Notes under the pieces: generated by a model
What the model saw: the letters and a program-made list of their open reading frames with translations, nothing else
Told to the model about the DNA's origin: nothing
The model's database searches: none
Shown here: positions 1 to 64,000 of the stretch, in pieces
Layout of the letters: each line of letters starts with the position of its first letter
Position numbering within the stretch: position 1 is the first letter of the stretch
Program-made: the position numbers and the translations under genes
IMG/VR virus record: IMGVR_UViG_3300042924_005664
Coordinates: 1,290 to 65,289 of that record
Strand: one strand, 5' to 3'
Length of the DNA stretch: 64,000 bases
Source of the DNA: a virus
Taxonomy: Duplodnaviria; Caudoviricetes

Positions 1-1
1 T

Positions 2-400
2 GGTAGATCTTTCGGCGGTGGAGGTGGTGGCGGAGCAGTGTCTTATTCTTTTTTCGGAACACCTGCTACAATAGTGCAGGGAGTTGGTGGGGGTGGAGGT
101 GCTGGTTCTGGATTTATTCAACCACTAAATCCCAGTGGATTCCCAATACCTTTCAATTGCAACAATACACCTTCAGCTTCATCTCCGTGTCCCGAACAAA
201 ATAGTGGAAGTGGAGCTGGCGGAGTGGCGGGCGATTATGTTCAACAAGTAACTGGTGCTGATGGACTAATCTTGCTACAAGTTCGAGCGGATAAGTACAC
301 TGGAGTAGTTACTGGAGATGTTCAAATTACAGATGTTCTCTTTAGAGGAACTCTTATGAAACAGATTAAGTTTTTGGGTTCTGGAACATACACTGCGTAG
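2..400 (+). CDS. Gly-rich tail-associated protein, 5'-truncated by window edge
   Basis: Frame is open from nt 2; GGGGG/GSGAGG tracts and GADGLIIL motif typical of phage Gly-rich tail domains. Confidence 0.55.
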   Translation, partial: GRSFGGGGGGGAVSYSFFGTPATIVQGVGGGGGAGSGFIQPLNPSGFPIPFNCNNTPSASSPCPEQNSGSGAGGVAGDYVQQVTGADGLILLQVRADKYTGVVTGDVQITDVLFRGTLMKQIKFLGSGTYTA

Positions 401-411
401 CAATAAATTTT

Positions 412-1230
412 ATGCCCTCCATCCAAACAGCATCGATTCCAGTAACCTCATTCCCCAATGAGTTCGTGTCGCCATGGGGCAATGACGAACCGATTCCTTT
501 GTACTCATCGGTTCCTCTTAGGAGCCCAGTAGTTGGTTGCTTGCCTTGTGTGGTATGTGGCAATTCTAATACTAGGTATGAAATTATTGGATCCCCCAAC
601 GCAAATCCGATCACAGGTGATCGCGCTGGTGGAGACGGCGGAGGAGGCGGCGGCGTGGGAGGTGGCGGCGGCGGCGGGGGAGATGGAGTTGTCATCACCC
701 TACTCCCAAGTTCTCCTCCTCCATGTATCACGACAAATAAGCGATTCTTGGGGCCGGGGTCTGAACCTCAAGAGGGAATGATTATTGTAAATAGGTTTAT
801 CATTAACTTATCGGGCCTTGAGTTTTGCCCTTGTATAAACTTGGATGACCCATCTCTTCCCTGTAGTACCGAGTTTCAGGAATACTGGGATTATATTGTG
901 AGTAATTTATATTCAGAGCTTTCTAATCCGATTGTATTGGAATACATTCCCATCAATTCCCCAAATTACAGTCAAATAAGTGGTGATCCTTACTTTTGTA
1001 TTAATGGAGGAGATCAGATATTCCCGCCCAATGAGCCATTTTCGGTGCTTCCGATAATAGGAGGCGACGGCTTCCCGTGCTCTACCCCAATGTTCTTTAA
1101 CGGGCTATGCGTTACGTCAGAAACGGAAACAAGCATTACAGTTAGCAATAGCCAAACACTAGAAGCAGATTGCGGCCCACGCACTTTTCCTCTCGCGTAT
1201 GGAGGTTCAGTAACTATAACTTGGGAGTAA
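412..1230 (+). CDS. Cys/Pro/Gly-rich hypothetical protein, probably virion-associated
   Basis: 272 aa ORF, tight spacing to neighbours, CLPCVVC and FCPC motifs, poly-Gly linker. Confidence 0.6.
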   Translation: MPSIQTASIPVTSFPNEFVSPWGNDEPIPLYSSVPLRSPVVGCLPCVVCGNSNTRYEIIGSPNANPITGDRAGGDGGGGGGVGGGGGGGGDGVVITLLPSSPPPCITTNKRFLGPGSEPQEGMIIVNRFIINLSGLEFCPCINLDDPSLPCSTEFQEYWDYIVSNLYSELSNPIVLEYIPINSPNYSQISGDPYFCINGGDQIFPPNEPFSVLPIIGGDGFPCSTPMFFNGLCVTSETETSITVSNSQTLEADCGPRTFPLAYGGSVTITWE

Positions 1231-1234
1231 TAAA

Positions 1235-1702
1235 ATGAATTTTACGGAGTCCCCTCCTTGCAAAAATAGGGAAGCGTGTACAGCCTGTAGGTTCATTCCA
1301 GAATGGAGACTCCAGTTTAGTGCGCCAGAAGAATGTCCACACGGCATTACCTTGGACAATTTGCCAGAAGCTAAAAGCATGTTAAACAGGCTGATCCGTG
1401 AGAAGGGGGTAAGACCACAGGCAAGTCCCCATCCAACCTTATTGAAAAAGGCAGGATCATTGGCATCTAACTTAGGTGTTTGGGCCAAGGCTGGGTTTCA
1501 AGTGGTTGACGCATCACAACTCCAGAGCCGCCTAGACGTCTGCAAGGGTTGTGAATTTTGGGATCAATCGGGATTTGCTGGAACAGGAAGTTGCAAGAAA
1601 TGCGGCTGTTCCACTCAGGCGAAGCTCCGAATGACTACTTCAAAATGCCCCGTTGACAAGTGGGGGCCGATAGAAATACCAATTATCGATGTATCACAAT
1701 AA
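1235..1702 (+). CDS. Cys-rich metal-binding protein (DUF6171-like C-terminus)
   Basis: RLDVCKGCEFW...CKKCGC...KLRM..SKCPVDKW motif. Confidence 0.65.
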   Translation: MNFTESPPCKNREACTACRFIPEWRLQFSAPEECPHGITLDNLPEAKSMLNRLIREKGVRPQASPHPTLLKKAGSLASNLGVWAKAGFQVVDASQLQSRLDVCKGCEFWDQSGFAGTGSCKKCGCSTQAKLRMTTSKCPVDKWGPIEIPIIDVSQ

Positions 1703-1708
1703 AAATTT

Positions 1709-2089
1709 ATGAGAACACAGATAACCTACAAACTAGTGCTTCCCGGCACCCAAGAGTTCCTGCAGCTCCAGACCTTTGCAAAATCCTTCGATCACGAAAT
1801 TGTCCCACATCCTAAAATAAATGTTTACGCGCACTACAGAGATGAGGTATGTTTTGGCTATTCGGAACACGTTTTCGTGCCCACCGTCTATCCTGCATTT
1901 CACCCCATGCTCACCAAACCTCAAGATGTCCTACAAGTGATGGCCGACTGGCGCTCTCATAGTCAGTTCTCCTGTTCGCCAGCCTACATTGGCGTACCGC
2001 TTTCTGAAGCAAGGCCAAACTTCCCTCAAAGGATCATGGAAAAACTAGGTCTTCGTCGCCACGAGCGCGAGATCTACACCCTCGCATAA
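1709..2089 (+). CDS. Hypothetical protein, possibly GNAT-like (T7 gp13 position)
   Basis: 126 aa directly before ejection genes; ends MEKLGLRR; function inferred from position only. Confidence 0.5.
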   Translation: MRTQITYKLVLPGTQEFLQLQTFAKSFDHEIVPHPKINVYAHYRDEVCFGYSEHVFVPTVYPAFHPMLTKPQDVLQVMADWRSHSQFSCSPAYIGVPLSEARPNFPQRIMEKLGLRRHEREIYTLA

Positions 2090-2091
2090 TC

Positions 2092-2946
2092 ATGGGCGGA
2101 TCTCCACAAGTACAAGCACCCGATAACAGGCCCATGTGGGCTGCGCTGCAGATGCAGCAGAGTGGGCAGAATCAGGCGATGCAAAATCGTGCTGATCTAC
2201 TCAAGTACATGTCTCAAATTTCTCCTGCGGTCTCTTATACCGACATTTGGGGGCAGAAGGGAGCTGCAAATGTGGCGAAAGATGCCGCAGAGATCAACTA
2301 TCGCAACCAGCAGGCGATGCAGAAGGCGCTCGATCCTCAAGGTTTCCAGATTGCCGAGGATACTCGTAACCGAGTAGCCCAGATGGTTAGCCCAGCTGGA
2401 CAGAGGGCGCTAGCCAACCAGCAGTTTGCACAGCGTACGTTACCGGGAATGTACAGCACTGGCCTCGATCCCCGTTCCACCATTTACGCGAGTGGATTGT
2501 TTGACGCCAATACGCTTCAGGGTCTCCAACTTCAGCAGCAACTTGCCAACATCGGACAAGGATATGGGGCTGCGAACCCAGCGCCTCGAGTTGGAATTGA
2601 TCCCGGCATTGCGGCCTCTATCGCCTCTCAGGAAGGGGCACGTGCTGCGGATCGCGCAAACGCATTTACGCAAAATCTTCTCCAAGGTGCAGGAAACCTT
2701 CAGCAGAGCTACGAGCAAGGAATGAACAGCCTCTACAGCAACATGGGACAAGCGGTTCAAACTGATGCGGCCAACCGATTGGCAGCACAGCAAGCAAGCC
2801 AGTCCGCACAAGCTCAGGGTGCAGGATCTTTGTATCAGGGTCTAGGTGCCCTAGGTGGCGGTATAATCGGATCCTTCGGAGGCCCAGCGGGAACTGCGAG
2901 TGGAAGTTCTTTGGGAAGTTATCTGCCCAGAGCTTTTGGAGCTTGA
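2092..2946 (+). CDS. Internal virion / DNA ejection protein
   Basis: Gln/Ala-rich helical body and Gly-rich hydrophobic C-terminus (GLGALGGGIIGSFGGPAG). Confidence 0.7.
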   Translation: MGGSPQVQAPDNRPMWAALQMQQSGQNQAMQNRADLLKYMSQISPAVSYTDIWGQKGAANVAKDAAEINYRNQQAMQKALDPQGFQIAEDTRNRVAQMVSPAGQRALANQQFAQRTLPGMYSTGLDPRSTIYASGLFDANTLQGLQLQQQLANIGQGYGAANPAPRVGIDPGIAASIASQEGARAADRANAFTQNLLQGAGNLQQSYEQGMNSLYSNMGQAVQTDAANRLAAQQASQSAQAQGAGSLYQGLGALGGGIIGSFGGPAGTASGSSLGSYLPRAFGA

Positions 2947-2961
2947 AAGTAAATTTATTTG

Positions 2962-2990
2962 TTGTATCCAATTAGAAATTGCAATACAAC
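2962..2990 (+). promoter_or_regulatory. sigma70-like promoter overlapping an imperfect palindrome
   Basis: TTGTAT-N17-TACAAC; GTTGTAT...ATACAAC inverted repeat. Confidence 0.4.
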
Positions 2991-3039
2991 TGCTGACAAA
3001 ATTAACCACTAAAACTAACCCCTAACCAATTAAAATATC

Positions 3040-3540
3040 ATGGGTGGATCAAGAGGCGGCGGCGGCGGTAATAACGACAATTCAATGGCAATGATGGCGA
3101 TGATGCAGCGCCAGCAAGAAGCGGCTGCGGCTGCTGCTCGTGAAGCCGCAAGGCAAGCTGCCATCCAAGCTCAGAACCAAGCCAACCAGCAGATGGCTAA
3201 TCAAAGCCAGCAGGCGGTTAGTCAATACTTGAGCCAGCAGAATCAATTGCAAAAGGGTCAGGATCTAGCTTCAACGCAAGCCGCTGCTCAAGCAGCCGCT
3301 GGAGCTGGTGGAGCCGCTACTGGCGGTGGTTATGATATCAACCAATCCAAGCAGGAAGCGCTTTCCAATCTCGGAGCAGCCGCTGGTGGAATGCCAATGA
3401 CAGCAGCAAACCAAGTTGGAGCTGGTGGATCTACAATGAACCCAGCCGCCGCAGGACAAGCTGCAATGGTCAATCAGTCCGCTCAACCTAATCAGTTCGC
3501 TATGCCGTCCATGGCGGGGATCACTTTCGGAGGATCCTAA
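3040..3540 (+). CDS. Small Gln/Ala-rich internal virion protein
   Basis: Low-complexity helical composition, MGGS start, within ejection cluster. Confidence 0.65.
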   Translation: MGGSRGGGGGNNDNSMAMMAMMQRQQEAAAAAAREAARQAAIQAQNQANQQMANQSQQAVSQYLSQQNQLQKGQDLASTQAAAQAAAGAGGAATGGGYDINQSKQEALSNLGAAAGGMPMTAANQVGAGGSTMNPAAAGQAAMVNQSAQPNQFAMPSMAGITFGGS

Positions 3541-3552
3541 TCCCCTCCGAAA

Positions 3553-5241
3553 ATGGCGCTTGATACCTCTGGCTTTGGTTTGAATTTGGGTCAGGAGCAG
3601 GTGATTGTGCCTTCTCTTGCTTCCCTAGCTCCCTACGCACCCAACTTTCAGGGTCTCGCGTGGAAACCCGCTAATATTCAAGCTCCAGACATGTCGGAGG
3701 CTAAAGGACTAGGTGCAGCACTTGGTTCGATCGGTGCAGGAATTCAGGTTGCGTACAAGACGGCACAAGAAGAGCAGAGAGAACTTCGCAAGGACGCCCT
3801 AGACAGGGCAAAACTTGCTGCCGCTGAAAACAGGGACGCTATTCGGGAGGCACGTACTCAACAGACCCATGCCGACTCCATGGCGATGCAAGCGGCCAAC
3901 CTCGCCGTGTCTCAGGGTCAGCTGCGACTAGCACAACAAAAGCAAGCGGACAAAGCGGGTGGAGCCCCCGATTACAGCGAGTATCTAAACCCCCAAAACG
4001 CTGAGGATACCGCTGCTGGAGACAGGATCATGGATGTGATGGAGGGGATTAAAAAGAAAGGGACTCCCCAGTACTTTCCAGAATCGAAACTTGAACTAGG
4101 TGCCCCAGCGCCTCAAGTGGACGAGCCTAGTATGTCTTTCGATGGCGGGAACAATCTCGGCTCTCTATCTGCTCCAGTAGTGATGCCTCCGCAGGAGGAT
4201 CAAAGATATGCCGCGCTGCGAGAAATGGGCGGAAGTGTTTCTCCTTTCAGCGTAGCTAGTGCTGATGGAGCTGGGCCATCAGAACCAACTCCCAATCTGC
4301 CCTATTCGCTGCAGGGCGGAGTACCGAAGCCACTTGCTGGTGTGCAGGTTCCTAGCACAAGGGAGCTCTACGCTGGAACTGGATTCTCTCCAACTCCTAT
4401 TCCAACTTACGGAACTGCGGCGCAAGAAACTTCTGCGGCTAGTGGCACAGCGGCGCAACCTTCCAGATCACCGATCGTAGCGTTTCCGATAACTGATCCA
4501 AATGGAGGCACCCTAGGCTATGCGTACTACGATAAGGTTTCCCGAAAATTAATACCGGGTTCTTTCGTTTCTGAAACAAAGAAATCTGATTCCACAGCGC
4601 CCCTCGCTGGAGTTCAAATTCCAGAAGGACAAAAGTTAAAGGGCATGACTATCTCGGCGGAGGGTAAGCCTAGCTATACCTACGGACTAGAGAGTGAAGG
4701 AAAATCTGCTGCACCCCTGCTGCAGGATCAGATGAAAATCCTCACCAACCTTGAGGGCGCTAACGCCACCTTGAATAATATCGAGAAGACTCTCAAAGAA
4801 GTCGGCACTTCTACTGGCCCAGTTGTCGGCGTTGCTAGGGGATACAACCCCTACGATGTCGTCGCCCAGTCTGTGGAGAACATGGTGAATAGTTTGGTGC
4901 CGGGTCTTGCTCGCGGCGTCTTCGGCGAGGTCGGCGTTCTTACTGACCGAGATGTGGATAGGTACAAGAAACTTATCCCCAACATGAGGACAGATCCTAA
5001 AGTTGCAGAGCAGATCATGAAGGATCTGCGTGAAAAACTAAACAGCACCAAGAAAGCCAACTTGGGAGTCTGGGAAAAAGCTGGCTACAACGTGGGGGGA
5101 TTCAAAGAGGATCAATCTTCCGCGCAAACTGAGCTTGAAACTTTGGCAAAAGAAATTGATTCTGCTAAGGATCAAAACTCACCAGCTATTCTTGCAAAAA
5201 AGAAAAGAGCAACTGAACTTTACCTCTCGCAACGCAAATAA
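3553..5241 (+). CDS. Internal virion / ejection protein
   Basis: 562 aa; GLGAALGSIGAG segment then coiled coil; C-terminal GEVGVLTDRDVDRY..LIP motif seen in podovirus ejection proteins. Confidence 0.7.
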   Translation: MALDTSGFGLNLGQEQVIVPSLASLAPYAPNFQGLAWKPANIQAPDMSEAKGLGAALGSIGAGIQVAYKTAQEEQRELRKDALDRAKLAAAENRDAIREARTQQTHADSMAMQAANLAVSQGQLRLAQQKQADKAGGAPDYSEYLNPQNAEDTAAGDRIMDVMEGIKKKGTPQYFPESKLELGAPAPQVDEPSMSFDGGNNLGSLSAPVVMPPQEDQRYAALREMGGSVSPFSVASADGAGPSEPTPNLPYSLQGGVPKPLAGVQVPSTRELYAGTGFSPTPIPTYGTAAQETSAASGTAAQPSRSPIVAFPITDPNGGTLGYAYYDKVSRKLIPGSFVSETKKSDSTAPLAGVQIPEGQKLKGMTISAEGKPSYTYGLESEGKSAAPLLQDQMKILTNLEGANATLNNIEKTLKEVGTSTGPVVGVARGYNPYDVVAQSVENMVNSLVPGLARGVFGEVGVLTDRDVDRYKKLIPNMRTDPKVAEQIMKDLREKLNSTKKANLGVWEKAGYNVGGFKEDQSSAQTELETLAKEIDSAKDQNSPAILAKKKRATELYLSQRK

Positions 5242-5247
5242 TTTATT

Positions 5248-8200
5248 ATGGGATTTCTTGACGAACTGGATCAAAAATATGCTCAAGAGACCCCGAAGGA
5301 GGAACCGACTAAGCCTAGTGGTTTCTTGGGGGAGCTAGAGAGTAAGTACAAGGATGCTCCCGTAGAGCAGCCCAAGTCATTCCTAGAAGAGCTGGATCAG
5401 AAATATGACGTAAACCCAGACTCTCTACGCAATAGGCAATCTCGTGGAGAACCTCTTTCCATGGAGCAGGAGCGCATCGTATTTGATGCGAACCGAGCAC
5501 GTGGTCTTGGGGAACAAGCAGCTGCAGCTGGCAAGGGCGTCTATGCCAGCCTTAGCGAAATGGTTCCTCAAGCCTTCGAGGGAACCAAGAAAATCATGGG
5601 TGCAGGCAAAGACTTGGCAAAAGAAATTGGAATCAAGTACCTAGACGTCAATCCGCTTGTGCCTGAGATTGCGGTCAACTATATCGCTGGCAATACAGCA
5701 GAAGACCGAAAAGCTAATTTGGAAAAAGCTGCTAAGAGAGAAGCAGATATCGTCAGGTCATTAGCATCTGGAGCCGTTCAGGCTGGCGAAGAAGTAATCA
5801 ACGAAGCCGCACGTGGAGCTTTCTTTGGTACGCCCATTACAGATCTCGTTCAGGAATACCCAGCTGGCAAGTTGGCAGTTGAAGCCATGAAGGCGGGTGG
5901 CCCTGTAGCACTTGCCACTAAAGCACTTGGTGGAAAGATTTTCGGAGAGCCGCTGGTTGATCTGCAGCCGATCACAAAGGACGAATCGTTCCAGAGGTCG
6001 TTGAGTCGTGAGGACATGCGCCAGCAGGAGCAGCAGGAGTATAAAGATTTGCCAGAAAGAACTACCGCAGCGTTGGTAAAGCTAGCTGAAAGTTCCGCTG
6101 GATCTTTGCTTGGAAAATCTTTGGGAGTCCCTTCCGACGAGCAGTTCCAAAAGGACTTGGTTCAGGAGCTCAAGAATAACGCGATCGTCCCCGACGAAGA
6201 CGTTGCGTTGATGGGCAATATGTTGAGCCCGCTGGATCCTACCTTTGTCTTGGCTGGGCCGCTTGCAAGGGCATCCTCGAAGGTATTCGATGTAGCCTCA
6301 GAAGCTGGTCTTCGAGCGCTTACAAAGCCAACTATTGCTGGAATGAACCCCCTCGAAGCAACGGGACGGGTAATACGATTTAGTGGAGAGGGCGCACAGA
6401 ATGTTGCAAGAAAGTTCAGCGACTTTTTGACTGGGTCAGAAGACAGCTTCATCGGCAAGCTAGCGGATCCGATCGTGGCGGTGACTCGACGCCCCGGCAT
6501 AATGGTCGAGGGCGCAGGGCGGGCTCTCAGGGACGTCGGACGTCAGATCGACGACGTCGGAATCCGCTCCCGCACGGGCATCATCGAGCGGGCGGGGCAG
6601 GACGTACGTTCTGGGGATTTCATGCGGACGGTCTTCGGGGCTGGAACCGAGAAGGCTCAGGCCAAGGCACTCAAGGCGTCCGAAAAGCTAGCCGAGGAGG
6701 GCGTGGATACTGGCGCTTCCGCACCAGCGCTTTCCTCCAAGCGACGTGCAGCCGCGAGAACTGCGGACTGGGTATTCCGACAAGCCGAAGCCTTAGCGCG
6801 TTACGGCACAAGCGGAGCGGCCATCGGAACCGCGCTCGGACTGCCAGACATTGAGAACGCGGAGGCGCTTGGACAGATGGCTACTACTGGAGCCATGGTC
6901 GGAGCCATCGGAGGCGCGAGGCTCGGAGAGAAAGGCGCAAAGCTAATTGATCCTAGGGTTTCGCTTAAAGGAAAGATCGACGCCATCCTAGCCGACGATC
7001 CCGTATCAAGGCGTGCTGACGAGGACGCCGACATCGAGCGTTTCAGAAGTACTGCAGCACCAGACCTTATCAACAAGGCCAACGAATTTGGGAATATCAA
7101 TTCCGTTCTGCAATCTTTTGACGGCCACCTCCAGAATCTAGACTTTCAACGCGAGCAAGCGATTGCCCGTGGCGAGGCGGACGTCGCCGCTGGGATAGAG
7201 CTTGAAATTAAGAAGACTGCAGCCAGCAAGGACGCCGTTTCCAAGATGACTCCTGACGCCATGAAGGAGTACCAGCGCCGAGTGGACTTGACGCTAGCTG
7301 ACGCGCTAGACCAAGCAAAAACTACTGGCGAGGCGGTGGGTCTCAACAACATCGAGATCAAGCTGCTCTCCCCAGTCGAGATGTTGGGCTACCTTCGCGA
7401 CAAGTGGGGGACGACCCTAACGAATGCCGAGTACGTTCTCCAGTCACTGGCTGGCAACAATGATCTAAGCGATCAAGATCAGCAAAAACTTAATCAGGCG
7501 AGGGAGACTATCAACCAGTTCAACTACATGTATCAGACCGCGATGGGTCAGCGTGGATACGCCATGTCTGATAACACGTATTCAGATAGCCCCATGCATT
7601 TGCGTCCAGCAAATCTCAAGACTCCATCGGTTGTCATTAATTCCGAACTAGTCAAGAGCCAGCTCGGAAACAATCTGTACGGAACTCTGGTTCACGAAAC
7701 CAATCACGCACTTAGGAATTTCAAGGAAGTTAAATCCATGATGGCTCCCATTGAGGAGTACTTGTTTGGTAAGAAAGTTCAAAACGCTGATGGAAGCATC
7801 ACGGAGATTTCCAAAGGAATTTACGACGACGCGGCGATCGATCGCATGGGCGATTACTACGCGGAGCTTTTGGGCGGAGACAAGTGGAAGGCAGGATTCG
7901 CTACCGAGGGTCAGTATAGGAACTACATCAAGGAAGAGATTCTTGCGGAGGCCGCTGGCCTGTCCTCCAACACGGCAAACCTACGAGCTGACTTGGATTC
8001 ACCGGGTCAAGCCTTCATCGATTGGGCCGCTACCTCCAACAAGAATACCTTGATCGGAAAACTACGCGACGCACTCGGGCTGAAAGGAATCTTGCTAGAC
8101 GACTCAGGAAGAATCTCAGACGTTCTGGGAGAGACGATCTCACCAGAAGTTCTCGCGCTGACTCGTCAGTTCCAGCGCCAGCTCAGAGACTACAATGGAT

Positions 8201-11200
8201 CCTTGTCGCAAATTACTTCCGCCAGTGGGCCAGAAGTTACAATCTCAGCTCCTGAGTTGCTATCGAGCAAAATTCTTCAGAACAAGTATCGTGGGCTAGA
8301 CATCTGGCAAAAGGAACAGGTGCTCACGATCAAGGACGACGAAGGAAACGTGGTCAACGAGATCGTAGTGCCTCAGTCTGCGTCGCTCAACGCGCTCGTG
8401 GGTCAGTACCGCCTCGAAGATGGCATGCTTGTGGACGAGAACGGAAACAAGATGCAGATCGCTCCCGAGATCGCTGCAGCCAATCTCCCAAACAACACCA
8501 GTATTTCGGTAGACCAAAGAATTGCTAGGAACCCCGATGGGTCTCCAAGGATCCTATCGAATCGTGAGATTCAAGCACGTGCTAGAAAGCGCGCAGAAGT
8601 GCTGAAAAACGCCATCGAGGGCGCTATGGAGGATGGCTCAACAAACCGAGTCCGACCAGTCGGAGAAAACGAATACGCTGGAATCCTGAGCCCCACTCAG
8701 CTGCAGGCGATCTTGGAACTCCCCAACGACATCGTGGCTCCTGAGTTGAAGCGCAAGATCGCGGCCTTCAACGAGACGGCCCTACGCAAGGATGGAACGC
8801 GAATGATCGTCGAGTACCAAGCTGCGATGAAGGGCGGAAAGTACAAGGCGCTCGCACCCAAGATCCGAGACGTCGTTCCATTTGGGTTCCGCATCACAAA
8901 GGATGGCAACTTCCTAGCGACTACGATTTCTGTCAGCAGAATTTTCGACAAGATCAACGAATGGGCGAAGCCAAACAGGAACAGGCTGAACCTTTGGAAC
9001 GGCGACACCAACGCGTTGTGGGAAGACATTATCCACGTCCTGAAGAATCACCAGAAGGGCGAGCGCGGAGAAGTCGGACTCGACGTTGATCCAGACATGG
9101 CGGTTCTCAAGAAGAATCGAATCAACGACATCTTCAATCTCTTCGACAAGGCTACCGAGTCTAAGAATCCCGATCGTTCCGTAAGCAAGACGCGTAAGGG
9201 CCAAGACTCAATCGACCGCGTGATCATGGGAATGAGGATGGATCGTGTGAACGACTTCCAGATTTCAAACGCCCAGAAGATCCCCGTAGACTACGGCAAG
9301 ATCAAAGAAAACTACATGCCCAACGTGCCTGTGGACGTTGTTCAGAATAATGTTGCCGAGGAAGGCGGCTTAGGTTACAAAGAATCTCCAACCATCAAAT
9401 ATCGTGAACCAAAATACGAAACCACCAACCCCCCAAGACTGGGATACATCGATCCGCGAACTACAGCGGAAGGTCGAAGAGTCCTCAGCGAGAGTCCGAT
9501 CCTCGCGCAAGCATACGACGCCCTTGAAAGAGCGTCTGAGGCTGGCGGAGATCAGCGCCCAACTTCAGGGTCTTCGGTAATACCAGCTGAGACAGAAGCT
9601 CTTAGGGAGTTTGCAAATAGTTCGGGGGCCATGGAGTCTCCTGAAGCCGTCCAAAAATTCACTGATGATTGGAACGCAGAAAATAGAAATGCTGGAACTG
9701 AACATCAGGTTTTATTCGGCGATAAAGATCGGATAGAAAAGCGTTTCACAGCCACGTATGACGACACGTGGAAAAACTATCTCGATAGGATTTTGTTGCA
9801 CAATATCCTATTTAAAGATTCGGCGATTAAACTAGAGGGCTTTCAGGAAGTTCCTGAGAAAACACAGGATCGTAGTGGGAACGAGTGGAGCCCGGGGCTT
9901 TACGCCAAGATTTCTCAGCCCTACGCCGAAGGTCAACAGGTAGATCTCATAAAGGATCTCAAGCCGTACATGGAATCGTTGGGCTTCGTTTCTAATGGGC
10001 CGATGAATTATTACCACCCTGAATATGGCGTCCACGTATCGGATTTGCACCCGGGCAATGCATACGTAGAAATAGATGCACAAGGAAACAAGCACGTAAC
10101 CGTCTTTGATCCCGGCTTGCACATGACGGGCGAGAAAGAAGGTGACGCCAAGGAACGCGCCCGTGTTGAAGCCAAGTTGGCTGCTCAAAGACCCGTGGAG
10201 GACGTGGGTTTCAGCTGGCCGAAAGAGATTGATGACGCAATCGTTCGCGTGAGGTCGGTACTCGATAATCCAGACAACATGCCGACTCAGGTGAAGCCTG
10301 AAGCGCCGCTGCCCGTAAGCCTGTACGAGGCTGGTACTAGCTTGGAATCATTCGGGATCAATTCGCTCAAAGAAATTGCCGAGCACTATGGTTTCCCCAT
10401 CCCAGAGAAAGCAAAGCGCGGAGAGATCATCGACCTAGTTGAAAACAGGTCGTCTGACGTACAATTCAGGCCCGCAAACATCACTCGTGAAGTCGGAGCT
10501 AACGAAGACTTCATCACGATACCCGAAGAGGAAGCCGCTAGGTCTGCGCTGAACAGCAGCAAGCAGCCGAAGTTTGGGGCAGCTAGAGATCTCGAAGCTG
10601 GGTATCCCGTGGCGCTGCGAATCGACATCCCTGCGTTCAAGTCAACTGGAAACTACGTTGTGACGGTTCACGAGAAGGGAACCCCCAGCAAGGTTGGCGA
10701 GGTCATCGGGTACGACACCATTGCACGTATCGACAATCCCCAGTTCATGTCTAACGAGACTGGAGCGGAGAAGATTAAAAAAGGAGAGAGCAACAAGTTC
10801 CCGATTGCCACGGTGGCGGGAGAGTTCAACCCATCACGCGAGATGCCTGCAGATATCAACGACTGGACACCAGTCGGATTCGATCCTAGCGAGCACTCGT
10901 ACTTCTACGACAAGGCGACCGACGAGCTTGTGCTTGGCGGAGACGAGGCCGTGAGTGTTGGCAACACCGTCTTCGTTAAGAATCCAGTCTACGGCGATAA
11001 AGCCACAGCTAGGTTCATGCCAGCCGCTGGCGAGTCAAAGCCTGTCCCAACGCAGGAAGAGCTTGATGCGATGAAAGAAGGGTTGCCTCCATATCAAGCA
11101 AAAATTGGAGAGCTTTCCGAGGGGAGGTTTGGATTGAACCTGTATACTGACAATGGTTTGTATGTCGGAAACATAGAGGGTCAAATTAGAGAGTCTGATC

Positions 11201-14085
11201 CAAGTAAAGTGTATATCTATGATGCCGAAGTCATGCCTCAATATAAAAAACTAGGCTACGGACAAGCCTTGTATCGTGAGCTTGCAAAATATGCACAAGA
11301 CAATGGTGTGAAAACTATCTGGGGAAACCCCGTAAGCAAAGAAGCGGTAGCTGTTCGCAGGAAATTATTTGATACCTATACTGGGAAAGAAAACACGCTT
11401 GGCGGCTATAGTTATGCAGGAAGTAGGATTCCAAGCGACATCTCCTTCATGCCAGCAAGCAAGGGCGACTCGCCAGCCTCCAGCCTCTCCAAGGACGAGC
11501 GCGACACCGCAGTAAAGTTCCTCGAACGCGGAACACTAACCGCAGCCAACGTCTTCGACGCGCTCGCGAAGCTCGCCAACGGCGACATGCAGTCCATTAC
11601 CGAGAAGCTATCTACGGGACGCCTCTTCGAGCTCGCGCACCGCGCAACGGGCACTCCCATCCTGAACCGCGTCGATGCGATCTCCGCCATCCGCAACGAG
11701 ATCAATAGCCGCAAGGACGCAATGCCTCAGAGCAGCATTGCATCACCCATGGCCGACGACATCATCCGCACGCCAGTAAATCGTATGGCCGCGCAGGGCG
11801 CTCAATTCAAGCCCGCAACTAAAATTGAAGGGGCGGAAGAGATCGAAATAGCTCCCGGGTTCCAGAAAGCGCTAACTAAAGGCGGGAAGTGGGCTGTTTA
11901 TGCTTCCAATAATATATTAGCTACTGGAAAGCAATTCGATAGTCCTGAAGCTGCAGATGAAGCGGCTAAAATAATAGCTAACGCCAATGAACCACTTCAA
12001 GGAATCCCTTATTCCTTGCAAGAAGGACGCACTGGAAAGTGGAAGATTATCGACAAGAAGGGAGAAGCCGCAGCGTCCAAAACTTTTTCTAATCCTGCTG
12101 AAGCCGCAGAGTATGCCGTAGCATTGCATCGTGAATCATTGCCGCTTTCTGCAGTCAAAAAGTTGATGCCTAAAGCAGATAGAGATGCGGTTACTGAGGC
12201 TGAACAACGCATTGCTGACATGCAGGCTAAGAATCCTGAAGCAATGCCTCTGGTGGTGACTAGAGATGCTGATACTGGTCTTCCGAAGATTGATCTTTTA
12301 GAAGACGCAGAAGGCAATCCAGTTCTTGATGAAAAAGGCAAGCAGGTTCGTGGAGTGATCTTTAGTCAGGTTCCCTACAAGTTGCGTCAGTCTCCAATGC
12401 TTGATGCTAAAGACGACAATGTCGCAGTGCAGCAGGCAGCAGACTTAATGACTCCTGAAGTAGAAATAGCCATGGCGGATCCTTCGGTAGCCAAGGCTAT
12501 CGGATGGTACAAGAAAATGCGTCAGCAGCTGCAGCAATACTACGGCGCAAATATTGAGCTTTTCGGACAACTTCTCGGAGCTACTAGCGCACGTACTCCC
12601 GTTGATGAGAATTTCAAGCAGACTATTGAAGCTGCAAGACAATATTCTAAGGGAGCCTATGACGCTCTGCTTCAAAGATTCCATGAACATATTGTTAAGG
12701 CTACCGAAGATCTTGCTTCAGGTGCTTTACAAGCGAGTTGGGAGAAAAAGAATCCTACTAAAACTTGGAACCAAGAAAAAGATGGAGCGGACGCTCTCCG
12801 CATGGAGATCAATAAATTCAGTGAAGTTCCAGTCAGGTCTAACGGCAAAAAGTTCAATGCTAATTCCCAGAAAGTTCTGCACGCATTGTATGGGAATTGG
12901 TTGACTCAAACCGTAGGGCCGAAAACCCCCAATTTTGCTGGCAACCTCACGGGGCGCACTCTCAGAGCTACAATCGACGTTTGGGCCGCACGCAATCTTC
13001 GTCGTTTGCTTTACGACGATGGTTCTAGTCAGTGGCGTTTGCTCCCTGAACAAGAGAAAGGAGTAGACTCTGCTTACAATGCCAAAGGCGAGCTGACGGG
13101 AGATTTCCCGTTTGCCCAGAATGTGTACGACGAAGTTGCCAGTCGCGTTAATATGAACGCTGATGATTTGCAGGCTTTGATGTGGTTCTATGAAAAGGGA
13201 ATCTGGGATCAAAACGGATGGACTGGGGCACTTGGCGCTAAAAAGAGTTCCTTTGAAGAGGAGGCTGAAAAGCTGTCTCTTGATCGCTACCAAGCTGGAG
13301 TTACGGCTTACACGAACGAAGGCCAATATCCAAACCTAGAAGAATTCACTGCTGGGGTGCAGGAAAAAACCCGCAAGGAATTGCGTGATTCAATCGGCCA
13401 GCTTCCCGGTGTGGAAATCTCCAGAGTTACCCACACGGATGGACTCTATGGTGGGTCTGTAGAGCCTTCCTTGGACGTTGAATTTAGCGTTTCTCGGGAT
13501 AAGAACGGAAAACCCCAGTCGATTGCTTCCGTAATTGACAGGCTCAAGGCTATTGGAAAGGAACAAAATCAATACGATACGTTCATATCTCAGCTAGTAG
13601 ACAAAGAGCATCCGAATGCACGTCCGATGGTCGAGATAGGCTTTAAAAACGCCGCGAAACCAGAAGAAGTAGAGGCTGTTGTCAAAGCCTTCCGTGACGC
13701 TGGGATCGACGGCTTTACCCTAGCCAAGGACAGCAAAGGAAACGTGATCGGAATCCGCGCACAATACATCCCAGAGATATCTTCCCGTTGGGATGAAGAA
13801 GGCCGAACAGATCTCTTAGATCCAGAAAAACACGGCGAATCATCGCAGAATTGGGCGGATAAAGCTCGTCAAGCCATTAATTCCCTTGGCGATCAAGAGA
13901 ATGTGAGCTATAAGAATGAAGGATATGTCTCAACCCACGTTTATGGAAAAGAAGAATACGACGCAGAAACCAGCCCACAAGACCTTCTCGGAAGCGATGT
14001 CCGAGATCAATTGGGGAGAAGGAAACGAATCCTTGAAGCCCTTGCCGGGGAGGGACAGATACCTAGCGGGATCGGCTCGGACTGA
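5248..14085 (+). CDS. Giant polyvalent internal virion protein (zincin peptidase, kinase, HeH, GNAT, HhH-glycosylase-like domains)
   Basis: HETNH at ~7690; kinase GTEHQV...SDLHPGN...VFDP at ~9690-10115; GNAT QYKKLGYGQALY at ~11240; GWY...GPKTPNFAGNL...TIDVWAAR...LQALMW at ~12500-13190. Confidence 0.85.
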   Translation: MGFLDELDQKYAQETPKEEPTKPSGFLGELESKYKDAPVEQPKSFLEELDQKYDVNPDSLRNRQSRGEPLSMEQERIVFDANRARGLGEQAAAAGKGVYASLSEMVPQAFEGTKKIMGAGKDLAKEIGIKYLDVNPLVPEIAVNYIAGNTAEDRKANLEKAAKREADIVRSLASGAVQAGEEVINEAARGAFFGTPITDLVQEYPAGKLAVEAMKAGGPVALATKALGGKIFGEPLVDLQPITKDESFQRSLSREDMRQQEQQEYKDLPERTTAALVKLAESSAGSLLGKSLGVPSDEQFQKDLVQELKNNAIVPDEDVALMGNMLSPLDPTFVLAGPLARASSKVFDVASEAGLRALTKPTIAGMNPLEATGRVIRFSGEGAQNVARKFSDFLTGSEDSFIGKLADPIVAVTRRPGIMVEGAGRALRDVGRQIDDVGIRSRTGIIERAGQDVRSGDFMRTVFGAGTEKAQAKALKASEKLAEEGVDTGASAPALSSKRRAAARTADWVFRQAEALARYGTSGAAIGTALGLPDIENAEALGQMATTGAMVGAIGGARLGEKGAKLIDPRVSLKGKIDAILADDPVSRRADEDADIERFRSTAAPDLINKANEFGNINSVLQSFDGHLQNLDFQREQAIARGEADVAAGIELEIKKTAASKDAVSKMTPDAMKEYQRRVDLTLADALDQAKTTGEAVGLNNIEIKLLSPVEMLGYLRDKWGTTLTNAEYVLQSLAGNNDLSDQDQQKLNQARETINQFNYMYQTAMGQRGYAMSDNTYSDSPMHLRPANLKTPSVVINSELVKSQLGNNLYGTLVHETNHALRNFKEVKSMMAPIEEYLFGKKVQNADGSITEISKGIYDDAAIDRMGDYYAELLGGDKWKAGFATEGQYRNYIKEEILAEAAGLSSNTANLRADLDSPGQAFIDWAATSNKNTLIGKLRDALGLKGILLDDSGRISDVLGETISPEVLALTRQFQRQLRDYNGSLSQITSASGPEVTISAPELLSSKILQNKYRGLDIWQKEQVLTIKDDEGNVVNEIVVPQSASLNALVGQYRLEDGMLVDENGNKMQIAPEIAAANLPNNTSISVDQRIARNPDGSPRILSNREIQARARKRAEVLKNAIEGAMEDGSTNRVRPVGENEYAGILSPTQLQAILELPNDIVAPELKRKIAAFNETALRKDGTRMIVEYQAAMKGGKYKALAPKIRDVVPFGFRITKDGNFLATTISVSRIFDKINEWAKPNRNRLNLWNGDTNALWEDIIHVLKNHQKGERGEVGLDVDPDMAVLKKNRINDIFNLFDKATESKNPDRSVSKTRKGQDSIDRVIMGMRMDRVNDFQISNAQKIPVDYGKIKENYMPNVPVDVVQNNVAEEGGLGYKESPTIKYREPKYETTNPPRLGYIDPRTTAEGRRVLSESPILAQAYDALERASEAGGDQRPTSGSSVIPAETEALREFANSSGAMESPEAVQKFTDDWNAENRNAGTEHQVLFGDKDRIEKRFTATYDDTWKNYLDRILLHNILFKDSAIKLEGFQEVPEKTQDRSGNEWSPGLYAKISQPYAEGQQVDLIKDLKPYMESLGFVSNGPMNYYHPEYGVHVSDLHPGNAYVEIDAQGNKHVTVFDPGLHMTGEKEGDAKERARVEAKLAAQRPVEDVGFSWPKEIDDAIVRVRSVLDNPDNMPTQVKPEAPLPVSLYEAGTSLESFGINSLKEIAEHYGFPIPEKAKRGEIIDLVENRSSDVQFRPANITREVGANEDFITIPEEEAARSALNSSKQPKFGAARDLEAGYPVALRIDIPAFKSTGNYVVTVHEKGTPSKVGEVIGYDTIARIDNPQFMSNETGAEKIKKGESNKFPIATVAGEFNPSREMPADINDWTPVGFDPSEHSYFYDKATDELVLGGDEAVSVGNTVFVKNPVYGDKATARFMPAAGESKPVPTQEELDAMKEGLPPYQAKIGELSEGRFGLNLYTDNGLYVGNIEGQIRESDPSKVYIYDAEVMPQYKKLGYGQALYRELAKYAQDNGVKTIWGNPVSKEAVAVRRKLFDTYTGKENTLGGYSYAGSRIPSDISFMPASKGDSPASSLSKDERDTAVKFLERGTLTAANVFDALAKLANGDMQSITEKLSTGRLFELAHRATGTPILNRVDAISAIRNEINSRKDAMPQSSIASPMADDIIRTPVNRMAAQGAQFKPATKIEGAEEIEIAPGFQKALTKGGKWAVYASNNILATGKQFDSPEAADEAAKIIANANEPLQGIPYSLQEGRTGKWKIIDKKGEAAASKTFSNPAEAAEYAVALHRESLPLSAVKKLMPKADRDAVTEAEQRIADMQAKNPEAMPLVVTRDADTGLPKIDLLEDAEGNPVLDEKGKQVRGVIFSQVPYKLRQSPMLDAKDDNVAVQQAADLMTPEVEIAMADPSVAKAIGWYKKMRQQLQQYYGANIELFGQLLGATSARTPVDENFKQTIEAARQYSKGAYDALLQRFHEHIVKATEDLASGALQASWEKKNPTKTWNQEKDGADALRMEINKFSEVPVRSNGKKFNANSQKVLHALYGNWLTQTVGPKTPNFAGNLTGRTLRATIDVWAARNLRRLLYDDGSSQWRLLPEQEKGVDSAYNAKGELTGDFPFAQNVYDEVASRVNMNADDLQALMWFYEKGIWDQNGWTGALGAKKSSFEEEAEKLSLDRYQAGVTAYTNEGQYPNLEEFTAGVQEKTRKELRDSIGQLPGVEISRVTHTDGLYGGSVEPSLDVEFSVSRDKNGKPQSIASVIDRLKAIGKEQNQYDTFISQLVDKEHPNARPMVEIGFKNAAKPEEVEAVVKAFRDAGIDGFTLAKDSKGNVIGIRAQYIPEISSRWDEEGRTDLLDPEKHGESSQNWADKARQAINSLGDQENVSYKNEGYVSTHVYGKEEYDAETSPQDLLGSDVRDQLGRRKRILEALAGEGQIPSGIGSD
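9353..9381 (+). promoter_or_regulatory. Internal sigma70-like promoter inside giant gene
   Basis: TTGCCG-N17-TACAAA, almost the same as intergenic TTGCCA-N17-TACAAA at 41527. Confidence 0.55.
9404..9580 (+). CDS. Nested +1-frame 58-aa protein (candidate antidote to kinase domain)
   Basis: GTG AAC start as in the early genes, A/C-rich leader, promoter upstream; MNQNTKPPTPQDWDTSIRELQRKVEESSARVRSSRKHTTPLKERLRLAEISAQLQGLR. Confidence 0.55.
   Translation: MNQNTKPPTPQDWDTSIRELQRKVEESSARVRSSRKHTTPLKERLRLAEISAQLQGLR
13886..13914 (+). promoter_or_regulatory. Internal sigma70-like promoter near 3' end of giant gene
   Basis: TTGGCG-N17-TATAAG. Confidence 0.55.
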
Positions 14086-14155
14086 GTCCGAACCTAGTCC
14101 CGAAGACATAGCTCTTCTGAAACAACTATACGCAAACCGATCAACCATTCTATAA
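13925..14155 (+). CDS. Overlapping +1-frame small protein (start 13925 or 13943)
   Basis: Follows internal promoter, overlaps the end of the giant ORF and stops 2 nt before the next ATG (14158). Confidence 0.6.
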   Translation: MSQPTFMEKKNTTQKPAHKTFSEAMSEINWGEGNESLKPLPGRDRYLAGSARTESEPSPEDIALLKQLYANRSTIL

Positions 14156-14157
14156 CC

Positions 14158-14301
14158 ATGCCACTCAAATACTGCGCCTCCCAAAATTGCTTTGAACGCA
14201 ACATCGCCTCAGAAGTTCGTTCTGGCAAACCTGTAAAACAAGCTGTTGCCATCGCGTATAGCGTCAAACGTAAGGCCCAAGCAAAAGCTAGGAAAAAATA
14301 G
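14158..14301 (+). CDS. Small basic phage protein (DUF6496-like)
   Basis: MPLKYCASQNCFERNIASEVRSGKPVKQAVAIAYSVKRKAQAKARKK; KQAVAIA motif. Confidence 0.8.
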   Translation: MPLKYCASQNCFERNIASEVRSGKPVKQAVAIAYSVKRKAQAKARKK

Positions 14302-14311
14302 TCGCGTTCAA

Positions 14312-14938
14312 ATGCGAATCGAAATCAAGGCAGTTGATCCGATCGCACTGCGCGAAAAATCGGCGTGGCTAAAGGACGGCTCGCTGCAGGTTCTTGTTCC
14401 AGATTACGGAAGGAATCACGATGGCGCGTTTCTAGTTGGATTGTATGAATTGGTAAAAGCGTGGCAGTGCCACAAGGCACACATCCCCGAGGGGGCAGTT
14501 AAGCTCAAACAAGAAATCGTTGCAGCCGAGGTCGAGAGGCACGTTGCAGACGCACTCGAAATTGATTGGGAGCAGCACGAAAAGTGGGTCGAGAATTCGT
14601 ATGACGAAGTCGCTCGTAGTAGTGCAATAGAAGCTCCAAGAATTTTACTTCAAGGCCCTCGTGCTTGGGCCGAGCTGCACATCTTTGCATTACGTCATGA
14701 AGCAATGCGTCAGGGCGTCAGTGAAGCAAGTTGGTTTGAGAATTGGGTATCGGATCTCCCCTTCGATGGCTGTCCCTGCAAGGGACACCTGCACGAATTT
14801 CTCGCGCACAATCCGCCAGACTGGGACAAGTTTTTTGCGTGGTCGGTGAACCTGCACAACGCGGTGAATGCTCGTATTGGAAAACTCACGATCGGCGTCG
14901 AGCAGGCGCGTGAGCTTTGGTCTTCGAGGTTGTTCTAG
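14312..14938 (+). CDS. Erv1/Alr-like FAD sulfhydryl oxidase domain fused to a degenerate zincin-like N-terminal domain
   Basis: GPRAWAELH...LPFDGCPCKGH...FFAWSVNLHNAVNARIGK. Confidence 0.75.
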   Translation: MRIEIKAVDPIALREKSAWLKDGSLQVLVPDYGRNHDGAFLVGLYELVKAWQCHKAHIPEGAVKLKQEIVAAEVERHVADALEIDWEQHEKWVENSYDEVARSSAIEAPRILLQGPRAWAELHIFALRHEAMRQGVSEASWFENWVSDLPFDGCPCKGHLHEFLAHNPPDWDKFFAWSVNLHNAVNARIGKLTIGVEQARELWSSRLF

Positions 14939-14951
14939 CTCCTAGAGCTAG

Positions 14952-15052
14952 TGTTTATGCGGGTCAAAATAATTAAAACTTTTTGTTGCGTACCGAAGCG
15001 GAATAGGCAATACTCACTCCAGTCAGTAACAACACAACCAACCAAAGGAACC
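14952..15052 (+). promoter_or_regulatory. Early promoter cassette copy 1
   Basis: AT-rich UP element, TTGCGT-N17-AATACT, spacer CCGAAGCGGAAT, CACTCCAGTCAGTAAC. Confidence 0.75.
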
Positions 15053-15059
15053 TAATCCA

Positions 15060-15461
15060 GTGAACACACAACTACCAGTCCTCAACCAGCTCGTCATCAA
15101 GGCGCTCGAAGTCATCGGGCACCCAGCATCGATCGCCGAGATCTGCAACGAGATCGAGCGTCAGGGAAATTACTTCTCCCGCAAGCACCCCCGTCAGGAG
15201 CTGTATGTCCGCATCGGAAAGTTCCACGGCATCCGCAAGATCAGCACGGCCACCTACGCTCTCGACGAGCCCGCAGAGGTTTACGTCGAGTACGTCGGCC
15301 AGCGTGAGGGCGAGGAGCCATTCGAGCTCAACGGCCAGCGGTGGCAGTACGTCAACGTCCTCAACGGGCAGGGCAAGCGCGACATCGGAGTCTACAGCTT
15401 CGGAGAAGACCGCTGCTACGACTACAGCATCTGGCGCAGCCGCGAGCTCGCCATCAACTAA
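15060..15461 (+). CDS. Early protein with HARE-HTH-like winged helix
   Basis: ALEVIGHPASIAEICNEIERQG...KISTATYAL pattern; GTG start after AAGGA. Confidence 0.6.
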   Translation: MNTQLPVLNQLVIKALEVIGHPASIAEICNEIERQGNYFSRKHPRQELYVRIGKFHGIRKISTATYALDEPAEVYVEYVGQREGEEPFELNGQRWQYVNVLNGQGKRDIGVYSFGEDRCYDYSIWRSRELAIN

Positions 15462-15492
15462 TCAACCTCAACCAACCAAGGAGACCAAACCA

Positions 15493-16215
15493 GTGAACCA
15501 CATCATCAGCACACCAGCAGTCACACGAGTCTACAGCGACGCAGGACGCGGCGCAGCCGACAAGGCGCACAGCGACACGAACTCCTGCACCGTCAACGCT
15601 CTCGCCAATACCACGGGCTGGGAGTGGAACCTCTGCCACGACATCGCGGCAGAGTCGGGACGCAAGCGCGGCAAGGGCCACGACCCCATCAAGCTGCTAA
15701 AGCACGCGGGGCACTACGGCGTCAAGAGTCGTCGTCTTACAAGGATCAAGCGAAGCAACTCGTGGACGGTTCAAAAGTTCATCAAGAAAAACCCCACGGG
15801 GAAATTCTACGTCTGCTCATCGCGTCACGCGTTTGCAATCGTTGACGGCGTCGTCAAGGACTGGCTGCACAACGGCGACCTCGTGCGAATCGTTCAGGCG
15901 TGGCGCATCCTCGACTCGGTCTACAACAACCGCAAGGTGGTCGTGCCAGTGCACAAGCCGAAGCCACGGCCTGCAGCACGTGGAAAGCGCGTCGAGTACA
16001 GCGTGCGTCCTAGGGACAAGTACGGCGACGCACATGACGTGTGGTACTGCGACTCCAGAGCGCAGGCGCTGAAGCTCGCAAGAGAATTCAAACTGGACGA
16101 GGAAACACCGAGCATCGATGTCGAGCGCTGCACGATTGATCGCTACGACTGGACGACGGTCTTCAAGAAGACGCTGAAAGATGGCGTCGTACATGTTGAC
16201 TGCGGAGCCGCATAA
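15493..16215 (+). CDS. Early protein, papain-like Cys peptidase fold candidate
   Basis: NSCTVNALANTTG...HAFAIVDGVVKD putative Cys-His-Asp; GTG start after AAGGAG. Confidence 0.6.
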   Translation: MNHIISTPAVTRVYSDAGRGAADKAHSDTNSCTVNALANTTGWEWNLCHDIAAESGRKRGKGHDPIKLLKHAGHYGVKSRRLTRIKRSNSWTVQKFIKKNPTGKFYVCSSRHAFAIVDGVVKDWLHNGDLVRIVQAWRILDSVYNNRKVVVPVHKPKPRPAARGKRVEYSVRPRDKYGDAHDVWYCDSRAQALKLAREFKLDEETPSIDVERCTIDRYDWTTVFKKTLKDGVVHVDCGAA

Positions 16216-16222
16216 TTACAGG

Positions 16223-16314
16223 CTCAAAAATAATTAAAATTTTTCTATACAACCGAAGCGGAATAGGCAATGATCACTCCAGTCAGTAACAACCAACCAC
16301 CAACCAAAGGAACC
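16223..16314 (+). promoter_or_regulatory. Early promoter cassette copy 2
   Basis: TATACA-N17-AATGAT with the same spacer and downstream block as copy 1. Confidence 0.75.
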
Positions 16315-16320
16315 AATAAA

Positions 16321-16833
16321 GTGAACGACATCAGCATCCCAGCAGCCTTCTACGACATCGCACTCGACCGCAACGTCGCGGTGCCCGTCGAGCAAGAGAT
16401 CCGCTCCAAGGGGCGCGGCAAGCAGTACGTCATCGATCGCAACGACGAGGCGTTGCCCTACCTCATCCAGCACGCGGACGAAAGCCTTACCAAGGAGCCG
16501 AAGATCGCAGCCGCCGCACGTGGCCTCCTGCTCTCTCTCAGGAAGCAGGGAGTTCCATTCAAGCTCGTCATCAACGAGGACGCGCTGCGAGTCAGCTCCG
16601 CCAAGCCAGTCACCCGCCGCACCGCAGCCAAGGCCACGGGACGCGACTACAACCGCGAGCTGATCGTAACGATCACTCCACGCGGTGACCTGATCCTTCG
16701 CCCAGTGGGACGCCGTCAGTCCGAGCAGGTCGCTCTCTCCGACGTCTATGCTTGGGTGCAGCGCAGCCGCTGCCTCAAGATCGCCCGTGAAAAGGCCGCG
16801 CTCAAAGCCTCCAAGCGCAAGAGCCGCCGATAA
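16321..16833 (+). CDS. Early hypothetical basic protein
   Basis: GTG AAC start after AAGGA; GC3-rich codons. Confidence 0.65.
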   Translation: MNDISIPAAFYDIALDRNVAVPVEQEIRSKGRGKQYVIDRNDEALPYLIQHADESLTKEPKIAAAARGLLLSLRKQGVPFKLVINEDALRVSSAKPVTRRTAAKATGRDYNRELIVTITPRGDLILRPVGRRQSEQVALSDVYAWVQRSRCLKIAREKAALKASKRKSRR

Positions 16834-16887
16834 AAATAATCCTTTACAACCCAAGCCGATTAGATAGTATCGCTCTCGTCAGTAAAC
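16833..16887 (+). promoter_or_regulatory. Early promoter cassette copy 3 (diverged)
   Basis: TTTACA-N16-TAGTAT; CCAAGCCGATTAG spacer; GTCAGTAA block. Confidence 0.55.
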
Positions 16888-16914
16888 ACCAAACCAACAA
16901 ACACACACACTACC

Positions 16915-17064
16915 ATGCACAGCCTACAAACCATCATCTACGCCAACGCCAACGCCGAGCGCAAAGCCCGCGCAAAGGCACTCACCCACCGCGCCGAACA
17001 GGCACAGCGCAAGATCGCTGAACGCATCGCCATCTCACGCGGAATCCCCGTAAGCCATCGCTAG
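16915..17064 (+). CDS. 49-aa basic helical early protein
   Basis: ATG after AC-rich leader; MHSLQTIIYANANAERKARAK... Confidence 0.55.
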   Translation: MHSLQTIIYANANAERKARAKALTHRAEQAQRKIAERIAISRGIPVSHR

Positions 17065-17104
17065 TCAACCCGTCAGTCAACCTAACCAACAACCCACCAA
17101 CAAC

Positions 17105-17926
17105 GTGAACAACACCAACACACTCCGCCCTCAGTTCGACACCGCCACCCGCTACGTCGACACCACCACCGAGAAGTTCGCCCCGATCCGCACTGCGGAC
17201 GCGGTAGACGCGCTCCTCGACAACGGCTGGCAGATCCAGACCGCGAGCGTCGCCAAGACGCGCACGCTGGCTCGTCAACCATTCGCACGCCACGCGGCCA
17301 CGCTCTCGTTCCCAGACGACCAGTCCTCCGCTGAGTTCCGCCCGCAGATCCTGATCGTCAACAGCAACGACGGCGGATCAGCGTTCAAACTCTTCGCGGG
17401 CATCTACCGCTTCATCTGCGCCAACGGCATCGTTGTCGGCTCGACCTTCGAGGGCATCTCGATTCGCCACATCGGCGACGTCGATACCATCAAGGCTCGC
17501 ATCGTCGAGGGCGCTGACCGCATCCGCCGTGGGGCTCCCGTACTCGGAACCTTGGCCGAGCAGTTCCGCAATACCGAGCTGAACCCATCGCAGATCCTGC
17601 AGTTCAATTCGGTCGCCGCTGGCCTCCGCTTCCCCAAGCTCGGAGACCGCGACAAGCTCGCCAACCTCGCGCTGAAGTTCGACGTGGTTCGTCGCCGCGA
17701 AGACCAGAACAACGACCTCTGGACGACCTTCAACCGCGTTCAGGAGACCGCCATTCGTGGCGGCATCCAGAACGGACGCAGGCGCGTCAGGGGGCTCTCG
17801 AGCATCGGTCGCAACGTCTCGCTTAACCGCTCCCTCTGGGATCTCGCGGTGGACACTCAGGAGGGTCGCCTAGCCGAGCGCTACGACGCCTTCCAGAGCA
17901 GCATTCAGGACGCCGTACTAATCTAA
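17105..17926 (+). CDS. DUF932/DUF945-family protein
   Basis: ILIVNSNDGGSAFKLFAGIYRFICANG...RHIG; RRREDQNNDLWTTFNRVQE. Confidence 0.85.
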   Translation: MNNTNTLRPQFDTATRYVDTTTEKFAPIRTADAVDALLDNGWQIQTASVAKTRTLARQPFARHAATLSFPDDQSSAEFRPQILIVNSNDGGSAFKLFAGIYRFICANGIVVGSTFEGISIRHIGDVDTIKARIVEGADRIRRGAPVLGTLAEQFRNTELNPSQILQFNSVAAGLRFPKLGDRDKLANLALKFDVVRRREDQNNDLWTTFNRVQETAIRGGIQNGRRRVRGLSSIGRNVSLNRSLWDLAVDTQEGRLAERYDAFQSSIQDAVLI

Positions 17927-17933
17927 GGTTTAA

Positions 17934-17963
17934 TTTGGGGGCTCCCTTCGGGGAGCCTCCAAA
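17934..17963 (+). terminator. Strong hairpin with UUCG loop
   Basis: TTTGGGGGCTCCC-TTCG-GGGAGCCTCCAAA; no U-tract on + strand. Confidence 0.6.
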
Positions 17964-17978
17964 ACCATCATCACTTCA

Positions 17979-18278
17979 ATGAGCGAAGAATTTATCAAGG
18001 CGCTAACCGACGCGATCGACGAGCTTACTGGCAGCACCGCCATCGAGTTCCCAGAATCAGCGGATCAGGGCGACCCAGCGACAAGGCGTAAGATTGCAAA
18101 ACTAATTTGCAGCAATCCTGAGCACTACAAGGTGTGCTGCGGCTGCGAAGCAATTGTCCGAGAGACAGCTCCAGTCTGCCCCCAGTGCGACGCGTACCGC
18201 TTCGAGACCGACGCCACCCTCATCAGGGAGCAGGCAAACATCTTGGCAGATCGTACACCCACAACTTGGCTAAATTAA
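17979..18278 (+). CDS. Zn-ribbon hypothetical protein
   Basis: CCGC...CPQC. Confidence 0.6.
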   Translation: MSEEFIKALTDAIDELTGSTAIEFPESADQGDPATRRKIAKLICSNPEHYKVCCGCEAIVRETAPVCPQCDAYRFETDATLIREQANILADRTPTTWLN

Positions 18279-18466
18279 TGAACTGGATCATCAGAAAACC
18301 AATTTGGGGATCTTTAGAAGACCCAGTACTCGACCCCCTAGAAATTGATTTCGGACTTGGGTTTCACAATGGACGACCAATTTTAACAACTGGAAAAGAC
18401 TCCGAGTCGATCGACCACCTCGTCGAAATCCGCAGATGCCTACGTGAATATGAGCAATCGAATTGA
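18278..18466 (+). CDS. Hypothetical protein
   Basis: TAATG translational coupling with upstream gene. Confidence 0.5.
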   Translation: MNWIIRKPIWGSLEDPVLDPLEIDFGLGFHNGRPILTTGKDSESIDHLVEIRRCLREYEQSN

Positions 18467-18722
18467 CGAAATTTTAAAGGAGCTCGGCCTCCCAGTAAAC
18501 AAGATGTACCGACCCCCCGAGCCTGAGCGCGAGAAACGCGAGCGTGGCCCATGCGGCAAAGTAATGTTTTCATCGGAGACAGCGGCCAAGAAGGGAGCCC
18601 GCTCGCTGCTGCGTAGTGGCAGGACAAATACTTCTTTCCTGCGGACATACTTCTGCGATACATGCAAGGCTTGGCACATGTCTTCGAGCTACTTCGGCGA
18701 GTTTGCCAAACCTACAAAATAA
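18450..18722 (+). CDS. Zn-finger hypothetical protein
   Basis: CGKVMF...RTYFCDTCKAWHMSS motif common in phages. Confidence 0.7.
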   Translation: MSNRIDEILKELGLPVNKMYRPPEPEREKRERGPCGKVMFSSETAAKKGARSLLRSGRTNTSFLRTYFCDTCKAWHMSSSYFGEFAKPTK

Positions 18723-18725
18723 AAT

Positions 18726-19079
18726 ATGATTACACCATCGCAGCAGGCCAAGATCGACGAGATCATGGACGAGTTTAACTTTTACCGCGTCCACCTAGTC
18801 ATGGAGCACCTCGACTGGAAATGGGCTAGTACGAATGGCGTGCCTTCCATCGGTGACATCCGCAGGGCCGCTAGGGGGCTCTTAAACGCGCTAGCACTGC
18901 GGCCCGCTACGTCTGGCCCATGGGAGCATAATACGATTACTGGCGGGCTCTCAGCGCATCGCTGGGGCGATACCGACGAGTACGGCCCATGGGAAAACTT
19001 TTCCTTGGAGTTCGTGCTGGAAAGCTGGAGGACTGAGGAGCCAGAAAGAAAAAATGAAAATTTCAATAAACTCTATTGA
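18726..19079 (+). CDS. Hypothetical phage protein
   Basis: IMDEFNFYRVHLVMEHLDWKW motif. Confidence 0.65.
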   Translation: MITPSQQAKIDEIMDEFNFYRVHLVMEHLDWKWASTNGVPSIGDIRRAARGLLNALALRPATSGPWEHNTITGGLSAHRWGDTDEYGPWENFSLEFVLESWRTEEPERKNENFNKLY

Positions 19080-19236
19080 CTCCCGAAAGCGATTAGCTTT
19101 AAGGTCGCAACTTGTGAAAAAGCTACTTACTATTCTCGACAAGGAATTGCCCTTCATGGCCCTGACCTCGCTAGCTTTGGTCGGAGTCGTACAACTACTT
19201 AAATACGGATGCGCCGTCCTAGAAGCTCACGTATGA
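19054..19236 (+). CDS. Small membrane protein (start uncertain)
   Basis: One hydrophobic segment; ATGA overlap with RuvC. Confidence 0.4.
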   Translation: MKISINSIDSRKRLALRSQLVKKLLTILDKELPFMALTSLALVGVVQLLKYGCAVLEAHV

Positions 19237-19712
19237 TTTACGGAATTGACCCCGGCAAAGGCGGAGCAATCGTGATGCTGAATCACGATGGCACGATCAA
19301 GGCCGTTGACGAAATGCCGCAGGAGGACGCCGATCTAGGCGCGTACCTGAGCATGATCGTGGACGACTCGAAGCTCGCCGACGTATGGATCGAGCGCGTG
19401 CCCAAGTACGCTGGCAAGAATCAGTCAGGATCGTCTGTAGCTACCTTGTTCGCCAACTACCGCTACATCGTTGGGTATCTCGAGGGGCGCGGAGTAGTGG
19501 TCAATCAGGTCATCCCACAAGTCTGGATGAAGCCTTACCGACTAATGACACCGACGTGGCAGGTTCTCACGTACCCCCAGAGGAAGAAGACTTTGCACGA
19601 GCTCGCTCTTGCTGAGTTTTTTACCGACAAGAAAACCTTGCCACGTTGGGCTGCGGACGCAGCTCTGATCGCTTTGCACGGGCATACCGCCTGTGCTCTA
19701 ACCACAAAATAA
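19233..19712 (+). CDS. RuvC-like Holliday junction resolvase
   Basis: MIYGIDPGKGGA, VWIE, PQVW, ADAALIA. Confidence 0.85.
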   Translation: MIYGIDPGKGGAIVMLNHDGTIKAVDEMPQEDADLGAYLSMIVDDSKLADVWIERVPKYAGKNQSGSSVATLFANYRYIVGYLEGRGVVVNQVIPQVWMKPYRLMTPTWQVLTYPQRKKTLHELALAEFFTDKKTLPRWAADAALIALHGHTACALTTK

Positions 19713-19719
19713 AAACACC

Positions 19720-19902
19720 ATGGCAAAAACAAGCGCTACCCTAAAAGTTGGATCTCCTGAGATCCGCGTCCCTCTTGACGCGAAGAAACCCAAGTCCTCG
19801 ATGATGAAGGTCACGGGAACAAAGAAAAAACCAGTCTTCACGAACGAGGCGTCCATGCCGAAGAACAAGAAGATGAAACTCCCCAAGCGGGCAAAATACT
19901 AA
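19720..19902 (+). CDS. Small Lys-rich protein
   Basis: 60 aa, ACACC-ATG leader. Confidence 0.6.
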   Translation: MAKTSATLKVGSPEIRVPLDAKKPKSSMMKVTGTKKKPVFTNEASMPKNKKMKLPKRAKY

Positions 19903-19994
19903 TGGCTTCCAATACTAACTGGTACGATGCATTCATGCTCTTCTCCCTATTAGCATTTTGCACGTACATCATTTGGACAACTAATCGCCACTAA
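19902..19994 (+). CDS. 30-aa single-TM peptide
   Basis: TAATG coupling; MASNTNWYDAFMLFSLLAFCTYIIWTTNRH. Confidence 0.4.
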   Translation: MASNTNWYDAFMLFSLLAFCTYIIWTTNRH

Positions 19995-19997
19995 TTT

Positions 19998-20348
19998 ATG
20001 TCAGACACAACCACACCAGAAAACGTGGTGCCCTTCGATGCGGCACCAGAAACCCCGAACGCAGCCCCTTTGTCTTCGGACGCCGAGCAGAACCAACAGG
20101 CTGCATCGGCTGCTTCAGAGACCCCTGTTGCAGGACAAGCCGACCTGCCAGCTCCGAACGAGGCCAACACGATCGACTTGAACACGATCACCCATGAGGA
20201 CGTCATCCAGCGCCTCATCGACGTGAACAAGCGCCTCACCTACGAGCTGCTGGTTAGCCTCAAGCTGCACGAGCACATCAATGTTCGTGATAATCCCGAG
20301 CTCGCTGCTCAGGCCGAAGCCAATGCCGCTGGCACGAACGAAAGCTAG
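19998..20348 (+). CDS. Acidic hypothetical protein
   Basis: 116 aa, phage-like codon use. Confidence 0.65.
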   Translation: MSDTTTPENVVPFDAAPETPNAAPLSSDAEQNQQAASAASETPVAGQADLPAPNEANTIDLNTITHEDVIQRLIDVNKRLTYELLVSLKLHEHINVRDNPELAAQAEANAAGTNES

Positions 20349-20350
20349 CT

Positions 20351-20420
20351 TCTTGCCAGTATTTGAGACTCTCTCCCGCCGCAAGCGGGAGGGGGTTCCT
20401 CAAACTGCCAGCAAGATTTT
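20351..20420 (+). terminator. Long imperfect hairpin (terminator or RNase III-type site)
   Basis: TCTTGC/GCAAGA, TTTGAG/CTCAAA and CTCTCCCGC/GCGGGAGGG stems, then TTTT. Confidence 0.55.
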
Positions 20421-20471
20421 AAAGGTTCCAGAGACCAACAAAACCAAACCAAAATTAAAGGCAACAAAACC

Positions 20472-21098
20472 ATGAATGGATTAGAGTTCAACCCCGATAC
20501 AGAGATTCAGCGCTTGAAGGAAAAAGTGCTCTCACTTGAGCGCCAGCTTAAAAGACCAAAGCTCGTCGGACTTATCGGCGCTGCAGGAGCTGGCAAATCG
20601 ACCGTCGCAAACATCCTCGAATACAACTACGAATTCTCTAAGATTCGATTCGCAAACGGAATCAAGAGCATGCTTCGGGCCTTGCTCTACGAGGCTGGAG
20701 TTGATCATGGGCGGATCCACGAGATGATCGATGGATCGCTGAAGGAAACCGCGTGCGACGAGCTCGCAGGCAAGAGCCCAAGGTACTGCCTGCAAACACT
20801 AGGCACAGAATGGGGCCGTGACTTCCTATCCCAGAACTTCTGGGTAGACCTCACCATGCACACTGTGGACAACGTGCTAGCAATCTCAAAGTCGGTCGTT
20901 ATCGACGACGTGAGGTTTCCAAACGAGGTGCAGGCCGTGAAAGATTCTGGAGGTAGAATCTTCCGAGTCATGCGCGATCAGGACGCAATACCAGAAGCTG
21001 GGCACAAGAGCGAAGGACAAATACTTGAATTCGACGCGTGTATCCTCAATACTGGGAGCGTATCGGATCTAGAAGATCAGATCGCAAAATTAATCTAA
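20472..21098 (+). CDS. Deoxynucleoside monophosphate kinase (T4 gp1-like)
   Basis: GAAGAGKST, PRYCLQTLGTEWGR, VVIDDVRFPNE, HKSE. Confidence 0.9.
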   Translation: MNGLEFNPDTEIQRLKEKVLSLERQLKRPKLVGLIGAAGAGKSTVANILEYNYEFSKIRFANGIKSMLRALLYEAGVDHGRIHEMIDGSLKETACDELAGKSPRYCLQTLGTEWGRDFLSQNFWVDLTMHTVDNVLAISKSVVIDDVRFPNEVQAVKDSGGRIFRVMRDQDAIPEAGHKSEGQILEFDACILNTGSVSDLEDQIAKLI

Positions 21099-21394
21099 TG
21101 AGCTTAGAGGCACAATGTCGGGCATTCACAACTCCTAGGTGGCTAGCATGCATCTATGAGCGCCTTTCTGCGCCCTTTGCTGTAGTGGTCGAGGGATCTC
21201 TCCCAGTATCGGGAGAAGTCTCTGTCCTGAACTTTCCAAACTACAAGCTCCCGCCATACACTAGAAGGACATTTACAACTACTGACGGCAACATCACTCA
21301 GATAACCTACTTCGATGGATCTACTCAGGTGGCTACCCGCGCACTAGTTTATAGCGCTGGTGCCATCGTCTCCGATACTCTCTCACTCCCCTAA
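21098..21394 (+). CDS. Small beta-rich structural protein, paralog of 52542..52802
   Basis: YKLPPY...ITYFDGSTQVATRALVY. Confidence 0.6.
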   Translation: MSLEAQCRAFTTPRWLACIYERLSAPFAVVVEGSLPVSGEVSVLNFPNYKLPPYTRRTFTTTDGNITQITYFDGSTQVATRALVYSAGAIVSDTLSLP

Positions 21395-21398
21395 TATC

Positions 21399-21614
21399 AT
21401 GTCTGAACAAATCTCACTCGCATTCTCCGCACAGCCTACTGGCTACACTTCTACATCAATTAGCATCATCCCAACCAAGGAAGATGGATCGCTGAATACG
21501 GATGCCATTGTGTCTGTGAACATTGCATCTCCAGTTGCAGGATCACCAGAAGCAAACTTGGTTGAATCCATTCGTAATTCGCTGTCAGATTACAGGACAG
21601 CAAAAAGTATCTAA
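21399..21614 (+). CDS. Small hypothetical protein
   Basis: 71 aa, tightly packed between neighbours. Confidence 0.55.
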   Translation: MSEQISLAFSAQPTGYTSTSISIIPTKEDGSLNTDAIVSVNIASPVAGSPEANLVESIRNSLSDYRTAKSI

Positions 21615-21616
21615 TC

Positions 21617-22969
21617 ATGGCTACAAGATGGGCAGTCGCATCTGGTAACTGGTCGTCCAATGCAACTTGGAATGGAACCTCTTCCATACCTAGCAACGGA
21701 GATACTGTTTTTGCCAACGGCTTTAACGTAACGATCAACCAAAACGTAAGCATTGGTGGTGCAAACAATTTTTCAGTCAATGCTGGAAGTTTTTTAATTG
21801 GATCTCGTTATGTAATTACTTCGGTTGGATCTACACTATGGACTAACATAGGTGCTTCATCTAATACTGTTGGCGTAATATTCGTTGCAACTGGAGTTGG
21901 ATCTGGAACAGGGGTTGCGTCAACAGTTGCAAGCATCAACACGACTGCCGTTGCCTCAATTCCAATTGCCGCTGGCGGTTCTTTTACCATTGCTGATACA
22001 TTCACTTTAACCGCTGATATTTTTGCAGGGACTACGACTTGTTTGTTGTTTTCAGCAAACTCTCCTGCAACTGCCGCCGTTGTTGGAAATATAACTGGTG
22101 GGTCAGCTTCAAGTGGGTTGAGTATAACTGGCACAGGGACGATGAATGTTACTGGCAATGCATTCGGTCTTAATGCAGGAGCCTCTGGCCCTGCCGTTAA
22201 TAATGCCTCAACAGGCATTTTGAACTTTACTGGAAACGCAAGTGGCGGATCTTCTACTAACACATACGGAATTGCAAACTCCTCAACAGGGTCAGTAGTT
22301 ATGGTTGGAAATGGACTTCCAAGTGGTATAACAAACTCAAGTGCCGCTGTTGCAAACCTTGCGGCTGGATCATTTACACTAACTGGAAACGCAACGGCTG
22401 GGTTAAGTGCCAATGGTGCGGCTAATTTGGGAACAGGTACATTTACTCTAATTGGAAATGTAACTGCTTCTACAAGTGTAGTTGGTTTCAATTCAACCAA
22501 TCCTAATGCCACAAATAGGATTTCTGGATCAACATTTGATTCTGCAAATGGTTTTGCGGCAATTTTTGCCGCTAAAATATTCCTCAATACCGCAGTAACA
22601 AATGGTGAAATTAGAAGATCCCTAAATGGAACTTCTACATTCCAATCGTTCTACACAGCAGATTACTCAGGATTCGGACAACCAGCCACTTCCAACGTGC
22701 GGTCTGGAGTAACTTATGCCGCTGGAGCTTTGACAGGAACCGCCGCAATACCAGCCGCTGGAAGTGTTGCCCTTGGTGTGCCTGTAGACGCAACCACAGG
22801 AACCGCTGTTCTGACAGCCGCAAACGTCCAGACTGCGCTCACTTCGCAGGGACTCACCACGACTCGTGCTGATAAACTAGATAACCTAGATAACCTAGAT
22901 GCTTCAGTATCGTCTAGATCAACTCTCACCGCTGCGCAGGTACAAGCTGCAGTGATTCCGATTCTATGA
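21617..22969 (+). CDS. Fibre/adhesin-like beta-helical protein
   Basis: GNWSSNATWNG..PSNGDTV start; Gly/Asn/Thr/Ser repeats; PATSNVRSGVTYAAGALTGT C-terminal motif. Confidence 0.7.
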   Translation: MATRWAVASGNWSSNATWNGTSSIPSNGDTVFANGFNVTINQNVSIGGANNFSVNAGSFLIGSRYVITSVGSTLWTNIGASSNTVGVIFVATGVGSGTGVASTVASINTTAVASIPIAAGGSFTIADTFTLTADIFAGTTTCLLFSANSPATAAVVGNITGGSASSGLSITGTGTMNVTGNAFGLNAGASGPAVNNASTGILNFTGNASGGSSTNTYGIANSSTGSVVMVGNGLPSGITNSSAAVANLAAGSFTLTGNATAGLSANGAANLGTGTFTLIGNVTASTSVVGFNSTNPNATNRISGSTFDSANGFAAIFAAKIFLNTAVTNGEIRRSLNGTSTFQSFYTADYSGFGQPATSNVRSGVTYAAGALTGTAAIPAAGSVALGVPVDATTGTAVLTAANVQTALTSQGLTTTRADKLDNLDNLDASVSSRSTLTAAQVQAAVIPIL

Positions 22970-23136
22970 GCCAACCTATCAAATCAAATCAGTTCTCACA
23001 TGGAGCAGGCAAGGGCGACGACGAGCGCCCCGTAAACCGCATCCGATATCGCCAAAATTACGACGCTATCAAAAAACTGGGACTCAAAGGTACGCCAGCT
23101 AAAACTAAAGGCGCTAAGACAACTTACAAGTACTAG
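22966..23136 (+). CDS. 56-aa phage protein
   Basis: GAGKGDDERPVN..RY..NYDAI motif; ATGA coupling. Confidence 0.65.
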   Translation: MSQPIKSNQFSHGAGKGDDERPVNRIRYRQNYDAIKKLGLKGTPAKTKGAKTTYKY

Positions 23137-24479
23137 TGATAACTCTACGAGAGTATCAGAAGACGGCGGTCGATCAGCTCTGCGCTAGTCTTGTAAAGCA
23201 TCACTGCGCGGTCGATCTGTCCGATACGGGTCTTGGAAAGACGATGCACTCGCTGGGAACCATTCAGCGTTTCGAGCACGTGCCATTCATCGTGATCTGC
23301 AGGGCCGTATCCCGCCACAAGTGGGAAAAGGCCGTAAAAGATTTCGGCCTGCAGGATCGCTGCATCGCAGTGGACAGCTACCAGAAATTTACCTCTGGCC
23401 GTCACTACAAGGATCACGTCACAAAGATCAAGACGCGTGGCGTGAAGTACGTGTGGGCCGAGCGGAAGGATCCAATGATCGTGATCTTTGACGAGTGTCA
23501 GGACGCGGGCGGGCTCACAAGCCTGAACAGCCAGCTCCTGATTGGCTGCGGAGAGTGCAGCGGCACGTTCCCGCTGTGCCTGAGCGCTACGGTGGCTGAC
23601 AGCCCCCTGAAGCTCAAGGCGCTGGGATTCCTTACAGGCATGCACGACTTGCGGAACTACTACCAGTGGTGCCTTCAGAACGGCTGCGGAAAGAGCCCCT
23701 TCGGGTTCAACAATCTTTACTTCCGCAACTCCGATCGCAAGGCGGTAGTCGGAAGGCTGCACCAGCACCTCAAACAGTACGGCGTACGCGTCAAGCGCGA
23801 GGAGGTACTCGAGTACATGCCCGAAGAGACCATCGAGGTGGAGCTCTGGGACGTGGGCAGCAGGCCCAAGTCTGGAGTCGTGGCCGATGCGCTCGAGATG
23901 CTGGAGCGCACGCGTGACGAGGATCTAGTGCGGCACGAGGAGGCGGTGCCCGGGGCCGTAGAGACCATGCGTAATCGCCAAGAGGCGGAGCTGCTAAAAC
24001 TCCCAGCGCTGGCACGTGAGATCATTGCAGCCGTCGAGGACGGGCTCTACGTTCCCGTATTCCTGAACTTCGTAAACTCGATCGACACGCTCGTCTCCCT
24101 ACTCGCTGGCGAGGGCGTCACCGCAGGCGTCTTCGATGGTCGCGATACAAAGAACCGCAACCAGACGCTTCAGGATTTCATGGACGCAAAGCTGCAGTGC
24201 ATCATCCTCCAGTCTCAGGCTGGATCAGCTGCGATCGACTTGCACGACGTAGTTGGAGGACGTCCACGATGCACGTTCATCTGCCCCACGTACCACGCGG
24301 AGACGATGCTACAAATGCTCGGACGTGCCACGCGTTTCGGTGCCAAGTCTCCAGTGCTTCAGCGCATCTGCTTCGCGGAGGGAACGATCGAGGAGCGCGT
24401 GTACCGCGTAGCGGAGACGAAGTGCGAAAACATCCGCGCAATGAATGATGGCGAGTGGGCAAACGCTTTCGGTGTTTGA
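23136..24479 (+). CDS. SF2 (SNF2-like) helicase
   Basis: LREYQ, DTGLGKT, DECQ, LSAT, QMLGRATR. Confidence 0.85.
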   Translation: MITLREYQKTAVDQLCASLVKHHCAVDLSDTGLGKTMHSLGTIQRFEHVPFIVICRAVSRHKWEKAVKDFGLQDRCIAVDSYQKFTSGRHYKDHVTKIKTRGVKYVWAERKDPMIVIFDECQDAGGLTSLNSQLLIGCGECSGTFPLCLSATVADSPLKLKALGFLTGMHDLRNYYQWCLQNGCGKSPFGFNNLYFRNSDRKAVVGRLHQHLKQYGVRVKREEVLEYMPEETIEVELWDVGSRPKSGVVADALEMLERTRDEDLVRHEEAVPGAVETMRNRQEAELLKLPALAREIIAAVEDGLYVPVFLNFVNSIDTLVSLLAGEGVTAGVFDGRDTKNRNQTLQDFMDAKLQCIILQSQAGSAAIDLHDVVGGRPRCTFICPTYHAETMLQMLGRATRFGAKSPVLQRICFAEGTIEERVYRVAETKCENIRAMNDGEWANAFGV

Positions 24480-24504
24480 CATTAGTGACGATACAAATTA
24501 CTTA
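24476..24504 (+). promoter_or_regulatory. sigma70-like promoter, near-leaderless
   Basis: TTGACA-N17-TACTTA, ATG 6 nt later. Confidence 0.5.
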
Positions 24505-24510
24505 TTCCTC

Positions 24511-25155
24511 ATGGCTGTTACTAAAAGAACCACCACCCCGCAATCTGTAGGTCTATCTACAGCAGGAAAACCTATAGGTCAGTCCACAGCGGGAAAACCT
24601 ATGGGTCAGTCTACGGCTGGAGTTCCAATTGGTACATCCACGGCTAGAGTTCTTACCCCAACTACCTTGCGGGTTCCAGTTACTACTACCTTGCGAGTTC
24701 CTACTCCGACATCTCCTAGGGTTTCAAATACAGGCCCAAGAGTTCCTACTCCAACAACTCCTAGAGTTTCAAATACGGGGCCGAGAGTTCCTACTCCGAC
24801 ATCTCCTAGGGTTTCAAATACAGGCCCAAGAGTTCCTACTCCGACATCTCCTAGAGTTTCAAATACGGGGCCGAGAGTTCCTACTCCGACATCTCCTAGG
24901 GTTTCAAATACAGGCCCAAGAGTTCCTACTCCGACATCTCCTAGAGTTTCAAATACGGGGCCGAGAGTTCCTACTCCAACAACTCCTAGAGTTTCAAATA
25001 CGGGGCCGAGAGTTCCTACTCCAACAACTCCTAGAGTTTCAAATACGGGGCCGAGAGTTCCTACTCCAACAACTCCTAGAGTTCCCACCCCGAGCGTTAC
25101 TCAAAGAGCCCCAGTGAAGCCTGTGCAAACGGTCAAACCGGGCGGTGTGCGGTAA
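24511..25155 (+). CDS. Basic Pro/Thr/Arg tandem-repeat protein
   Basis: 214 aa, no acidic or aromatic residues; VPTPT(S/T)PRVSNTGPR repeats. Confidence 0.65.
   Translation: MAVTKRTTTPQSVGLSTAGKPIGQSTAGKPMGQSTAGVPIGTSTARVLTPTTLRVPVTTTLRVPTPTSPRVSNTGPRVPTPTTPRVSNTGPRVPTPTSPRVSNTGPRVPTPTSPRVSNTGPRVPTPTSPRVSNTGPRVPTPTSPRVSNTGPRVPTPTTPRVSNTGPRVPTPTTPRVSNTGPRVPTPTTPRVPTPSVTQRAPVKPVQTVKPGGVR
24697..25080 (+). repeat. 45-bp tandem repeat, about 8.5 copies
   Basis: gttcctactcc(g/a)aca(t/a)ctcctag(g/a)gtttcaaatac(a/g)gg(c/g)cc(a/g)aga. Confidence 0.95.
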
Positions 25156-25165
25156 AAATTAATTT

Positions 25166-25199
25166 GCCCCCTCATCAAGGGGGGTATTTTTTTATTTTT
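25166..25199 (+). terminator. Rho-independent terminator
   Basis: GCCCCCT-catca-AGGGGGGT followed by T tract. Confidence 0.7.
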
Positions 25200-25235
25200 G
25201 ACACCCCAATCCTTTTCGGTTCATTCTCGTAACTT

Positions 25236-25424
25236 ATGGACAATCTCAATTTCCCAAAAATGAAAAACAAAAAAGAAATCCCCGAATGTGTGCGCGAGTA
25301 CCTGAGTGCGCTTGGTAAGAAGGGCGGAAGCGTTAGCAGCGAAGCGAAGCGCCAGTCCTGCATTATCAATGGTCTCAAGGGCGTCGAGGCACGCAGAAAG
25401 AAAAAAGAAAAGTTGGAAGAATAA
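25236..25424 (+). CDS. Small basic KGG-motif protein
   Basis: REYLSALGKKGG..SSEAKRQS..INGLKG; TTGACA upstream at 25198. Confidence 0.65.
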   Translation: MDNLNFPKMKNKKEIPECVREYLSALGKKGGSVSSEAKRQSCIINGLKGVEARRKKKEKLEE

Positions 25425-25427
25425 GCA

Positions 25428-25456
25428 TTGACCCAATCTGGTTCGCTTAGTAATCT
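25428..25456 (+). promoter_or_regulatory. sigma70-like promoter, near-leaderless
   Basis: TTGACC-N17-TAATCT, ATG 8 nt later. Confidence 0.6.
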
Positions 25457-25464
25457 CCTGACTT

Positions 25465-26607
25465 ATGCCAACAAAACCCACACATCAACCCAAACCGATC
25501 GTTACCCATGCCGACTCCGAAACGCGCCCTCATCATCCCTACGGCCCAAGTTCGCTCAAGAACTACGAGGCATGTCCCAGCTACAAAAGCAAAGGAGGAT
25601 CAAACCCCATCGCCGAAGCTGGCACAAGGATCCACAACGCGATCGAAAAAGGAAACCCCAGCCTCCTCATCGACGGGGAGGAGCAGTCTCTCGCCGAAAC
25701 ATGCTTGGACTTTCTTGATGACGTCCGACGAGCTCGTGCAGTCTCTGCAAATCTTATCGCTAGCCATCAGGAAGTATTTTTTGAAATTGATCTTGGCGAG
25801 CACTCAACTTACGGGACGTGTGACCTCTTGGATATTTACGATGACGGTGATGCTACGCTTTTCGACTGGAAGACGGGCTACGGATCTGTGGACGATGCTG
25901 AGACTAACAGCCAAGGTATCGCCTATTGTCTGGGAGCTTTTGCCGCTTTTACAGACATCAAAAGAATTCAGCTCTATTTCGTCCTCCCTAGGCGACATGA
26001 GGTTTCCATGGCTGAATTCACGCGAGACGACATTCCTGCGCTCAGTCTTAGAATCTCAACAATCATTGCTCGAGCAAAAGAGCTCGCTGGAAAAGAGTTT
26101 AATCCAACGGAAGGCGTCTGCAACTACTGCTCGTTCCAAGGCTCCTGCAAAGCGCTCGCGGGCCGTGCGCTCGTAGTCGCTCAGAAGGCTGGCTTCGATG
26201 TTCCATCCAACATCAGCGGCACTGGGTCTCCAGAGGAGAAGGCACAGCTCTTGAAGCTAGCCAACATCCTAGCCGACTGGTGCGACGCGACGAAGAAGGA
26301 GATGCTGCGTCAGGCGCTGGAGGAGGGAGTGGAGATACCGGGCTACCGCCTCGATCACCGCAAGACCCCGCGCATCGTGGACTCTCCCCTACTCGGCTTC
26401 GCAGCAGTAAGTGACATGATGACTTTCGACGAATTTCTTGGAGCTTGCACCCGCGTAAGCGTGGTCGAGCTTGAGAAGATAGTCGCGGACAAAGCAGACC
26501 GAGGTCAGAAGGGCAATGCCCGTCAGACCTTGGAGTGCCGACTACGTGACAAGGGAGCGCTGAAGGATGAAGGAATTATCCACGTCCTGAAGGCGATCCG
26601 AAACTAA
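25465..26607 (+). CDS. PD-(D/E)XK Cas4-like exonuclease (DUF2800-type)
   Basis: GPSSL..CP, GTRIH, GTCDLL...DWKTG, CNYC...C. Confidence 0.85.
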   Translation: MPTKPTHQPKPIVTHADSETRPHHPYGPSSLKNYEACPSYKSKGGSNPIAEAGTRIHNAIEKGNPSLLIDGEEQSLAETCLDFLDDVRRARAVSANLIASHQEVFFEIDLGEHSTYGTCDLLDIYDDGDATLFDWKTGYGSVDDAETNSQGIAYCLGAFAAFTDIKRIQLYFVLPRRHEVSMAEFTRDDIPALSLRISTIIARAKELAGKEFNPTEGVCNYCSFQGSCKALAGRALVVAQKAGFDVPSNISGTGSPEEKAQLLKLANILADWCDATKKEMLRQALEEGVEIPGYRLDHRKTPRIVDSPLLGFAAVSDMMTFDEFLGACTRVSVVELEKIVADKADRGQKGNARQTLECRLRDKGALKDEGIIHVLKAIRN

Positions 26608-26635
26608 ACAACAAACCCAAAATAACAACCATACC

Positions 26636-27370
26636 ATGGCTACACTAACACTAACGCCGAAAGGCACCACCAAGCCCGCCACCGCCCCCGTCGAGATCGT
26701 CGAGGAATCCAGCGAGCTCGTAACCGCGCAGTCCGCTCTCGTGGCTCCAGTCAAGGTCTCGGCCTCGGGAATCGAGGGAGAGATCACCACGGCGGACGTC
26801 AACACTCCACGCATCAACCTCGTCCAGAAGTCTGGTCAGCTGGTCGATAACTTCAGCCCGGGCACCTTCCTCCTCGTCAAGGAGGTCGTTCTCGCCAAGC
26901 CGAACGAGTCGTTCAAGTTCACTCCGCTTCGCCTGAAGAAGTACTACCAGCTCAAGGTTGAGTTCGGTACGTCTCAGGACATGCCTCCCAAGTTCAACAC
27001 CATGCAGGAAGTCATCGACTTCGGCGGGTCGTTGCAATACGGCGACGAGAAGTACTGCGTCGAGATGGCGGACATCCTCATGGCCGTCGAGGCTCCTGAA
27101 GGTGCCGACGATCAGCTCTTCCCGTACAGCGACGGGACGAACAACTACGCGCTCGCCCTCTACACCGTGGGCAGCAGCTCGTACACGTCGCTCGCAAAGC
27201 GCCTGATCACCGACTCGGTTGGTCTCCTCCGCAGCGGCCTTTACACGGGCTGCTACGAGATTCACAGCGAGCTCCGCAAGAACGCAGTCAACAGTTGGTA
27301 CGTGCCAGTCGCCAAGTTCATTGGCAAGCATCAGGATCCCGAGTTCTTCAAGAACATCGCGGGTCTCTAA
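26636..27370 (+). CDS. Probable ssDNA-binding/annealing protein
   Basis: Position between exonuclease and polymerase; PRINLVQK motif; strong codon bias. Confidence 0.55.
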   Translation: MATLTLTPKGTTKPATAPVEIVEESSELVTAQSALVAPVKVSASGIEGEITTADVNTPRINLVQKSGQLVDNFSPGTFLLVKEVVLAKPNESFKFTPLRLKKYYQLKVEFGTSQDMPPKFNTMQEVIDFGGSLQYGDEKYCVEMADILMAVEAPEGADDQLFPYSDGTNNYALALYTVGSSSYTSLAKRLITDSVGLLRSGLYTGCYEIHSELRKNAVNSWYVPVAKFIGKHQDPEFFKNIAGL

Positions 27371-27377
27371 GTTAATC

Positions 27378-27418
27378 GCGGCCCGTCGTCTTCTCGGCGG
27401 CGGGTCGCCCTACTTTTT
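27378..27418 (+). terminator. Rho-independent terminator
   Basis: GCGGCCCGTCGTC/GGCGGCGGGTCGC stem then TTTTT. Confidence 0.7.
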
Positions 27419-27430
27419 AAGAATTACTTT

Positions 27431-27649
27431 ATGACTGATTGGAAAGAAGAATGGAAGGGCATGCCAGAGTTTGTGCAAGAGGATCTATCCTCGTTTCGCA
27501 AGGTGGTCGTGCACTTCAGGAATCAGGAGGACGTCGATCTGTTTGCCGAGTTGATCGGCCAGAAGCTAACGCCGAAGCAACCCAGCTGCTGGTATCCTCA
27601 CCTACCCATCATGCGCGTGCGCGGAAAATTCTACGTGGATGAACCCTAG
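27431..27649 (+). CDS. Small partner of TAGT-like glycosyltransferase
   Basis: WKGMPEFVQED...VHFRNQEDVDLFAELIGQ...WYP; overlaps next gene. Confidence 0.7.
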   Translation: MTDWKEEWKGMPEFVQEDLSSFRKVVVHFRNQEDVDLFAELIGQKLTPKQPSCWYPHLPIMRVRGKFYVDEP

Positions 27650-28508
27650 TCATCCCGTCTACATCATATCCAAGGGACGCTGGGACAAGGGGCTTACAAG
27701 CAGGGCGCTTGATCGCCTAAAGGTTCCGCACTTCGTTGTAGTGGAGCCGCAGGAGTTCTTGCTGTACGCGTCTACCATGGACGAGTCGAAGCTCCTCATG
27801 CTTCCGCAGAGTTATCTTAAAGATTATGATACGTGCGACGATCTTGGGTTGACGAAGAGCGTGGGCCCGGGCGCTGCACGCAACTTCTGCTGGGATCACT
27901 CCATAACGCGTGGCGCTACACGTCACTGGGTAATGGACGACAACATCGCAGCCTTCAACCGCCTGAATCGAAACCTGCAATGCAAGGTCACAAGCGGCAC
28001 AATCTTTAAATGCGCCGAGGACTTCGTCGAACGCTACGAGAACGTCGCCATAGCTGGCTTTCAGTACGACTTCTTTATCAAGGCCAAGACCATCGTGCCA
28101 CCCATCATCATGAACACGCGCATCTACTCGTGCCTGCTCATCAAGAACGATATCCCCTACCGCTGGCGCGGACGCTACAACGAGGACACCGACCTATGCC
28201 TACGCGCTTTGAAGGACGGGCTCTGCACCATAGAGTTCAACGCGTTCACTCAGGAGAAGGCTACGACCCAGACCATGGGCGGAGGCAACACCGAGGAGTT
28301 CTACAAGCACGAGGGCACCATGGCTAAGTCCCAGATGCTAGCAGACCTTCATCCTGACGTAGCCAAAGTCGTTTGGAAGTTTAACCGCTGGCATCATCAG
28401 GTAGACTACAAGCCTTTCAAAAACAACAAGCTCATTCGGAAACCAAACCTCGTAATCCCAGAGGGCATCAACAACTACGGGATGAAACTTATCGACACAC
28501 TATCATGA
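27639..28508 (+). CDS. TET-associated/GREB1-like glycosyltransferase (DNA base modification)
   Basis: YIISKGR, GAARN, HWVMDDN, WRGRYNEDTDL, GGNT. Confidence 0.85.
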   Translation: MNPSHPVYIISKGRWDKGLTSRALDRLKVPHFVVVEPQEFLLYASTMDESKLLMLPQSYLKDYDTCDDLGLTKSVGPGAARNFCWDHSITRGATRHWVMDDNIAAFNRLNRNLQCKVTSGTIFKCAEDFVERYENVAIAGFQYDFFIKAKTIVPPIIMNTRIYSCLLIKNDIPYRWRGRYNEDTDLCLRALKDGLCTIEFNAFTQEKATTQTMGGGNTEEFYKHEGTMAKSQMLADLHPDVAKVVWKFNRWHHQVDYKPFKNNKLIRKPNLVIPEGINNYGMKLIDTLS

Positions 28509-30259
28509 TCGTTGCACTCGACACTGAAACTTATTACGACGACGAGGTCTCCATCAAGACGCTCGGGACTTGGCACTACCTTCGTCACCCAAAGGCCGAT
28601 CTGTACCTGCTCTCGGTAGCTGCTGACAACGGGCTCAGATGGGCGGGTCACCCCAAGGATTTTGACTGGTCGCAGATCGTTGGCCCCGACGTCACTTGGC
28701 TCTCTCACAACGTCTCGTTCGACTCCATGGTCATCGAGCGGCTGCAGGAGCTGGGACACGCTCCAGAGAGCATCGAGATCGCGGAGTGGGTATGCACAGC
28801 CGACATGGCCGCGTACCTAGGACACAATCGAAGCCTGAAGGAAAGCGCCAACAGCCTGCTTGGAGTCGAGATGACGAAGACCATCCGCGACAACATGAAG
28901 GGCCAGCGCTGGGAGGACATGGACGTGTTCTTTCGTGACGACGTGGTCAAGTACGCTCTCGACGACGCGGTTCATTGCCTCAACCTCTACCTGCAGCACG
29001 GAGACAAGTTCGTGGAGCACGAGCGCGAGATAAGCGCCATGACGCGCACCATGTGCTCACGCGGAGTTCCCCTCGACGTGCCCGCTCTCGACAAGGCGAT
29101 CACCAAGCTGCAGACGGCTATCTGGCAGGCCAAGCTCGACATCCCATGGGCCGATCGTGAGTCGATACTATCGCCGCTGGCCGTGCGTGCTGAGTGCGAG
29201 AAGGTAGGCATCTGGGCACCAGCGTCATTCGCCAAGGGCGACGACGAGGCGGAGCGCTGGGAGGACGAGTTCTCCCACCTGCACCCATGGATCAAGGCTG
29301 TACGTAACTTCAGGCGCGGCAACAAGCATTTGAGCACACTTGAGACCATGAGAAGCCGCTGCAGGGAAGATGGGACTATGCCCTACGGCTTGAAATTCTT
29401 CGGAGCTCACACGGGAAGGGACAGCGGCGACGGCTCTTGGAACGCGCAGAACCTTCCCAAGGGCGAGGTCTTCGACGTCGATGTCCGCAGCATGATCAAG
29501 GCTCCCGAAGGCTACACCTTCGCGATCGTTGACCTCAGCCAGATCGAGCCACGCGTGCTTCACTGGCTCGCTGGCGATACCAAGATGCTTGAGCACATCC
29601 GCCAGTGCCCCGACTTCTACGAGGCTCAGGCGCGTGCCATGGGGCTCTGGAGCGGAGACGAGCCCCTGCGGACTGACCCCAAGAAGCGCCACCTGATCAA
29701 GGGATTGAACCTCGGCTTGGGATACGGCATGGGCGCGAAGAAATTTGCGTCGGTCGCGAACATCCCCACCGATGAGGCGGAGCGCCTAACGCGTCTGTAC
29801 CGCGTCAAGAACCCCCTCGTAACTAAGCTCTGGAAAGACTTGGAGGAGGTGCTACGTAGCACCGCGACTAGTAAGGACGACAAGAACGCGGAGATCGAGA
29901 TGCCTTCGGGTCGCAAGATGACATATCGAAACGTGTCAGTGGATCACGGCGGACTCACCGCGCAGATACCGCGCCAAGGCAAGTTCATGCGCTTAGGATT
30001 TTGGGGCGGAGTCGTTACGGAAAATCTCGTGCAGGCGACGGCCCGTGACGTGTTCATGGATTGCTGCCTACGCATCGAGGCGCAGGGATTCCCAGTAATC
30101 ATGCGGATCCATGACGAGGTCGTGTGTCAGGTGCCAGCTGGCGACGAGGGCAAGCGCTGCTTGGACACCATCGTCAAGATCATGTCAACCGCCCCAGAAT
30201 GGGCCGAGGGACTTCCCCTTTCCGCCGAGGGCTCACTCTCAGACGTCTACAAGAAATAA
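28505..30259 (+). CDS. DNA polymerase family A with 3'-5' exonuclease
   Basis: ALDTET, HNVSFD, YALDD, DLSQIEPR, KGLNLGLGYG, ENLVQ, IHDE. Confidence 0.95.
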   Translation: MIVALDTETYYDDEVSIKTLGTWHYLRHPKADLYLLSVAADNGLRWAGHPKDFDWSQIVGPDVTWLSHNVSFDSMVIERLQELGHAPESIEIAEWVCTADMAAYLGHNRSLKESANSLLGVEMTKTIRDNMKGQRWEDMDVFFRDDVVKYALDDAVHCLNLYLQHGDKFVEHEREISAMTRTMCSRGVPLDVPALDKAITKLQTAIWQAKLDIPWADRESILSPLAVRAECEKVGIWAPASFAKGDDEAERWEDEFSHLHPWIKAVRNFRRGNKHLSTLETMRSRCREDGTMPYGLKFFGAHTGRDSGDGSWNAQNLPKGEVFDVDVRSMIKAPEGYTFAIVDLSQIEPRVLHWLAGDTKMLEHIRQCPDFYEAQARAMGLWSGDEPLRTDPKKRHLIKGLNLGLGYGMGAKKFASVANIPTDEAERLTRLYRVKNPLVTKLWKDLEEVLRSTATSKDDKNAEIEMPSGRKMTYRNVSVDHGGLTAQIPRQGKFMRLGFWGGVVTENLVQATARDVFMDCCLRIEAQGFPVIMRIHDEVVCQVPAGDEGKRCLDTIVKIMSTAPEWAEGLPLSAEGSLSDVYKK

Positions 30260-30261
30260 TT

Positions 30262-30531
30262 ATGAAACCAGAACACAAACCCGTATACATGGTCTTCCGC
30301 GTTGGCGGAGGATCTCCATCACAAATGCACGCAACGCGTGAGAAGGCTAACGAGGAGGCTGTCAGGCTGTGCCACAAACACCCCAGCAACACGTTCTACG
30401 TGCTGGAAGCTGTGTCCGCCTACTCGTCTGTAGTAAAAGTAGAAAACACTCATTTTAAACCCATTCACGAAAGAAATCAGTGGTGCAGCTGCAACGACTG
30501 CACTTATTACTACAGCCATAAATTGCAATGA
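30262..30531 (+). CDS. Hypothetical phage protein
   Basis: HATREKANEEAVRL...P..TFYVLE motif. Confidence 0.65.
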   Translation: MKPEHKPVYMVFRVGGGSPSQMHATREKANEEAVRLCHKHPSNTFYVLEAVSAYSSVVKVENTHFKPIHERNQWCSCNDCTYYYSHKLQ

Positions 30532-30821
30532 GCTGCGCTAAGAAAAAAGTTCTCTGTTTTCTCATCTCCGAGGATTTAGAGGTTTTCATCGGAGAAAACA
30601 ACTGCTTGAATCCCCAACCAGCTTGCCCCCGAGAGCAGGGCGAGGGATACGAAAAATGCAAAACAATCTGCCAACAAACCGCACACGCCGAGGTCAACGC
30701 AATCGCGAAGGCTGGAGCAAAGGCACGGGGAGCCAAGGCACTCGTGCTTCACAAGCGCGTGTGCTGCGATTGTCAGAAGGCGCTCGATAGCGCTGGAGTA
30801 AAGTCAGTAACGCTAGTTTAA
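30528..30821 (+). CDS. dCMP/cytidine deaminase-like protein
   Basis: HAEVNAI and CCDC zinc ligands. Confidence 0.75.
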   Translation: MSCAKKKVLCFLISEDLEVFIGENNCLNPQPACPREQGEGYEKCKTICQQTAHAEVNAIAKAGAKARGAKALVLHKRVCCDCQKALDSAGVKSVTLV

Positions 30822-30849
30822 ACACACACACACACACACACACACACAC
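30822..30849 (+). repeat. (AC)14 microsatellite in primase leader
   Basis: Direct read. Confidence 0.95.
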
Positions 30850-30857
30850 CGAACCAT

Positions 30858-33038
30858 ATGAAGTTATTCTCACTGAAGAACCTCGTCACACACGAGATCC
30901 TCGAAACCGACGACCTGTACCTAGCTGGAACCGAGAACCCGCGCAACCTGCTCGACACGCCCCTCAAGACCAAAGAGGAGTACTCGAACTGGTGCGCCGA
31001 CGCAACGACCAGCGGCGTCTTCCTATCAGCTGCTGAGGGCGTCAATCCTCACGATAGAGTGAAGGATGGCAACCCCGCTAAAAGGTTGCACGGCATCATC
31101 GGCGATTACGACGCGGAGACCGCCATGGACAACATCGACAAGCTCTCGAAGAGCACCGCGTACATGCCCGCGTACATCATCAGCACCTTTACGCCGGGCA
31201 AGGTTCGCCTCATCTGGGCCTTCGAGGCTCCAGTCAACGTGCTCAACGAGGCCATTACCGAGAAGTTCCTGCAGGAGCTCAACAAGGCGGTTCGGATCTC
31301 GTCGGCGCTCCCGGGCTTCGACAAAAAGTCCTTCGAGCTCAACCAGTACTTTGAGATGGGCACGCAGTGGAACGCGGTCACGATTGACGGCGCGGCTCCA
31401 GTTCTTCCCTCCACGCTACTCGAGACCTGCCTGCTGCAGGGCGCTGAAAAGGCCAAGATCCAGCCCACCGACGCACCACTCATCCCCATCGAGATCGTCG
31501 CAGCTGAGGTCGAGCAGCAGTTCCCAAACCGCATTCAGGGAGCCTTTGAGATCGGCAAGAAGCAGCCCCTGTTCTGGATAAACGACGGCATCGATCGCCT
31601 CGCGTCTGTCATCTCGGAGAACGGCATGGTGATCTTCTCAGACCGCGAGGGCACCAACTTCAAGACGTGGCGTCAGATCCTAGGCGGAAAGTTCGTCGAG
31701 CGTTTCGAGCAGGAGCAGACTGGCAAGGCGGCTCAGATGTTCTGGTTCGATGGCAAGACGTACTGGACGAAGCACCACGCGGACAACTTCGTGTACCTAG
31801 CCAAGGAGGACGCCAAGCTCCACCTGCGGGGCGCGGGAGTCAACGATCGTCCCCAGCGCGGGCAGCAGGTCAGCGACGTGGAGCGCGTGCTCATTCACGT
31901 GCAGACTCAGCGCCGAGTCACCGCAGCGGTTCCCATCCTGTTCTCACCAGAGGAGACCGTGGACTTCGGCGGCGAGCGCTACCTCAACATCAGCAACAAG
32001 CGCGTCACGCAGCCCGCTAGCAGCGCGTCAGTGGATCAGTTCCCATGGCTGCACGACTTCATCACCAACGCGTTTGACGGCGAGCTGGACGGCATCCCAG
32101 CGTACGAGTACTTCCTCGGGTGGTTCAGGCGCTTCTACGAGTCAGCGCTGAACTGCAGGCCGCTCCCGGGTCAAGTCATCATCGTCGCTGGCGACGCTCA
32201 CACTGGGAAGTCGTTCATCAACAAGTGGGTCATCGGCGAGGCGCTGGGCGGATCCGTTGACGCGGAGCCCCTACTCATGAAGGAGACCAGCTTCAACAAG
32301 CAGGGCGCTGAGTGCGCTCTATGGCGCTGCGACGACGCCGCTACAGACGGCAACTGGAAGACCCGCGAGATGTTCACCAAGAGCCTGAAGCAGATGGCCG
32401 CGAACCCATCGCAGCTCTACCAGCCCAAGTTCAGGGACAGCGTCGAGCTCCCATTCCTAGGGCGCGTTGTCGTCACCTGCAATACTGACCCCGAGTCGCT
32501 GCGAATCCTCCCAACTCTCGACGGCACGATCCGAGACAAGATCATGCTCTTCAAGCTCAAGGAGGGATACCGCCCCCACTTCCACGGCACCAACTACGAC
32601 AACGAGCAGCGCGTGTGCAAGGAGCTTCCATTCTTCCTCCGCTGGCTGCTCGATCGTGAGATGCCAGAGGGCATCATTGATCCAGTGTACAAGCGCTTCG
32701 GTGTGAAATCGTTTCACCACGCGGAGCTCGTGACTTCGGCGCAGACAACGCAGAGCGAGTACGTGTTCTCGGAGATCCTTGACGCGTGGCTCAACGCGAA
32801 GCGCGAGGAGAAGGTCAAGGCCGTCGAGGTAACTGCTACCGAGCTCAGGACGCAGCTAGCAGCGGTGCTGGGTCAGGGCGCGGATCTGTCCAACTTCAAG
32901 ACGGTGAGCATCGGCAAGCAACTTTCCAAGCTGATGCAGCAAGACATGGTGCGAGAGCTCAAGGGCAAGCGCATGCTCGATGGAAAGGTCAAGTACCAGT
33001 TCGTATTTACGGACGCGCCAGTCGAGCAGCCGTTCTAA
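30858..33038 (+). CDS. Primase-helicase (prim-pol N-terminus, SF3-like P-loop)
   Basis: GDYD motif; GDAHTGKS; CDD; VVVTCN. Confidence 0.8.
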   Translation: MKLFSLKNLVTHEILETDDLYLAGTENPRNLLDTPLKTKEEYSNWCADATTSGVFLSAAEGVNPHDRVKDGNPAKRLHGIIGDYDAETAMDNIDKLSKSTAYMPAYIISTFTPGKVRLIWAFEAPVNVLNEAITEKFLQELNKAVRISSALPGFDKKSFELNQYFEMGTQWNAVTIDGAAPVLPSTLLETCLLQGAEKAKIQPTDAPLIPIEIVAAEVEQQFPNRIQGAFEIGKKQPLFWINDGIDRLASVISENGMVIFSDREGTNFKTWRQILGGKFVERFEQEQTGKAAQMFWFDGKTYWTKHHADNFVYLAKEDAKLHLRGAGVNDRPQRGQQVSDVERVLIHVQTQRRVTAAVPILFSPEETVDFGGERYLNISNKRVTQPASSASVDQFPWLHDFITNAFDGELDGIPAYEYFLGWFRRFYESALNCRPLPGQVIIVAGDAHTGKSFINKWVIGEALGGSVDAEPLLMKETSFNKQGAECALWRCDDAATDGNWKTREMFTKSLKQMAANPSQLYQPKFRDSVELPFLGRVVVTCNTDPESLRILPTLDGTIRDKIMLFKLKEGYRPHFHGTNYDNEQRVCKELPFFLRWLLDREMPEGIIDPVYKRFGVKSFHHAELVTSAQTTQSEYVFSEILDAWLNAKREEKVKAVEVTATELRTQLAAVLGQGADLSNFKTVSIGKQLSKLMQQDMVRELKGKRMLDGKVKYQFVFTDAPVEQPF

Positions 33039-33067
33039 AAATTTGGGGTCGGTAGTAGTGTGTAAAA

Positions 33068-33107
33068 GGGCTCCAGTCGTCTTCGGATGGCTGGAGCTCC
33101 TTTGTTT
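33068..33107 (+). terminator. Rho-independent terminator with UUCG loop
   Basis: GGGCTCCAGTCGTC-TTCG-GATGGCTGGAGCTC then TTTGTTT. Confidence 0.8.
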
Positions 33108-33147
33108 ATGCGGGTCTAGGAGCCATTGAAACCCTTCGGGTTAGGGG

Positions 33148-33220
33148 GTCAAAATTATTAAAACTTTTTCTTGATACCGAAGCGGAATTGGACAATGATC
33201 ACTCCAGTCAGTAACAACAA
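33148..33220 (+). promoter_or_regulatory. Early promoter cassette copy 4
   Basis: TTGATA-N17-AATGAT, CCGAAGCGGAAT spacer, CACTCCAGTCAGTAACAAC. Confidence 0.75.
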
Positions 33221-33243
33221 CCCAAACCAAAAAAACCACTACA

Positions 33244-33558
33244 ATGAGCAACAAGATCAAATACATCGCCACCGCCCCCAACGGAAACACCACGACCGTC
33301 ACCAGCACCCGCGCTGTCAAGAATTGCCACATCGCCATCAACAAGGAGACAGGCGAAATCAGAGTGGCTCGCTGGACGACTAACGACAACCCACTCGCTT
33401 CCGCTTCCGCTTCTTCCTGCGGATTCTCACTTGGGTACTGGAAGGGATGGAGTCGAGACCGCAAGGCGCAAGCCGAGCAGAACGCTCTCGCCGACGCCCA
33501 TAAGGCCGAACTCGAAGCTCTGTACACCTTCCTAATCGTTCCAGCCATCGCAGCATAA
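33244..33558 (+). CDS. Early hypothetical protein
   Basis: First ATG after promoter cassette. Confidence 0.6.
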   Translation: MSNKIKYIATAPNGNTTTVTSTRAVKNCHIAINKETGEIRVARWTTNDNPLASASASSCGFSLGYWKGWSRDRKAQAEQNALADAHKAELEALYTFLIVPAIAA

Positions 33559-33590
33559 TCACCAACCAACCAACACACACACACACGACC

Positions 33591-34052
33591 ATGGGATACA
33601 CACACTACTACACGTTTAACAGGGCCGCGCTGACGCCAGCGGAAATCGCCACGGGCTTCGCGAGCGCTGCTAAAGAGATCAAGCGCCTGAAGCAGTACCT
33701 GCCAAAGGATATCAAGATCAAGGGCGGGCTAGGAACAGGCGCTGCAGCAATCAACGAAGAAGAGATCTGGTTCAATGGCGACGCCAAGCACGGCCTCGAC
33801 CACGAGACCTTCAGCGTAGAGCGCGACGCGGATCCATTGTACCCAGAACGCAACCGTAACTTCTGCAAGACTGCACGCAAGCCTTACGACGTCCTCGTGT
33901 GCTGCGCGTTGATTAGCCTGAAGCGCCACCTGCCCGGGGCATTTACGTTCACCAGCGACGGCGATCGCAGCGACTGGGCCAGCGCAATCGCGTTCTACGA
34001 CGCCAATGCAGGCGGGCATCACGGCACCAACAACACCACACACCTCCAATAA
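33591..34052 (+). CDS. Conserved phage protein (MGYTHY...FNG...HETF...FCKTARKPYD...SDG)
   Basis: Recognisable widespread motif set; function unknown. Confidence 0.75.
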   Translation: MGYTHYYTFNRAALTPAEIATGFASAAKEIKRLKQYLPKDIKIKGGLGTGAAAINEEEIWFNGDAKHGLDHETFSVERDADPLYPERNRNFCKTARKPYDVLVCCALISLKRHLPGAFTFTSDGDRSDWASAIAFYDANAGGHHGTNNTTHLQ

Positions 34053-34297
34053 TGAACAAGCCACCACTACACAAACGCGGAGACCTGAGCCCATGCGGCA
34101 CCAAGCAATTCTGGCAGTACCAGAAGCACGTGTCCAAAAAGACTGGGCAGCGCTGCGAGCGATGGATCCCAGTAGAAAACTACGATCGGTACCGAAAGCA
34201 GGCGTGTTTTAACAACGAGCTGTGCTGCGCTCGATCCGAGTACATCAAGACTCAACAAGCGAGAGCAAGGGCCAAGGCAAAATCAGAATGCAATTGA
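34052..34297 (+). CDS. Small protein with KxGD...F..Y...ERW domain
   Basis: Motif shared with 37204 and 55721 ORFs. Confidence 0.6.
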   Translation: MNKPPLHKRGDLSPCGTKQFWQYQKHVSKKTGQRCERWIPVENYDRYRKQACFNNELCCARSEYIKTQQARARAKAKSECN

Positions 34298-34366
34298 CTC
34301 GAGCAGCCGCAGACGTTCAGGATGCAAAGAGGATTCGCAAAGCATCAACAACCTCAAAGCAGAACT

Positions 34367-34474
34367 ATGAAACCCAAGATCAAAGCCTCACTCCCCACGT
34401 GCGCCGAATGCGGTCGATTGGCCCCCGTAAGCGTTAAAACCAACAAGTGCATCAGGTGCGACAAGGCAAAATGA
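34367..34474 (+). CDS. 35-aa Zn-finger peptide
   Basis: CAEC...CIRC; ATGA coupling downstream. Confidence 0.45.
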   Translation: MKPKIKASLPTCAECGRLAPVSVKTNKCIRCDKAK

Positions 34475-34587
34475 GCTCAATACTTGCACTACAATGCTTC
34501 GGCGTGGGGGCAGCGGGCGCTTTCATCATGTTTTTGGTGATATGCTTCATACCAGAGATCGAGGAATTCTTTAAGAACAGAAAATGA
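34471..34587 (+). CDS. 38-aa single-TM peptide
   Basis: ATGA overlaps at both ends. Confidence 0.5.
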   Translation: MSSILALQCFGVGAAGAFIMFLVICFIPEIEEFFKNRK

Positions 34588-35180
34588 CAACCGACACACC
34601 ACGAACCGATGCCGCTCGTGAGCGCTACTATGACGGTAAAACCTCAGACTGGGTGCATTACACAATCTGCCGAATGATTGAGCAAGAACTCGCCGCATCC
34701 AAAGCCGAGGTTAAAGAGATCCGAGCCGCATTAGGTGACGACCTGCTGGAGTGGAAAATATCAAATTGCACTCTTAGTGCCGAGGTCGAGAGGCTGCAAA
34801 CGCTTCCAGAGTCTCGCCATAAAGCGTTTTTAGATTTGCTTGAGCGAGGCGAGAAAGCACAGGCCGAGGTCAAAGAGATCCGAGCCGCACTAGGTGATGA
34901 CGGCAGGAGAACTCACAAGGAGTTAATTGAATTAGCAACCAAGGCTTCAGGGTGGCGTGAATGGAAGCAGAGATTTATCGACCTGCGAAACGCTCACATA
35001 GCAGAGGGGCAAGACCCCGCTGGAACCATCTGGGAACACGCAGACAAATTGCAGAAAGAGTTGAAAGAAGCAAAGGCCGAGGTCGAGAGGCTCAGGGTCT
35101 TGCTCGACAAGGCAATCCCTGCCGTTTCCTCAACCGTCTTCATGCTTCAACTCCGCGACGAGCTAAACAACACCAAATGA
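34584..35180 (+). CDS. TDTPRTDA-family coiled-coil protein 1
   Basis: MTTDTPRTDA start; AEVERL/AEVKEI repeats. Confidence 0.75.
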   Translation: MTTDTPRTDAARERYYDGKTSDWVHYTICRMIEQELAASKAEVKEIRAALGDDLLEWKISNCTLSAEVERLQTLPESRHKAFLDLLERGEKAQAEVKEIRAALGDDGRRTHKELIELATKASGWREWKQRFIDLRNAHIAEGQDPAGTIWEHADKLQKELKEAKAEVERLRVLLDKAIPAVSSTVFMLQLRDELNNTK

Positions 35181-35512
35181 GCCTAGCAAAAGAATTGGCA
35201 AAATTAAGAGCCGCGCTAGACGCGCCTTGGCCCGAAGAAATATGGAAAGCGAAAGCCGAAATAGCTGAGCGCGAACTGTCTGCAACAAAAGATGAGTATT
35301 GCGAAACGGCGTTTGCTTTGACCGAACAGACAGAACGAGCCGAGAAAGCCGAGGCCGAGGTCGAGAGGCTTCGGGGACTCCTCAATGCCCACGCCGAGTT
35401 TCTTATTAAAAACGGATTCTACCGAGAATCACGCGACCTGATGGGAGGTTCGTGGTCAGACGGATTTGTAGCCCTCGCAAAGAAATGCGGAATCAATCCT
35501 TGCGACCAATGA
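35177..35512 (+). CDS. Coiled-coil protein 2 of array
   Basis: KAEAEVERLR; ATGA coupling. Confidence 0.65.
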   Translation: MSLAKELAKLRAALDAPWPEEIWKAKAEIAERELSATKDEYCETAFALTEQTERAEKAEAEVERLRGLLNAHAEFLIKNGFYRESRDLMGGSWSDGFVALAKKCGINPCDQ

Positions 35513-36216
35513 ACCACGAAACCGACGTATCCCACGCTTTCAAAGACGGAGTGAACGCAACCCTAATTGACGACCCGAAAAACGAGGTTGCCCGATTTTT
35601 TAATGAGGTTAACTGCAAATTTTGCGGGGCTGAAACTCAAGAAAAACCAAAAATGACCACCACCACCGACACACCACGCACGGATGCCGCAAGATTTGAA
35701 GCTTTGCGATCATCGGCGTTTCGACAGGACTGCATCCCATTGAAGCTTGGGCAGGAGCTAGAGCGTGAGCTAAAGGCATCTAAAGCCGAGGTCGCCCTAC
35801 TCCAGAAGGAGCTAGACGCAACTTGCAATGCTGAAGAACTGCGGCAGGAACGCGAGACGAGGAAGAGAGCCGAGGCCGAGGTCGATTTCTACAAAAAGAG
35901 CGTCAAAGCCTATGTCCATGTCTGCGAACCAATTCGAGGAATGGCTGACAAGCTGGGTCTTCGGCTAGGTGAGTGCATAATCCAACATGGCGTTCCTCTA
36001 CTATTGGAAGGCCATAAGAAAGCCGAGGCCGAGGTCGAGAGGCTTCGATCGCAGCTCGCAAGATCCATCGAGATTGCTGAAACAGCGTGTAAGTACCTAG
36101 ATACTGGCGGCTGGAATGAGGACGAGATGTATTCTGGAAAAGATGGATGGGTAACGGAGACGGAGATAGATGAGGTGTGTGCCACCCTCGCCGCACTCAA
36201 ATCTGAAATCAAATGA
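35509..36216 (+). CDS. TDTPRTDA-family protein 3 (alternative start 35653)
   Basis: Internal MTTTTDTPRTDA; three AEV repeats. Confidence 0.7.
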   Translation: MNHETDVSHAFKDGVNATLIDDPKNEVARFFNEVNCKFCGAETQEKPKMTTTTDTPRTDAARFEALRSSAFRQDCIPLKLGQELERELKASKAEVALLQKELDATCNAEELRQERETRKRAEAEVDFYKKSVKAYVHVCEPIRGMADKLGLRLGECIIQHGVPLLLEGHKKAEAEVERLRSQLARSIEIAETACKYLDTGGWNEDEMYSGKDGWVTETEIDEVCATLAALKSEIK

Positions 36217-36461
36217 CAACTGACACACCACGAACTGATGCGGTCATGGCTTCATCAAATTGGCCATATCACATTACATTCGAGATGAAAAAACTAGAAA
36301 GAGAACTCTCCGCATCAAATGCGGAGGCCGCAAGGCTTCGGGAACAACTCGCAAGCGCCTTCGAGATCGCGCAGGAATTTCGAGCGTTCAAGGCACTCCA
36401 TTACCAGTGCAGCTGCGACATGTGCAAGAAGTTGGCATCGCTCAAAGCGGAAATTAAATAA
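36213..36461 (+). CDS. TDTPRTDA-family protein 4
   Basis: MTTDTPRTDA; ends LASLKAEIK like protein 3. Confidence 0.7.
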   Translation: MTTDTPRTDAVMASSNWPYHITFEMKKLERELSASNAEAARLREQLASAFEIAQEFRAFKALHYQCSCDMCKKLASLKAEIK

Positions 36462-36466
36462 ACCAC

Positions 36467-36757
36467 ATGAACTATGAATGGGTTGCTTTCATATTATTAT
36501 TCCCTGTATCCGCAATCCTTGGATGCATATCCGCAAAATTGATGACCCACAACAAAAGAAAAACAACCAAGAACCCCATGAAAATAAAGATAAAACTATC
36601 TTCGAATCAGGAATCAAAGATCGTCGCAAAGAGCCTGCAACAGGCGTACGACCTAAACTATGGAATGGACAGCGGGATCAACAAGGGCGACATCCAAGAA
36701 CTTCAAGAGGCGCTGCGAATCGTGTTTCACTACTACACGGGAAAGACACTAAAATGA
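36467..36757 (+). CDS. Hypothetical protein with N-terminal hydrophobic segment
   Basis: ORF; ATGA-type coupling downstream. Confidence 0.5.
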   Translation: MNYEWVAFILLFPVSAILGCISAKLMTHNKRKTTKNPMKIKIKLSSNQESKIVAKSLQQAYDLNYGMDSGINKGDIQELQEALRIVFHYYTGKTLK

Positions 36758-36960
36758 AAGCAACACTCACCTTCGACCTGCCAGAAGAGCAGCCACAACA
36801 CCTCGCAGCTGTCCATGGCATGGACTGGAAACTCGTAGCTTGGCGCATGAACGAGTTCCTCAGGCGCTGCAGGAAAGACGATATCAATGCGTCAGTGCAG
36901 CAGATTGAGGAGCACCTGCACGAGCAGATCGAGATGCTGGGCTTGTCGCTCGAGGAATGA
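36754..36960 (+). CDS. Conserved small phage protein
   Basis: MKATLTFDLPEE...A..G.DW..V.W motif. Confidence 0.75.
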   Translation: MKATLTFDLPEEQPQHLAAVHGMDWKLVAWRMNEFLRRCRKDDINASVQQIEEHLHEQIEMLGLSLEE

Positions 36961-37160
36961 GAAGCGATTGTCCGCAGGATTGGAGCGATTGTCCCGTGTG
37001 CTCGAGCCCGGGCCGCGTCGTGCGTCACTGCAGGATCCTGAAGCGCGGCGACATTTGTCCCACGAGGAAATTGCTCTTCATGGGAGGCTCGACCTTCAAG
37101 CGACCCACGTGGTTCAGGCGGCTGAAGTGCTGGTACGACAACTGGCTATGCGGCATCTAA
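36957..37160 (+). CDS. Cys-rich small protein
   Basis: ATGA coupling; CP..W..CPVC. Confidence 0.45.
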   Translation: MRSDCPQDWSDCPVCSSPGRVVRHCRILKRGDICPTRKLLFMGGSTFKRPTWFRRLKCWYDNWLCGI

Positions 37161-37203
37161 ATAGCGGTTGCAATGTTGCGAAAAGTTGACTTATTGTAGT
37201 TGC

Positions 37204-37617
37204 ATGACAACTACTGACAAATCAAAAAGGCTACACAAGCAGGGTGACATTCGGGAAGACGGCAAAATATTTTTCAAATATAGTGCGCGTATGGACGGCG
37301 CTCTTACCGAGCATTGGGTAACGACAAAGTACTTTGAAGAATACAAAAAGTACGGCGAAAAATGGAGAAAACAAAACAAAGGACTCATCCTGAGATACGG
37401 AGAAATTCGGAAAGAAACAAATTCTAGGTTGAAGAAAGGGAGAATCAAACTAGAGATACCAGCCGAAAGATTACGTCCAGAAGACACAAGTAAGTTGGGA
37501 ATTAAACGTAGTCAAAAGAAGGCCGAGCTTCAGGCTTATCGACAACAATGTGAAGAAGCAGCCAAACAAAATCTATCGAAAGCGACGAGTAATTTGGCAC
37601 CAGAATGGAATCTGTAA
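37204..37617 (+). CDS. Basic protein with KQGDIREDGKIFFKY...EHW domain
   Basis: Motif; TTGCAA-N18-TATTGT promoter at 37168. Confidence 0.65.
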   Translation: MTTTDKSKRLHKQGDIREDGKIFFKYSARMDGALTEHWVTTKYFEEYKKYGEKWRKQNKGLILRYGEIRKETNSRLKKGRIKLEIPAERLRPEDTSKLGIKRSQKKAELQAYRQQCEEAAKQNLSKATSNLAPEWNL

Positions 37618-38755
37618 AGCTAAACGTGTAAATAAATACATGTTACATTGATTCAACGCGTCAGGGCTTCAGTGCTTCAAAGTAACATCAATTAGCTCGC
37701 TTTGTTAAGTGGGAGTGGGGAAGAAAAATACGGGGGAAATGAAGTCCACTACAGCTAAGTGACTAATAGACAGGAAATTACAAACAAAAAAGTGGAGAAG
37801 TGTAGAAGTGCGTAAAAAAAAAACCTCGGCGGCGGCGGCGGCGGCGGCGGCGGCGGGGCCTATATCTATATATTTTCCCTACAATAATTTATATTATTAC
37901 TCCACTTCTCCACTTCCACTGGCCTTTGGCCCTGTGTCTATGCGGCTGCGCGGCGGAGTGGAGATGAAAAAATCAAGTCCACTTTACCCCACTTGTCTCT
38001 GTACAACCCCACTTCGGGTTCTCGTAACTTCTGCAGCGGTCTCCTTTGTACCAGTGTATCGGGTTTCATTGCTTCAGGGTTACAGAGTAAACCTCATGGC
38101 TCGTCTCTGTTCAGGCGTCTCGATCATGCGCTGGGTGCTTTCTCTGATCGCGTCGCTCTCTTATGCGGCCCTTTGCCGCGTCGCTAAGGCACCCTGCGCT
38201 CGTTTTCAGTGTCGCCCTGCTGCATTGTCGCGAACCAACTTGGAAAACTCGATAGCGGGGCTTTAAACGCTTTCGGTAATCGGCGGCTCAATATTAAATT
38301 AGTTATATGCTGCATTGCTGCAGTGAATCGGTGACGCATTGTTTCGGCTCCTAACACCATGTTAATGTTTTAACGATATTATGGGTAGTGATCCAAGCGC
38401 TTCGATTACTCTGTCCGAACCTGATAATCGTCCATAACATCAGATAACCTTTGTCATGGATACTTCTCGCGTATTCGTATCACTATCTCACTACTTACTA
38501 CCTAAGTGCATCATACACACAGGGTTACCTATGTTACTCAACCATGCCATCGACGGCTCGGCGGGCGGGCTGGGCGATCGATCGGGCTGGGGGTGGGGGG
38601 AGGAGGAGGAGGGGGGGTAGGGGTAGGGGGAGGAGGGACGCGTCCCGCCAGCGGCGCGGCCCCCTCAAATAGGGGGGTGGCGAAATTTTTAGAAATAATT
38701 TTTTTAGATTGCCTTGTCCTACCTATTCGACATAGGGTCTCCAACTGCTACACCC
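37618..38755. other. Largest non-coding region; candidate genome end/pac site and/or origin
   Basis: No credible ORF, repeats and skewed tracts, directly upstream of terminase. Confidence 0.55.
37828..37854 (+). repeat. (GGC)9 microsatellite
   Basis: Direct read. Confidence 0.95.
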
Positions 38756-39316
38756 ATGCCAGTCTTAGAAAACCTCACACACGAACGATTCTGTTCCCTC
38801 ATCGCCGAGACGGGCGATACGGCGGCGGTTGCATACGGAAAGGTGAATCCTACCGCCAAGGCTCCCAAGGTCTACGCGAGCAGCCTGATGAAGCGGACAG
38901 ATATCATTTCGCGCATCGCCGAGATCCGTACGGAGGTCGCCACCCGTAGCGTCGCCGTCATTGGACGAAAGCGTGAGATCCTACGTCTCATGATCGAGGG
39001 TGCGGTGCCCACCAAGGTTGTCAACCGAGCCAACGGCGTGGAGGAGACCTACGACAAGCTAGCGGCCATAGCGCTGGACGCAAAACTCGCCGGGGAACTC
39101 TCGGACAACATTAACCTCACGGCGAGCAGCGACCTGAAACTAAACTTCACGGTTCGCGACCGCGATAGCAAAACCCTAGATGGATCAGGCGTCATGGACG
39201 CCGTACTCATTCCCGACGCAAACGACGAACCGCTAGCGCTTCCCGAGCCAGAGCCCGACGTCGAATTTGCCCACCTCGTAGATGACGACCAAACCTCCCC
39301 AGACACCAGCGCGTAA
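38756..39316 (+). CDS. terS: Terminase small subunit
   Basis: LENLTHERFC...AAVAY...ASSLMK..DIISRIAEIR HTH pattern; precedes TerL. Confidence 0.8.
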   Translation: MPVLENLTHERFCSLIAETGDTAAVAYGKVNPTAKAPKVYASSLMKRTDIISRIAEIRTEVATRSVAVIGRKREILRLMIEGAVPTKVVNRANGVEETYDKLAAIALDAKLAGELSDNINLTASSDLKLNFTVRDRDSKTLDGSGVMDAVLIPDANDEPLALPEPEPDVEFAHLVDDDQTSPDTSA

Positions 39317-41168
39317 CGTAAGCCACGCCCTGAAGCTCGCTGAGGAGATCCGCAAGCAGGTCGATAGGGACGAGGAGAGGGGCATTCTTTACGGCGCTAG
39401 CCACATCCTGCGACACGCTACGGCCAACGCCAACAACGTCGTTCTCGACGTCCCCAAGGCCAAGGCGATTGTACTGCAATTTGTACAACACCTGCTCGAT
39501 AAGAATCAGTTCGAGGCTGCGGCTACGATCCTATGGGGGTCTGAGGTGTACGACTGGAGACCAGAGTCGGCACGAGACACATGGCGCTGCCTGTTCAAGT
39601 ACGACAAGCTACTCATTCAGGGTGCGGGAGCCATGGGCAAGTCGTTCAACGGAGCCGCGTGGTTCTACCTCGATTGGCTGAGGGATCCCTTTTATACCTG
39701 TATCAAGGTCATCAGTCTTACCCGCGAGCACGCGGAGCGAAACATCTACGCGCACATCAAAAATTTTCACAGGTCGGCGCTAGTCAAGCCCGAGTTCCCG
39801 AAGGGCGAGGCGCTGGTCACATCGATTCAGGCCAACGAGGATTCCAAGCAGGGCATTCACCTAGTCGCAATTCCTCGCGGAGACAGCGGAGCGGGAACGC
39901 TGCGCGGGTTCCACCCAGCACCGCGATTCGGAAAGGCGCACCCAAAGTACGGGCGGCTGTCTCGGATCAGGGTTGTCTTGGATGAGGCGGAGGAGATCCC
40001 GGGCGGCGTCTGGGAAGGCGTAAACAACATCGCCTCCTCCATGGACGACGAGCACTTCGCTGGGCATATCAAAATTCTCGGTGCGTCAAACCCCAAGGAT
40101 CGCACCAGCGACTTCGGCGCACGCTGCGAGCCCAAGAACGGGTGGGCTAGCGTTGACTGCGAGGACGACTTCGAGTGGACAAGTCGCGACGGCTTCAGGG
40201 TACTTCGCGTCGATGCATCAAAGTGCGAGAACGTCATCGAGAAGAAGATCGTCTACGCGGGATTGCAGACGTACGACGGCTACATGAACTACGCGAATCG
40301 TGGTCACACGGCGGAATACTTCACGATGGCACGTGGCTGGTTCCCCGAGGAGGGCATAGCCATGGCCGTCATGACCCCATCGATGCTCGACAATGCCCTA
40401 GGAACCGTCCGATTCATCGGCCCAGTAGTTCCCCTCGCAGCGTTCGATCTAGCGCTTGAGGGCAACGATAGCGTCGTCTGCAGCTACGGACGCTTCGGGC
40501 TATCCGATGGCTATACGCCGCAGTCTGGGAAGTTTGTCCCCTACGAGAGTCCTAGAACCGTCCTGCAGCTCGATTCTCAAATCACCTTCCCCAAACGCGC
40601 CACGCTCGAACAGACGACCGCGATCATCAAGTTCTGCCAGCAGATGAAGATCAGTCCCAACTGGCTGTGCGTCGATAGAACTGGCAATGGGTCGGGAATT
40701 CACGACGGGCTCTGCACGCTCTTCGGGGAGGAGGTGATGGGCGTGAACTACTCGTGGGCGGCTACTGACTCGCGCATCCTTGGAGATGACTCGCAGCTAG
40801 CGAACGAGCTGTATAGCGGAGTCGTCACCGAGCTGCTCTTCGGACTCGCGAAGTACATCGAGTTCGGGTATCTGAAGATTTCGCCCGGGTTCCGAACCGA
40901 GGATCTCATTCGTCAGGCCACGGGGAGGAGGTACAAGCAGAAGGGCAAGGGACTCGTGCGCGTGGAGGCCAAGGCGGAGTACGTCAAGCGCACGCGCAGC
41001 AAGTCACCAGACGCGCTCGACTCCCTCTCACTACTCGTGTACCTCATGCGTCAGCGCTCGGGCGTCGCAGCCGAGATGGTAACCGACAAACCCAAGGAAA
41101 AAAGAATTAGGGAGCGACGACTCGAAAGTTTGGTAGATGCCATGTCTTATGTTGACATGTCGGAATAA
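39282..41168 (+). CDS. terL: Terminase large subunit
   Basis: GAGAMGKS, VVLDEAEE, GASNP, AFDLA, VDRTGNG, KSPDALD. Confidence 0.92.
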   Translation: MTTKPPQTPARNVSHALKLAEEIRKQVDRDEERGILYGASHILRHATANANNVVLDVPKAKAIVLQFVQHLLDKNQFEAAATILWGSEVYDWRPESARDTWRCLFKYDKLLIQGAGAMGKSFNGAAWFYLDWLRDPFYTCIKVISLTREHAERNIYAHIKNFHRSALVKPEFPKGEALVTSIQANEDSKQGIHLVAIPRGDSGAGTLRGFHPAPRFGKAHPKYGRLSRIRVVLDEAEEIPGGVWEGVNNIASSMDDEHFAGHIKILGASNPKDRTSDFGARCEPKNGWASVDCEDDFEWTSRDGFRVLRVDASKCENVIEKKIVYAGLQTYDGYMNYANRGHTAEYFTMARGWFPEEGIAMAVMTPSMLDNALGTVRFIGPVVPLAAFDLALEGNDSVVCSYGRFGLSDGYTPQSGKFVPYESPRTVLQLDSQITFPKRATLEQTTAIIKFCQQMKISPNWLCVDRTGNGSGIHDGLCTLFGEEVMGVNYSWAATDSRILGDDSQLANELYSGVVTELLFGLAKYIEFGYLKISPGFRTEDLIRQATGRRYKQKGKGLVRVEAKAEYVKRTRSKSPDALDSLSLLVYLMRQRSGVAAEMVTDKPKEKRIRERRLESLVDAMSYVDMSE

Positions 41169-41352
41169 CAACAATACTTTTCAACGTAGTAAACCGATTG
41201 GGCCTCTGCACATGCACGCTATCTCTCAGTCGGTCTTCTTTTATCACATATTCGCCCCATTCCCTCTCCATGATTTAAAAGTTGTGTGAAGGCCAAGGCG
41301 CGGCTTCCCGACAAGCCACAATCCACTGACGAGTGGAAGTCGGTAAATTTAT

Positions 41353-41426
41353 CGCGCGGTAGTGAAGAAGCCTCACGTTGCTTTCATACGGCAAAAACTC
41401 TGGTGCAATTCCAGACCGCGCCACCA
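41353..41426 (+). tRNA. tRNA with CAT anticodon (Met/fMet-like, atypical)
   Basis: CGCGCGG/CCGCGCC acceptor with C1:C72 mismatch, GTGA/TCAC, TTGCT-TTCATAC-GGCAA, TCTGG-TGCAATT-CCAGA, encoded CCA. Confidence 0.75.
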
Positions 41427-41441
41427 AATAAAATTCAATTT

Positions 41442-41515
41442 TACCCTTTGGTGTAACGGTAGCACAGATCGCTTTGACCGATCTAGTCATGGTTCAAATC
41501 CATGAGGGGTAGCCA
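41442..41515 (+). tRNA. tRNA-Gln(TTG)
   Basis: TACCCTT/AGGGGTA acceptor, GATCG-CTTTGAC-CGATC, CATGG-TTCAAAT-CCATG, encoded CCA. Confidence 0.92.
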
Positions 41516-41563
41516 AAAATTTCCACTTGCCACGCAACACGCGTTGCATTACAAAAGCGTCTT

Positions 41564-41704
41564 ATGGGACTATATTCTAACATCCACGCAAAGAAGAAGC
41601 GCATCAAGGCTGGCAGCGGAGAACGCATGAGGAAGGCGGGATCTGCAGGAGCCCCTACGGCAAAAGCATTCAAGCAGTCCGCCAAGACCGCAAAGAAGCG
41701 ATAA
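41564..41704 (+). CDS. 46-aa basic phage protein
   Basis: MGLYSNIHAKKKRIKAGSGERMRKAGSAGAPTAKAFKQSAKTAKKR; promoter TTGCCA-N17-TACAAA at 41527. Confidence 0.85.
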   Translation: MGLYSNIHAKKKRIKAGSGERMRKAGSAGAPTAKAFKQSAKTAKKR

Positions 41705-42369
41705 TGGAAAAACAAGCGGGTGTATATGAGATTGAAATTGCTGGCTATAAATACTATGGCAGTAGCATCAATATCTACGCTCGCAAACGAAACCATATAG
41801 CAAAACTACGATCTGGAAAACATCGCAATCAACGACTGCAAAGATGTTTTGATAAATATGGAGAAGATGCAATAGCATTCAAGACACTTGTCCTTTGCGA
41901 TAAAGAATCTGTTCTCGATGAAGAGCAAAAATACTTGGACAAGAATATCGGTAAAGATAATTGTTTAAACTTTTGCAAAAGCGCATCTGCTCCAATGGCT
42001 GGAATTAAATTTTCAGATAACCATAAAAAGAAAATGTCAGACTCGCAGGTCAGAAATAAATACATTTTTTATTATGACTGCGGCAAAGTCGAATCGTTTG
42101 ATAGCTTGAAATTAGCTGGGAATAGATTCAATGTAAAAAGGGCGATTGTTTCAAAATGGTTTAAGAGAAAAGACCTTGGAAGAAAACACGGCATACTACG
42201 ATCCAGTAGGATTATAAAAGCTGAAAAAATTGGAGATGAAAATATTATCCTTCTACCTTGGCAATACAAACAAGAGCCGTGGATAGTAGCTGGAGCAACA
42301 AGCAAAAATAATTACTACAAAGAAAAAAGAAATGAAATCAAAACCCACAACAGGCAAAGCGTCAGTTAA
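41704..42369 (+). mobile_element. Free-standing GIY-YIG homing endonuclease gene
   Basis: GVYEI...YYGSS...R..H..L..GKH.N..LQ; NUMOD3-like FSDNHKKKMSDS; AT-rich. Confidence 0.85.
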
Positions 42370-42577
42370 AATAGTAAAAAATCCAGAGACTGGAAGAACC
42401 AACAAGGTTTCTTACGGACAAAAAGGAGCGAATGTTGATCCGGGATCAAAACGTGCAGACGCGTACTGCGCTCGCTCCAACAAGATCAAGGGAGACTGGC
42501 GAGACGATCCAAACTCTCCCAACAACCTGAGTCGCCGCAAGTGGAAGTGCATCGGCGGAAGAAGCAAGCGCGGATAG
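42332..42577 (+). CDS. Small basic phage protein (DUF6321-like)
   Basis: YGQKG...PGSKRADAYCARS...DPNSPNNLSRRKWKC. Confidence 0.8.
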   Translation: MKSKPTTGKASVKIVKNPETGRTNKVSYGQKGANVDPGSKRADAYCARSNKIKGDWRDDPNSPNNLSRRKWKCIGGRSKRG

Positions 42578-42625
42578 TTTTGATTGTTGTTTGACACCCC
42601 ATGCATCCCTTGATTATTTTAGTCG

Positions 42626-42713
42626 TCTAAACCCAGTACCGCGAAAGCCGTACAGGGGTTTAGGGGAAAAAACGCTCTCCTGCTTCCTATGAGGCAGGGG
42701 AGTTTCTTTTTTT
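42626..42713 (+). ncRNA. Candidate stand-alone small RNA
   Basis: TTGACA promoter at 42591, GAAA-capped hairpin, intrinsic terminator, no ORF. Confidence 0.55.
42675..42713 (+). terminator. Rho-independent terminator
   Basis: CTCTCCTGCTTC-ctat-GAGGCAGGGGAG then T tract. Confidence 0.8.
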
Positions 42714-42763
42714 AAAAGATAAATGCTTGCGTCGTAGTACAATGTTGAGTAATTTTCGCGCAG

Positions 42764-43345
42764 ATGGCAAAACCCATTAACGGAATGATCCCGCCCAACG
42801 GGTGGCATTACTTTCAAAGTGATGTCAAGCTGGTTGGAGATTCGCTCGATGATTTGTATAAAGTCGTCGAGAATTTTCGTGCCAACAACTCGTATCCAGC
42901 TGGAGACGTGAAGGGGGACGTGGATGGATACATCTGCGGAAACTATCCATCGTTCTGCCATGGCGTGGACGACGTCACGATCAACCTTGTAAGCAGACAA
43001 GCAGCGACACGCTCGGGAGAATTGCTGCAGGACGTTTCGACGTGGGCCAACAACATGCTCCGATCCAAGGAGCCCATCAAACTTGTTCAGGACGACGAAG
43101 CGGAGCGCCGTGCCAAGATCTGCAAAGCGTGCCCGCACAACGCTAGCTGGCGATCGGGATGCATTTCATGCATCGTCAGTGCTGACCGCATCAGTGCTTC
43201 AGTGCGTCAGGCGCGTGATACGGATACCTCCAAGAAGCTGGGCGGGTGCCACTTGCTCAGGCACGACAACAGGTCAGCTGTATTCTTTGAGAAAGAAAAT
43301 CTTGCAACGACTGGCGATTTGCCTACTAATTGCTGGCTAACGTAA
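42764..43345 (+). CDS. Cys-rich protein upstream of portal
   Basis: PPNGWHY, RRAKICKACPHN, CISC, LPTNCW; promoter TTGCGT-N17-TAATTT at 42727. Confidence 0.75.
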   Translation: MAKPINGMIPPNGWHYFQSDVKLVGDSLDDLYKVVENFRANNSYPAGDVKGDVDGYICGNYPSFCHGVDDVTINLVSRQAATRSGELLQDVSTWANNMLRSKEPIKLVQDDEAERRAKICKACPHNASWRSGCISCIVSADRISASVRQARDTDTSKKLGGCHLLRHDNRSAVFFEKENLATTGDLPTNCWLT

Positions 43346-43349
43346 GACT

Positions 43350-45734
43350 ATGGCATCTGACATCAAACCACTTCCTCCGCGCATTACCGACGTATTTGCA
43401 AACAAGTCGGCGCGTATCGACGACCAGTCGAAGCCCAGAATACTTGGTTTGGATGTGGTAAATGCTGACAACAGCACGTCCGATACGGTCAACCCCGAGA
43501 CGCTACAAGTACGTCGTACCTTTAGGGATTCACGTCAGGCGCACAGCGCTTACCGCAGGTTGAAGCAGCAGAATCTTGAGCGCAACCGCAAGAACCAGCT
43601 AATCCAAAAGAAGCTGAACCTCGAGCCACCCTACCAGAACAAGAAGTTGGAGAGCATGGGCCAGAGCTGGAGGAGCAATCGTCCTACTGGGTTCTTGTCC
43701 ACCATGGTCAGTAGGATCCAGCCCCCTTTCCGAGAGGTCATCGAGACGGCTCCGACGCTCACCTACAGCAAGTACCCGCTTGAATCGGTTGACTCTGAAA
43801 ACAAGACAAAGGTTTTCCGCGAAGAGATCACAAAGACGATCCGCGCATGGAAGGGACACGACGATATACTCGCTCAGACGACACACGAAAACACTTGCTT
43901 TGGATTTTGCGGTTGGGTATGGGATGACTTGCGCGATTGGAAACCTGAATTCCTAAGACAGGACTACACGTTTTTCTCGATCGAAACACCACAAGTAACT
44001 GATGCAACACCTATTTGGGCTCGTAAACGTCGCTATCAAATCTCCGAACTGCTTCCAGTGCTTGAGAAGCCTGAAATATCCGCGCTGGCGGGATGGCATA
44101 TCAACAACCTCGTCACGTCTATCAACAATGCGATTCCTGCTGGACGAACTTTGGACTCAAACGACGACGCTCGTCGATACGAAGATTGGATCCGCGAAGG
44201 ATCTTACGGCGCGGCTTACGAGAACGACGCGAAGTATGTTGAACTAGGCGAGATCTTCGTCAAGGAGCCTCACGGCAAAATCTCCAGATACTTGTTTGAC
44301 GACAAGAGCGGAGAGGAAATCTGTACGCAGGTCGATCGCTACAACAGCATGTCCGAGTGCTTGGCACTCTTCTCCGTTGAGATTGGAAGTGGAAACCTCA
44401 TGTCTAGCCGAGGAGCTGGACGCGATCTTTACAACACGCACGTGGCGATTGAGAAGGCGCGTAACCTTGTCATCGATAACGTCTATCTCAAGGGTCTTCT
44501 TCTCCTGAAAAAGGGGCCGAATGCACGTCCCGATACCGCGCCACTTTCTGTAGCACATCCTGTTGCGTATGTTTCCGATGGATATGAAGTTATCCCGCAG
44601 CAGATTCCTGCCGATGTGGATGACTTCTTGAGGCTTGACCAGTTTGTCAGCGGACTGGCTGAGATTCAAGTTGGGACGTTCCTCCCCGGAGCGGCTACCG
44701 AGTCTGGAGGTGGAAGAAAAACCGCGTCCGAGGTCAACCGAGTCGCCGCCATCGAGAACCAACTTCGTCAGGGAATTCTCATGCGCTGGTCTCGCCAGTA
44801 CTCCAAGGGCATCGAGCGCATGCAGCGTGGAATCTGCCACCCTGAACACGTAAAGGCCGCTGCAGATCTCTATGGAATGCTGCAGCAGGTGCGTATGGTA
44901 GACCCTTCGGCAATCTGGGCTCGCAAAGAGATTGTAGACGCCTTCAAGCGCTCAGAAATTGAGATGCCGAGATTCCTAGTTCCTTTTGAGATCGATCAGC
45001 ATCTGGATGAAGACGCCGTAGCGTGTTGCTTGGCGATGATGGATAGGAATCTCCCCCCATCCGACATCCTGCTTATGGCTTATAGTTCAGCGTCCGAGCT
45101 GCTTGTTGACGACACACTTCAGATCAATCAGATGATCGACTTGGTGGTTCAGCGCTACATCGGAAACCAGAACATCAATCAGGACGAGCTCATGAAACTC
45201 GACCTCGCTTCCAAGGTTGGAGCTGCAAAGGCGAATGCGCTTGTGCTTCCGAAGGATCACGTCGAAGCGGTCGGCATCGAGGCAACTCGCCAGCAGGTAA
45301 TCGAGCTTCAGTCCATCATGTCTGGTCAGGACATTGGAGTGTCTCCTCGTGACAATGACATCGTGCATCTTGAGACAATGACGCAGAGACTCATGCCGCT
45401 CATTGAGCAGGCTCCCGCTGGATCACTTTCACCTGAGATCATGGGGCCGCTGCAGGCCGCTGTTCAGCACTACGCGAACCACATCAAGCAGGCCGACGCC
45501 AAGGGCGTGCATGGTCAGATTACTGGGCCATTCAAGAAGGCGCTCAACGCTGCTGTCAATCATCTCAGCGCAGGCGCTATCAAGAACGTCCCTACGGACG
45601 TGGGGCCAGCCGCTGCGATGCCCGCTATGGGTCGCTCGCGTGGGCCAGCTCCCCTTGAAATTGGAACAGAAGCATCTCAGGCTGGAATCGTTGAAAGCAT
45701 AGCGACACCTCCAAAGCCACCAACTGCGGCATAA
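43350..45734 (+). CDS. Portal protein
   Basis: 794 aa between terminase and scaffold; KTASEV motif; DNDIVHLE C-terminal motif. Confidence 0.8.
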   Translation: MASDIKPLPPRITDVFANKSARIDDQSKPRILGLDVVNADNSTSDTVNPETLQVRRTFRDSRQAHSAYRRLKQQNLERNRKNQLIQKKLNLEPPYQNKKLESMGQSWRSNRPTGFLSTMVSRIQPPFREVIETAPTLTYSKYPLESVDSENKTKVFREEITKTIRAWKGHDDILAQTTHENTCFGFCGWVWDDLRDWKPEFLRQDYTFFSIETPQVTDATPIWARKRRYQISELLPVLEKPEISALAGWHINNLVTSINNAIPAGRTLDSNDDARRYEDWIREGSYGAAYENDAKYVELGEIFVKEPHGKISRYLFDDKSGEEICTQVDRYNSMSECLALFSVEIGSGNLMSSRGAGRDLYNTHVAIEKARNLVIDNVYLKGLLLLKKGPNARPDTAPLSVAHPVAYVSDGYEVIPQQIPADVDDFLRLDQFVSGLAEIQVGTFLPGAATESGGGRKTASEVNRVAAIENQLRQGILMRWSRQYSKGIERMQRGICHPEHVKAAADLYGMLQQVRMVDPSAIWARKEIVDAFKRSEIEMPRFLVPFEIDQHLDEDAVACCLAMMDRNLPPSDILLMAYSSASELLVDDTLQINQMIDLVVQRYIGNQNINQDELMKLDLASKVGAAKANALVLPKDHVEAVGIEATRQQVIELQSIMSGQDIGVSPRDNDIVHLETMTQRLMPLIEQAPAGSLSPEIMGPLQAAVQHYANHIKQADAKGVHGQITGPFKKALNAAVNHLSAGAIKNVPTDVGPAAAMPAMGRSRGPAPLEIGTEASQAGIVESIATPPKPPTAA

Positions 45735-45754
45735 CAACTAACCAAACTACGACC

Positions 45755-45988
45755 ATGGGCGGCGCAAATCCAACAGCAACAGAAAATTACAGAAAGTTTC
45801 AAAATCAACTTCCAGCTCAAAAAGTTGGGTATGGAGTTGGTGGTGAGATGTTGGCAAAACCAGCTTCTACTCCCGAAGCAAAAGCATCCGAAACTCCAAA
45901 CTTTTTTGGACGCGATGCTAGCAAGCCCCTGAGCGCCGACGAACAAGTTGAGATGGAACTTCGCAAGAGTGAGCTCGGTAAAAAATAA
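45755..45988 (+). CDS. Small hypothetical protein
   Basis: ORF packing after portal. Confidence 0.55.
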   Translation: MGGANPTATENYRKFQNQLPAQKVGYGVGGEMLAKPASTPEAKASETPNFFGRDASKPLSADEQVEMELRKSELGKK

Positions 45989-45991
45989 TTT

Positions 45992-46237
45992 ATGTGGACA
46001 CAAACAGACGCGGTTAATCTTAAAGAATATCTTGGTCACTCTAGGGCCAATCTGATTCATCACTTGAAGGAAATTGTACCCGCTTTTTCCGTTGAGATTG
46101 ATTCCAAGGTAGAGGGCATTGCCCTTCGTGGAGCCTACAAAGAAGGGTTCCTCCTAGCCATTCAGCGCATCGAAGAGATGTCTGTACCCACAAGCAAACA
46201 GGACGACGCTGCAACCAGCTCGTTCGTATCCATGTAA
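45992..46237 (+). CDS. Small helical post-portal protein
   Basis: 81 aa; position typical of podovirus head modules. Confidence 0.65.
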   Translation: MWTQTDAVNLKEYLGHSRANLIHHLKEIVPAFSVEIDSKVEGIALRGAYKEGFLLAIQRIEEMSVPTSKQDDAATSSFVSM

Positions 46238-46240
46238 TTT

Positions 46241-47518
46241 ATGTCAAACGATACAGAAAACGACAACGTAGTACCAGAATCCAACGCCATTAACGGCATG
46301 CTTGGAGCACCATCACTCGATGCTGATCCCATCGAGGAGTCAACATCCGATCTCCTAGACTCTCTGCTCGATAGCGCGGAGGGAATTAGTAACGAGACTT
46401 CTCCTGAAATTCCTGAAATTCCTGAAAGTGTTGAGGAAGATCTTGCCTTGGAAGAGGTTGCTCCAGTTCCCGTTGAGGAAGTCGTTCCTGAAGCAGCTCC
46501 AGAGCCGATCGCTGCTCCCGAAGTAGACATTGACCCTGAGATCTCTTCAATCCCGCAGCCCCGTAATCTTTCCGAGGCCAACCAAAACAACTGGAAGAAG
46601 CTGCAGGAGACCGCGACGAACTACAAGAAGCAGGCGGCGGAGGCCGAATATCTGCGTCAAAAAGTTCAAGAGCTTGAGCAGCGCCCAAGCCAGACGCCTC
46701 CCGACTACGACGAGCTCAAGAAGTTCCGCGCTATCTTCGATACCGAGAACGATCCCGAGTTCAAGAGCAAGTACGACGTGCCCATCGCTACCGCGAAGGA
46801 AAACATCTACAACATCCTAAAGAAGAATGGCGCAAGCGAAGACGTCATCAACTCCATCGAGTCCGCTGGTGGCCCCGACAAGATCAGTCAGGAGTGGTGG
46901 AAGAGCCAAGCCATCGACAAGCTGCCCATGATCGACGCGGAGCGCCTGAAGAAGGATCTCTTCAACGTCATCGACCTCAAGGAGGGACGCACCAAGGAGA
47001 TCGGAGATACCGCCGAGAAGCGCGACGAGTTCCTTCAGTCCAGACAGACCGAGCTTGTTGAGAACTTCAAGAAGCAGAACGAAGAGATCTACAGCCACAC
47101 CGACGAGATCACCAAGGAGATTCCATGGGCTCGTTACAAGGAGATCAATCCGAACGATCCTCCCGAGGTTCAGGCCGAGATCGAGAATCACAACGCAAAG
47201 GTTCAAGATCTCTCGAACAAGTTTGAAGCCGCTCTATGGCCCAAGACCCCGCAGGAACGCGCCGATGTCGCCGCTGCTGCCTCTGGGTTCCATGTCGTTG
47301 TTGGACAACTTCGCTACGAGCAGGAGACCAAGCAGGCGATGCAGGCCAAACTTGAAGCGATGACAAAGGAGCTTACCGCGCTGAAAAACGCGGGAAGGAT
47401 GCCCAAGGCTAATCCTACTCCAGCAAATGCCAAAACAAGTACAAACGTCCAAGACCGCATCAAAATGAATGCGTCCGACGCAATTGATCTTGGCCTCGAT
47501 GAGGCTAGTGGCTTCTAA
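46241..47518 (+). CDS. Capsid scaffolding protein
   Basis: Acidic Pro/Glu N-terminus, coiled coils, position. Confidence 0.7.
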   Translation: MSNDTENDNVVPESNAINGMLGAPSLDADPIEESTSDLLDSLLDSAEGISNETSPEIPEIPESVEEDLALEEVAPVPVEEVVPEAAPEPIAAPEVDIDPEISSIPQPRNLSEANQNNWKKLQETATNYKKQAAEAEYLRQKVQELEQRPSQTPPDYDELKKFRAIFDTENDPEFKSKYDVPIATAKENIYNILKKNGASEDVINSIESAGGPDKISQEWWKSQAIDKLPMIDAERLKKDLFNVIDLKEGRTKEIGDTAEKRDEFLQSRQTELVENFKKQNEEIYSHTDEITKEIPWARYKEINPNDPPEVQAEIENHNAKVQDLSNKFEAALWPKTPQERADVAAAASGFHVVVGQLRYEQETKQAMQAKLEAMTKELTALKNAGRMPKANPTPANAKTSTNVQDRIKMNASDAIDLGLDEASGF

Positions 47519-47523
47519 AGTAT

Positions 47524-48534
47524 ATGCCTGATCCCATCATCACTCCCCTAGTAAACGTAACTGCTAGGGCACTGGAGTCGTTCAACCCCATGGGCGGAAC
47601 GATCGTAGATCAACCTCTGTCAGCTCAGAGGCTTAAACTCTCCCCGAAGGCCGAGGCTCCTGAAGACGTTGAAGAGGAAACGCCAATTGAAGTCGAAGAA
47701 GACGACTTCGAGTTTGATTCGATCGAACCGATTGTTGAGAAGGCACCTGAACCAGAGGTTGTTGTGGTGGAGAAGAAGAAACCCACCAAGAAGGCTAAGA
47801 ATCCTATCATCGAGACGCGCTCCAAGGAGGGACTGCCCTCGTACCGCTGCGAGTTTGAAGGCAGGGATATTTTTGTGGGTTTCCCATGCTACAAGACAAC
47901 CAATCCAGTTACCTGTTTTTCTCTCATCGCAATGGCGCTGGATTTTGGCCGTGACAAAATTCGTTTTGATATGGCGATCGGCGATAGCAAGATCGAACAC
48001 GCACGCAATCGACTGGCTCACAAGTTTCTGGAAACTGACGCCAAGTGGATGTTGATGATCGACGACGACATCATTCCATGTATCGGAAGACCCGAATGGT
48101 CAAAGTACTGGGTTCAGAATCTCAGAAATGTTCCTGAACTGCCCTTAAAACGTCACGTTCTTCACAGGCTAATGGGTGCTGGTAAAACCCTAGTGGGAGC
48201 TTCGTACTTCGGAAGGCAGGAAGGGGGAGCACTTATGGCTAGCGATCAGTCACTTGTCCCTCGCGCACGTGCGTACGAAGACGCTGTAGTTGAGGTGGAT
48301 TGGGTAGCTACAGGCTGCATGCTAGTCCACCGAAAGGTATTTGAAGACATTCGTGAAAAGTTCGGCGACGAGCTGAAGATCGAAGTTCCAGACTACGACT
48401 ACGATTACTTTCGTCCGTTTGATAGCGCACACGGCGAGGACGTTTCGTTCTGCAAACGTGCGAAGCAAGCGGGACATCAACCCCACTTGGACTTGGGTCT
48501 CCCAGTATCACACTTGGGGTACAAGACGTATTAA
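47524..48534 (+). CDS. GT2-like glycosyltransferase with acidic N-terminal extension
   Basis: ARNRLA..FL, WMLMIDDD, VATGCMLV, GEDVSFC, HLG. Confidence 0.85.
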   Translation: MPDPIITPLVNVTARALESFNPMGGTIVDQPLSAQRLKLSPKAEAPEDVEEETPIEVEEDDFEFDSIEPIVEKAPEPEVVVVEKKKPTKKAKNPIIETRSKEGLPSYRCEFEGRDIFVGFPCYKTTNPVTCFSLIAMALDFGRDKIRFDMAIGDSKIEHARNRLAHKFLETDAKWMLMIDDDIIPCIGRPEWSKYWVQNLRNVPELPLKRHVLHRLMGAGKTLVGASYFGRQEGGALMASDQSLVPRARAYEDAVVEVDWVATGCMLVHRKVFEDIREKFGDELKIEVPDYDYDYFRPFDSAHGEDVSFCKRAKQAGHQPHLDLGLPVSHLGYKTY

Positions 48535-48535
48535 G

Positions 48536-49099
48536 ATGAAAAAGAAGATCTACGCTTACTACGAGTCGATTCCTTCCATACGTCAGGAGGAAGAGTTCGC
48601 CTGCTCCAATCTCTGGAAAGGATCTTGGGAGAGTAATGGATGGGAATGCAACATGCTGAACAAGACGCACGCCGCAGTCAGTCCGCTATTCAGGTCTTTG
48701 ATGGGTAGATTTTTAAAGTACGAAGGAATAGCTCCATCCGCCATGGCTAGGTTTTCTAGGTGGTGCGCCCTGCAAGCTGCAGGAGGCGGCTGGATGAGTG
48801 ACTACGACGTTTTGAATTTAGGATTTACTCCTTCTCTGGCAACGGAGATCGAGTCTGTGCATCCATTGCACATGGTGGCGGGGAAGCGTTCGCATATTTT
48901 TTATGCGACACAGGAGAAGGCCGAGGAGGTGATTGGGAGCTTCATTGCGAAAGAAATTCTTAGCAATGGGGCTCCCATCCCCGAATCGGAGATCGTTGAT
49001 TGCAAAGTGTTTTTTCCAACATTCGATAATTTGTTTCACCCTGAGCGAGATGGAGAGCTAACTCGATCTCAACAAATGGTTCAGAAAATTTCTAACTAG
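48536..49099 (+). CDS. DXD (GT32-like) glycosyltransferase
   Basis: SW...GW, RWCAL...GGGWMSDYDV. Confidence 0.7.
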   Translation: MKKKIYAYYESIPSIRQEEEFACSNLWKGSWESNGWECNMLNKTHAAVSPLFRSLMGRFLKYEGIAPSAMARFSRWCALQAAGGGWMSDYDVLNLGFTPSLATEIESVHPLHMVAGKRSHIFYATQEKAEEVIGSFIAKEILSNGAPIPESEIVDCKVFFPTFDNLFHPERDGELTRSQQMVQKISN

Positions 49100-49114
49100 T
49101 TCCACGTAGAACAA

Positions 49115-49852
49115 ATGGAATCCCCCTTCTCCAGACAGGTAATAGTGCTGCACCAAGGTCATATTGGTGACATCATTGCATTCATACCTATCTACAGAAA
49201 ACTAGGAGCGACTAGGCTTTTAGTTACTGACGCGTCGTGGGGAGTGCCAATGACTGGGTACAAGTACGACTCCTTGAAACCGCTGCTAGATAGCCAAGGG
49301 ATACCATCTGATCTGAACGTCTGCAAATCGAGTATTGATTACGACACGACCAACTGGAGGGAGTGCTACGAGGATCACATCTCTTTGATGGATTCTCAGG
49401 CGAGATACCTGAACTTGGTGGACAGGAAAAATGGGCACATGGAAATTACTGAGCCATGGTTAAAAGTAGAGCCCAACGAAGATTTACGCGGAAAAGTAGT
49501 GATGAATCGCTCTCACAGGTACAGGAACGATAAATTCCCATGGAAGAAAGTCGTGGAGCGATACGGAAATGAGGCGGTATTTGTCGGAACAGACGAAGAG
49601 TACGACGATTTTGTCCAATCTTTCGGCAAAATCACCCGTCACTTGACCAAAGACTGCCTAGAAGTTGCCCAAGCAATCGCCGCGAGCAAGTTGTATGTCG
49701 GGAATCAGTCTAGCGCCTACTGGATCGCAGCAGGATTGCGCGTTCCTTTGCTACAAGAGGTCTACGAAACAGCTCCCAACAGCATCATACGCTATTCTGG
49801 AGCTGTTTATTGCTTCGATGGAAACGTGGACTTTGAATCTTTACCAAAATGA
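49115..49852 (+). CDS. GT9-like (GT-B) glycosyltransferase
   Basis: GHIGDII, FVG...E, AQAIAASKLYVGNQSSAYWIAAGL. Confidence 0.8.
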   Translation: MESPFSRQVIVLHQGHIGDIIAFIPIYRKLGATRLLVTDASWGVPMTGYKYDSLKPLLDSQGIPSDLNVCKSSIDYDTTNWRECYEDHISLMDSQARYLNLVDRKNGHMEITEPWLKVEPNEDLRGKVVMNRSHRYRNDKFPWKKVVERYGNEAVFVGTDEEYDDFVQSFGKITRHLTKDCLEVAQAIAASKLYVGNQSSAYWIAAGLRVPLLQEVYETAPNSIIRYSGAVYCFDGNVDFESLPK

Positions 49853-50433
49853 AAGCGGTAATCGTCGCAGCCGAGAGGCAACACAAGGAAGTTGACAACC
49901 TTGTCAACCACATCAAGCGGCTAGATGGGACTGAAGTACTTGTGATCCCAGCAATTGACGAGACCGAGGAGTACCCAGCTAGGAACAACTACGCGTTTTA
50001 TCAGGCGGGTCAAATTATGAAGGGAGAGGCATTTTTCTGGCTAGAACCAGACTCCACACCCCTTTGTGCTGGATGGCTCGACCGCATTGAAGCTGAGTAC
50101 GCAGTATGTTGTAAGCAATTCATGCTATCTTCAGATAGAAATCCCCCTTTCGATATTGTCGGAGGGATAGGAGTATATGGCCCAAGAACTTTTGAAATAA
50201 TCCCGAAGGATATTGATGGAGATTTGAGGGGACAAGGTTGGGACATGTGGATGCTGCGTAACGCTTTCAATCTAATTCATAAATCTCCCCTGATTCAGCA
50301 TAGCTACGGCAAATATGATAGCAGTGGAAACGCTGCTCCCCATAGGTTTCCACAAGAGAGCGGCATGATTAGAAAAGACGCCGTAATCTTTCACCGAGAC
50401 AAGTACCAAGACCTCATCAACAACAAATCCTAA
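49849..50433 (+). CDS. GT-A-like glycosyltransferase
   Basis: FFWLEPDS.PL..GWLD, GGIGVY, WD, AVIFHRDK. Confidence 0.65.
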   Translation: MKAVIVAAERQHKEVDNLVNHIKRLDGTEVLVIPAIDETEEYPARNNYAFYQAGQIMKGEAFFWLEPDSTPLCAGWLDRIEAEYAVCCKQFMLSSDRNPPFDIVGGIGVYGPRTFEIIPKDIDGDLRGQGWDMWMLRNAFNLIHKSPLIQHSYGKYDSSGNAAPHRFPQESGMIRKDAVIFHRDKYQDLINNKS

Positions 50434-50437
50434 AACT

Positions 50438-51025
50438 ATGTGCCAAGAATCCTCAAAAGCAATGACCCGCAGACTATCGGGAGAAGAAAAGCCTTTCTGG
50501 GAAAAAGTATTTACTGGTAGGGGGATCGACATTGGCGCGGGGGATGACCTGATCGCCGTGGATGGCGTAATTGGTTTCGATGTCGAGGATGGAGACGCCA
50601 ATAGGATTCACGATTACTTCCCCGCTAATTCTTTCGACTACGTCCACGCGTCACAATGCTTGGAGCACATGCACGATCCCGTGCTGGCGTTGAAATCGTG
50701 GATGAGTATCCTGAAGCCGGGTGGCTACGCCGTCGTCACAATCCCCTCTTGGGAGCTGTACGAGGGCATGGTCTGGCCCTCGCGCTACAATCCCGACCAC
50801 AAGAGCACCTTCTCGATGTGGCAGAAAGGATCCCCAGCGCCGAACCACGTTCTATTCCCCGATTGGTTGAAGGACAATTTTAGTGAGCACAAAGTGGAGA
50901 TTTGCCGACTTGTGGATACCAACTACAACTACAAGCTGGGCACGTCCGTTGACCAGACGTTCGATCGGGAAAACGCCGTCGAAGCGTTCATTGAATTTAT
51001 TTTGAAAAAAGATCTTGCGTTGTAA
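50438..51025 (+). CDS. Class I SAM-dependent methyltransferase
   Basis: GIDIGAG, FDYVHASQCLEH, LKPGG. Confidence 0.88.
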   Translation: MCQESSKAMTRRLSGEEKPFWEKVFTGRGIDIGAGDDLIAVDGVIGFDVEDGDANRIHDYFPANSFDYVHASQCLEHMHDPVLALKSWMSILKPGGYAVVTIPSWELYEGMVWPSRYNPDHKSTFSMWQKGSPAPNHVLFPDWLKDNFSEHKVEICRLVDTNYNYKLGTSVDQTFDRENAVEAFIEFILKKDLAL

Positions 51026-51258
51026 TACGCACGCTAGTAAAAACAACTTAACTCGGCGTGCTTCCTCCGTATGGAAGTGACTCGGTAGGGGTCAAAAAAA
51101 TCTACTAATCAGGCCGCAAACAAAAACTTCCAGCGTGCCGGGAAGTGACACAAAACCAAACTTCGTATCGAAAGCGCACGCGCCTTCCGTACAACTCTGT
51201 GGTTGTCACTTCCAAAATTGGACGAGGTGGCTACAGGGAAAACAAAAAACAAAATCCC
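51016..51258 (+). promoter_or_regulatory. Late promoter and structured 5' leader of the capsid gene
   Basis: TTGCGT-N17-TAAAAA; GGAAGTGACA/TGTCACTTCC long-range stem. Confidence 0.55.
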
Positions 51259-52467
51259 ATGGCATCTAATTGCATCGATCTGGCAACAGTCCAGAACTTC
51301 GCGTCCAAGGACACGAATCGTATCATTGGTCAAATCGCAAAGGTTCTTGCCCGCAAGAGCCCCTACATCAACTCCATCGATGGTGGAACTCTCCCCAACG
51401 TCTCCGACGTTGTGCGTTCCGTTGTTGAGGAAATGGCCGTTCCCGCTTCTTCGCTGGCGTCCCCGACCTTCACCGCAGACATCAACCTCTGTGGTATCGG
51501 CGCGACTCCCGACCGCGTAGGTTCGACCGAGTATCAGTTCCAGCTCGCCACTCTTCGTGGTGCTGGCCCACGCGTCTGCGTCAAGCAAGCCCGTACCGCC
51601 TTCAAGGGTTCCTACCTTCAGGCTCAGGTCTCGCTTGAGAAGACGATCCTCCAGCTCATCAACGCTGATATCCGCTATCAGTTCCTGATCCAGTCTGGCA
51701 TCAAGTACACCTGCTCCAGCGTTAACACCTTTAACTCAAACTTGACTGGTGACATGCAGCAGATCAACACCCAGTTCTCGACCAACGTCGTTGACAGCCC
51801 GCTGAACTTCAAGACCCTCTACAAGATCGGTAGCTTCCTCCGCGAGGAGATGCTTGCCGAGCCCTTCGCATCGAAGGACGGGGAGTTCTTCCAAGTTCTT
51901 CTTGGTGCAGACGCCATCGAGAACATCCGCAACGACGCCGACGTGAAAGAGGATCTCCTCTATCTCACCGCTGGTTCGTTCAAGCTCGGTGAGGAGTCCA
52001 TCTCTGGTTACCAGTTCATGGGCTATCGTGGGTTCGCCTTCGGCATCGATCAGCAGCCCTTGCGCAGCACGGGTCTCGGTGAAGACGGCAACCTCGTCCT
52101 CGTCAATCCTATCATCGCTCAGGCCGTCACCAATGGTTTCGGACAGCGCCGTAACCCATCTTGGGTGAACGCTCCTTACGAGGTCGGATTCGTCATCGCA
52201 GGTGAGAGCTTCAAGCGTCTCGTTCCCGAGCAGTACGTGGGTGAGGGCACCTTCCGCTTCGCTCCCCAGCTTAGCATGGGCGAGCTCGAGTGGACGTACT
52301 TCCGCGACAACGATTGCAACCTGTATGGTGACTTCGGTCAGCATATCTATCAAATCCAGCGTGCGATCCAGCCGATCCGCCCACAGAACGTGTGCGCGAT
52401 CCTGTTCAAGCGCTGCCCGTTTGATGGTCAGGCTCTGCCTTGCTCGACCTCCACGACTGGTCTCTAA
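51259..52467 (+). CDS. Major capsid protein
   Basis: 402 aa, very strong C-ending codon bias, long leader, 3' hairpin, follows scaffold module. Confidence 0.8.
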   Translation: MASNCIDLATVQNFASKDTNRIIGQIAKVLARKSPYINSIDGGTLPNVSDVVRSVVEEMAVPASSLASPTFTADINLCGIGATPDRVGSTEYQFQLATLRGAGPRVCVKQARTAFKGSYLQAQVSLEKTILQLINADIRYQFLIQSGIKYTCSSVNTFNSNLTGDMQQINTQFSTNVVDSPLNFKTLYKIGSFLREEMLAEPFASKDGEFFQVLLGADAIENIRNDADVKEDLLYLTAGSFKLGEESISGYQFMGYRGFAFGIDQQPLRSTGLGEDGNLVLVNPIIAQAVTNGFGQRRNPSWVNAPYEVGFVIAGESFKRLVPEQYVGEGTFRFAPQLSMGELEWTYFRDNDCNLYGDFGQHIYQIQRAIQPIRPQNVCAILFKRCPFDGQALPCSTSTTGL

Positions 52468-52483
52468 GAGGTAGTTTAACACG

Positions 52484-52517
52484 GGTGGGAGTTTAGGAAA
52501 TATCCTAGACTCCCATC
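52484..52517 (+). terminator. Hairpin after capsid gene
   Basis: GGTGGGAGTTTAGGA-aata-TCCTAGACTCCCATC; no U tract. Confidence 0.6.
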
Positions 52518-52541
52518 TAGTTAGCCTATATCAATATTACC

Positions 52542-52802
52542 ATGTCCAACATTCCCTCAATCCTCGATGACGCTAGATTTAGGCGTCTTGTTCTTGAAAG
52601 CCTGAACTCAGTAACTTCTAGCACGACTAGCTTAGTTGGGTTCAACATCCCACCATACAACGATGTGGTGATGCTCTATCAGAACGCCTCATTCCCAACC
52701 AAGCCAACCTTCATCACGTTCAAGCAGGATGGAACAATTGTTTACGAGGTCACATTGACTTATGATGCCAATGGTGCGTTGACTCGTGTTTACGAGTCCT
52801 AA
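52542..52802 (+). CDS. Small structural protein, paralog of 21098..21394
   Basis: FNIPPY...ITFKQDGTIV..VTLTYD.NG. Confidence 0.65.
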   Translation: MSNIPSILDDARFRRLVLESLNSVTSSTTSLVGFNIPPYNDVVMLYQNASFPTKPTFITFKQDGTIVYEVTLTYDANGALTRVYES

Positions 52803-52815
52803 TCTGCTTTAGCGA

Positions 52816-53724
52816 ATGGCTAATCTTTACTACAACGCCGCAGTAGATACGGCATGGGACACACTAGGCAACTGGTGGAATGATGACATATTTACTGACC
52901 CTGCGTTAGCCCTCCCTACTACTGGGGATACTGTGTATCTCTATGGCTATATGACTAGCGGCCCAACAACGCCAGTCACCCTTAATCACATCTATGCCTA
53001 TACTCTTAGCTACGGAGGGCTGTTAAGTTTTACGGGAGCAATTGGTAACGCAACTTTTCAAGATAGCCAAAACTCTGGCACAGTCACGGGAGATGCCACA
53101 TTTAACGGCTCTAGCTACAACTTCGGCACAGTAACAGGCAACGCCACGTTTAACGATACTAGCATAAACTACAGCGGCGCAGAAGTAGAAGGCAACGCCA
53201 CGTTTAATGGCACTAGCTACAATAATGGGGAAGTCACAGGAGATGCCACATTTAACGACTCTAGCTACCACGACATCTTTGGCGAAGTCGGAGGAGAGGC
53301 CACGTTTAACGACTATAGCTACAATGGGGGCATTATAGGCTACTTCAACGGAATGCCGACTGGACTCCCTGTGACTTTTAACGACATTAGCTACAACAAT
53401 TCGGTAGTCGTTGGAACCGCCACATTTAACGATGTTAGCTATAACGCCATTGGTGCGTCTGTCAATGGTGCCACGTTTAACGACTCTAGCTACAACGGAG
53501 GCTCAGTCTCAGGAGATGCCACATTTAACGATACTAGCTTTGCCCAAAGCGGAGGATCAGTCGGAGGAGAGGCCACGTTTGATTTAACTGCCGCCGCTAC
53601 GCAAATTATTGGGGGGTATGATGTATCTTTTAATGGAGGTGTTGTCGTCAGCGGGGGAAGTGGTGGCGGCTCAGACAACACTATTGCCAGACTGCTAGAC
53701 CTTCCTTGGTTCATTAATCTCTAA
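52816..53724 (+). CDS. Beta-solenoid fibre/adhesin
   Basis: About 11 G(D/N/E)ATFNDxSYN repeats; W...GNWW...PTTGDTV start. Confidence 0.75.
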   Translation: MANLYYNAAVDTAWDTLGNWWNDDIFTDPALALPTTGDTVYLYGYMTSGPTTPVTLNHIYAYTLSYGGLLSFTGAIGNATFQDSQNSGTVTGDATFNGSSYNFGTVTGNATFNDTSINYSGAEVEGNATFNGTSYNNGEVTGDATFNDSSYHDIFGEVGGEATFNDYSYNGGIIGYFNGMPTGLPVTFNDISYNNSVVVGTATFNDVSYNAIGASVNGATFNDSSYNGGSVSGDATFNDTSFAQSGGSVGGEATFDLTAAATQIIGGYDVSFNGGVVVSGGSGGGSDNTIARLLDLPWFINL

Positions 53725-53735
53725 CCCCAACACCT

Positions 53736-54041
53736 ATGTCCATTAAACTCAAATCCCCCATCACGATCAACGTCCCTTCCATCAAGAAATCGGATGGAAC
53801 TACTAAGGAGTTTGCTCCTGTTGTTCTCAACGAAATCGACTTGATCGTTTCCTATGACAATAGCCGCAAGTTTGCTTCCGCAATCATCAAGGGAGTTAAC
53901 CGCAACATCACTCTCTGGAGTGGCGATGATTACGACAAGGCTGGTCAGTTTACGGATAAAGACGTAGACGCTCGCGTGAACGAGATCCTTGGCAAAGATC
54001 CTGTCAAGTCAATTGAGGCTCTATTCCAGCCTAAGAAATAA
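53736..54041 (+). CDS. Hypothetical protein (possible fibre chaperone)
   Basis: LWSGDDYDKAGQFTDKDVDARV motif. Confidence 0.65.
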   Translation: MSIKLKSPITINVPSIKKSDGTTKEFAPVVLNEIDLIVSYDNSRKFASAIIKGVNRNITLWSGDDYDKAGQFTDKDVDARVNEILGKDPVKSIEALFQPKK

Positions 54042-54220
54042 TGAGCAACGGCGGAACAACTTCAGACGTAGGGCCGACTAGCGCAATCGTCTCGCTTGTT
54101 TCGCTTGTGGTATCTTTCTTCGACTCAACCCATGTGTGGTTGCAAAACACCACCCTGCTTGTTTCCTTGCTGGCTGGTTGCCTAGCAATTGTTGCAGGAA
54201 TCAAGAAGCTAATCAAATGA
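54041..54220 (+). CDS. Small 2-TM holin/antiholin-like protein
   Basis: 59 aa, two hydrophobic segments, basic tail; coupled at both ends. Confidence 0.65.
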   Translation: MSNGGTTSDVGPTSAIVSLVSLVVSFFDSTHVWLQNTTLLVSLLAGCLAIVAGIKKLIK

Positions 54221-54585
54221 ACAAAATCCTTATTGTTTGTGCGTCAGCACTTCTTATTGGATGTGCATCAGAGGAGCCTGTAAAGTACACTCCTCCTTCC
54301 GTTGTTGCGGTTAAGTCTGGTATTGAACGGCTCAAGCCGCACGTTACAAACACCGCAGGAAATGCGGCGATTAAAGAGCTAATCACCGCAGTCGATACCT
54401 ACGAAGCTCAAGTTGACCAGCAAGCAAGGGATCTGGCCAAGGCTCAAAACGATGCTTCATACTGGCACGCAAAACAAATCAAGGCACTTAAAGAGTTGTG
54501 GACTTGGCGAATTATTACAATTTCTGGCATTTTGTGTGTAGTGGTTTATGTGGGGATTAAAACTGCTTGGAAGTTTCGTCCATGA
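54217..54585 (+). CDS. Lipoprotein with C-terminal TM (unimolecular spanin architecture)
   Basis: Lipobox LLIG-C; C-terminal IITISGILCVVVYVGI; within lysis cassette. Confidence 0.7.
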   Translation: MNKILIVCASALLIGCASEEPVKYTPPSVVAVKSGIERLKPHVTNTAGNAAIKELITAVDTYEAQVDQQARDLAKAQNDASYWHAKQIKALKELWTWRIITISGILCVVVYVGIKTAWKFRP

Positions 54586-54905
54586 TTCCCAAACTTGTAT
54601 CACAAAGGCTGGTTGTCTCGTTGATTGGGATTGCTTTGATTCAAGCATCTTGGAGGTGGGCGGTAGAACATCTATACACGCTTCCTGAAATAGCGCTAGC
54701 AGGGTTTGTCACCATTACCACGAACACCCTTTATGTTACGGGTGCCATTGTAATTTTTCTTGTGACTGGTCGTATGGTTTACGATTGGAAGATGGGAACT
54801 AGCCAAGTTCAGGAAGTGGTTTCTAGTGTTGCTAGAGTCAAGCAAGACATTTCAGAAAAGATTACTCACAACGCCAAGGAGAACGACTATGAAACCTCCA
54901 TCTAA
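54582..54905 (+). CDS. Holin-like 2-TM protein
   Basis: Two hydrophobic segments; precedes endolysin. Confidence 0.65.
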   Translation: MIPKLVSQRLVVSLIGIALIQASWRWAVEHLYTLPEIALAGFVTITTNTLYVTGAIVIFLVTGRMVYDWKMGTSQVQEVVSSVARVKQDISEKITHNAKENDYETSI

Positions 54906-55500
54906 GCGGACTATAGACCTGATATTTGAGTACGAAGTCGGGGGCGGGGAGCAATACTACAACAAGTTCTTGAAGCGTTTCACGTGGCCGGGTGGAGCCT
55001 CTGGCCCAACTATTGGAATCGGAGTTGACTGCGCTTACTACACCCCCAAAGAACTAGCGAACTTGTTTTCGTTCCTTCAATTCCAACAGAGGAAACTCGT
55101 TGAAGATGCTAGTGGGAAAATGGGAGTTGCTGGAAAGGAATACACCAAAGTCCTACGCAAAGCAGGAATAGAAATGTCGTGGGAAGAGGCGCAGAAGATA
55201 TTCATGACTACTACGTGGCAGAAATTTGCTGCCCTGACTGACAGGACGTTTCCGCAGGCGGATCGACTTTGTGACTCAGCCTACGGAGCACTCGTATCGC
55301 TAGTATTTAACCGAGGAGGAAGTCTTTCTGGAAACTCAAGATCAGAAATGAGAGCTATTCGAGAACTCGTTCCAACGAAAAACTACAACGCAATTGCCAA
55401 AGAAATCCGACTTATGAAAAGGATCTGGAAAGGCAAGAATATGGAAGGATTGCTACGCAGGCGGGACGCAGAAGCTGATCTCGTCGCTTCGTGCGCTTAA
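54889..55500 (+). CDS. Endolysin (lysozyme/pesticin-like muramidase)
   Basis: EYEVGG, WPGGASGPTIGIGVD, ALVSLVFNRG, GLLRRRDAEA. Confidence 0.88.
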   Translation: MKPPSKRTIDLIFEYEVGGGEQYYNKFLKRFTWPGGASGPTIGIGVDCAYYTPKELANLFSFLQFQQRKLVEDASGKMGVAGKEYTKVLRKAGIEMSWEEAQKIFMTTTWQKFAALTDRTFPQADRLCDSAYGALVSLVFNRGGSLSGNSRSEMRAIRELVPTKNYNAIAKEIRLMKRIWKGKNMEGLLRRRDAEADLVASCA

Positions 55501-55512
55501 AATCAAATTACC

Positions 55513-55752
55513 ATGTCAAATAACTTTACTAAAAAAGTAGAAGTGATCAACAAGGCGATTACTTTCATTACAGAATTTTTAGACTCAGCAAATGTCTGTG
55601 TGTTTGTGAATTGGGTCGAGGACGGGGAGACACTCCGAGCTGAAGTGCTGCATGGAAATCAATTTGCCCTGAAAGGTCACATCGAAAAATGGGCGTGCGA
55701 AAACCTAGATGAAGTAAAAGATGGCTACCAAGAAGACCACCAAGACAACTAG
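55513..55752 (+). CDS. Hypothetical protein
   Basis: 79 aa ORF. Confidence 0.55.
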   Translation: MSNNFTKKVEVINKAITFITEFLDSANVCVFVNWVEDGETLRAEVLHGNQFALKGHIEKWACENLDEVKDGYQEDHQDN

Positions 55753-56296
55753 GGAGTTCAAGATTGGAGACGTACGGGGAGATGGATTTATTTTTGGTGG
55801 CTACACCCCCCGAAAATATAAAGACGGCTCCAAGAAGATAGTCGAGAAGTGGTATTCTCCCGAGTCGTTTGTAAGGCTATTGAAAGCTAGGCGTAACGCT
55901 ACGAATCGTTTGCGAAGACAAGATCCCAAAAAATATACCGCTCAGACTCAGGCTTGGAGGAGAGCAAACGCCGAGAAGTATCGAAATTACAGGCTTATGA
56001 AGGGTTTCGGGATATCTACTACAGAGTACGATAAAAAACTTAAAAAACAGAAGAACGGATGTGCAATTTGCTGTAAACCATGCGCTTCTGGCAAAAATTT
56101 AGCCGTCGATCACTGCCACAAGAGCGGGATGATTCGTGGTCTCTTGTGCAGCAAGTGCAATTTAGGTCTTGGACTCTTTAAAGATGACATTATCTTACTC
56201 GCTACAGCTAAAAAATATTTGACCAAACACAGAAAACGGCCATGCAAAAAACCAAAAAAGTGTCCATCCAAATCTCGGGCAAAAAGTGGACGATAG
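55721..56296 (+). CDS. Endonuclease VII-family (HNH) nuclease, probably homing
   Basis: QKNGCAIC...LAVDHCH..G.IRGLLCSKCNLGLG. Confidence 0.9.
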   Translation: MATKKTTKTTREFKIGDVRGDGFIFGGYTPRKYKDGSKKIVEKWYSPESFVRLLKARRNATNRLRRQDPKKYTAQTQAWRRANAEKYRNYRLMKGFGISTTEYDKKLKKQKNGCAICCKPCASGKNLAVDHCHKSGMIRGLLCSKCNLGLGLFKDDIILLATAKKYLTKHRKRPCKKPKKCPSKSRAKSGR

Positions 56297-56523
56297 AGTT
56301 TGGGAACCCCGGCAAAACGGACGGCAAGCCAGACGACGCAGTCTGCATCTACGACGAGAGGAGGATCATCCTCCGCAGGAAAGCCAAAGGAAGTCTGTTA
56401 AATTGTGCCGCACACGAAATAATCCACGCAAGGTGCCCAGATCTTGAGGAAAGCGCCGTCCACGACTGCGGAGACCTGATAGACGAGGCCGTGAACAAGA
56501 TCCTAGAAAATCTAGTCGATTAG
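56242..56523 (+). CDS. Minimal zincin-like protein
   Basis: AAHEIIHA. Confidence 0.7.
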   Translation: MQKTKKVSIQISGKKWTIEFGNPGKTDGKPDDAVCIYDERRIILRRKAKGSLLNCAAHEIIHARCPDLEESAVHDCGDLIDEAVNKILENLVD

Positions 56524-56570
56524 CATTTTTCATCTTTACACTTCGTCTTACTAACCTTATTTTTCAACCC

Positions 56571-57953
56571 ATGAGCTGCGATTGTAATTCTACCAACGGC
56601 AATGTGTACGGGCAGGTGTGCCGACAAGACATCCCCTACCCCAATATTTCGCACGAGTCTGTTCCATCGATGATGGACAACCTGATTACCGCTTTGTACG
56701 GGGTTTTCACAAAGTCAATTGTCGATGGCCGAGTCGTTTGGAATATCCCTTGCGATCCAGTCACTTCTCCCGGTGAGATTTCTTGGCTACCCCGCGAAGA
56801 GGGTGAAGGATTCCTCTGCTACATGCTTCGTGCGTTTAACGCGGTGTTCCCAGCTACGGTCACTCTCACTGGAGTTCAGACCCTCACCAACAAAACGCTG
56901 ATCTCTCCGATCCTCACTACTCCTACTGGAATCCTCGCCTCTGATATTGGTGCTGGAGCTTTCGGAGGATCAGTTACTCTTGCAGCCACTCAACTCACGG
57001 GGACTGTTCCGAACAATCGCACGACGGCTACCAATCTTTCAACTCCATCAACAATTGTTCTTCGTGATGGCTCTGGAGATTTTGCTGCAGGAACTATTTC
57101 CGCTGATCTCATTGGAGATGTTACGGGAACGATTATTGGAAACGTCACTGGGAACGTCACTGGAAACGTCACTGGAAACCTTACGGGGTCAGTTTCTGGA
57201 AACGCTACAACTGCAACTCAAGCAGTGTTGGCTACCAATCTCTTTGGTGGCGCTACTGGATCCCTTCCCTATCAGTCTTCTGCTAGCAACTCCACAACTC
57301 TCCCAATTGGAAGCTCTAGTCAAATTCTAACCGTAAATAGTGGTGCCACTGCGCCACAATGGACTACTCCTTCCTCTATTGTGGTCGGAACTGCAACCAA
57401 CATTGCCGCAGGTGCTACTGGATCCATCCCGTACCAATCTGCTTCTGGAACTACTGCGTTCCTTGCTGCTGGAGCCACTGGCAGAATTCTCACCCAAAAT
57501 GCTGGGTCTCCACAATGGTCTATTGACCATATCGGAACTGCCAGCAACGACTCCGCAGCTACAGGATATGTTGGGGAATACGTTTTCAGTCAAAATACAG
57601 CTGGAACTTCTATGACCCAGAATGTTGTGACAAACATCACTTCAATCACACTATCCGCTGGTGACTGGGATGTTTCAAGCAATGTAAACCTTACCTACAC
57701 GACAACGAACAGTACTACCTTTACATTGCAGGGTGGCATTACCACGACATCCGCAACCCTTGGAGCACTAGACACCTATTCTCAATTTGTTGTTCATGCT
57801 GGAAATGCGGCGGCTCAAACTCAAATTTTTGCCTCACCGGAAGTTCGTCTATCACTATCAACAAGCACAATTGTTTATTTGATTGGGTTTGCTAATGGAG
57901 GATTGAGCTCAATTACAGGAAGAGGAACAATCCGAGCCCGCAGAGCCCGTTAA
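56571..57953 (+). CDS. Tail fibre protein
   Basis: QTLTNKTL, GNVT repeats, duplicated GATGS.PYQS knob, GDWDV C-terminal domain. Confidence 0.85.
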   Translation: MSCDCNSTNGNVYGQVCRQDIPYPNISHESVPSMMDNLITALYGVFTKSIVDGRVVWNIPCDPVTSPGEISWLPREEGEGFLCYMLRAFNAVFPATVTLTGVQTLTNKTLISPILTTPTGILASDIGAGAFGGSVTLAATQLTGTVPNNRTTATNLSTPSTIVLRDGSGDFAAGTISADLIGDVTGTIIGNVTGNVTGNVTGNLTGSVSGNATTATQAVLATNLFGGATGSLPYQSSASNSTTLPIGSSSQILTVNSGATAPQWTTPSSIVVGTATNIAAGATGSIPYQSASGTTAFLAAGATGRILTQNAGSPQWSIDHIGTASNDSAATGYVGEYVFSQNTAGTSMTQNVVTNITSITLSAGDWDVSSNVNLTYTTTNSTTFTLQGGITTTSATLGALDTYSQFVVHAGNAAAQTQIFASPEVRLSLSTSTIVYLIGFANGGLSSITGRGTIRARRAR

Positions 57954-57965
57954 TATATAAATACT

Positions 57966-58376
57966 ATGTCATACGCATCCGCACCCGTAACTCTTCCCGA
58001 AGGTTTCTATGACCTGAGTGAGAAGATTGTTGATCACCCCTTGATTGAATCTGCTGAGAAGGCAGAAGAGACCGAGATGGCCGAGCAAAATCTCCACTAT
58101 CCTTGCCTGTACTTCTCCCACGCTCCAGAGGGTCTCAAAGAACTCCCCAAGGAGGGAACTGCAGTCATCCATTACAAGAAAGTGATGGAGCGCACCGAAA
58201 AAGTAGAGCGGTCTGGAAAGACACTTACCAACTACTGCATCGAACTTGAGATCCATGGAATTAAGCCCTCAGAGGACTCCGCTACTTACGAGACCAAGGA
58301 AATTGAACCCGACGATGAGGACGCCATCGAGAAGGGCTTAGAAGAAGCGTCAGAAGAAACCTCAACCGAAGATTAA
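57966..58376 (+). CDS. Acidic hypothetical protein
   Basis: 136 aa ORF in tail module. Confidence 0.6.
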   Translation: MSYASAPVTLPEGFYDLSEKIVDHPLIESAEKAEETEMAEQNLHYPCLYFSHAPEGLKELPKEGTAVIHYKKVMERTEKVERSGKTLTNYCIELEIHGIKPSEDSATYETKEIEPDDEDAIEKGLEEASEETSTED

Positions 58377-58380
58377 TACC

Positions 58381-58710
58381 ATGCCCTCAGATCCCTCCAT
58401 GCCTCCTACAGAGGCTCCTACCCCCTCTCCTACTCCCGCTGGCATGCCAGAGGGTATCCCCACTCCCATGGGCGGTGGATCCGTTATGATGCAGATGCCG
58501 AAGGACGCCTTCGATTCCATCCGAGACATCGTCATGCAACTTGCAACTGCCTTGGAACAGGCGGGTAGCCAAGTTGATTCTGAAGCTGCCCTAGCTGAAG
58601 CTCCAGTCCAAGAGGGAATGCTTCCTGAAGAGATTCCTGCTGAGATGGCTTCTGCTGACGAACAGGATCTAGCTATGTTTGCTCAAGAGCTCAACAATCG
58701 CGGCCAGTAA
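58381..58710 (+). CDS. Acidic Pro/Met-rich hypothetical protein
   Basis: 109 aa ORF. Confidence 0.6.
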   Translation: MPSDPSMPPTEAPTPSPTPAGMPEGIPTPMGGGSVMMQMPKDAFDSIRDIVMQLATALEQAGSQVDSEAALAEAPVQEGMLPEEIPAEMASADEQDLAMFAQELNNRGQ

Positions 58711-58722
58711 AATTTAAAAATT

Positions 58723-61700
58723 ATGTTCGTCTCAGAAATCTTTAGCGAGGCGGCTGAGATTTTAGGAACAACCGACGAAAGCAGGGTATTCCGAAAGCTC
58801 ACTCAGGCCGTGCAGGCTCTCATGGAGAGTGGACATTGGTTCCACACTACCCGTGAGGTTGACGTTTGCACTGGTTGGGACGGGTTTACGGTCACGCTCC
58901 CCAAGGACATTGAAGTTCCCTTGGCAGTCAATGTCGATGGATCCCCTTTGTATTTCCGAGGGAAACTTTTCCAGTACCACGTCAATCAGGGCGGTAGATT
59001 CGAGTCAGTGAATTGGGCTTGGGACGACCGAGGATTCGTCGCTACTCAGATGGACATTCGCCAGCCAGCTCAGGTCATTGCAGTTGCCGAGAGCGAAGCA
59101 GACGTTGGAGCAACTCTTAGACTTGTTGGAACCAATCAATGGAATCGCGATCTGCGAGGTCAAACTCCTGATGGAACTGGAGTCGATGGGTTGATCATAC
59201 CCATCCATAGCATGAGTGATTTTGCTCGCGGAACAATTAGACCTGATGACGATACTATCGTTACCCGTGAAGTAGCCGTCACTCCGATCACAAAATTTGT
59301 TTCAACTACTCCCCATGAACTTAACTCTGGACAAGGAGCAATTCTCTCCACCATTACTGGAACCACTCCAACTGGACTTACTGATTCCAATCAATACTTT
59401 GTGGGGGTAGTCAATCCTACAACCATTCAGCTCTACAATGATCCTCTCTACGCAAAGAGTGGAACGTATCCAATTGCTTTGTCAAATATTACAAATGCAG
59501 GAACCTTGAGACTGACTGATCAAAGGACTGCAAAATTAGTGACTACTGTTGAGCTAAATGCAGCGCCAACAATTTCGGTTAGCATGGGGAATCCTGTAAC
59601 TTTTGAAGGAGCAGTTCTACCAAGCCCCTTGGTACAGGGAGTCACGTACTACGTGAACGCTATCGATGCTACAAATTTTCAAATATTTGCAAGTCTCTCG
59701 GATGCACAAACTAAAACCCGTCCAGTTTATTTGACGGGCTATACAGGTGGGTTTTCTATTTTCTTCAGAAAGCCGATTGCACCCATAACAAAGCTAACCT
59801 TTTCTGTACCGCATTACTACTCCACGGGAGATATAGTTCAAGCAACTTCCAATGGCGGAAATCTTCCCCAACCCCTCGTAACGTCTCAAAATTACTACAT
59901 TTACAAGATTGATGACTACACGGTTACCCTTCACGTATCGAATTCGGATGCAGAGACAGGAATCAATCCGATTGTTTTGATAACTTCTGGATCTGGTCAG
60001 AACTCTTTGGCGAAATTGATTCCCGCAACGGTCGCCATTGGAACCACAAGCAATGTGCTGGCTACAGACGTTGGATTGATACCAGCTACTGGTTCTGGGG
60101 CTTCTGTTAGAGCCAATCGAGTTGGCCCGATCACGAACATAATCGTCACTGCACAGGGTTCTAGTTATGAAACTGCTCCCAGCATTGCATTTGATAGCAC
60201 TGGCGGAACTGGATACGTATCCACCCCCTCCGTACAATTAGTTGGTGGAGCTGGAGCTGGAGCAGTATTCACTGCCAATGTTGCTGGAGGTAAAATCACA
60301 TCTTTTACAAAAGTATCGGGTGGCAGTGGGTACACATTTCCCCCCAACGTAGTTATTACAGGTGGAGGCGGTGGATATGGCGCAGACGCTACCGCTGTAA
60401 TAGTTGCTGGTGCCGTTGATTCCCTTGTTCTCAATCCTGTTGGAACTGGACTTACCGCACGAGTGCTGATAAATGCAACTTCAAAGGTAGTGACAAACGT
60501 GGTCATCGATGACCCGGGTCAAGACTATCAATTCCCCCCTAGGGTGACTATTTCTGGTGGCGGCGGAGCTGGTGCTACCGCATCCTGCACATTGACCACA
60601 TCGTTCATAACGAGCTACACGATTCTTGACGGTGGATCTAACTACCTATATCCACCAGCGGTGTCTATCTCTGGTGGTGGTGGTACGGGAGCATCGGCAA
60701 CTGCTGTGGTTCAAAACGGAGTAGTAGTGTCGATATCTGTGGTTGCTGAAGGAACTGGATACGCATCACCTGCGACTGTGAATATAATTCCCTCCACTGG
60801 TGCATTTGTTCAGTTCACGAGTACTGGAACTCTTCCAGCGCCATTAGTTCAAGGCACTACTTACCGAGCAGAAGCCCCATTGTCGGCCAATGGCTTCACT
60901 GTTGTGAACGCTGATTTTAGCCCAGTGAATATTACGTCACTTGGTTCGGGGTCATTGTTCGTGGTTATTTCTAGGACATTTGGAGTTTCATTCACGAATG
61001 ATTGGGCTGGAGATTTTTCCGCAACACCTACTGGAACTGGCTTTTATTTTGGAACCGATTACTTGCTGCCAATCACATCTCCACCGATCGATACCGAAAC
61101 TGAATTCTGGTTGAGGAAATTAACTAATGATACGGCTCAAGTTTACGACACCCAAGCCCATGCAAATGCTGGCGGTGCCACTGGAAAGATAACTATTACT
61201 TCATTTGGAACGGGTCAGTCGTACTACGCAATTGAAGAAACAGCTCAAGCAGTTTCTTACGACAACCAAGTGTCTGTAAGTAATATCCAGTACCTTTCGG
61301 ATGGAGAACGAGTGAAGATGTCCACAACTGGAACTCTACCAGCACCACTACTCGATACCCGCGAGTACAATGTTAAAATCGTAGAGTCAAACATTCAACT
61401 TTTTTACGAGGGATTGCTTGTTGATTTTACTACGCTTGGAGTCGGTGAATTAAGATTGAATATCATTAGAGATTTTTCCGTTGTCCCAGCCACAACCATA
61501 ACTCTAAACAATGCCTTTTTCGACTCAGGTACTCAGGTTATTCCTAGAGCGTCTGAAAACGATTCGCTGCCCACTCCGCTTTTGCCAAACACCTCGTACT
61601 TCGTGAGGTTCTTTGATAAGAATGAGATTGAGTTGTACGACACCTTTGCGAATGCCATGGCGACAGGAAATACTGGTCGTATCTCATACACAAAGACGGG

Positions 61701-62181
61701 CGACTCACTAGAAAGCGTATTTTTTGTAGACGCAATTGAAGAGAAAACCCTTGTAAAAGCTATTTACCACGTTGAAAAGCCAGTGACTCAGGGATACGTG
61801 AGTCTTTATGCTTACGACTATGGTCGCAGCAACGACATGACTTTAATCGGTCAGTACCATCCTACCGAAGTGAATCCTAAGTATCGGCGTGTGCGTCTTG
61901 GATCCGCCTGCTCTTGGGCTAGAATTATCTACCGAGTCAAGGCACCCAAGATAACTAGCATGTTTGATTATATCCCCGTTGAACAGGAACGCGCTTTGAT
62001 TGCGGCTGTTCACGCGGTTGATTTGGAAGACAAGGACTTCATGGATCAGTCTGCAAGATACTGGGCGATGGCGTTGAACTATCTGAAGAACCAGCAGAAC
62101 AGCATGGATGGGCACGCCTTCGTTCCTCCACAGATCAACAACATCACGTACGGAGACGGCACAGATCCCGTGATGTTCTAG
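58723..62181 (+). CDS. Head-tail adaptor-like protein with large repeated beta-domain insertion
   Basis: Adaptor-like termini; repeated LP.PL..G.TYY domains and GG(S)GY..PP.V.ISGGGG repeats. Confidence 0.7.
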   Translation: MFVSEIFSEAAEILGTTDESRVFRKLTQAVQALMESGHWFHTTREVDVCTGWDGFTVTLPKDIEVPLAVNVDGSPLYFRGKLFQYHVNQGGRFESVNWAWDDRGFVATQMDIRQPAQVIAVAESEADVGATLRLVGTNQWNRDLRGQTPDGTGVDGLIIPIHSMSDFARGTIRPDDDTIVTREVAVTPITKFVSTTPHELNSGQGAILSTITGTTPTGLTDSNQYFVGVVNPTTIQLYNDPLYAKSGTYPIALSNITNAGTLRLTDQRTAKLVTTVELNAAPTISVSMGNPVTFEGAVLPSPLVQGVTYYVNAIDATNFQIFASLSDAQTKTRPVYLTGYTGGFSIFFRKPIAPITKLTFSVPHYYSTGDIVQATSNGGNLPQPLVTSQNYYIYKIDDYTVTLHVSNSDAETGINPIVLITSGSGQNSLAKLIPATVAIGTTSNVLATDVGLIPATGSGASVRANRVGPITNIIVTAQGSSYETAPSIAFDSTGGTGYVSTPSVQLVGGAGAGAVFTANVAGGKITSFTKVSGGSGYTFPPNVVITGGGGGYGADATAVIVAGAVDSLVLNPVGTGLTARVLINATSKVVTNVVIDDPGQDYQFPPRVTISGGGGAGATASCTLTTSFITSYTILDGGSNYLYPPAVSISGGGGTGASATAVVQNGVVVSISVVAEGTGYASPATVNIIPSTGAFVQFTSTGTLPAPLVQGTTYRAEAPLSANGFTVVNADFSPVNITSLGSGSLFVVISRTFGVSFTNDWAGDFSATPTGTGFYFGTDYLLPITSPPIDTETEFWLRKLTNDTAQVYDTQAHANAGGATGKITITSFGTGQSYYAIEETAQAVSYDNQVSVSNIQYLSDGERVKMSTTGTLPAPLLDTREYNVKIVESNIQLFYEGLLVDFTTLGVGELRLNIIRDFSVVPATTITLNNAFFDSGTQVIPRASENDSLPTPLLPNTSYFVRFFDKNEIELYDTFANAMATGNTGRISYTKTGDSLESVFFVDAIEEKTLVKAIYHVEKPVTQGYVSLYAYDYGRSNDMTLIGQYHPTEVNPKYRRVRLGSACSWARIIYRVKAPKITSMFDYIPVEQERALIAAVHAVDLEDKDFMDQSARYWAMALNYLKNQQNSMDGHAFVPPQINNITYGDGTDPVMF

Positions 62182-62185
62182 GCTT

Positions 62186-64000
62186 ATGAAATCGCCGAAC
62201 GTAACATCGGGTAGAGTTGAAAAGGTTACCGCTGGGTGGACTAAGGGCATTAATAGCGTTAGAAACCCATGGAACCTTCCAGCTGATCAGCTGAAGTGGG
62301 GTGTAAATGTTGCTGTTAGAGGTGGCATAGCACAAACAAGGCCGGGTCAAGGAATGAGGCTGTCTCTTCCTCCGGGCAACCTGCAAGGTGGATGTTTTTT
62401 CGCCTCAAACAAGCAGGCAAAAGCTGCCAGCATTTCGACCTCCAGCGGGACGACTTCTACAGTCAACGCAACCATTTACAACTACGACGGCACTACATCA
62501 TTTGAAGACGAATTGCCCTACATCTTGTTTGCTGTTGGTGGATCCGTTTACTTCGCTCCATTTCCATTAGTGCAGCCAACAGATTGGAACGACTACAAAC
62601 TCACAAACATCTCTCTTAGCCCCGACGTCAAAGATGTTGTTTTTACTATCGCTACTCAGACTGCGACTCTTAGCGCAGGTGGAGACGTTAGCGTTACTCC
62701 ATCCAACCGAGTAGTGATTATTCAAGATGGAGTTAGTGCTCCTGCCTACTGGGACGGCTCCGACAAGAAGGGCGGGCAAGATAGTACAATACCCATTGGG
62801 TATTGGATGGCTTTCTCAGGAAACAGACTTTGGATAGCTGCTGGAAATATTGTTTTTGCATCAGACCTTGGAAATCCATTTTCTTGGATAGAACGAACTG
62901 AGGGCGCTGGGAGGGGAGACTTTTCGTTCCCACGCTCAGTCACTGCAATGGTCGATTACATCGGGCAAGACAATGACACCAAGTTGATTGTATTTACAGA
63001 CAGAGCTACATACTCGTTGTCTAGTGGAATTCTCGATAGATCTCAGTGGATAAGCGCTACGAATTTCCAGAAAACTATTTACGCTACGATTGGCTGCGTA
63101 GCAGGAAAGTCAGTAGCATTTCAAGCGGGTCTCATGTGGTGGTACTCACGCGGTGGACTAGTAAACACAAACGTAGCAGCAGGCGCGTACGTTTCGTCTC
63201 AAGTGCTGTACAAGGACATTGAGATGGCCCGCGTGAAGAGATACATGCCAGCCAACATGTCGAGTATCTGCGCGACTTCATTTGAGAATTACCTTCTGTA
63301 CTCCATCCCATACCTAGAAGCACTTCCTAGCGCTACTATGGTTCTCGACTACGCTGCGGCAAGTGAATTGAGCCAGAGTGAGATTCCTGCTTGGTCTGGT
63401 GTATGGAATGGCACACGTCCCATCGAATGGATGTCGGGAACAATCGGACAACAACCCCGTTTGTTTCACCTTTCCGTTGACTACGTGCCAACCAACGATG
63501 GCTCCTACAATCATCTTTGGGAATCCTTCCTTCCAGAACGCGTCGATAGCTATCTGCAGATCAATCCCGATGGATCGACGACCACAAAGTACTCGAGGAT
63601 CTATAGTCAGGCCGAGACTGCGCTCATGGGTGATGGAATGGATTTGAAGCAACTCAAGTACGGAGAACTAGATTGCTCACAGATTGGTGGAACAGTTGAC
63701 TTGCGAGTTTCATACAGGGGAAGCAAGGGGGCGTACCAACCAATTCTGAACACTCGTTTTCTAGCAGTTACCGACGAGTACCAATTCGACAAGACTCCAC
63801 AGGCTGAAAAAATTGCGGAGTATGGAATTTTAAGGACGCAGCACAGACGCGTTTCTACTGAGTCAGTGCAGCGTTTAGACGTAAGTTCCTGCGAAACGAG
63901 ATACTCTTCGGATGTGGACAAGGCATTTAGCCTGCTAGTCGAGTGGTGTGGAGAGCTTGGACTAGAAGCAGTTCGTGTGTTTATAGATCCATGGCAGGAG
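62186..64000 (+). CDS. Tail tubular protein B / nozzle (3'-truncated)
   Basis: MKSPNVTSG...GVNVAVRGGIAQTRPG start, beta-propeller-like content, frame appears open to window end. Confidence 0.75.
   Translation, partial: MKSPNVTSGRVEKVTAGWTKGINSVRNPWNLPADQLKWGVNVAVRGGIAQTRPGQGMRLSLPPGNLQGGCFFASNKQAKAASISTSSGTTSTVNATIYNYDGTTSFEDELPYILFAVGGSVYFAPFPLVQPTDWNDYKLTNISLSPDVKDVVFTIATQTATLSAGGDVSVTPSNRVVIIQDGVSAPAYWDGSDKKGGQDSTIPIGYWMAFSGNRLWIAAGNIVFASDLGNPFSWIERTEGAGRGDFSFPRSVTAMVDYIGQDNDTKLIVFTDRATYSLSSGILDRSQWISATNFQKTIYATIGCVAGKSVAFQAGLMWWYSRGGLVNTNVAAGAYVSSQVLYKDIEMARVKRYMPANMSSICATSFENYLLYSIPYLEALPSATMVLDYAAASELSQSEIPAWSGVWNGTRPIEWMSGTIGQQPRLFHLSVDYVPTNDGSYNHLWESFLPERVDSYLQINPDGSTTTKYSRIYSQAETALMGDGMDLKQLKYGELDCSQIGGTVDLRVSYRGSKGAYQPILNTRFLAVTDEYQFDKTPQAEKIAEYGILRTQHRRVSTESVQRLDVSSCETRYSSDVDKAFSLLVEWCGELGLEAVRVFIDPWQE

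Follow-up and report, generated by a model that had tools for sequence, protein, structure and literature searches.

A candidate overprinted gene ahead of the kinase domain in a giant polyvalent phage protein

Introduction

Polyvalent proteins are thought to be injected together with phage or plasmid DNA in order to disarm the host. Among their domains is the Kinase-PolyVal family, which the main text of Iyer et al. 2017 describes as a Ser/Thr/Tyr-type kinase without the C-terminal subdomain, found in a multi-domain phage protein together with GNAT. An overlapping gene is not mentioned in that main text, from which the word 'overlapping' is absent, and the literature searched describes no partner peptide for the Kinase-PolyVal family.

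Small genes residing in a second frame of a larger gene are represented by two systems that are of particular relevance here. In phage lambda, as described in the relevant passages of PMC6139136 and PMC5295617, the small gene of the Rz/Rz1 pair is wholly embedded in the +1 frame of the larger one, and the two products bind each other. In Bacillus subtilis, the pertinent part of PMC12915044 describes comS as encoding a small regulatory peptide in a distinct frame inside the giant multi-module gene srfAB, with which it is co-expressed from the same mRNA.

Here we analyse a stretch of 64,000 nucleotides (referred to as the window) from an uncultured lake phage (Duplodnaviria, Caudoviricetes). In the +1 frame of a giant gene for a polyvalent protein, a 58-codon open reading frame (ORF) coincides with the best-conserved DNA of the region, and its product is predicted to bind the kinase domain of the very protein whose gene houses it. 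This ORF may therefore be a hidden second gene.

Results

The giant polyvalent protein gene (5248-14085, + strand; 2945 aa in the ORF list) is the last in a series of ORFs on the same strand, one of which encodes a virion or baseplate-like protein. PHROGs assigned virion or baseplate families to 58723-62181, and no family to 8 of the 10 large neighbouring proteins; we infer a virion or ejection role for the giant protein. Its Pfam matches to Kinase-PolyVal and GNAT exceed the respective cut-offs, with DUF7178 remaining below its own. Several unrelated effector domains in one polypeptide, i.e. Kinase-PolyVal and GNAT, and cassette-wise presence or absence among relatives place it among the polyvalent proteins.

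The kinase cassette (9337-10191, + strand; 285 codons, 855 nt) behaves as an insertion/deletion unit of this protein. It is precisely absent from L003, in which VPVD is joined to PVEE and which aligns with the window at 6016-9335 and again from 10192, and it is also absent from L004. In P0010 and in a contig from sequencing run X10, the cassette occupies another position (the X10 contig joins other sequence at 9358), and in P0006 it sits within a different backbone. Five cassettes could be aligned, with identities to that of the window of 87, 62, 60 and 55%. Neither blastn nor tblastn against INPHARED phages gave a match. A scan of viral contigs for relatives returned two contigs already known and nothing further, as did an exact 34-nt probe; scans of metagenome and genome contigs with motifs common to all known cassettes found no relative, and a search for shorter proteins bearing the cassette found none. 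The informative DNA consists of three sequences, i.e. the window, L001 and L002, plus short contigs from one run.

Within the cassette, the Kinase-PolyVal domain (PF18762; 9589-10065, + strand, aa 1448-1606) was detected by Pfam with an E value of 1.1e-15 and 58.5 bits against a cut-off of 27. Its motifs are GTEHQ (of GTEHQV) at 9694, DLHPGN at 10042-10059 and FDP at 10105-10113, and all five aligned cassettes share residues D232, H234, P235, G236, N237, F253, D254 and P255, i.e. the catalytic loop D-x-H-P-G-N as well as the metal-binding D of FDP are kept. The cassette ends 27 residues past FDP (aa 1622 to 1649), a stretch modelled as one strand and one helix; the C-terminal kinase subdomain, whose loss Iyer et al. 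2017 describe for the family, is missing from the cassette. An AlphaFold2 model of the cassette reached a mean pLDDT of 73.8. In a Foldseek comparison with the PDB this model matched nothing at E <= 0.001; the best E value was 0.015 and the top rows were nearly all protein kinases.

An earlier note on this DNA, made from the letters alone, had pointed to a 58-aa ORF in the +1 frame just ahead of the kinase motifs. This ORF is indeed present at 9404-9580 (+ strand, GTG start, TAA stop) and ends 8 nt before the Kinase-PolyVal match. Just as the note had stated, it begins with GTG AAC, as do the ORFs at 15060, 15493, 16321 and 17105; these likewise follow A/C-rich leaders. Start and stop are unchanged and the frame is intact in L001 and L002, i.e. 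in 2 of 2 relatives with DNA. The length of the ORF is at chance level, with 5 +1 ORFs of at least 58 codons observed in the giant gene compared to 8.3 in synonymous-codon shuffles, and these particular 58 codons remain free of +1 stops in 37% of 2000 synonymous shuffles. The hexamer GTGAAC is not enriched either, with 16 occurrences on the + strand versus 17.1 expected. When start contexts were scored with a matrix built on 42 gene starts, GTG 9404 came first among the 341 candidates of the giant gene, and among the 2518 of the whole window it belonged to the top 0.5%; its rank was 1-2 of 341 once the four GTG AAC genes had been dropped from the matrix, and this best-scoring context coincides with the first start codon of the ORF. 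The 72 nt around 9404 belong to the top 0.35% of the gene for A+C content, but this composition, on which the favourable start context depends, is for the most part dictated by EPKYETTNPP, a conserved motif of the host frame.

The ORF is located on an ultra-conserved nucleotide tract (9397-9587), which holds the longest exact-identity runs in about 8-9 kb aligned to both relatives. Against L001 they span 9397-9466 (70 nt) and 9530-9587 (58 nt), the two longest against L001/L008 over window positions 1699-10847; against L002/L009 the longest are 9468-9587 and 9397-9466. The earlier note had proposed synonymous-site constraint as a check, and host-frame synonymous change is in fact almost gone from the ORF in both relatives: in its codons, L001 shows synonymous differences at 2/50 against a baseline of 147/508 (P 8.6e-6), and L002 at 0/60 against 141/508 (P 3.4e-9). 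When 1077 codons were scanned with a sliding window of 59 codons, synonymous change was lowest on the ORF, in windows starting at 9397-9409. Between the window and L001, the share of changes synonymous in the host frame is 0.18 in the ORF versus 0.72 overall, and the share synonymous in the +1 frame is 0.31 versus 0.10. Three control ORFs in alternative frames (7751-8050, 10694-10951 and 8022-8252) behaved normally, the share ranging over 0.67-0.85 for the host frame and over 0.03-0.07 for the frame of the ORF itself.

Change within the tract is found in a variable patch (9467-9529), which in L001 carries 16 substitutions that alter 9 codons in each frame; at 14 of these 16 sites one of the two sequences has an A. 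Beyond 9476-9518, the only changes known from DNA are those at 9467 and 9529, both of which alter the residue in the host frame and leave that of the +1 frame unchanged. The patch corresponds to predicted helices in the host frame, and to the end of helix 1 plus the loop in the +1 frame. The L001 peptide differs at 9 of 58 residues, including S33P, H37P and T39P, i.e. it is radically changed in its middle. L002 has the alleles of L001 up to 9467 and those of the window from 9476 until its contig ends at 9587, i.e. recombination within the tract is evident, and stepwise or recombinant patch alleles also occur in P0004, P0005, P0007 and P0008. For P0003-P0008, amino-acid differences were traced back to single-base changes with the closest known DNA as the starting point, so that nucleotides are partly inferred; on this basis 7.3 of 10 events inside the ORF are +1-synonymous, compared to 8.3 of 23 elsewhere in the cassette (Fisher one-sided P 0.068), and so are 5 of 5 inferred changes at peptide residues 40-58. 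Over the whole ORF, the window and L001 differ by 4 synonymous versus 9 non-synonymous +1 codons, and there is therefore no clear purifying selection on the +1 frame. The X10 contig differs from the window at 8 positions over 9358-9673, none of them listed at 9403-9629, with 4 of the 8 unplaced so that up to 4 may lie in the ORF; runs X9, X11 and X12 contributed only short pieces that are identical to the window or outside the ORF. A second block of high identity (10891-10973) adjoins a module junction.

The host frame over the ORF had been said to read like linker, which is true of aa 1433-1446 only. Residues 1387-1399 (EPKYETTNPPRLG) are conserved, with 12 of 13 positions invariant in the five aligned cassettes, and residues 1407-1432 are predicted helices with a pLDDT of about 94. 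The host-frame model is disordered where the +1 frame is conserved (residues 1-32 and 68-75 of the cassette alignment A1) and helical where the +1 frame varies.

For the 58-aa product, which had been expected to be helical, AlphaFold2 predicts a helix-loop-helix (helix 10-35, loop, helix 41-56) with a mean pLDDT of 79.4. Co-folding of peptide and kinase, also proposed in the earlier note, predicts that the two bind: the cassette (alignment A1) and the peptide (A3) scored 0.84 together compared to 0.02 for the best of 3 controls, with a contact agreement between runs of at least 69% and a partner pLDDT of at least 72. Of 80 solved complexes, 58 attained this mark, and so did 2 of 110 mismatched pairs; both figures are only approximate here, since our analysis used its own alignments. 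The co-fold thus supports, as a prediction, binding of the peptide to the neighbouring kinase domain, with contacts in the glycine-loop and catalytic-loop region. Such contacts would be consistent with an inhibitor, such as the antidote suggested in the earlier note, and compatible with an activator, too, and part of the score may stem from the model's memory of solved kinase-inhibitor complexes. Hydropathy of the peptide and of the overlapped host segment is correlated with an r of 0.14 (gene-wide mean 0.22); the peptide does not mimic the host segment in this respect, mimicry does not therefore explain the docking, and we discarded it as a cause of the co-fold. Kinase residues that differ between the window and L001 are enriched at the predicted interface (11 of 26, with an interface of 41 out of 203 residues; P 0.005), which we did not count as support because interface residues are surface residues, which vary more anyway.

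Homologues of the peptide were found neither by a word-indexed search nor in the Atlas, which gave no usable match; Pfam gave sub-threshold matches only. A profile search in 1.84 billion proteins returned 2 matches, both of them long repetitive proteins hitting a short stretch of the peptide many times, with one, P0015, being a tandem-repeat protein. The 'recognition' of the peptide by a language model was 1709, below the 2300 reached by most known families. The peptide contains no Cys, no lipobox and no hydrophobic N-terminus or segment.

Discussion

An important question is whether the +1 ORF at 9404-9580 truly is an overprinted gene, with a helix-loop-helix peptide that binds the kinase as its product. 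We see the chances that it is as evenly balanced. Such a gene would be confined to the first 244 of the 855 nt that make up the kinase cassette. Most likely, ribosomes would initiate internally at GTG 9404 on the late mRNA of the giant gene itself, in which case no separate promoter would be needed. Its product, a 58-aa peptide with a predicted helix-loop-helix fold, is predicted to bind across the face that glycine loop and catalytic loop form on the Kinase-PolyVal domain, which lacks a C-lobe and is encoded directly downstream. A peptide co-made with the kinase could act as its regulator, most simply as an inhibitor that silences the kinase in the producing cell. The earlier note's proposal of a nested and translated +1 gene acting on the adjacent kinase is thus favoured by computation, i.e. 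by the loss of synonymous change confined to the ORF, the start context and the co-fold, but its proposal of separate transcription is not.

A more specific, tentative version, which we consider somewhat unlikely, would have the peptide function as a safety catch. Made from the first 240 nt of the cassette, it would hold the catalytic cleft of this kinase without C-lobe in a clamp during synthesis and packaging of the giant protein, and would move along with the cassette by recombination. The invariant and disordered stretch EPKYETTNPPRLG would then be conserved partly as the translation-start region and the N-terminus of the peptide, and the cassettes with 55-62% identity would share this arrangement.

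The main rival explanation assumes a recombination or sweep artefact plus a false-positive co-fold, and we regard it as somewhat unlikely. There would be no second gene; the tract would have been recently exchanged or swept, the patch would stem from diversification or gene conversion affecting a surface helix of the host-frame protein, and the +1 frame would be open by chance, as it is in more than a third of the synonymous shuffles. A recent exchange would suit the mobility of the cassette (missing in L003 and L004, moved in P0010 and X10, set in another backbone in P0006), the breakpoint at 9467-9476, the stepwise or recombinant patch alleles and the other high-identity block beside a module junction; however, the same tract is the most conserved one in both DNA relatives, and none of the differences listed for the contig from a third source falls within it. 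A sweep at an arms-race site likewise yields low dS with high dN. Against the rival, the differences listed for X10 stop 2 nt before the start codon (9402), those of L001 resume 8 nt after the stop (9588), and the few changes in the flanks of the patch hit host codon positions 1 or 2 and are silent in +1. That no homologues of the peptide were found also fits an ORF open by chance; against this stand a start context that is the best of 341 and lies exactly at the ORF's first start codon, and a co-fold score 0.82 above controls, at a mark that hardly any mismatched pair reached.

The remaining alternatives differ in how the tract would be used. In its full version, the earlier note had the nested gene separately transcribed from its own sigma-70-type promoter at 9353-9381 (+ strand), which we consider improbable. 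The motif TTGCCG-N17-TACAAA does occur there, within the codons for VAEEGGLGYK and about 22 nt 5' of GTG 9404, it has a 17-nt spacer and is one base off TTGCCA-N17-TACAAA at 41527; moreover, its -10 is TATAAA and thus nearer to consensus in L001 and L002, and the X10 cassette context retains TTGAAG with the spacing unchanged. Yet it agrees with the sigma-70 consensus at 8 of 12 positions and stays below the scan threshold of 9, the scan of 5248-18500 returned 9 sites without it where shuffles gave 7.2, and a motif with at most one mismatch to that at 41527, itself a putative site, is expected 0.31 times per shuffled window. Its -35 spans the cassette junction, reading TTGAAG in the other genomic context, and the A/T-rich upstream element and conserved spacer of the phage's repeated early promoter cassettes (14961-15033 and 16221-16293) are both missing, so that the motif is weak, at chance level and without support for function. 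A programmed +1 shift, e.g. on the C6 run at 9428-9433 (AAC CCC CCA), would instead produce a truncated giant protein with a +1 tail ending before the kinase domain. Frameshifted second products are common in structural genes of tailed phages, the +1 frame, itself conserved, stays open from 9374 to 9577, and the six-C run is part of the identical 70-nt stretch, but we think such a shift highly improbable: there is no recognised signal, neither a stop nor a known hungry codon follows the run, RNA structure is unremarkable (z -1.66), conservation and the excellent start context begin 5' of the run, and the docking predicted between the kinase and the free peptide would be left unexplained. Hardly probable at all is a cis-acting nucleic-acid element without coding overlap, be it an RNA structure, a protein-binding DNA site or the target of a diversity-generating retroelement. 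Nucleotide-level conservation in two flanks around a variable centre and the involvement of A in most patch substitutions are features that such an element might show; nevertheless, an RNA element is unsupported by folding (z -1.66 on the + strand, -0.62 on the - strand), by compensatory change (1 of 47 predicted pairs) and by Rfam, where no family reached threshold and the single match had 21.7 bits versus 160. The sigma-70 scan found no + strand promoter in the tract, and a retroelement target was rejected, with no template or other second copy of the tract in the window (best other match 13 nt) and no reverse transcriptase, i.e. no RVT_1 match, in the 65,289-base record.

If the overprinted gene is real, it would give a concrete answer to how polyvalent enzymes stay harmless in the cell that produces them, i.e. 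the cassette itself would carry the regulator in a second frame. It would also mean that giant phage genes can conceal small ones that fall short of annotation cut-offs, and that the loss of synonymous change can reveal them.

Among described systems, Rz/Rz1 as portrayed in the sources cited above shares with the candidate a small phage gene embedded in the +1 frame, products that bind each other (as predicted here) and an overlapped host part that tolerates variation. Rz1, however, is a proline-rich outer-membrane lipoprotein of a lysis cassette, to which the candidate peptide, with neither lipobox nor hydrophobic segment, has no homology; the candidate resides in an 8.8-kb polyvalent protein gene and has a kinase domain as its predicted partner. 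We rejected an embedded two-component spanin of the Rz/Rz1 type, since the peptide is devoid of Cys and of a hydrophobic N-terminus and the host gene is not an i-spanin. With comS in srfAB the candidate shares its location in the second frame of a giant multi-module gene; comS, however, is bacterial and the candidate belongs to a phage. ComS acts on an unrelated pathway (competence, via MecA/ClpCP) and not on the protein in whose gene it is embedded.

With respect to mechanism, PKI inhibits PKA as a helical peptide lying over the catalytic cleft, and OspG, like other minimal effector kinases, depends on a partner bound to it. The weak Foldseek matches of the cassette include both 5vi9 (PKA with PKI peptide) and 4q5e (OspG with E2-Ub), but this is a likeness of mechanism only, with no sequence relation and matches that are not significant. 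Phage T7 protein kinase provides a functional precedent for the Kinase-PolyVal domains of polyvalent proteins. The combination of an enzyme domain that may serve in conflict with a small protein that is predicted to bind it and may protect the producer, in exchangeable cassettes, is also reminiscent of the immunity proteins of polymorphic toxins and toxin-antitoxin systems, a cassette parallel that passages of Iyer et al. 2017 draw for kinase-bearing polyvalent proteins; immunity genes, however, are normally separate and downstream, whereas the candidate is overprinted. The arrangement, if true, would stand beside Rz/Rz1 as a phage case in which an embedded gene encodes a protein that binds the product of the gene housing it.

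Giant polyvalent protein and its kinase cassette

The window covers bases 1290-65289 of an uncultured virus record that is 65,289 bases long, and the public runs in which this DNA occurs are metagenomes from lakes and freshwater. Its ORFs of at least 100 codons that are not nested in a longer ORF lie on the + strand, and in most of them the leader is A/T- or A/C-rich and contains no Shine-Dalgarno sequence. For eight of ten large neighbouring proteins no PHROG family was found; PHROG matches of the 1152-aa product of 58723-62181 are to virion and baseplate families. The giant ORF (5248-14085, + strand) encodes 2945 aa with three Pfam matches, i.e. Kinase-PolyVal (aa 1448-1606; E 1.1e-15, 58.5 bits, cut-off 27), GNAT (aa 1962-2025; 27.1 bits, cut-off 20.7) and a sub-threshold DUF7178, and these make its product what Iyer et al. 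2017 (PMC5512222) call a polyvalent protein. That paper describes the kinase family as Ser/Thr/Tyr-type kinases which have lost the whole C-terminal subdomain, are found for the most part in Verrucomicrobia-Chlamydia and Bacteroidetes (pro)phages, and have the T7 kinase as a functional precedent. The modules of the giant protein are set apart by recurring F/Y-x-P linkers (NYMPNVP, RFMPAAG, SFMPASKG, QFKPATK, QFRPANI). At the 3' end, a +1-frame ORF with an ATG start (13916-14155, 79 aa) overlaps the final 170 nt of the giant gene, extends 70 nt past its stop and ends 2 nt before an ATG at 14158.

The kinase domain is carried by a 285-codon cassette (9337-10191), which is cleanly inserted or deleted as a unit between VPVD and PVE(D/E) and occupies two positions and two backbones among relatives. 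In one relative (L003, 3001-3366) VPVD is fused directly to PVEE, so that exactly 9337-10191 of the window is missing there, and another (L004) diverges from the window at the same point. The cassette was found in ten proteins at 57-98% identity; P0010 has it one module further on, P0006 combines a window-like cassette with a P0009-like backbone, and a contig from sequencing run X10 joins window-like cassette DNA, from 9358 onwards, to P0010-like upstream sequence. Further downstream, an 83-nt block with a single difference from the relative L001 (10891-10973) lies shortly before the junction near 11000 at which the giant genes of window and L001 go over to different modules, which suggests that recombination breakpoints adjoin high-identity stretches.

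Conserved tract over the nested ORF

Within the cassette and upstream of the kinase domain lies a candidate +1-frame gene (9404-9580) for a 58-aa peptide of about 6.7 kDa. Only two relatives cover it with DNA, L001/L008 across the whole cassette and L002/L009 up to a contig end at 9587, and upstream both diverge from the window at roughly 8-22% of nucleotides. Over the ORF codons, host-frame synonymous differences drop to 2/50 in L001 against 147/508 upstream (P 8.6e-6) and to 0/60 in L002 against 141/508 (P 3.4e-9), and a 59-codon sliding scan along 1077 codons reaches its synonymous minimum at starts 9397-9409. The two longest exact-identity runs with L008 in the aligned 1699-10847 are 9397-9466 (70 nt) and 9530-9587 (58 nt), followed by one of 53 nt; with L009 they are 9468-9587 (120 nt) and then 9397-9466 (70 nt). 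Between window and L001 the synonymous share of changes in 9404-9577 is 0.18 for the host frame and 0.31 for the +1 frame, compared with 0.72 and 0.10 for the whole region 7750-10980, and three control alternative-frame ORFs gave host shares of 0.67-0.85 and own-frame shares of 0.03-0.07. The conserved tract on the nested ORF is statistically exceptional. The X10 contig (9358-9673) has eight differences, four of them placed (9388, 9402, 9630 and 9642) with none listed between 9402 and 9630, and the other four without a position.

Changes inside the tract are concentrated in a patch at 9467-9529, where L001 has 16 substitutions that alter nine codons in each frame. In the +1 peptide they hit residues 25-39, three new prolines included, which the AlphaFold2 model places in the last part of helix 1 (10-35) and in a loop (36-40); the host frame is modelled as helices at the patch (pLDDT about 94) and as disordered in the conserved flanks. 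Outside 9476-9518, the only changes known from DNA, at 9467 and 9529, are host-altering and +1-silent. When amino-acid differences of P0003-P0008 were recast as single-base substitutions in whichever known DNA was closest, 7.3 of 10 events within the ORF came out as +1-silent versus 8.3 of 23 elsewhere in the cassette (one-sided P 0.068), and 5/5 at peptide residues 40-58 against a null share of about 0.39, an excess that is suggestive only, because its nucleotides were deduced from protein data, in which host-silent changes leave no trace. Overall, the +1 frame has four synonymous and nine non-synonymous differences between window and L001, i.e. no clear purifying selection. The best-conserved part of the cassette, in five aligned cassettes with identity to that of the window down to 55%, is LGY...EPKYE(T/K)TNPPRLG (9349-9444, host aa 1368-1399), which is disordered in the AlphaFold2 model (pLDDT about 30) and may be a linear motif or reflect constraint from an overlapping start region.

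Start context and putative promoter

With a start-context matrix built from 42 gene starts, GTG 9404 outranks all other ATG/GTG/TTG triplets of the giant gene (341 in total), is among the best 0.5% of the window's 2518 and scores above 93% of true starts (leave-one-out), although the A/C-richness behind this score is largely due to the conserved host motif EPKYETTNPP. A matrix without the four GTG AAC genes still places it at rank 1-2 of 341.

The earlier note had proposed the nested gene together with a promoter of its own (TTGCCG-N17-TACAAA, 9353-9381), and all sequence features it named are where it put them; the promoter motif, ORF length and GTGAAC start, however, carry no weight once counted. 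The motif agrees with the sigma-70 consensus at 8/12 positions and is not among the nine sites that a consensus scan found in 5248-18500 (7.2 in shuffles). Shuffled windows have on average 0.31 matches as close as its one-base resemblance to the sequence at 41527, itself a motif only, behind tRNA-Gln. In the other cassette context its putative -35 reads TTGAAG, and since the X10 contig joins other upstream sequence at 9358, this hexamer straddles a recombination junction. The claim of a separate promoter thus fails. The giant gene has five +1 ORFs that reach 58 codons or more, against 8.3 from synonymous-codon shuffles; the 58 codons of the nested ORF stay +1 stop-free in 37% of 2000 such shuffles, and GTGAAC occurs 16 times on the + strand where 17.1 are expected.

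Unlike the 9353 motif in appearance, two copies of a 73-nt repeat (14961-15033 and 16221-16293, 81% alike) have an A/T-rich upstream element and a conserved core, ACCGAAGCGGAATAGGCAAT; a diverged third copy (16843-16870) reads TTTACA-N16-TAGTAT. All three stand upstream of A/C-rich leaders, and four ORFs there (15060, 15493, 16321 and 17105) start with GTG AAC; these repeats and leaders are likely the early promoters and leaders of the phage. CA-repeat leaders (cacacacacacacaca...) at 30840-30857 and 33566-33590, directly 5' of the start codons ATG 30858 and ATG 33591, resemble CA-rich translation enhancers. Behind the genes for tRNA-Met (41353-41426) and tRNA-Gln (41442-41515), the spacer of TTGCCA-N17-TACAAA at 41527 contains the palindrome GCAAC-ACGC-GTTGC, and a very basic 47-aa ORF begins with ATG 41564, 8 nt past the -10-like hexamer (region 41527-41705).

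Predicted binding of the peptide to the kinase

Co-folding of the cassette (alignment of five) with the 58-aa peptide (alignment of two) scored 0.84 (runs 0.82, 0.84 and 0.85), the best of three controls reaching 0.02. The mark of 0.84 was reached by 58/80 solved complexes and 2/110 mismatched pairs, counts that hold only roughly here because alignments made for this analysis were used. Contact agreement between runs was at least 69% and partner pLDDT at least 72, and predicted kinase contacts include 111-127 (around AGTEHQ), 153-157, 207-212, 234-236 (H-P-G of the catalytic loop) and 241-251. The hydropathy of the peptide does not track that of the overlapped host segment (r 0.14). The co-fold supports peptide-kinase binding as a prediction, and the score of a helical peptide on a kinase might partly be memory of solved kinase-inhibitor complexes.

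Overprinted gene or recombined tract

The exceptional conserved tract, the top start context and a co-fold far above its controls together point to a real overprinted gene for a putative kinase-binding peptide, a reading to which we give an even chance. Less probable, yet the strongest rival, is that recombination or a sweep produced the conserved tract and that the co-fold is a false positive. L002 agrees with L001 as far as 9467 and, from 9476 onwards, with the window, i.e. recombination has occurred inside the tract, and low dS together with high dN could result from a sweep or recent exchange at a surface helix that varies; the high-identity block 10891-10973 adjoins the module junction near 11000, and searches for homologues of the peptide found none. 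A frameshift product and a nucleic-acid element share the remaining probability: a programmed +1 shift would be possible at the C6 run 9428-9433, where, however, no recognised +1 shift signal was found. Among other readings of the tract, that of a DGR target was excluded and that of an RNA element found no support.

Relation to known systems

For polyvalent proteins and their kinase, no overlapping gene turned up in the literature searched, and the word 'overlapping' has 0 occurrences in the main text of Iyer et al. 2017. The overprinted gene would have counterparts elsewhere. In lambda Rz/Rz1 (PMC6139136), a gene is likewise embedded in the +1 frame and its product binds that of the housing gene, although the nested ORF is not a spanin. 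The comS gene inside srfAB (PMC12915044) similarly encodes a small regulator, in a reading frame different from that of the giant modular gene around it. In function, the peptide would be likened to the immunity proteins of cassette-borne conflict enzymes.

What the first reader, a model, noticed from the sequence alone, without database searches (positions are those of the whole stretch)
14312..14938. Erv1/Alr-like sulfhydryl oxidase in a bacteriophage with Cys-rich virion proteins
Seen: W...H, C-P-C..H and W....HN.VN.RIGK, the FAD-binding Erv signature, with CxC in place of canonical CxxC. Known: Erv/ALR enzymes are typical of eukaryotes and their large DNA viruses (poxvirus E10R, ASFV B119L, baculovirus P33), where they form cytoplasmic disulfides in virion proteins. 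Seen: the capsid has 8 Cys, the fibre N-terminus has 5, ORFs 412, 1235 and 42764 are Cys-rich, and the 14158 peptide has two Cys. Inference: a phage-encoded cytoplasmic disulfide pathway for virion assembly.
Basis: partly seen in the sequence, partly recalled or inferred. Interest (0 to 1): 0.8.

Follow-up and report, generated by a model that had tools for sequence, protein, structure and literature searches.

The report
Phage Erv-type thiol oxidase, CPC site
An uncultured lake phage carries a real relative of the flavin enzymes that eukaryotes and giant viruses use to make disulfide bonds, with an unusual Cys-Pro-Cys active site, but close relatives lacking the gene keep the same cysteine-rich particle proteins, so its target is still open.

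Summary
ORF 14312-14938 (208 aa) has a C-terminal Erv1/ALR domain. It passes Pfam PF04777 (28.9 bits, cut-off 27.6). The family profile hits ASFV pB119L at E 4.8e-13, and the fold match is Z 13.4. The FAD-site motifs are intact. An invariant Cys-Pro-Cys replaces CxxC in 19 of 19 aligned relatives. The gene is under purifying selection, is predicted to form a homodimer, and is not an assembly artefact.

New here: the N-terminal half belongs to a separate, widespread phage family of unknown function (HExxE, weakly zincin-like). In this lineage that half has lost its conserved His and about 20 residues. The ~430-aa gene coupled to it in 24 of 35 relatives is absent.

In 11 of 16 additional near-complete relatives there was no Erv match. 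The eight of these analysed in full keep the same conserved capsid, portal and fibre cysteines.

Best reading: an accessory, O2-dependent thiol oxidase acting in the cytoplasm late in infection, with no identified substrate.

A 2026 paper states that no disulfide-forming machinery is described in phages. This scan has already noted phage Erv genes on other DNA (42 notes, at least 38 genomes), including this CPC fusion family.

The parts
14312..14938 (+). Whole gene: 208-aa two-domain protein (decayed HExxE-family N-domain plus Erv/ALR domain)
   Evidence: ORF and translation. 32 homologues among 163 candidates, 30 of them with precomputed PF04777. dN/dS 0.14 and 0.23 against two relatives.
14312..14626 (+). 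N-terminal domain (residues 1 to about 105): member of a widespread phage family of unknown function, decayed in this lineage
   Evidence: The family profile finds 1518 cluster representatives at E<=1e-10. 137 of the 150 listed match this part only. There is no Pfam or PHROG match. The family invariants are H48, E52, D70, Y87, H91 and E98. The window has Y in place of the His and lacks about 20 residues that include D70 and Y87. Fold matches to zincin-type metallohydrolases are weak, at Z 4.2-5.2. The part is still under purifying selection, dN/dS 0.12-0.27.
14633..14935 (+). Erv/ALR FAD-binding helical bundle (residues about 108-208)
   Evidence: Pfam 118-203. Fold matches: pB119L Z 13.4, rmsd 2.4 over 96 residues; Erv1 Z 12.7; Erv2 Z 12.0; mimivirus R596 Z 11.6; the next entry is Z 6.3. 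Foldseek TM 0.70 normalised to pB119L.
14771..14788 (+). C154-P155-C156-K-G-H159: putative redox-active pair in place of CxxC
   Evidence: Invariant in 19 of 19 aligned relatives down to 41% identity. C156 aligns with the second Cys of pB119L and ALR CxxC. Of 9 further representatives with an Erv part, 7 have CPC, 1 has CSC and 1 has no Cys pair.
14158..14301 (+). Upstream 47-aa basic peptide with CxxxxC (phrog_2423). It is a conserved neighbour and is not shown to be a partner.
   Evidence: PHROG E 2e-16. It lies upstream of Erv in 13 of 35 loci. It is also present, with its Cys pair, in 5 of 8 Erv-less genomes.
5248..14085 (+). Giant 2945-aa polyvalent virion protein with no cysteine. It is the upstream gene of the same transcription unit and cannot be a substrate.
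   Evidence: 0 Cys. Kinase-PolyVal, GNAT and DUF7178 domains. Homologues lie upstream of Erv in 23 of 35 loci.
14932..14961 (+). Terminator-like hairpin overlapping the stop codon (weak evidence)
   Evidence: Two overlapping terminator-like sites were found in the scanned 1.5 kb, against 1.8 expected by chance.

Best explanation
The C-terminal half of this late phage gene is a true homologue of the Erv/ALR FAD-linked sulfhydryl oxidases. It most likely still works as one.

Proposed mechanism (inferred): a homodimeric helical bundle holds FAD. The C154-P-C156 pair at the start of helix 3 takes electrons from substrate thiols, with C156 next to the flavin and C154 as the exchange cysteine. FAD passes the electrons to O2, giving H2O2. 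The protein has no signal peptide and is co-oriented with the virion operon, so it would act in the host cytoplasm late in infection.

The domain is an accessory module. Its lineage has shed the ~430-aa partner gene and the metal ligands of the fused HExxE domain but kept the Erv domain intact. Close relatives do without Erv altogether. Its substrate is not identified. Phage late proteins remain the leading guess, with Erv as an accelerator rather than a requirement.

Shown: homology, fold, motif conservation, selection, synteny and distribution. Inferred: FAD binding, catalysis, cytoplasmic site and timing.
For: - **Homology.** Pfam PF04777 is over its cut-off in the window and in 10 of 10 relatives searched. 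The profile against PDB gives pB119L at 4.8e-13, then ALR, AtErv1 and Erv1.
- **Fold.** The top six matches are all Erv enzymes at Z 11.6-13.4, followed by a drop to 6.3.
- **Invariant residues.** W119, H123, P150, C154, P155, C156, H159, W177, H182, N183, V185, N186 and R188 are invariant in 19 of 19 sequences. They align to the conserved positions of solved Erv enzymes.
- **Dimer.** The homodimer with FAD riding along scores 0.70 against a best control of 0.01. That mark was reached by 20 of 30 solved pairs and 1 of 23 single chains. The runs agree in 100% of contacts and the partner pLDDT is at least 89. The interface uses helices 116-133 and 141-148. The pass may stem from likeness to solved Erv dimers.
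- **Selection.** dN/dS of the Erv part is 0.14-0.18.
- **Persistence.** The Erv domain persists without the ~430-aa gene and with a decayed N-domain.
- **Position.** It is the last gene after the giant virion protein in 23 of 35 loci.
- **Recalled, not from a call.** Yeast Erv1p expressed in the E. coli cytoplasm makes disulfides there (the CyDisCo system). CxC disulfides are redox-active in Mia40 (CPC) and in the Erv2 tail (CGC).
Against: - The canonical CxxC spacing, a hallmark of every characterised Erv enzyme, is not present. No CxC flavin-proximal pair has been characterised as far as I know (recalled), so catalysis is unproven.
- FAD binding was not tested. The ligand only rode along and was not scored.
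- One relative (P0038) has lost the Cys pair while keeping the fold, so non-catalytic forms exist.
- 11 of 16 additional near-complete relatives lack the gene, with unchanged virion cysteines. No substrate can therefore be named.
- No thioredoxin-type CxxC partner was seen in the window by motif scan.
- No RNA evidence is available.
Confidence: 0.6

Rival explanations
1. One reading: the oxidase is a dedicated cytoplasmic disulfide pathway for virion assembly. It would cross-link the capsid (8 Cys), the fibre N-terminus and other Cys-rich structural proteins, as poxvirus E10R and ASFV pB119L do.
For: The gene ends the virion operon. Six capsid cysteines are invariant over 80 loci at 74-99% identity, which suggests a structural role. 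Whole-proteome Cys is slightly higher in Erv-bearing genomes: 1.28% against 1.16% without the giant protein, Mann-Whitney p 0.04, n 11 against 8. The precedent in large DNA viruses is recalled; passages of PMC10598087 and PMC13576161 were read.
Against: The eight Erv-less relatives analysed in full keep the same capsid, portal and ORF42764 cysteines, and three have fibres with 21-27 Cys. The sister genome G002 lost the Erv domain with no drop in Cys. The proteome difference rests on essentially two Erv-less lineages, so it is not independent. ORF1235, ORF42764 and Endonuclease VII carry paired CxxC motifs typical of zinc sites. The giant protein has no Cys at all, with or without Erv.
Confidence: 0.25
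2. The Erv domain is one arm of a three-part module: a ~430-aa ATP-grasp-like ligase, an HExxE metal domain and the Erv domain. The module would make or process a thiol-bearing small molecule or peptide, with Erv oxidising the product. The window would hold only a remnant of it.
For: In 24 of 35 loci the ~430-aa gene lies directly upstream, with start and stop overlapping the fusion gene. The ~430-aa gene tracks the N-domain: it is present in the N-only genomes G002 and G003 and absent from all 8 Erv-less genomes. Domain fusion usually marks a shared pathway. Earlier scan notes call the ~430-aa protein PurD-like; that was not verified here.
Against: The two halves are separable in both directions. 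N-only lineages keep the ligase without Erv. This lineage keeps an intact, selected Erv domain without the ligase and without the HExxE ligands. Stand-alone Erv-only forms exist: P0040, P0044 and P0145. phmmer of the ~430-aa protein against PDB gave nothing below E 0.42.
Confidence: 0.15
3. Host redox take-over: the oxidase drains host thioredoxin, glutaredoxin or low-molecular-weight thiols, or makes H2O2. This would disable host functions or defences. It might be delivered or act alongside the polyvalent effector protein next to it.
For: It is adjacent to, and co-oriented with, a polyvalent protein carrying kinase and GNAT effector-type domains. Its patchy, accessory distribution is typical of counter-defence genes.
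Against: There is no direct evidence. The gene sits at the late end of the operon, not in the early region that starts after 14952 (first-stage note, untested). No packaging signal or fusion to the giant protein was seen in any of 35 loci.
Confidence: 0.1
4. Non-redox relic: the bundle has lost catalysis, and C-P-C-x-x-H is a metal site or purely structural.
For: The CxxC spacing is lost. CPC is also a metal-binding motif in heavy-metal P-type ATPases (recalled). One relative lacks the pair entirely.
Against: All flavin-pocket positions that align with solved enzymes are invariant. That would be unnecessary for a metal site. The CxC pair is kept in 27 of 28 relatives inspected.
Confidence: 0.1

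Closest known systems
ASFV pB119L (PDB 3GWL), a minimal viral Erv sulfhydryl oxidase
   Same: It is the best sequence and fold match: profile E 4.8e-13; Z 13.4, rmsd 2.4 over 96 of 102 residues; 24-26% identity. It is a compact single bundle with no shuttle disulfide of its own. The W..H, C..H and W....HN.VN motifs are shared.
   Different: pB119L has CxxC (C-T-R-C), whereas this family has C-P-C after a two-residue longer loop. The predicted dimer here uses helices 1 and 2, as I recall for cellular Erv enzymes, whereas pB119L was described with a shifted interface (recalled from the title of Hakim and Fass 2009, cited in PMC13576161; the paper itself was not read). The host is a bacterium, and the domain is fused to an N-terminal domain.
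Cellular Erv1/ALR and Erv2 (PDB 4E0I, 3W4Y, 3O55, 1JR8)
   Same: Same fold, Z 12.0-12.7. Same Pfam family, and a homodimer is predicted. From recall, Erv2 also uses a CxC (C-G-C) disulfide, but as a distal shuttle.
   Different: These enzymes have a flavin-proximal CxxC plus a second shuttle pair. They act in the mitochondrial intermembrane space or the ER, with Mia40 or PDI as partners. Here the only cysteines are C53, C154 and C156.
Mimivirus R596 (PDB 3TD7)
   Same: An Erv domain fused to an unrelated extra domain in a virus, Z 11.6 (passages of PMC3509050 read).
   Different: The R596 extra domain is C-terminal and an ORFan. Here the extra domain is N-terminal and belongs to a very large phage family. 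R596 keeps CxxC.
Poxvirus E10R-A2.5L-G4L pathway
   Same: The concept is the same: a virus-encoded cytoplasmic oxidase (recalled; Senkevich 2002 is cited in PMC13576161).
   Different: No thioredoxin-like or A2.5L-like partner could be tied to Erv here. The neighbouring two-Cys peptide occurs equally in Erv-less phages.

Membership tests
Erv/ALR (Pfam PF04777, Evr1_Alr) | Significant match to the family profile over its curated cut-off | tested here: met
   28.9 bits against 27.6. 30.6 bits in the six-frame search. 10 of 10 relatives are over the cut-off. 30 of 32 homologue clusters carry the family.
Erv/ALR (Pfam PF04777, Evr1_Alr) | Four-helix bundle plus fifth helix that cradles FAD | tested here: met
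   AF2 model pLDDT 82.8, with helices 110-132, 138-148, 156-166, 171-189 and 196-204. Z 13.4 to 3GWL, and six Erv entries at Z 11.6 or more, followed by a gap to 6.3.
Erv/ALR (Pfam PF04777, Evr1_Alr) | Conserved flavin-pocket residues (W..H on helix 1; H after the Cys pair; W....HN.VN...K on helices 4 and 5) | tested here: met
   All are present and invariant in 19 of 19 sequences and align to the same columns of pB119L, ALR and AtErv1. That these residues contact FAD is recalled.
Erv/ALR (Pfam PF04777, Evr1_Alr) | Flavin-proximal redox-active CxxC at the start of helix 3 | tested here: not met
   The spacing is C-P-C (C154, C156). C156 aligns with the second Cys, and the first Cys is one residue closer. 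A Cys pair at the site is kept in 27 of 28 relatives inspected. I therefore file this as a homologous variant, not as a proven EC 1.8.3.2 enzyme.
Erv/ALR (Pfam PF04777, Evr1_Alr) | Homodimer | tested here: met
   Score 0.70 against a best control of 0.01. The mark was reached by 20 of 30 solved pairs and 1 of 23 single chains. Contacts agree 100% and pLDDT is at least 89. This is a prediction only and may reflect likeness to solved Erv dimers.
Erv/ALR (Pfam PF04777, Evr1_Alr) | Bound FAD and O2-dependent thiol oxidase activity | not testable with these tools
   This needs purified protein. FAD rode along but was not scored.
Virus-encoded virion disulfide pathway (poxvirus or ASFV type) | The oxidase is required for, or co-varies with, disulfide-bonded virion proteins | tested here: not met
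   Erv-less relatives keep the same capsid, portal and fibre cysteines.
Virus-encoded virion disulfide pathway (poxvirus or ASFV type) | Dedicated thiol-disulfide relay partners encoded alongside | tested here: inconclusive
   The motif scan found no thioredoxin-type site. The two-Cys peptide is not Erv-specific. Most window ORFs have no family assignment.
Zincin-like metallohydrolases (N-terminal domain) | HExxH-type metal site on a beta-sheet plus helix fold | tested here: inconclusive
   The family motif is HExxE plus D, Y, H and E. Fold matches reach only Z 4.2-5.2: selecase, YbeY, PprI, abylysin and CapP. Atlas leads are M78 at 0.81 and SprT-like at 0.78. In the window the His is replaced by Tyr.

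The most novel reading that the evidence does not exclude
Tailed phages of lake bacteria carry a natural equivalent of the engineered cytoplasmic disulfide system: a self-sufficient Erv oxidase whose flavin-proximal pair is a strained Cys-Pro-Cys, a new catalytic variant of the family. It would generate disulfides de novo in the reducing bacterial cytoplasm, and its fusion to an HExxE domain coupled to an ATP-grasp gene in relatives would mark an undescribed phage pathway acting on a thiol-bearing target.
Probability: 0.4. Interest if true: 0.8.

Novelty: new variant of a known kind. Interest (0 to 1): 0.6.

Why it matters
De novo disulfide formation in the bacterial cytoplasm is thought not to occur naturally. 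[quoted passage not shown]

If this phage Erv enzyme is active, three things would follow.
- It would show that phages can bring their own oxidant.
- It would extend the Erv family to prokaryotic viruses, which bears on where the giant-virus oxidases came from, since pB119L is the nearest solved relative.
- It would supply a compact CxC-type oxidase for protein engineering.

The negative covariation result matters as well. It warns against reading every Cys-rich phage protein next to an Erv gene as its substrate.

Tried and rejected
- **Cultured phages and PHROGs.** tblastn against 50,697 deposited phage records gave 1 hit, a giant virus (Mollyvirus), over 23% of the query. PHROGs gave only a 0.02 hit to the N-terminal part. 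This shows absence from those collections, not absence from phages.
- **Foldseek against PDB.** No match reached E<=0.001, although ranks 1-12 were all Erv enzymes. VIA-align resolved this.
- **The 47-aa peptide as a dedicated partner.** Rejected as unsupported. It is phrog_2423, it occurs in Erv-less genomes, and it lacks Cys in L005. I ran no further search on it.
- **The ~430-aa protein.** There is no Pfam or PHROG family and no PDB sequence hit below E 0.42. The 'PurD-like' label from earlier notes was not verified.
- **N-domain profile against PDB sequences.** 0 hits at E<=1.
- **Genes that track Erv.** Clustering 21 genomes found only clade markers (for example ORF 38714) and the ~430-aa gene. 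No Cys-rich family was specific to Erv-bearing genomes.
- **Proteome Cys difference.** Considered and set aside as phylogenetically confounded.
- **Tree.** The careful search did not finish in 288 s, so the quick tree was used. G004, G010, G014, G001, G019 and G022 were left out of the whole-genome comparison because they were not fetched in full.
- **Expression.** No RNA holder was listed for the stretch.
- **Terminator and promoter scans.** No better than chance.
- **Contig gaps.** In run X4 no contig covers 14977-15003; run X5 bridges 14802-15044 and 15027-15224.
- **Literature.** Five searches found no paper describing a phage Erv: 'sulfhydryl oxidase' + Erv + bacteriophage; PF04777 + phage; 'sulfhydryl oxidase' + phage + metagenom + Erv1; 'sulfhydryl oxidase' + Caudovir; Evr1_Alr. 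Only passages of four papers were read. Supplements were not opened and could hold Pfam tables listing PF04777 in phage genomes.

Full report
**What is there.**
- The frame 14312-14938 (+) encodes 208 residues starting MRIEIK. Homologues share this start, so the upstream TTG at 14246 is not the start.
- The window is bases 1290-65289 of a 65,289-bp IMG/VR virus record that CheckV rates 100% complete.
- Nearly all long ORFs are on the + strand, and there are two tRNA genes.
- It is a tailed phage. It has a terminase large subunit (phrog_2), tail-fibre and baseplate-type matches, and a capsid candidate whose nearest Atlas clusters include N4-gp56-type capsid families at 0.97.
- It also carries a 2945-aa polyvalent protein with Kinase-PolyVal and GNAT domains.
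- Runs that hold the stretch are lake-water metagenomes.

**The Erv domain is real.**
- Pfam Evr1_Alr matches residues 118-203 at 28.9 bits against a cut-off of 27.6.
- phmmer against PDB gives ASFV pB119L at 1.7e-6, followed by AtErv1 and ALR.
- A profile of 19 relatives raises pB119L to 4.8e-13 and ALR to 2.7e-6.
- The AlphaFold model (pLDDT 82.8) matches pB119L at Z 13.4 (rmsd 2.4, 96 residues), yeast Erv1 at 12.7, Erv2 at 12.0 and mimivirus R596 at 11.6. The next entries fall to 6.3 (QSOX) and lower.
- Foldseek ranks the same enzymes first, but none reaches E<=0.001.
- Across 19 relatives down to 41% identity, these residues are invariant: W119, A120, E121, L122, H123, P150, F151, C154, P155, C156, H159, W177, H182, N183, V185, N186 and R188.
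- The gene is under purifying selection: dN/dS 0.14 and 0.23 overall, and 0.14-0.18 for the Erv part.

**The active site is a variant.**
- HMMER aligns C156 with the second cysteine of CxxC in pB119L and ALR, keeping the C-x-x-H register of pB119L.
- The partner cysteine is at i-2, not i-3, after a loop two residues longer.
- The protein has only three cysteines: C53, C154 and C156.
- Nine further cluster representatives have an Erv part. Seven have CPC, one has CSC and one has lost the pair.
- The family hallmark is therefore CxC. From recall, CxC disulfides are redox-active in Mia40 and in the Erv2 tail, but I know of no Erv enzyme with CxC next to the flavin.

**Quaternary structure.** Two copies of residues 105-208, with FAD riding along, score 0.70 against a best control of 0.01.
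- That mark was reached by 20 of 30 solved pairs and 1 of 23 single chains.
- The runs agree in 100% of contacts, and the partner pLDDT is at least 89.
- The interface lies on helices 116-133 and 141-148.
- This supports binding but does not show it, and it may reflect likeness to solved Erv dimers.

**The N-terminal half is a different domain.**
- The profile search over 1.84 billion representatives found 4437 proteins at E<=1e-3 and 1518 at E<=1e-10.
- Only 13 of the 150 listed cover the Erv part. The rest are 100-200-aa proteins matching positions 1 to about 130.
- These proteins have no Pfam or PHROG family, and two are fused to HNH nucleases.
- Their invariant residues are H48, E52, D70, Y87, H91 and E98 in P0015 numbering, with a nearly invariant Cys.
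- Atlas neighbours are phage hypothetical proteins. The nearest named ones are M78 at 0.81 and SprT-like at 0.78.
- Fold matches for both models are weak, at Z 4.2-5.2: selecase, YbeY, PprI, abylysin and CapP.
- In the window and its three nearest relatives the His is Y or R, and about 20 residues carrying D70 and Y87 are missing.
- A lake run holds a relative about 90-95% identical in the flanks. Its loose ends read as the intact motif and the missing segment, so the decay is recent.

**Context in relatives.**
- 35 IMG/VR loci encode the fusion.
- In 23 of them a giant-protein homologue lies upstream. The 47-aa peptide lies upstream in 13.
- In 24 a conserved ~430-aa protein (6-10 Cys) directly precedes the fusion gene, often with overlapping stop and start.
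- That gene is absent from the window (best tblastn E 0.26).
- It tracks the N-domain. It is present in N-only genomes G002 and G003 and absent from 8 of 8 Erv-less genomes.

**Testing the virion-cysteine inference.**
- I searched 16 additional near-complete relatives whose capsids are 78-98% identical. One has the full fusion, one has an Erv domain with a short N-part, three have the N-domain only and 11 have nothing.
- Six of the eight capsid cysteines are kept in all 80 capsid loci. In one locus position 43 is not covered.
- Orthologue Cys counts in 11 Erv-bearing, 2 N-only and 8 Erv-less genomes:

| Protein | Erv-bearing | N-only | Erv-less |
|---|---|---|---|
| Capsid | 6-9 | 7 | 7-8 |
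| Portal | 7-8 | 8 | 5-7 |
| ORF42764 | 8-15 | 9-11 | 8-9 |
| Scaffold | 0 | 0 | 0 |

- Three Erv-less genomes have fibres with 21-27 Cys.
- The giant protein is Cys-free in both groups: 0-3 Cys in 17 loci, and 0,0,0,0,0,1,0,0 in Erv-less genomes of 2835-4269 aa.
- A quick tree needs at least four changes of state. Erv-bearing genomes are paraphyletic, and the N-only genome G002 is sister to the window's clade.
- Proteome Cys is slightly higher with Erv (1.28% against 1.16%, p 0.04). The Erv-less set is essentially two lineages, so this is not independent.

**Conclusion.** The gene encodes a genuine, maintained Erv-fold flavoprotein domain with a CxC site. It is most likely an accessory cytoplasmic thiol oxidase.
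- Its link to the Cys-rich virion proteins is possible but not supported.
- Its ancestral link to the HExxE and ~430-aa module is real but dispensable in this lineage.
- Within this scan the kind has been noted before on other DNA: 42 notes in at least 38 genomes, including this CPC fusion family.

Noticed in passing
window 5248-14085, and giant genes in L004-L035 and G006-G016: The 2945-aa polyvalent virion protein has no cysteine at all. Homologues of 2000-4269 aa in 25 relatives have 0-3 Cys, whether or not Erv is present. This is strong, lineage-wide avoidance of Cys in the ejected protein.
   Followed up: partly
L017:8630-9946, L029:8740-10011 and 22 further loci; absent from the window: A conserved ~430-aa protein (50-55% identity across the group, 6-10 Cys, no Pfam or PHROG family) is translationally coupled to the HExxE or HExxE-Erv gene. 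Earlier scan notes call it PurD-like ATP-grasp, which was not verified here.
   Followed up: partly
window 14158-14301: The 47-aa basic peptide of phrog_2423 is more conserved than Erv itself (57-97% identity where Erv is 44-86%). It has a CxxxxC pair in most copies but not all.
   Followed up: partly
window 412-1230: This 272-aa ORF has 11 Cys, including CxxCxxC and its own CPC, plus a poly-Gly tract. Only the first 60 or so residues (3 Cys) are conserved in relatives, which often encode it as an ~80-aa protein.
   Followed up: partly
G006, G007 and G008 fibre genes (homologous to window 56571-57953 over the first ~90 residues): Erv-less relatives carry fibres of 1089-1366 aa with 21-27 cysteines on the same conserved N-terminal anchor.
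   Followed up: no
L019 and L025 (one 66-kb record); L020 and L024 (one 94-kb record): Two different Erv fusion genes (44% and 43% identical to the query) lie in single records. One of them sits at the record's end. This could be a concatemer or co-assembly of two related phages, or a true second copy.
   Followed up: no
window 15060-15461 and 15205-16215: Two long + strand ORFs overlap by about 250 nt in different frames. The 336-aa one begins with a Ser/Thr/Ala-rich stretch that may be a spurious extension.
   Followed up: no
window 54136-54585: This 149-aa protein has a lipoprotein-like N-terminus and a C-terminal hydrophobic helix, which suggests a possible spanin-type lysis protein in the tail region.
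   Followed up: no
window 41353-41515: tRNA-Met (CAT) and tRNA-Gln (TTG) genes lie just after the terminase gene.
   Followed up: no
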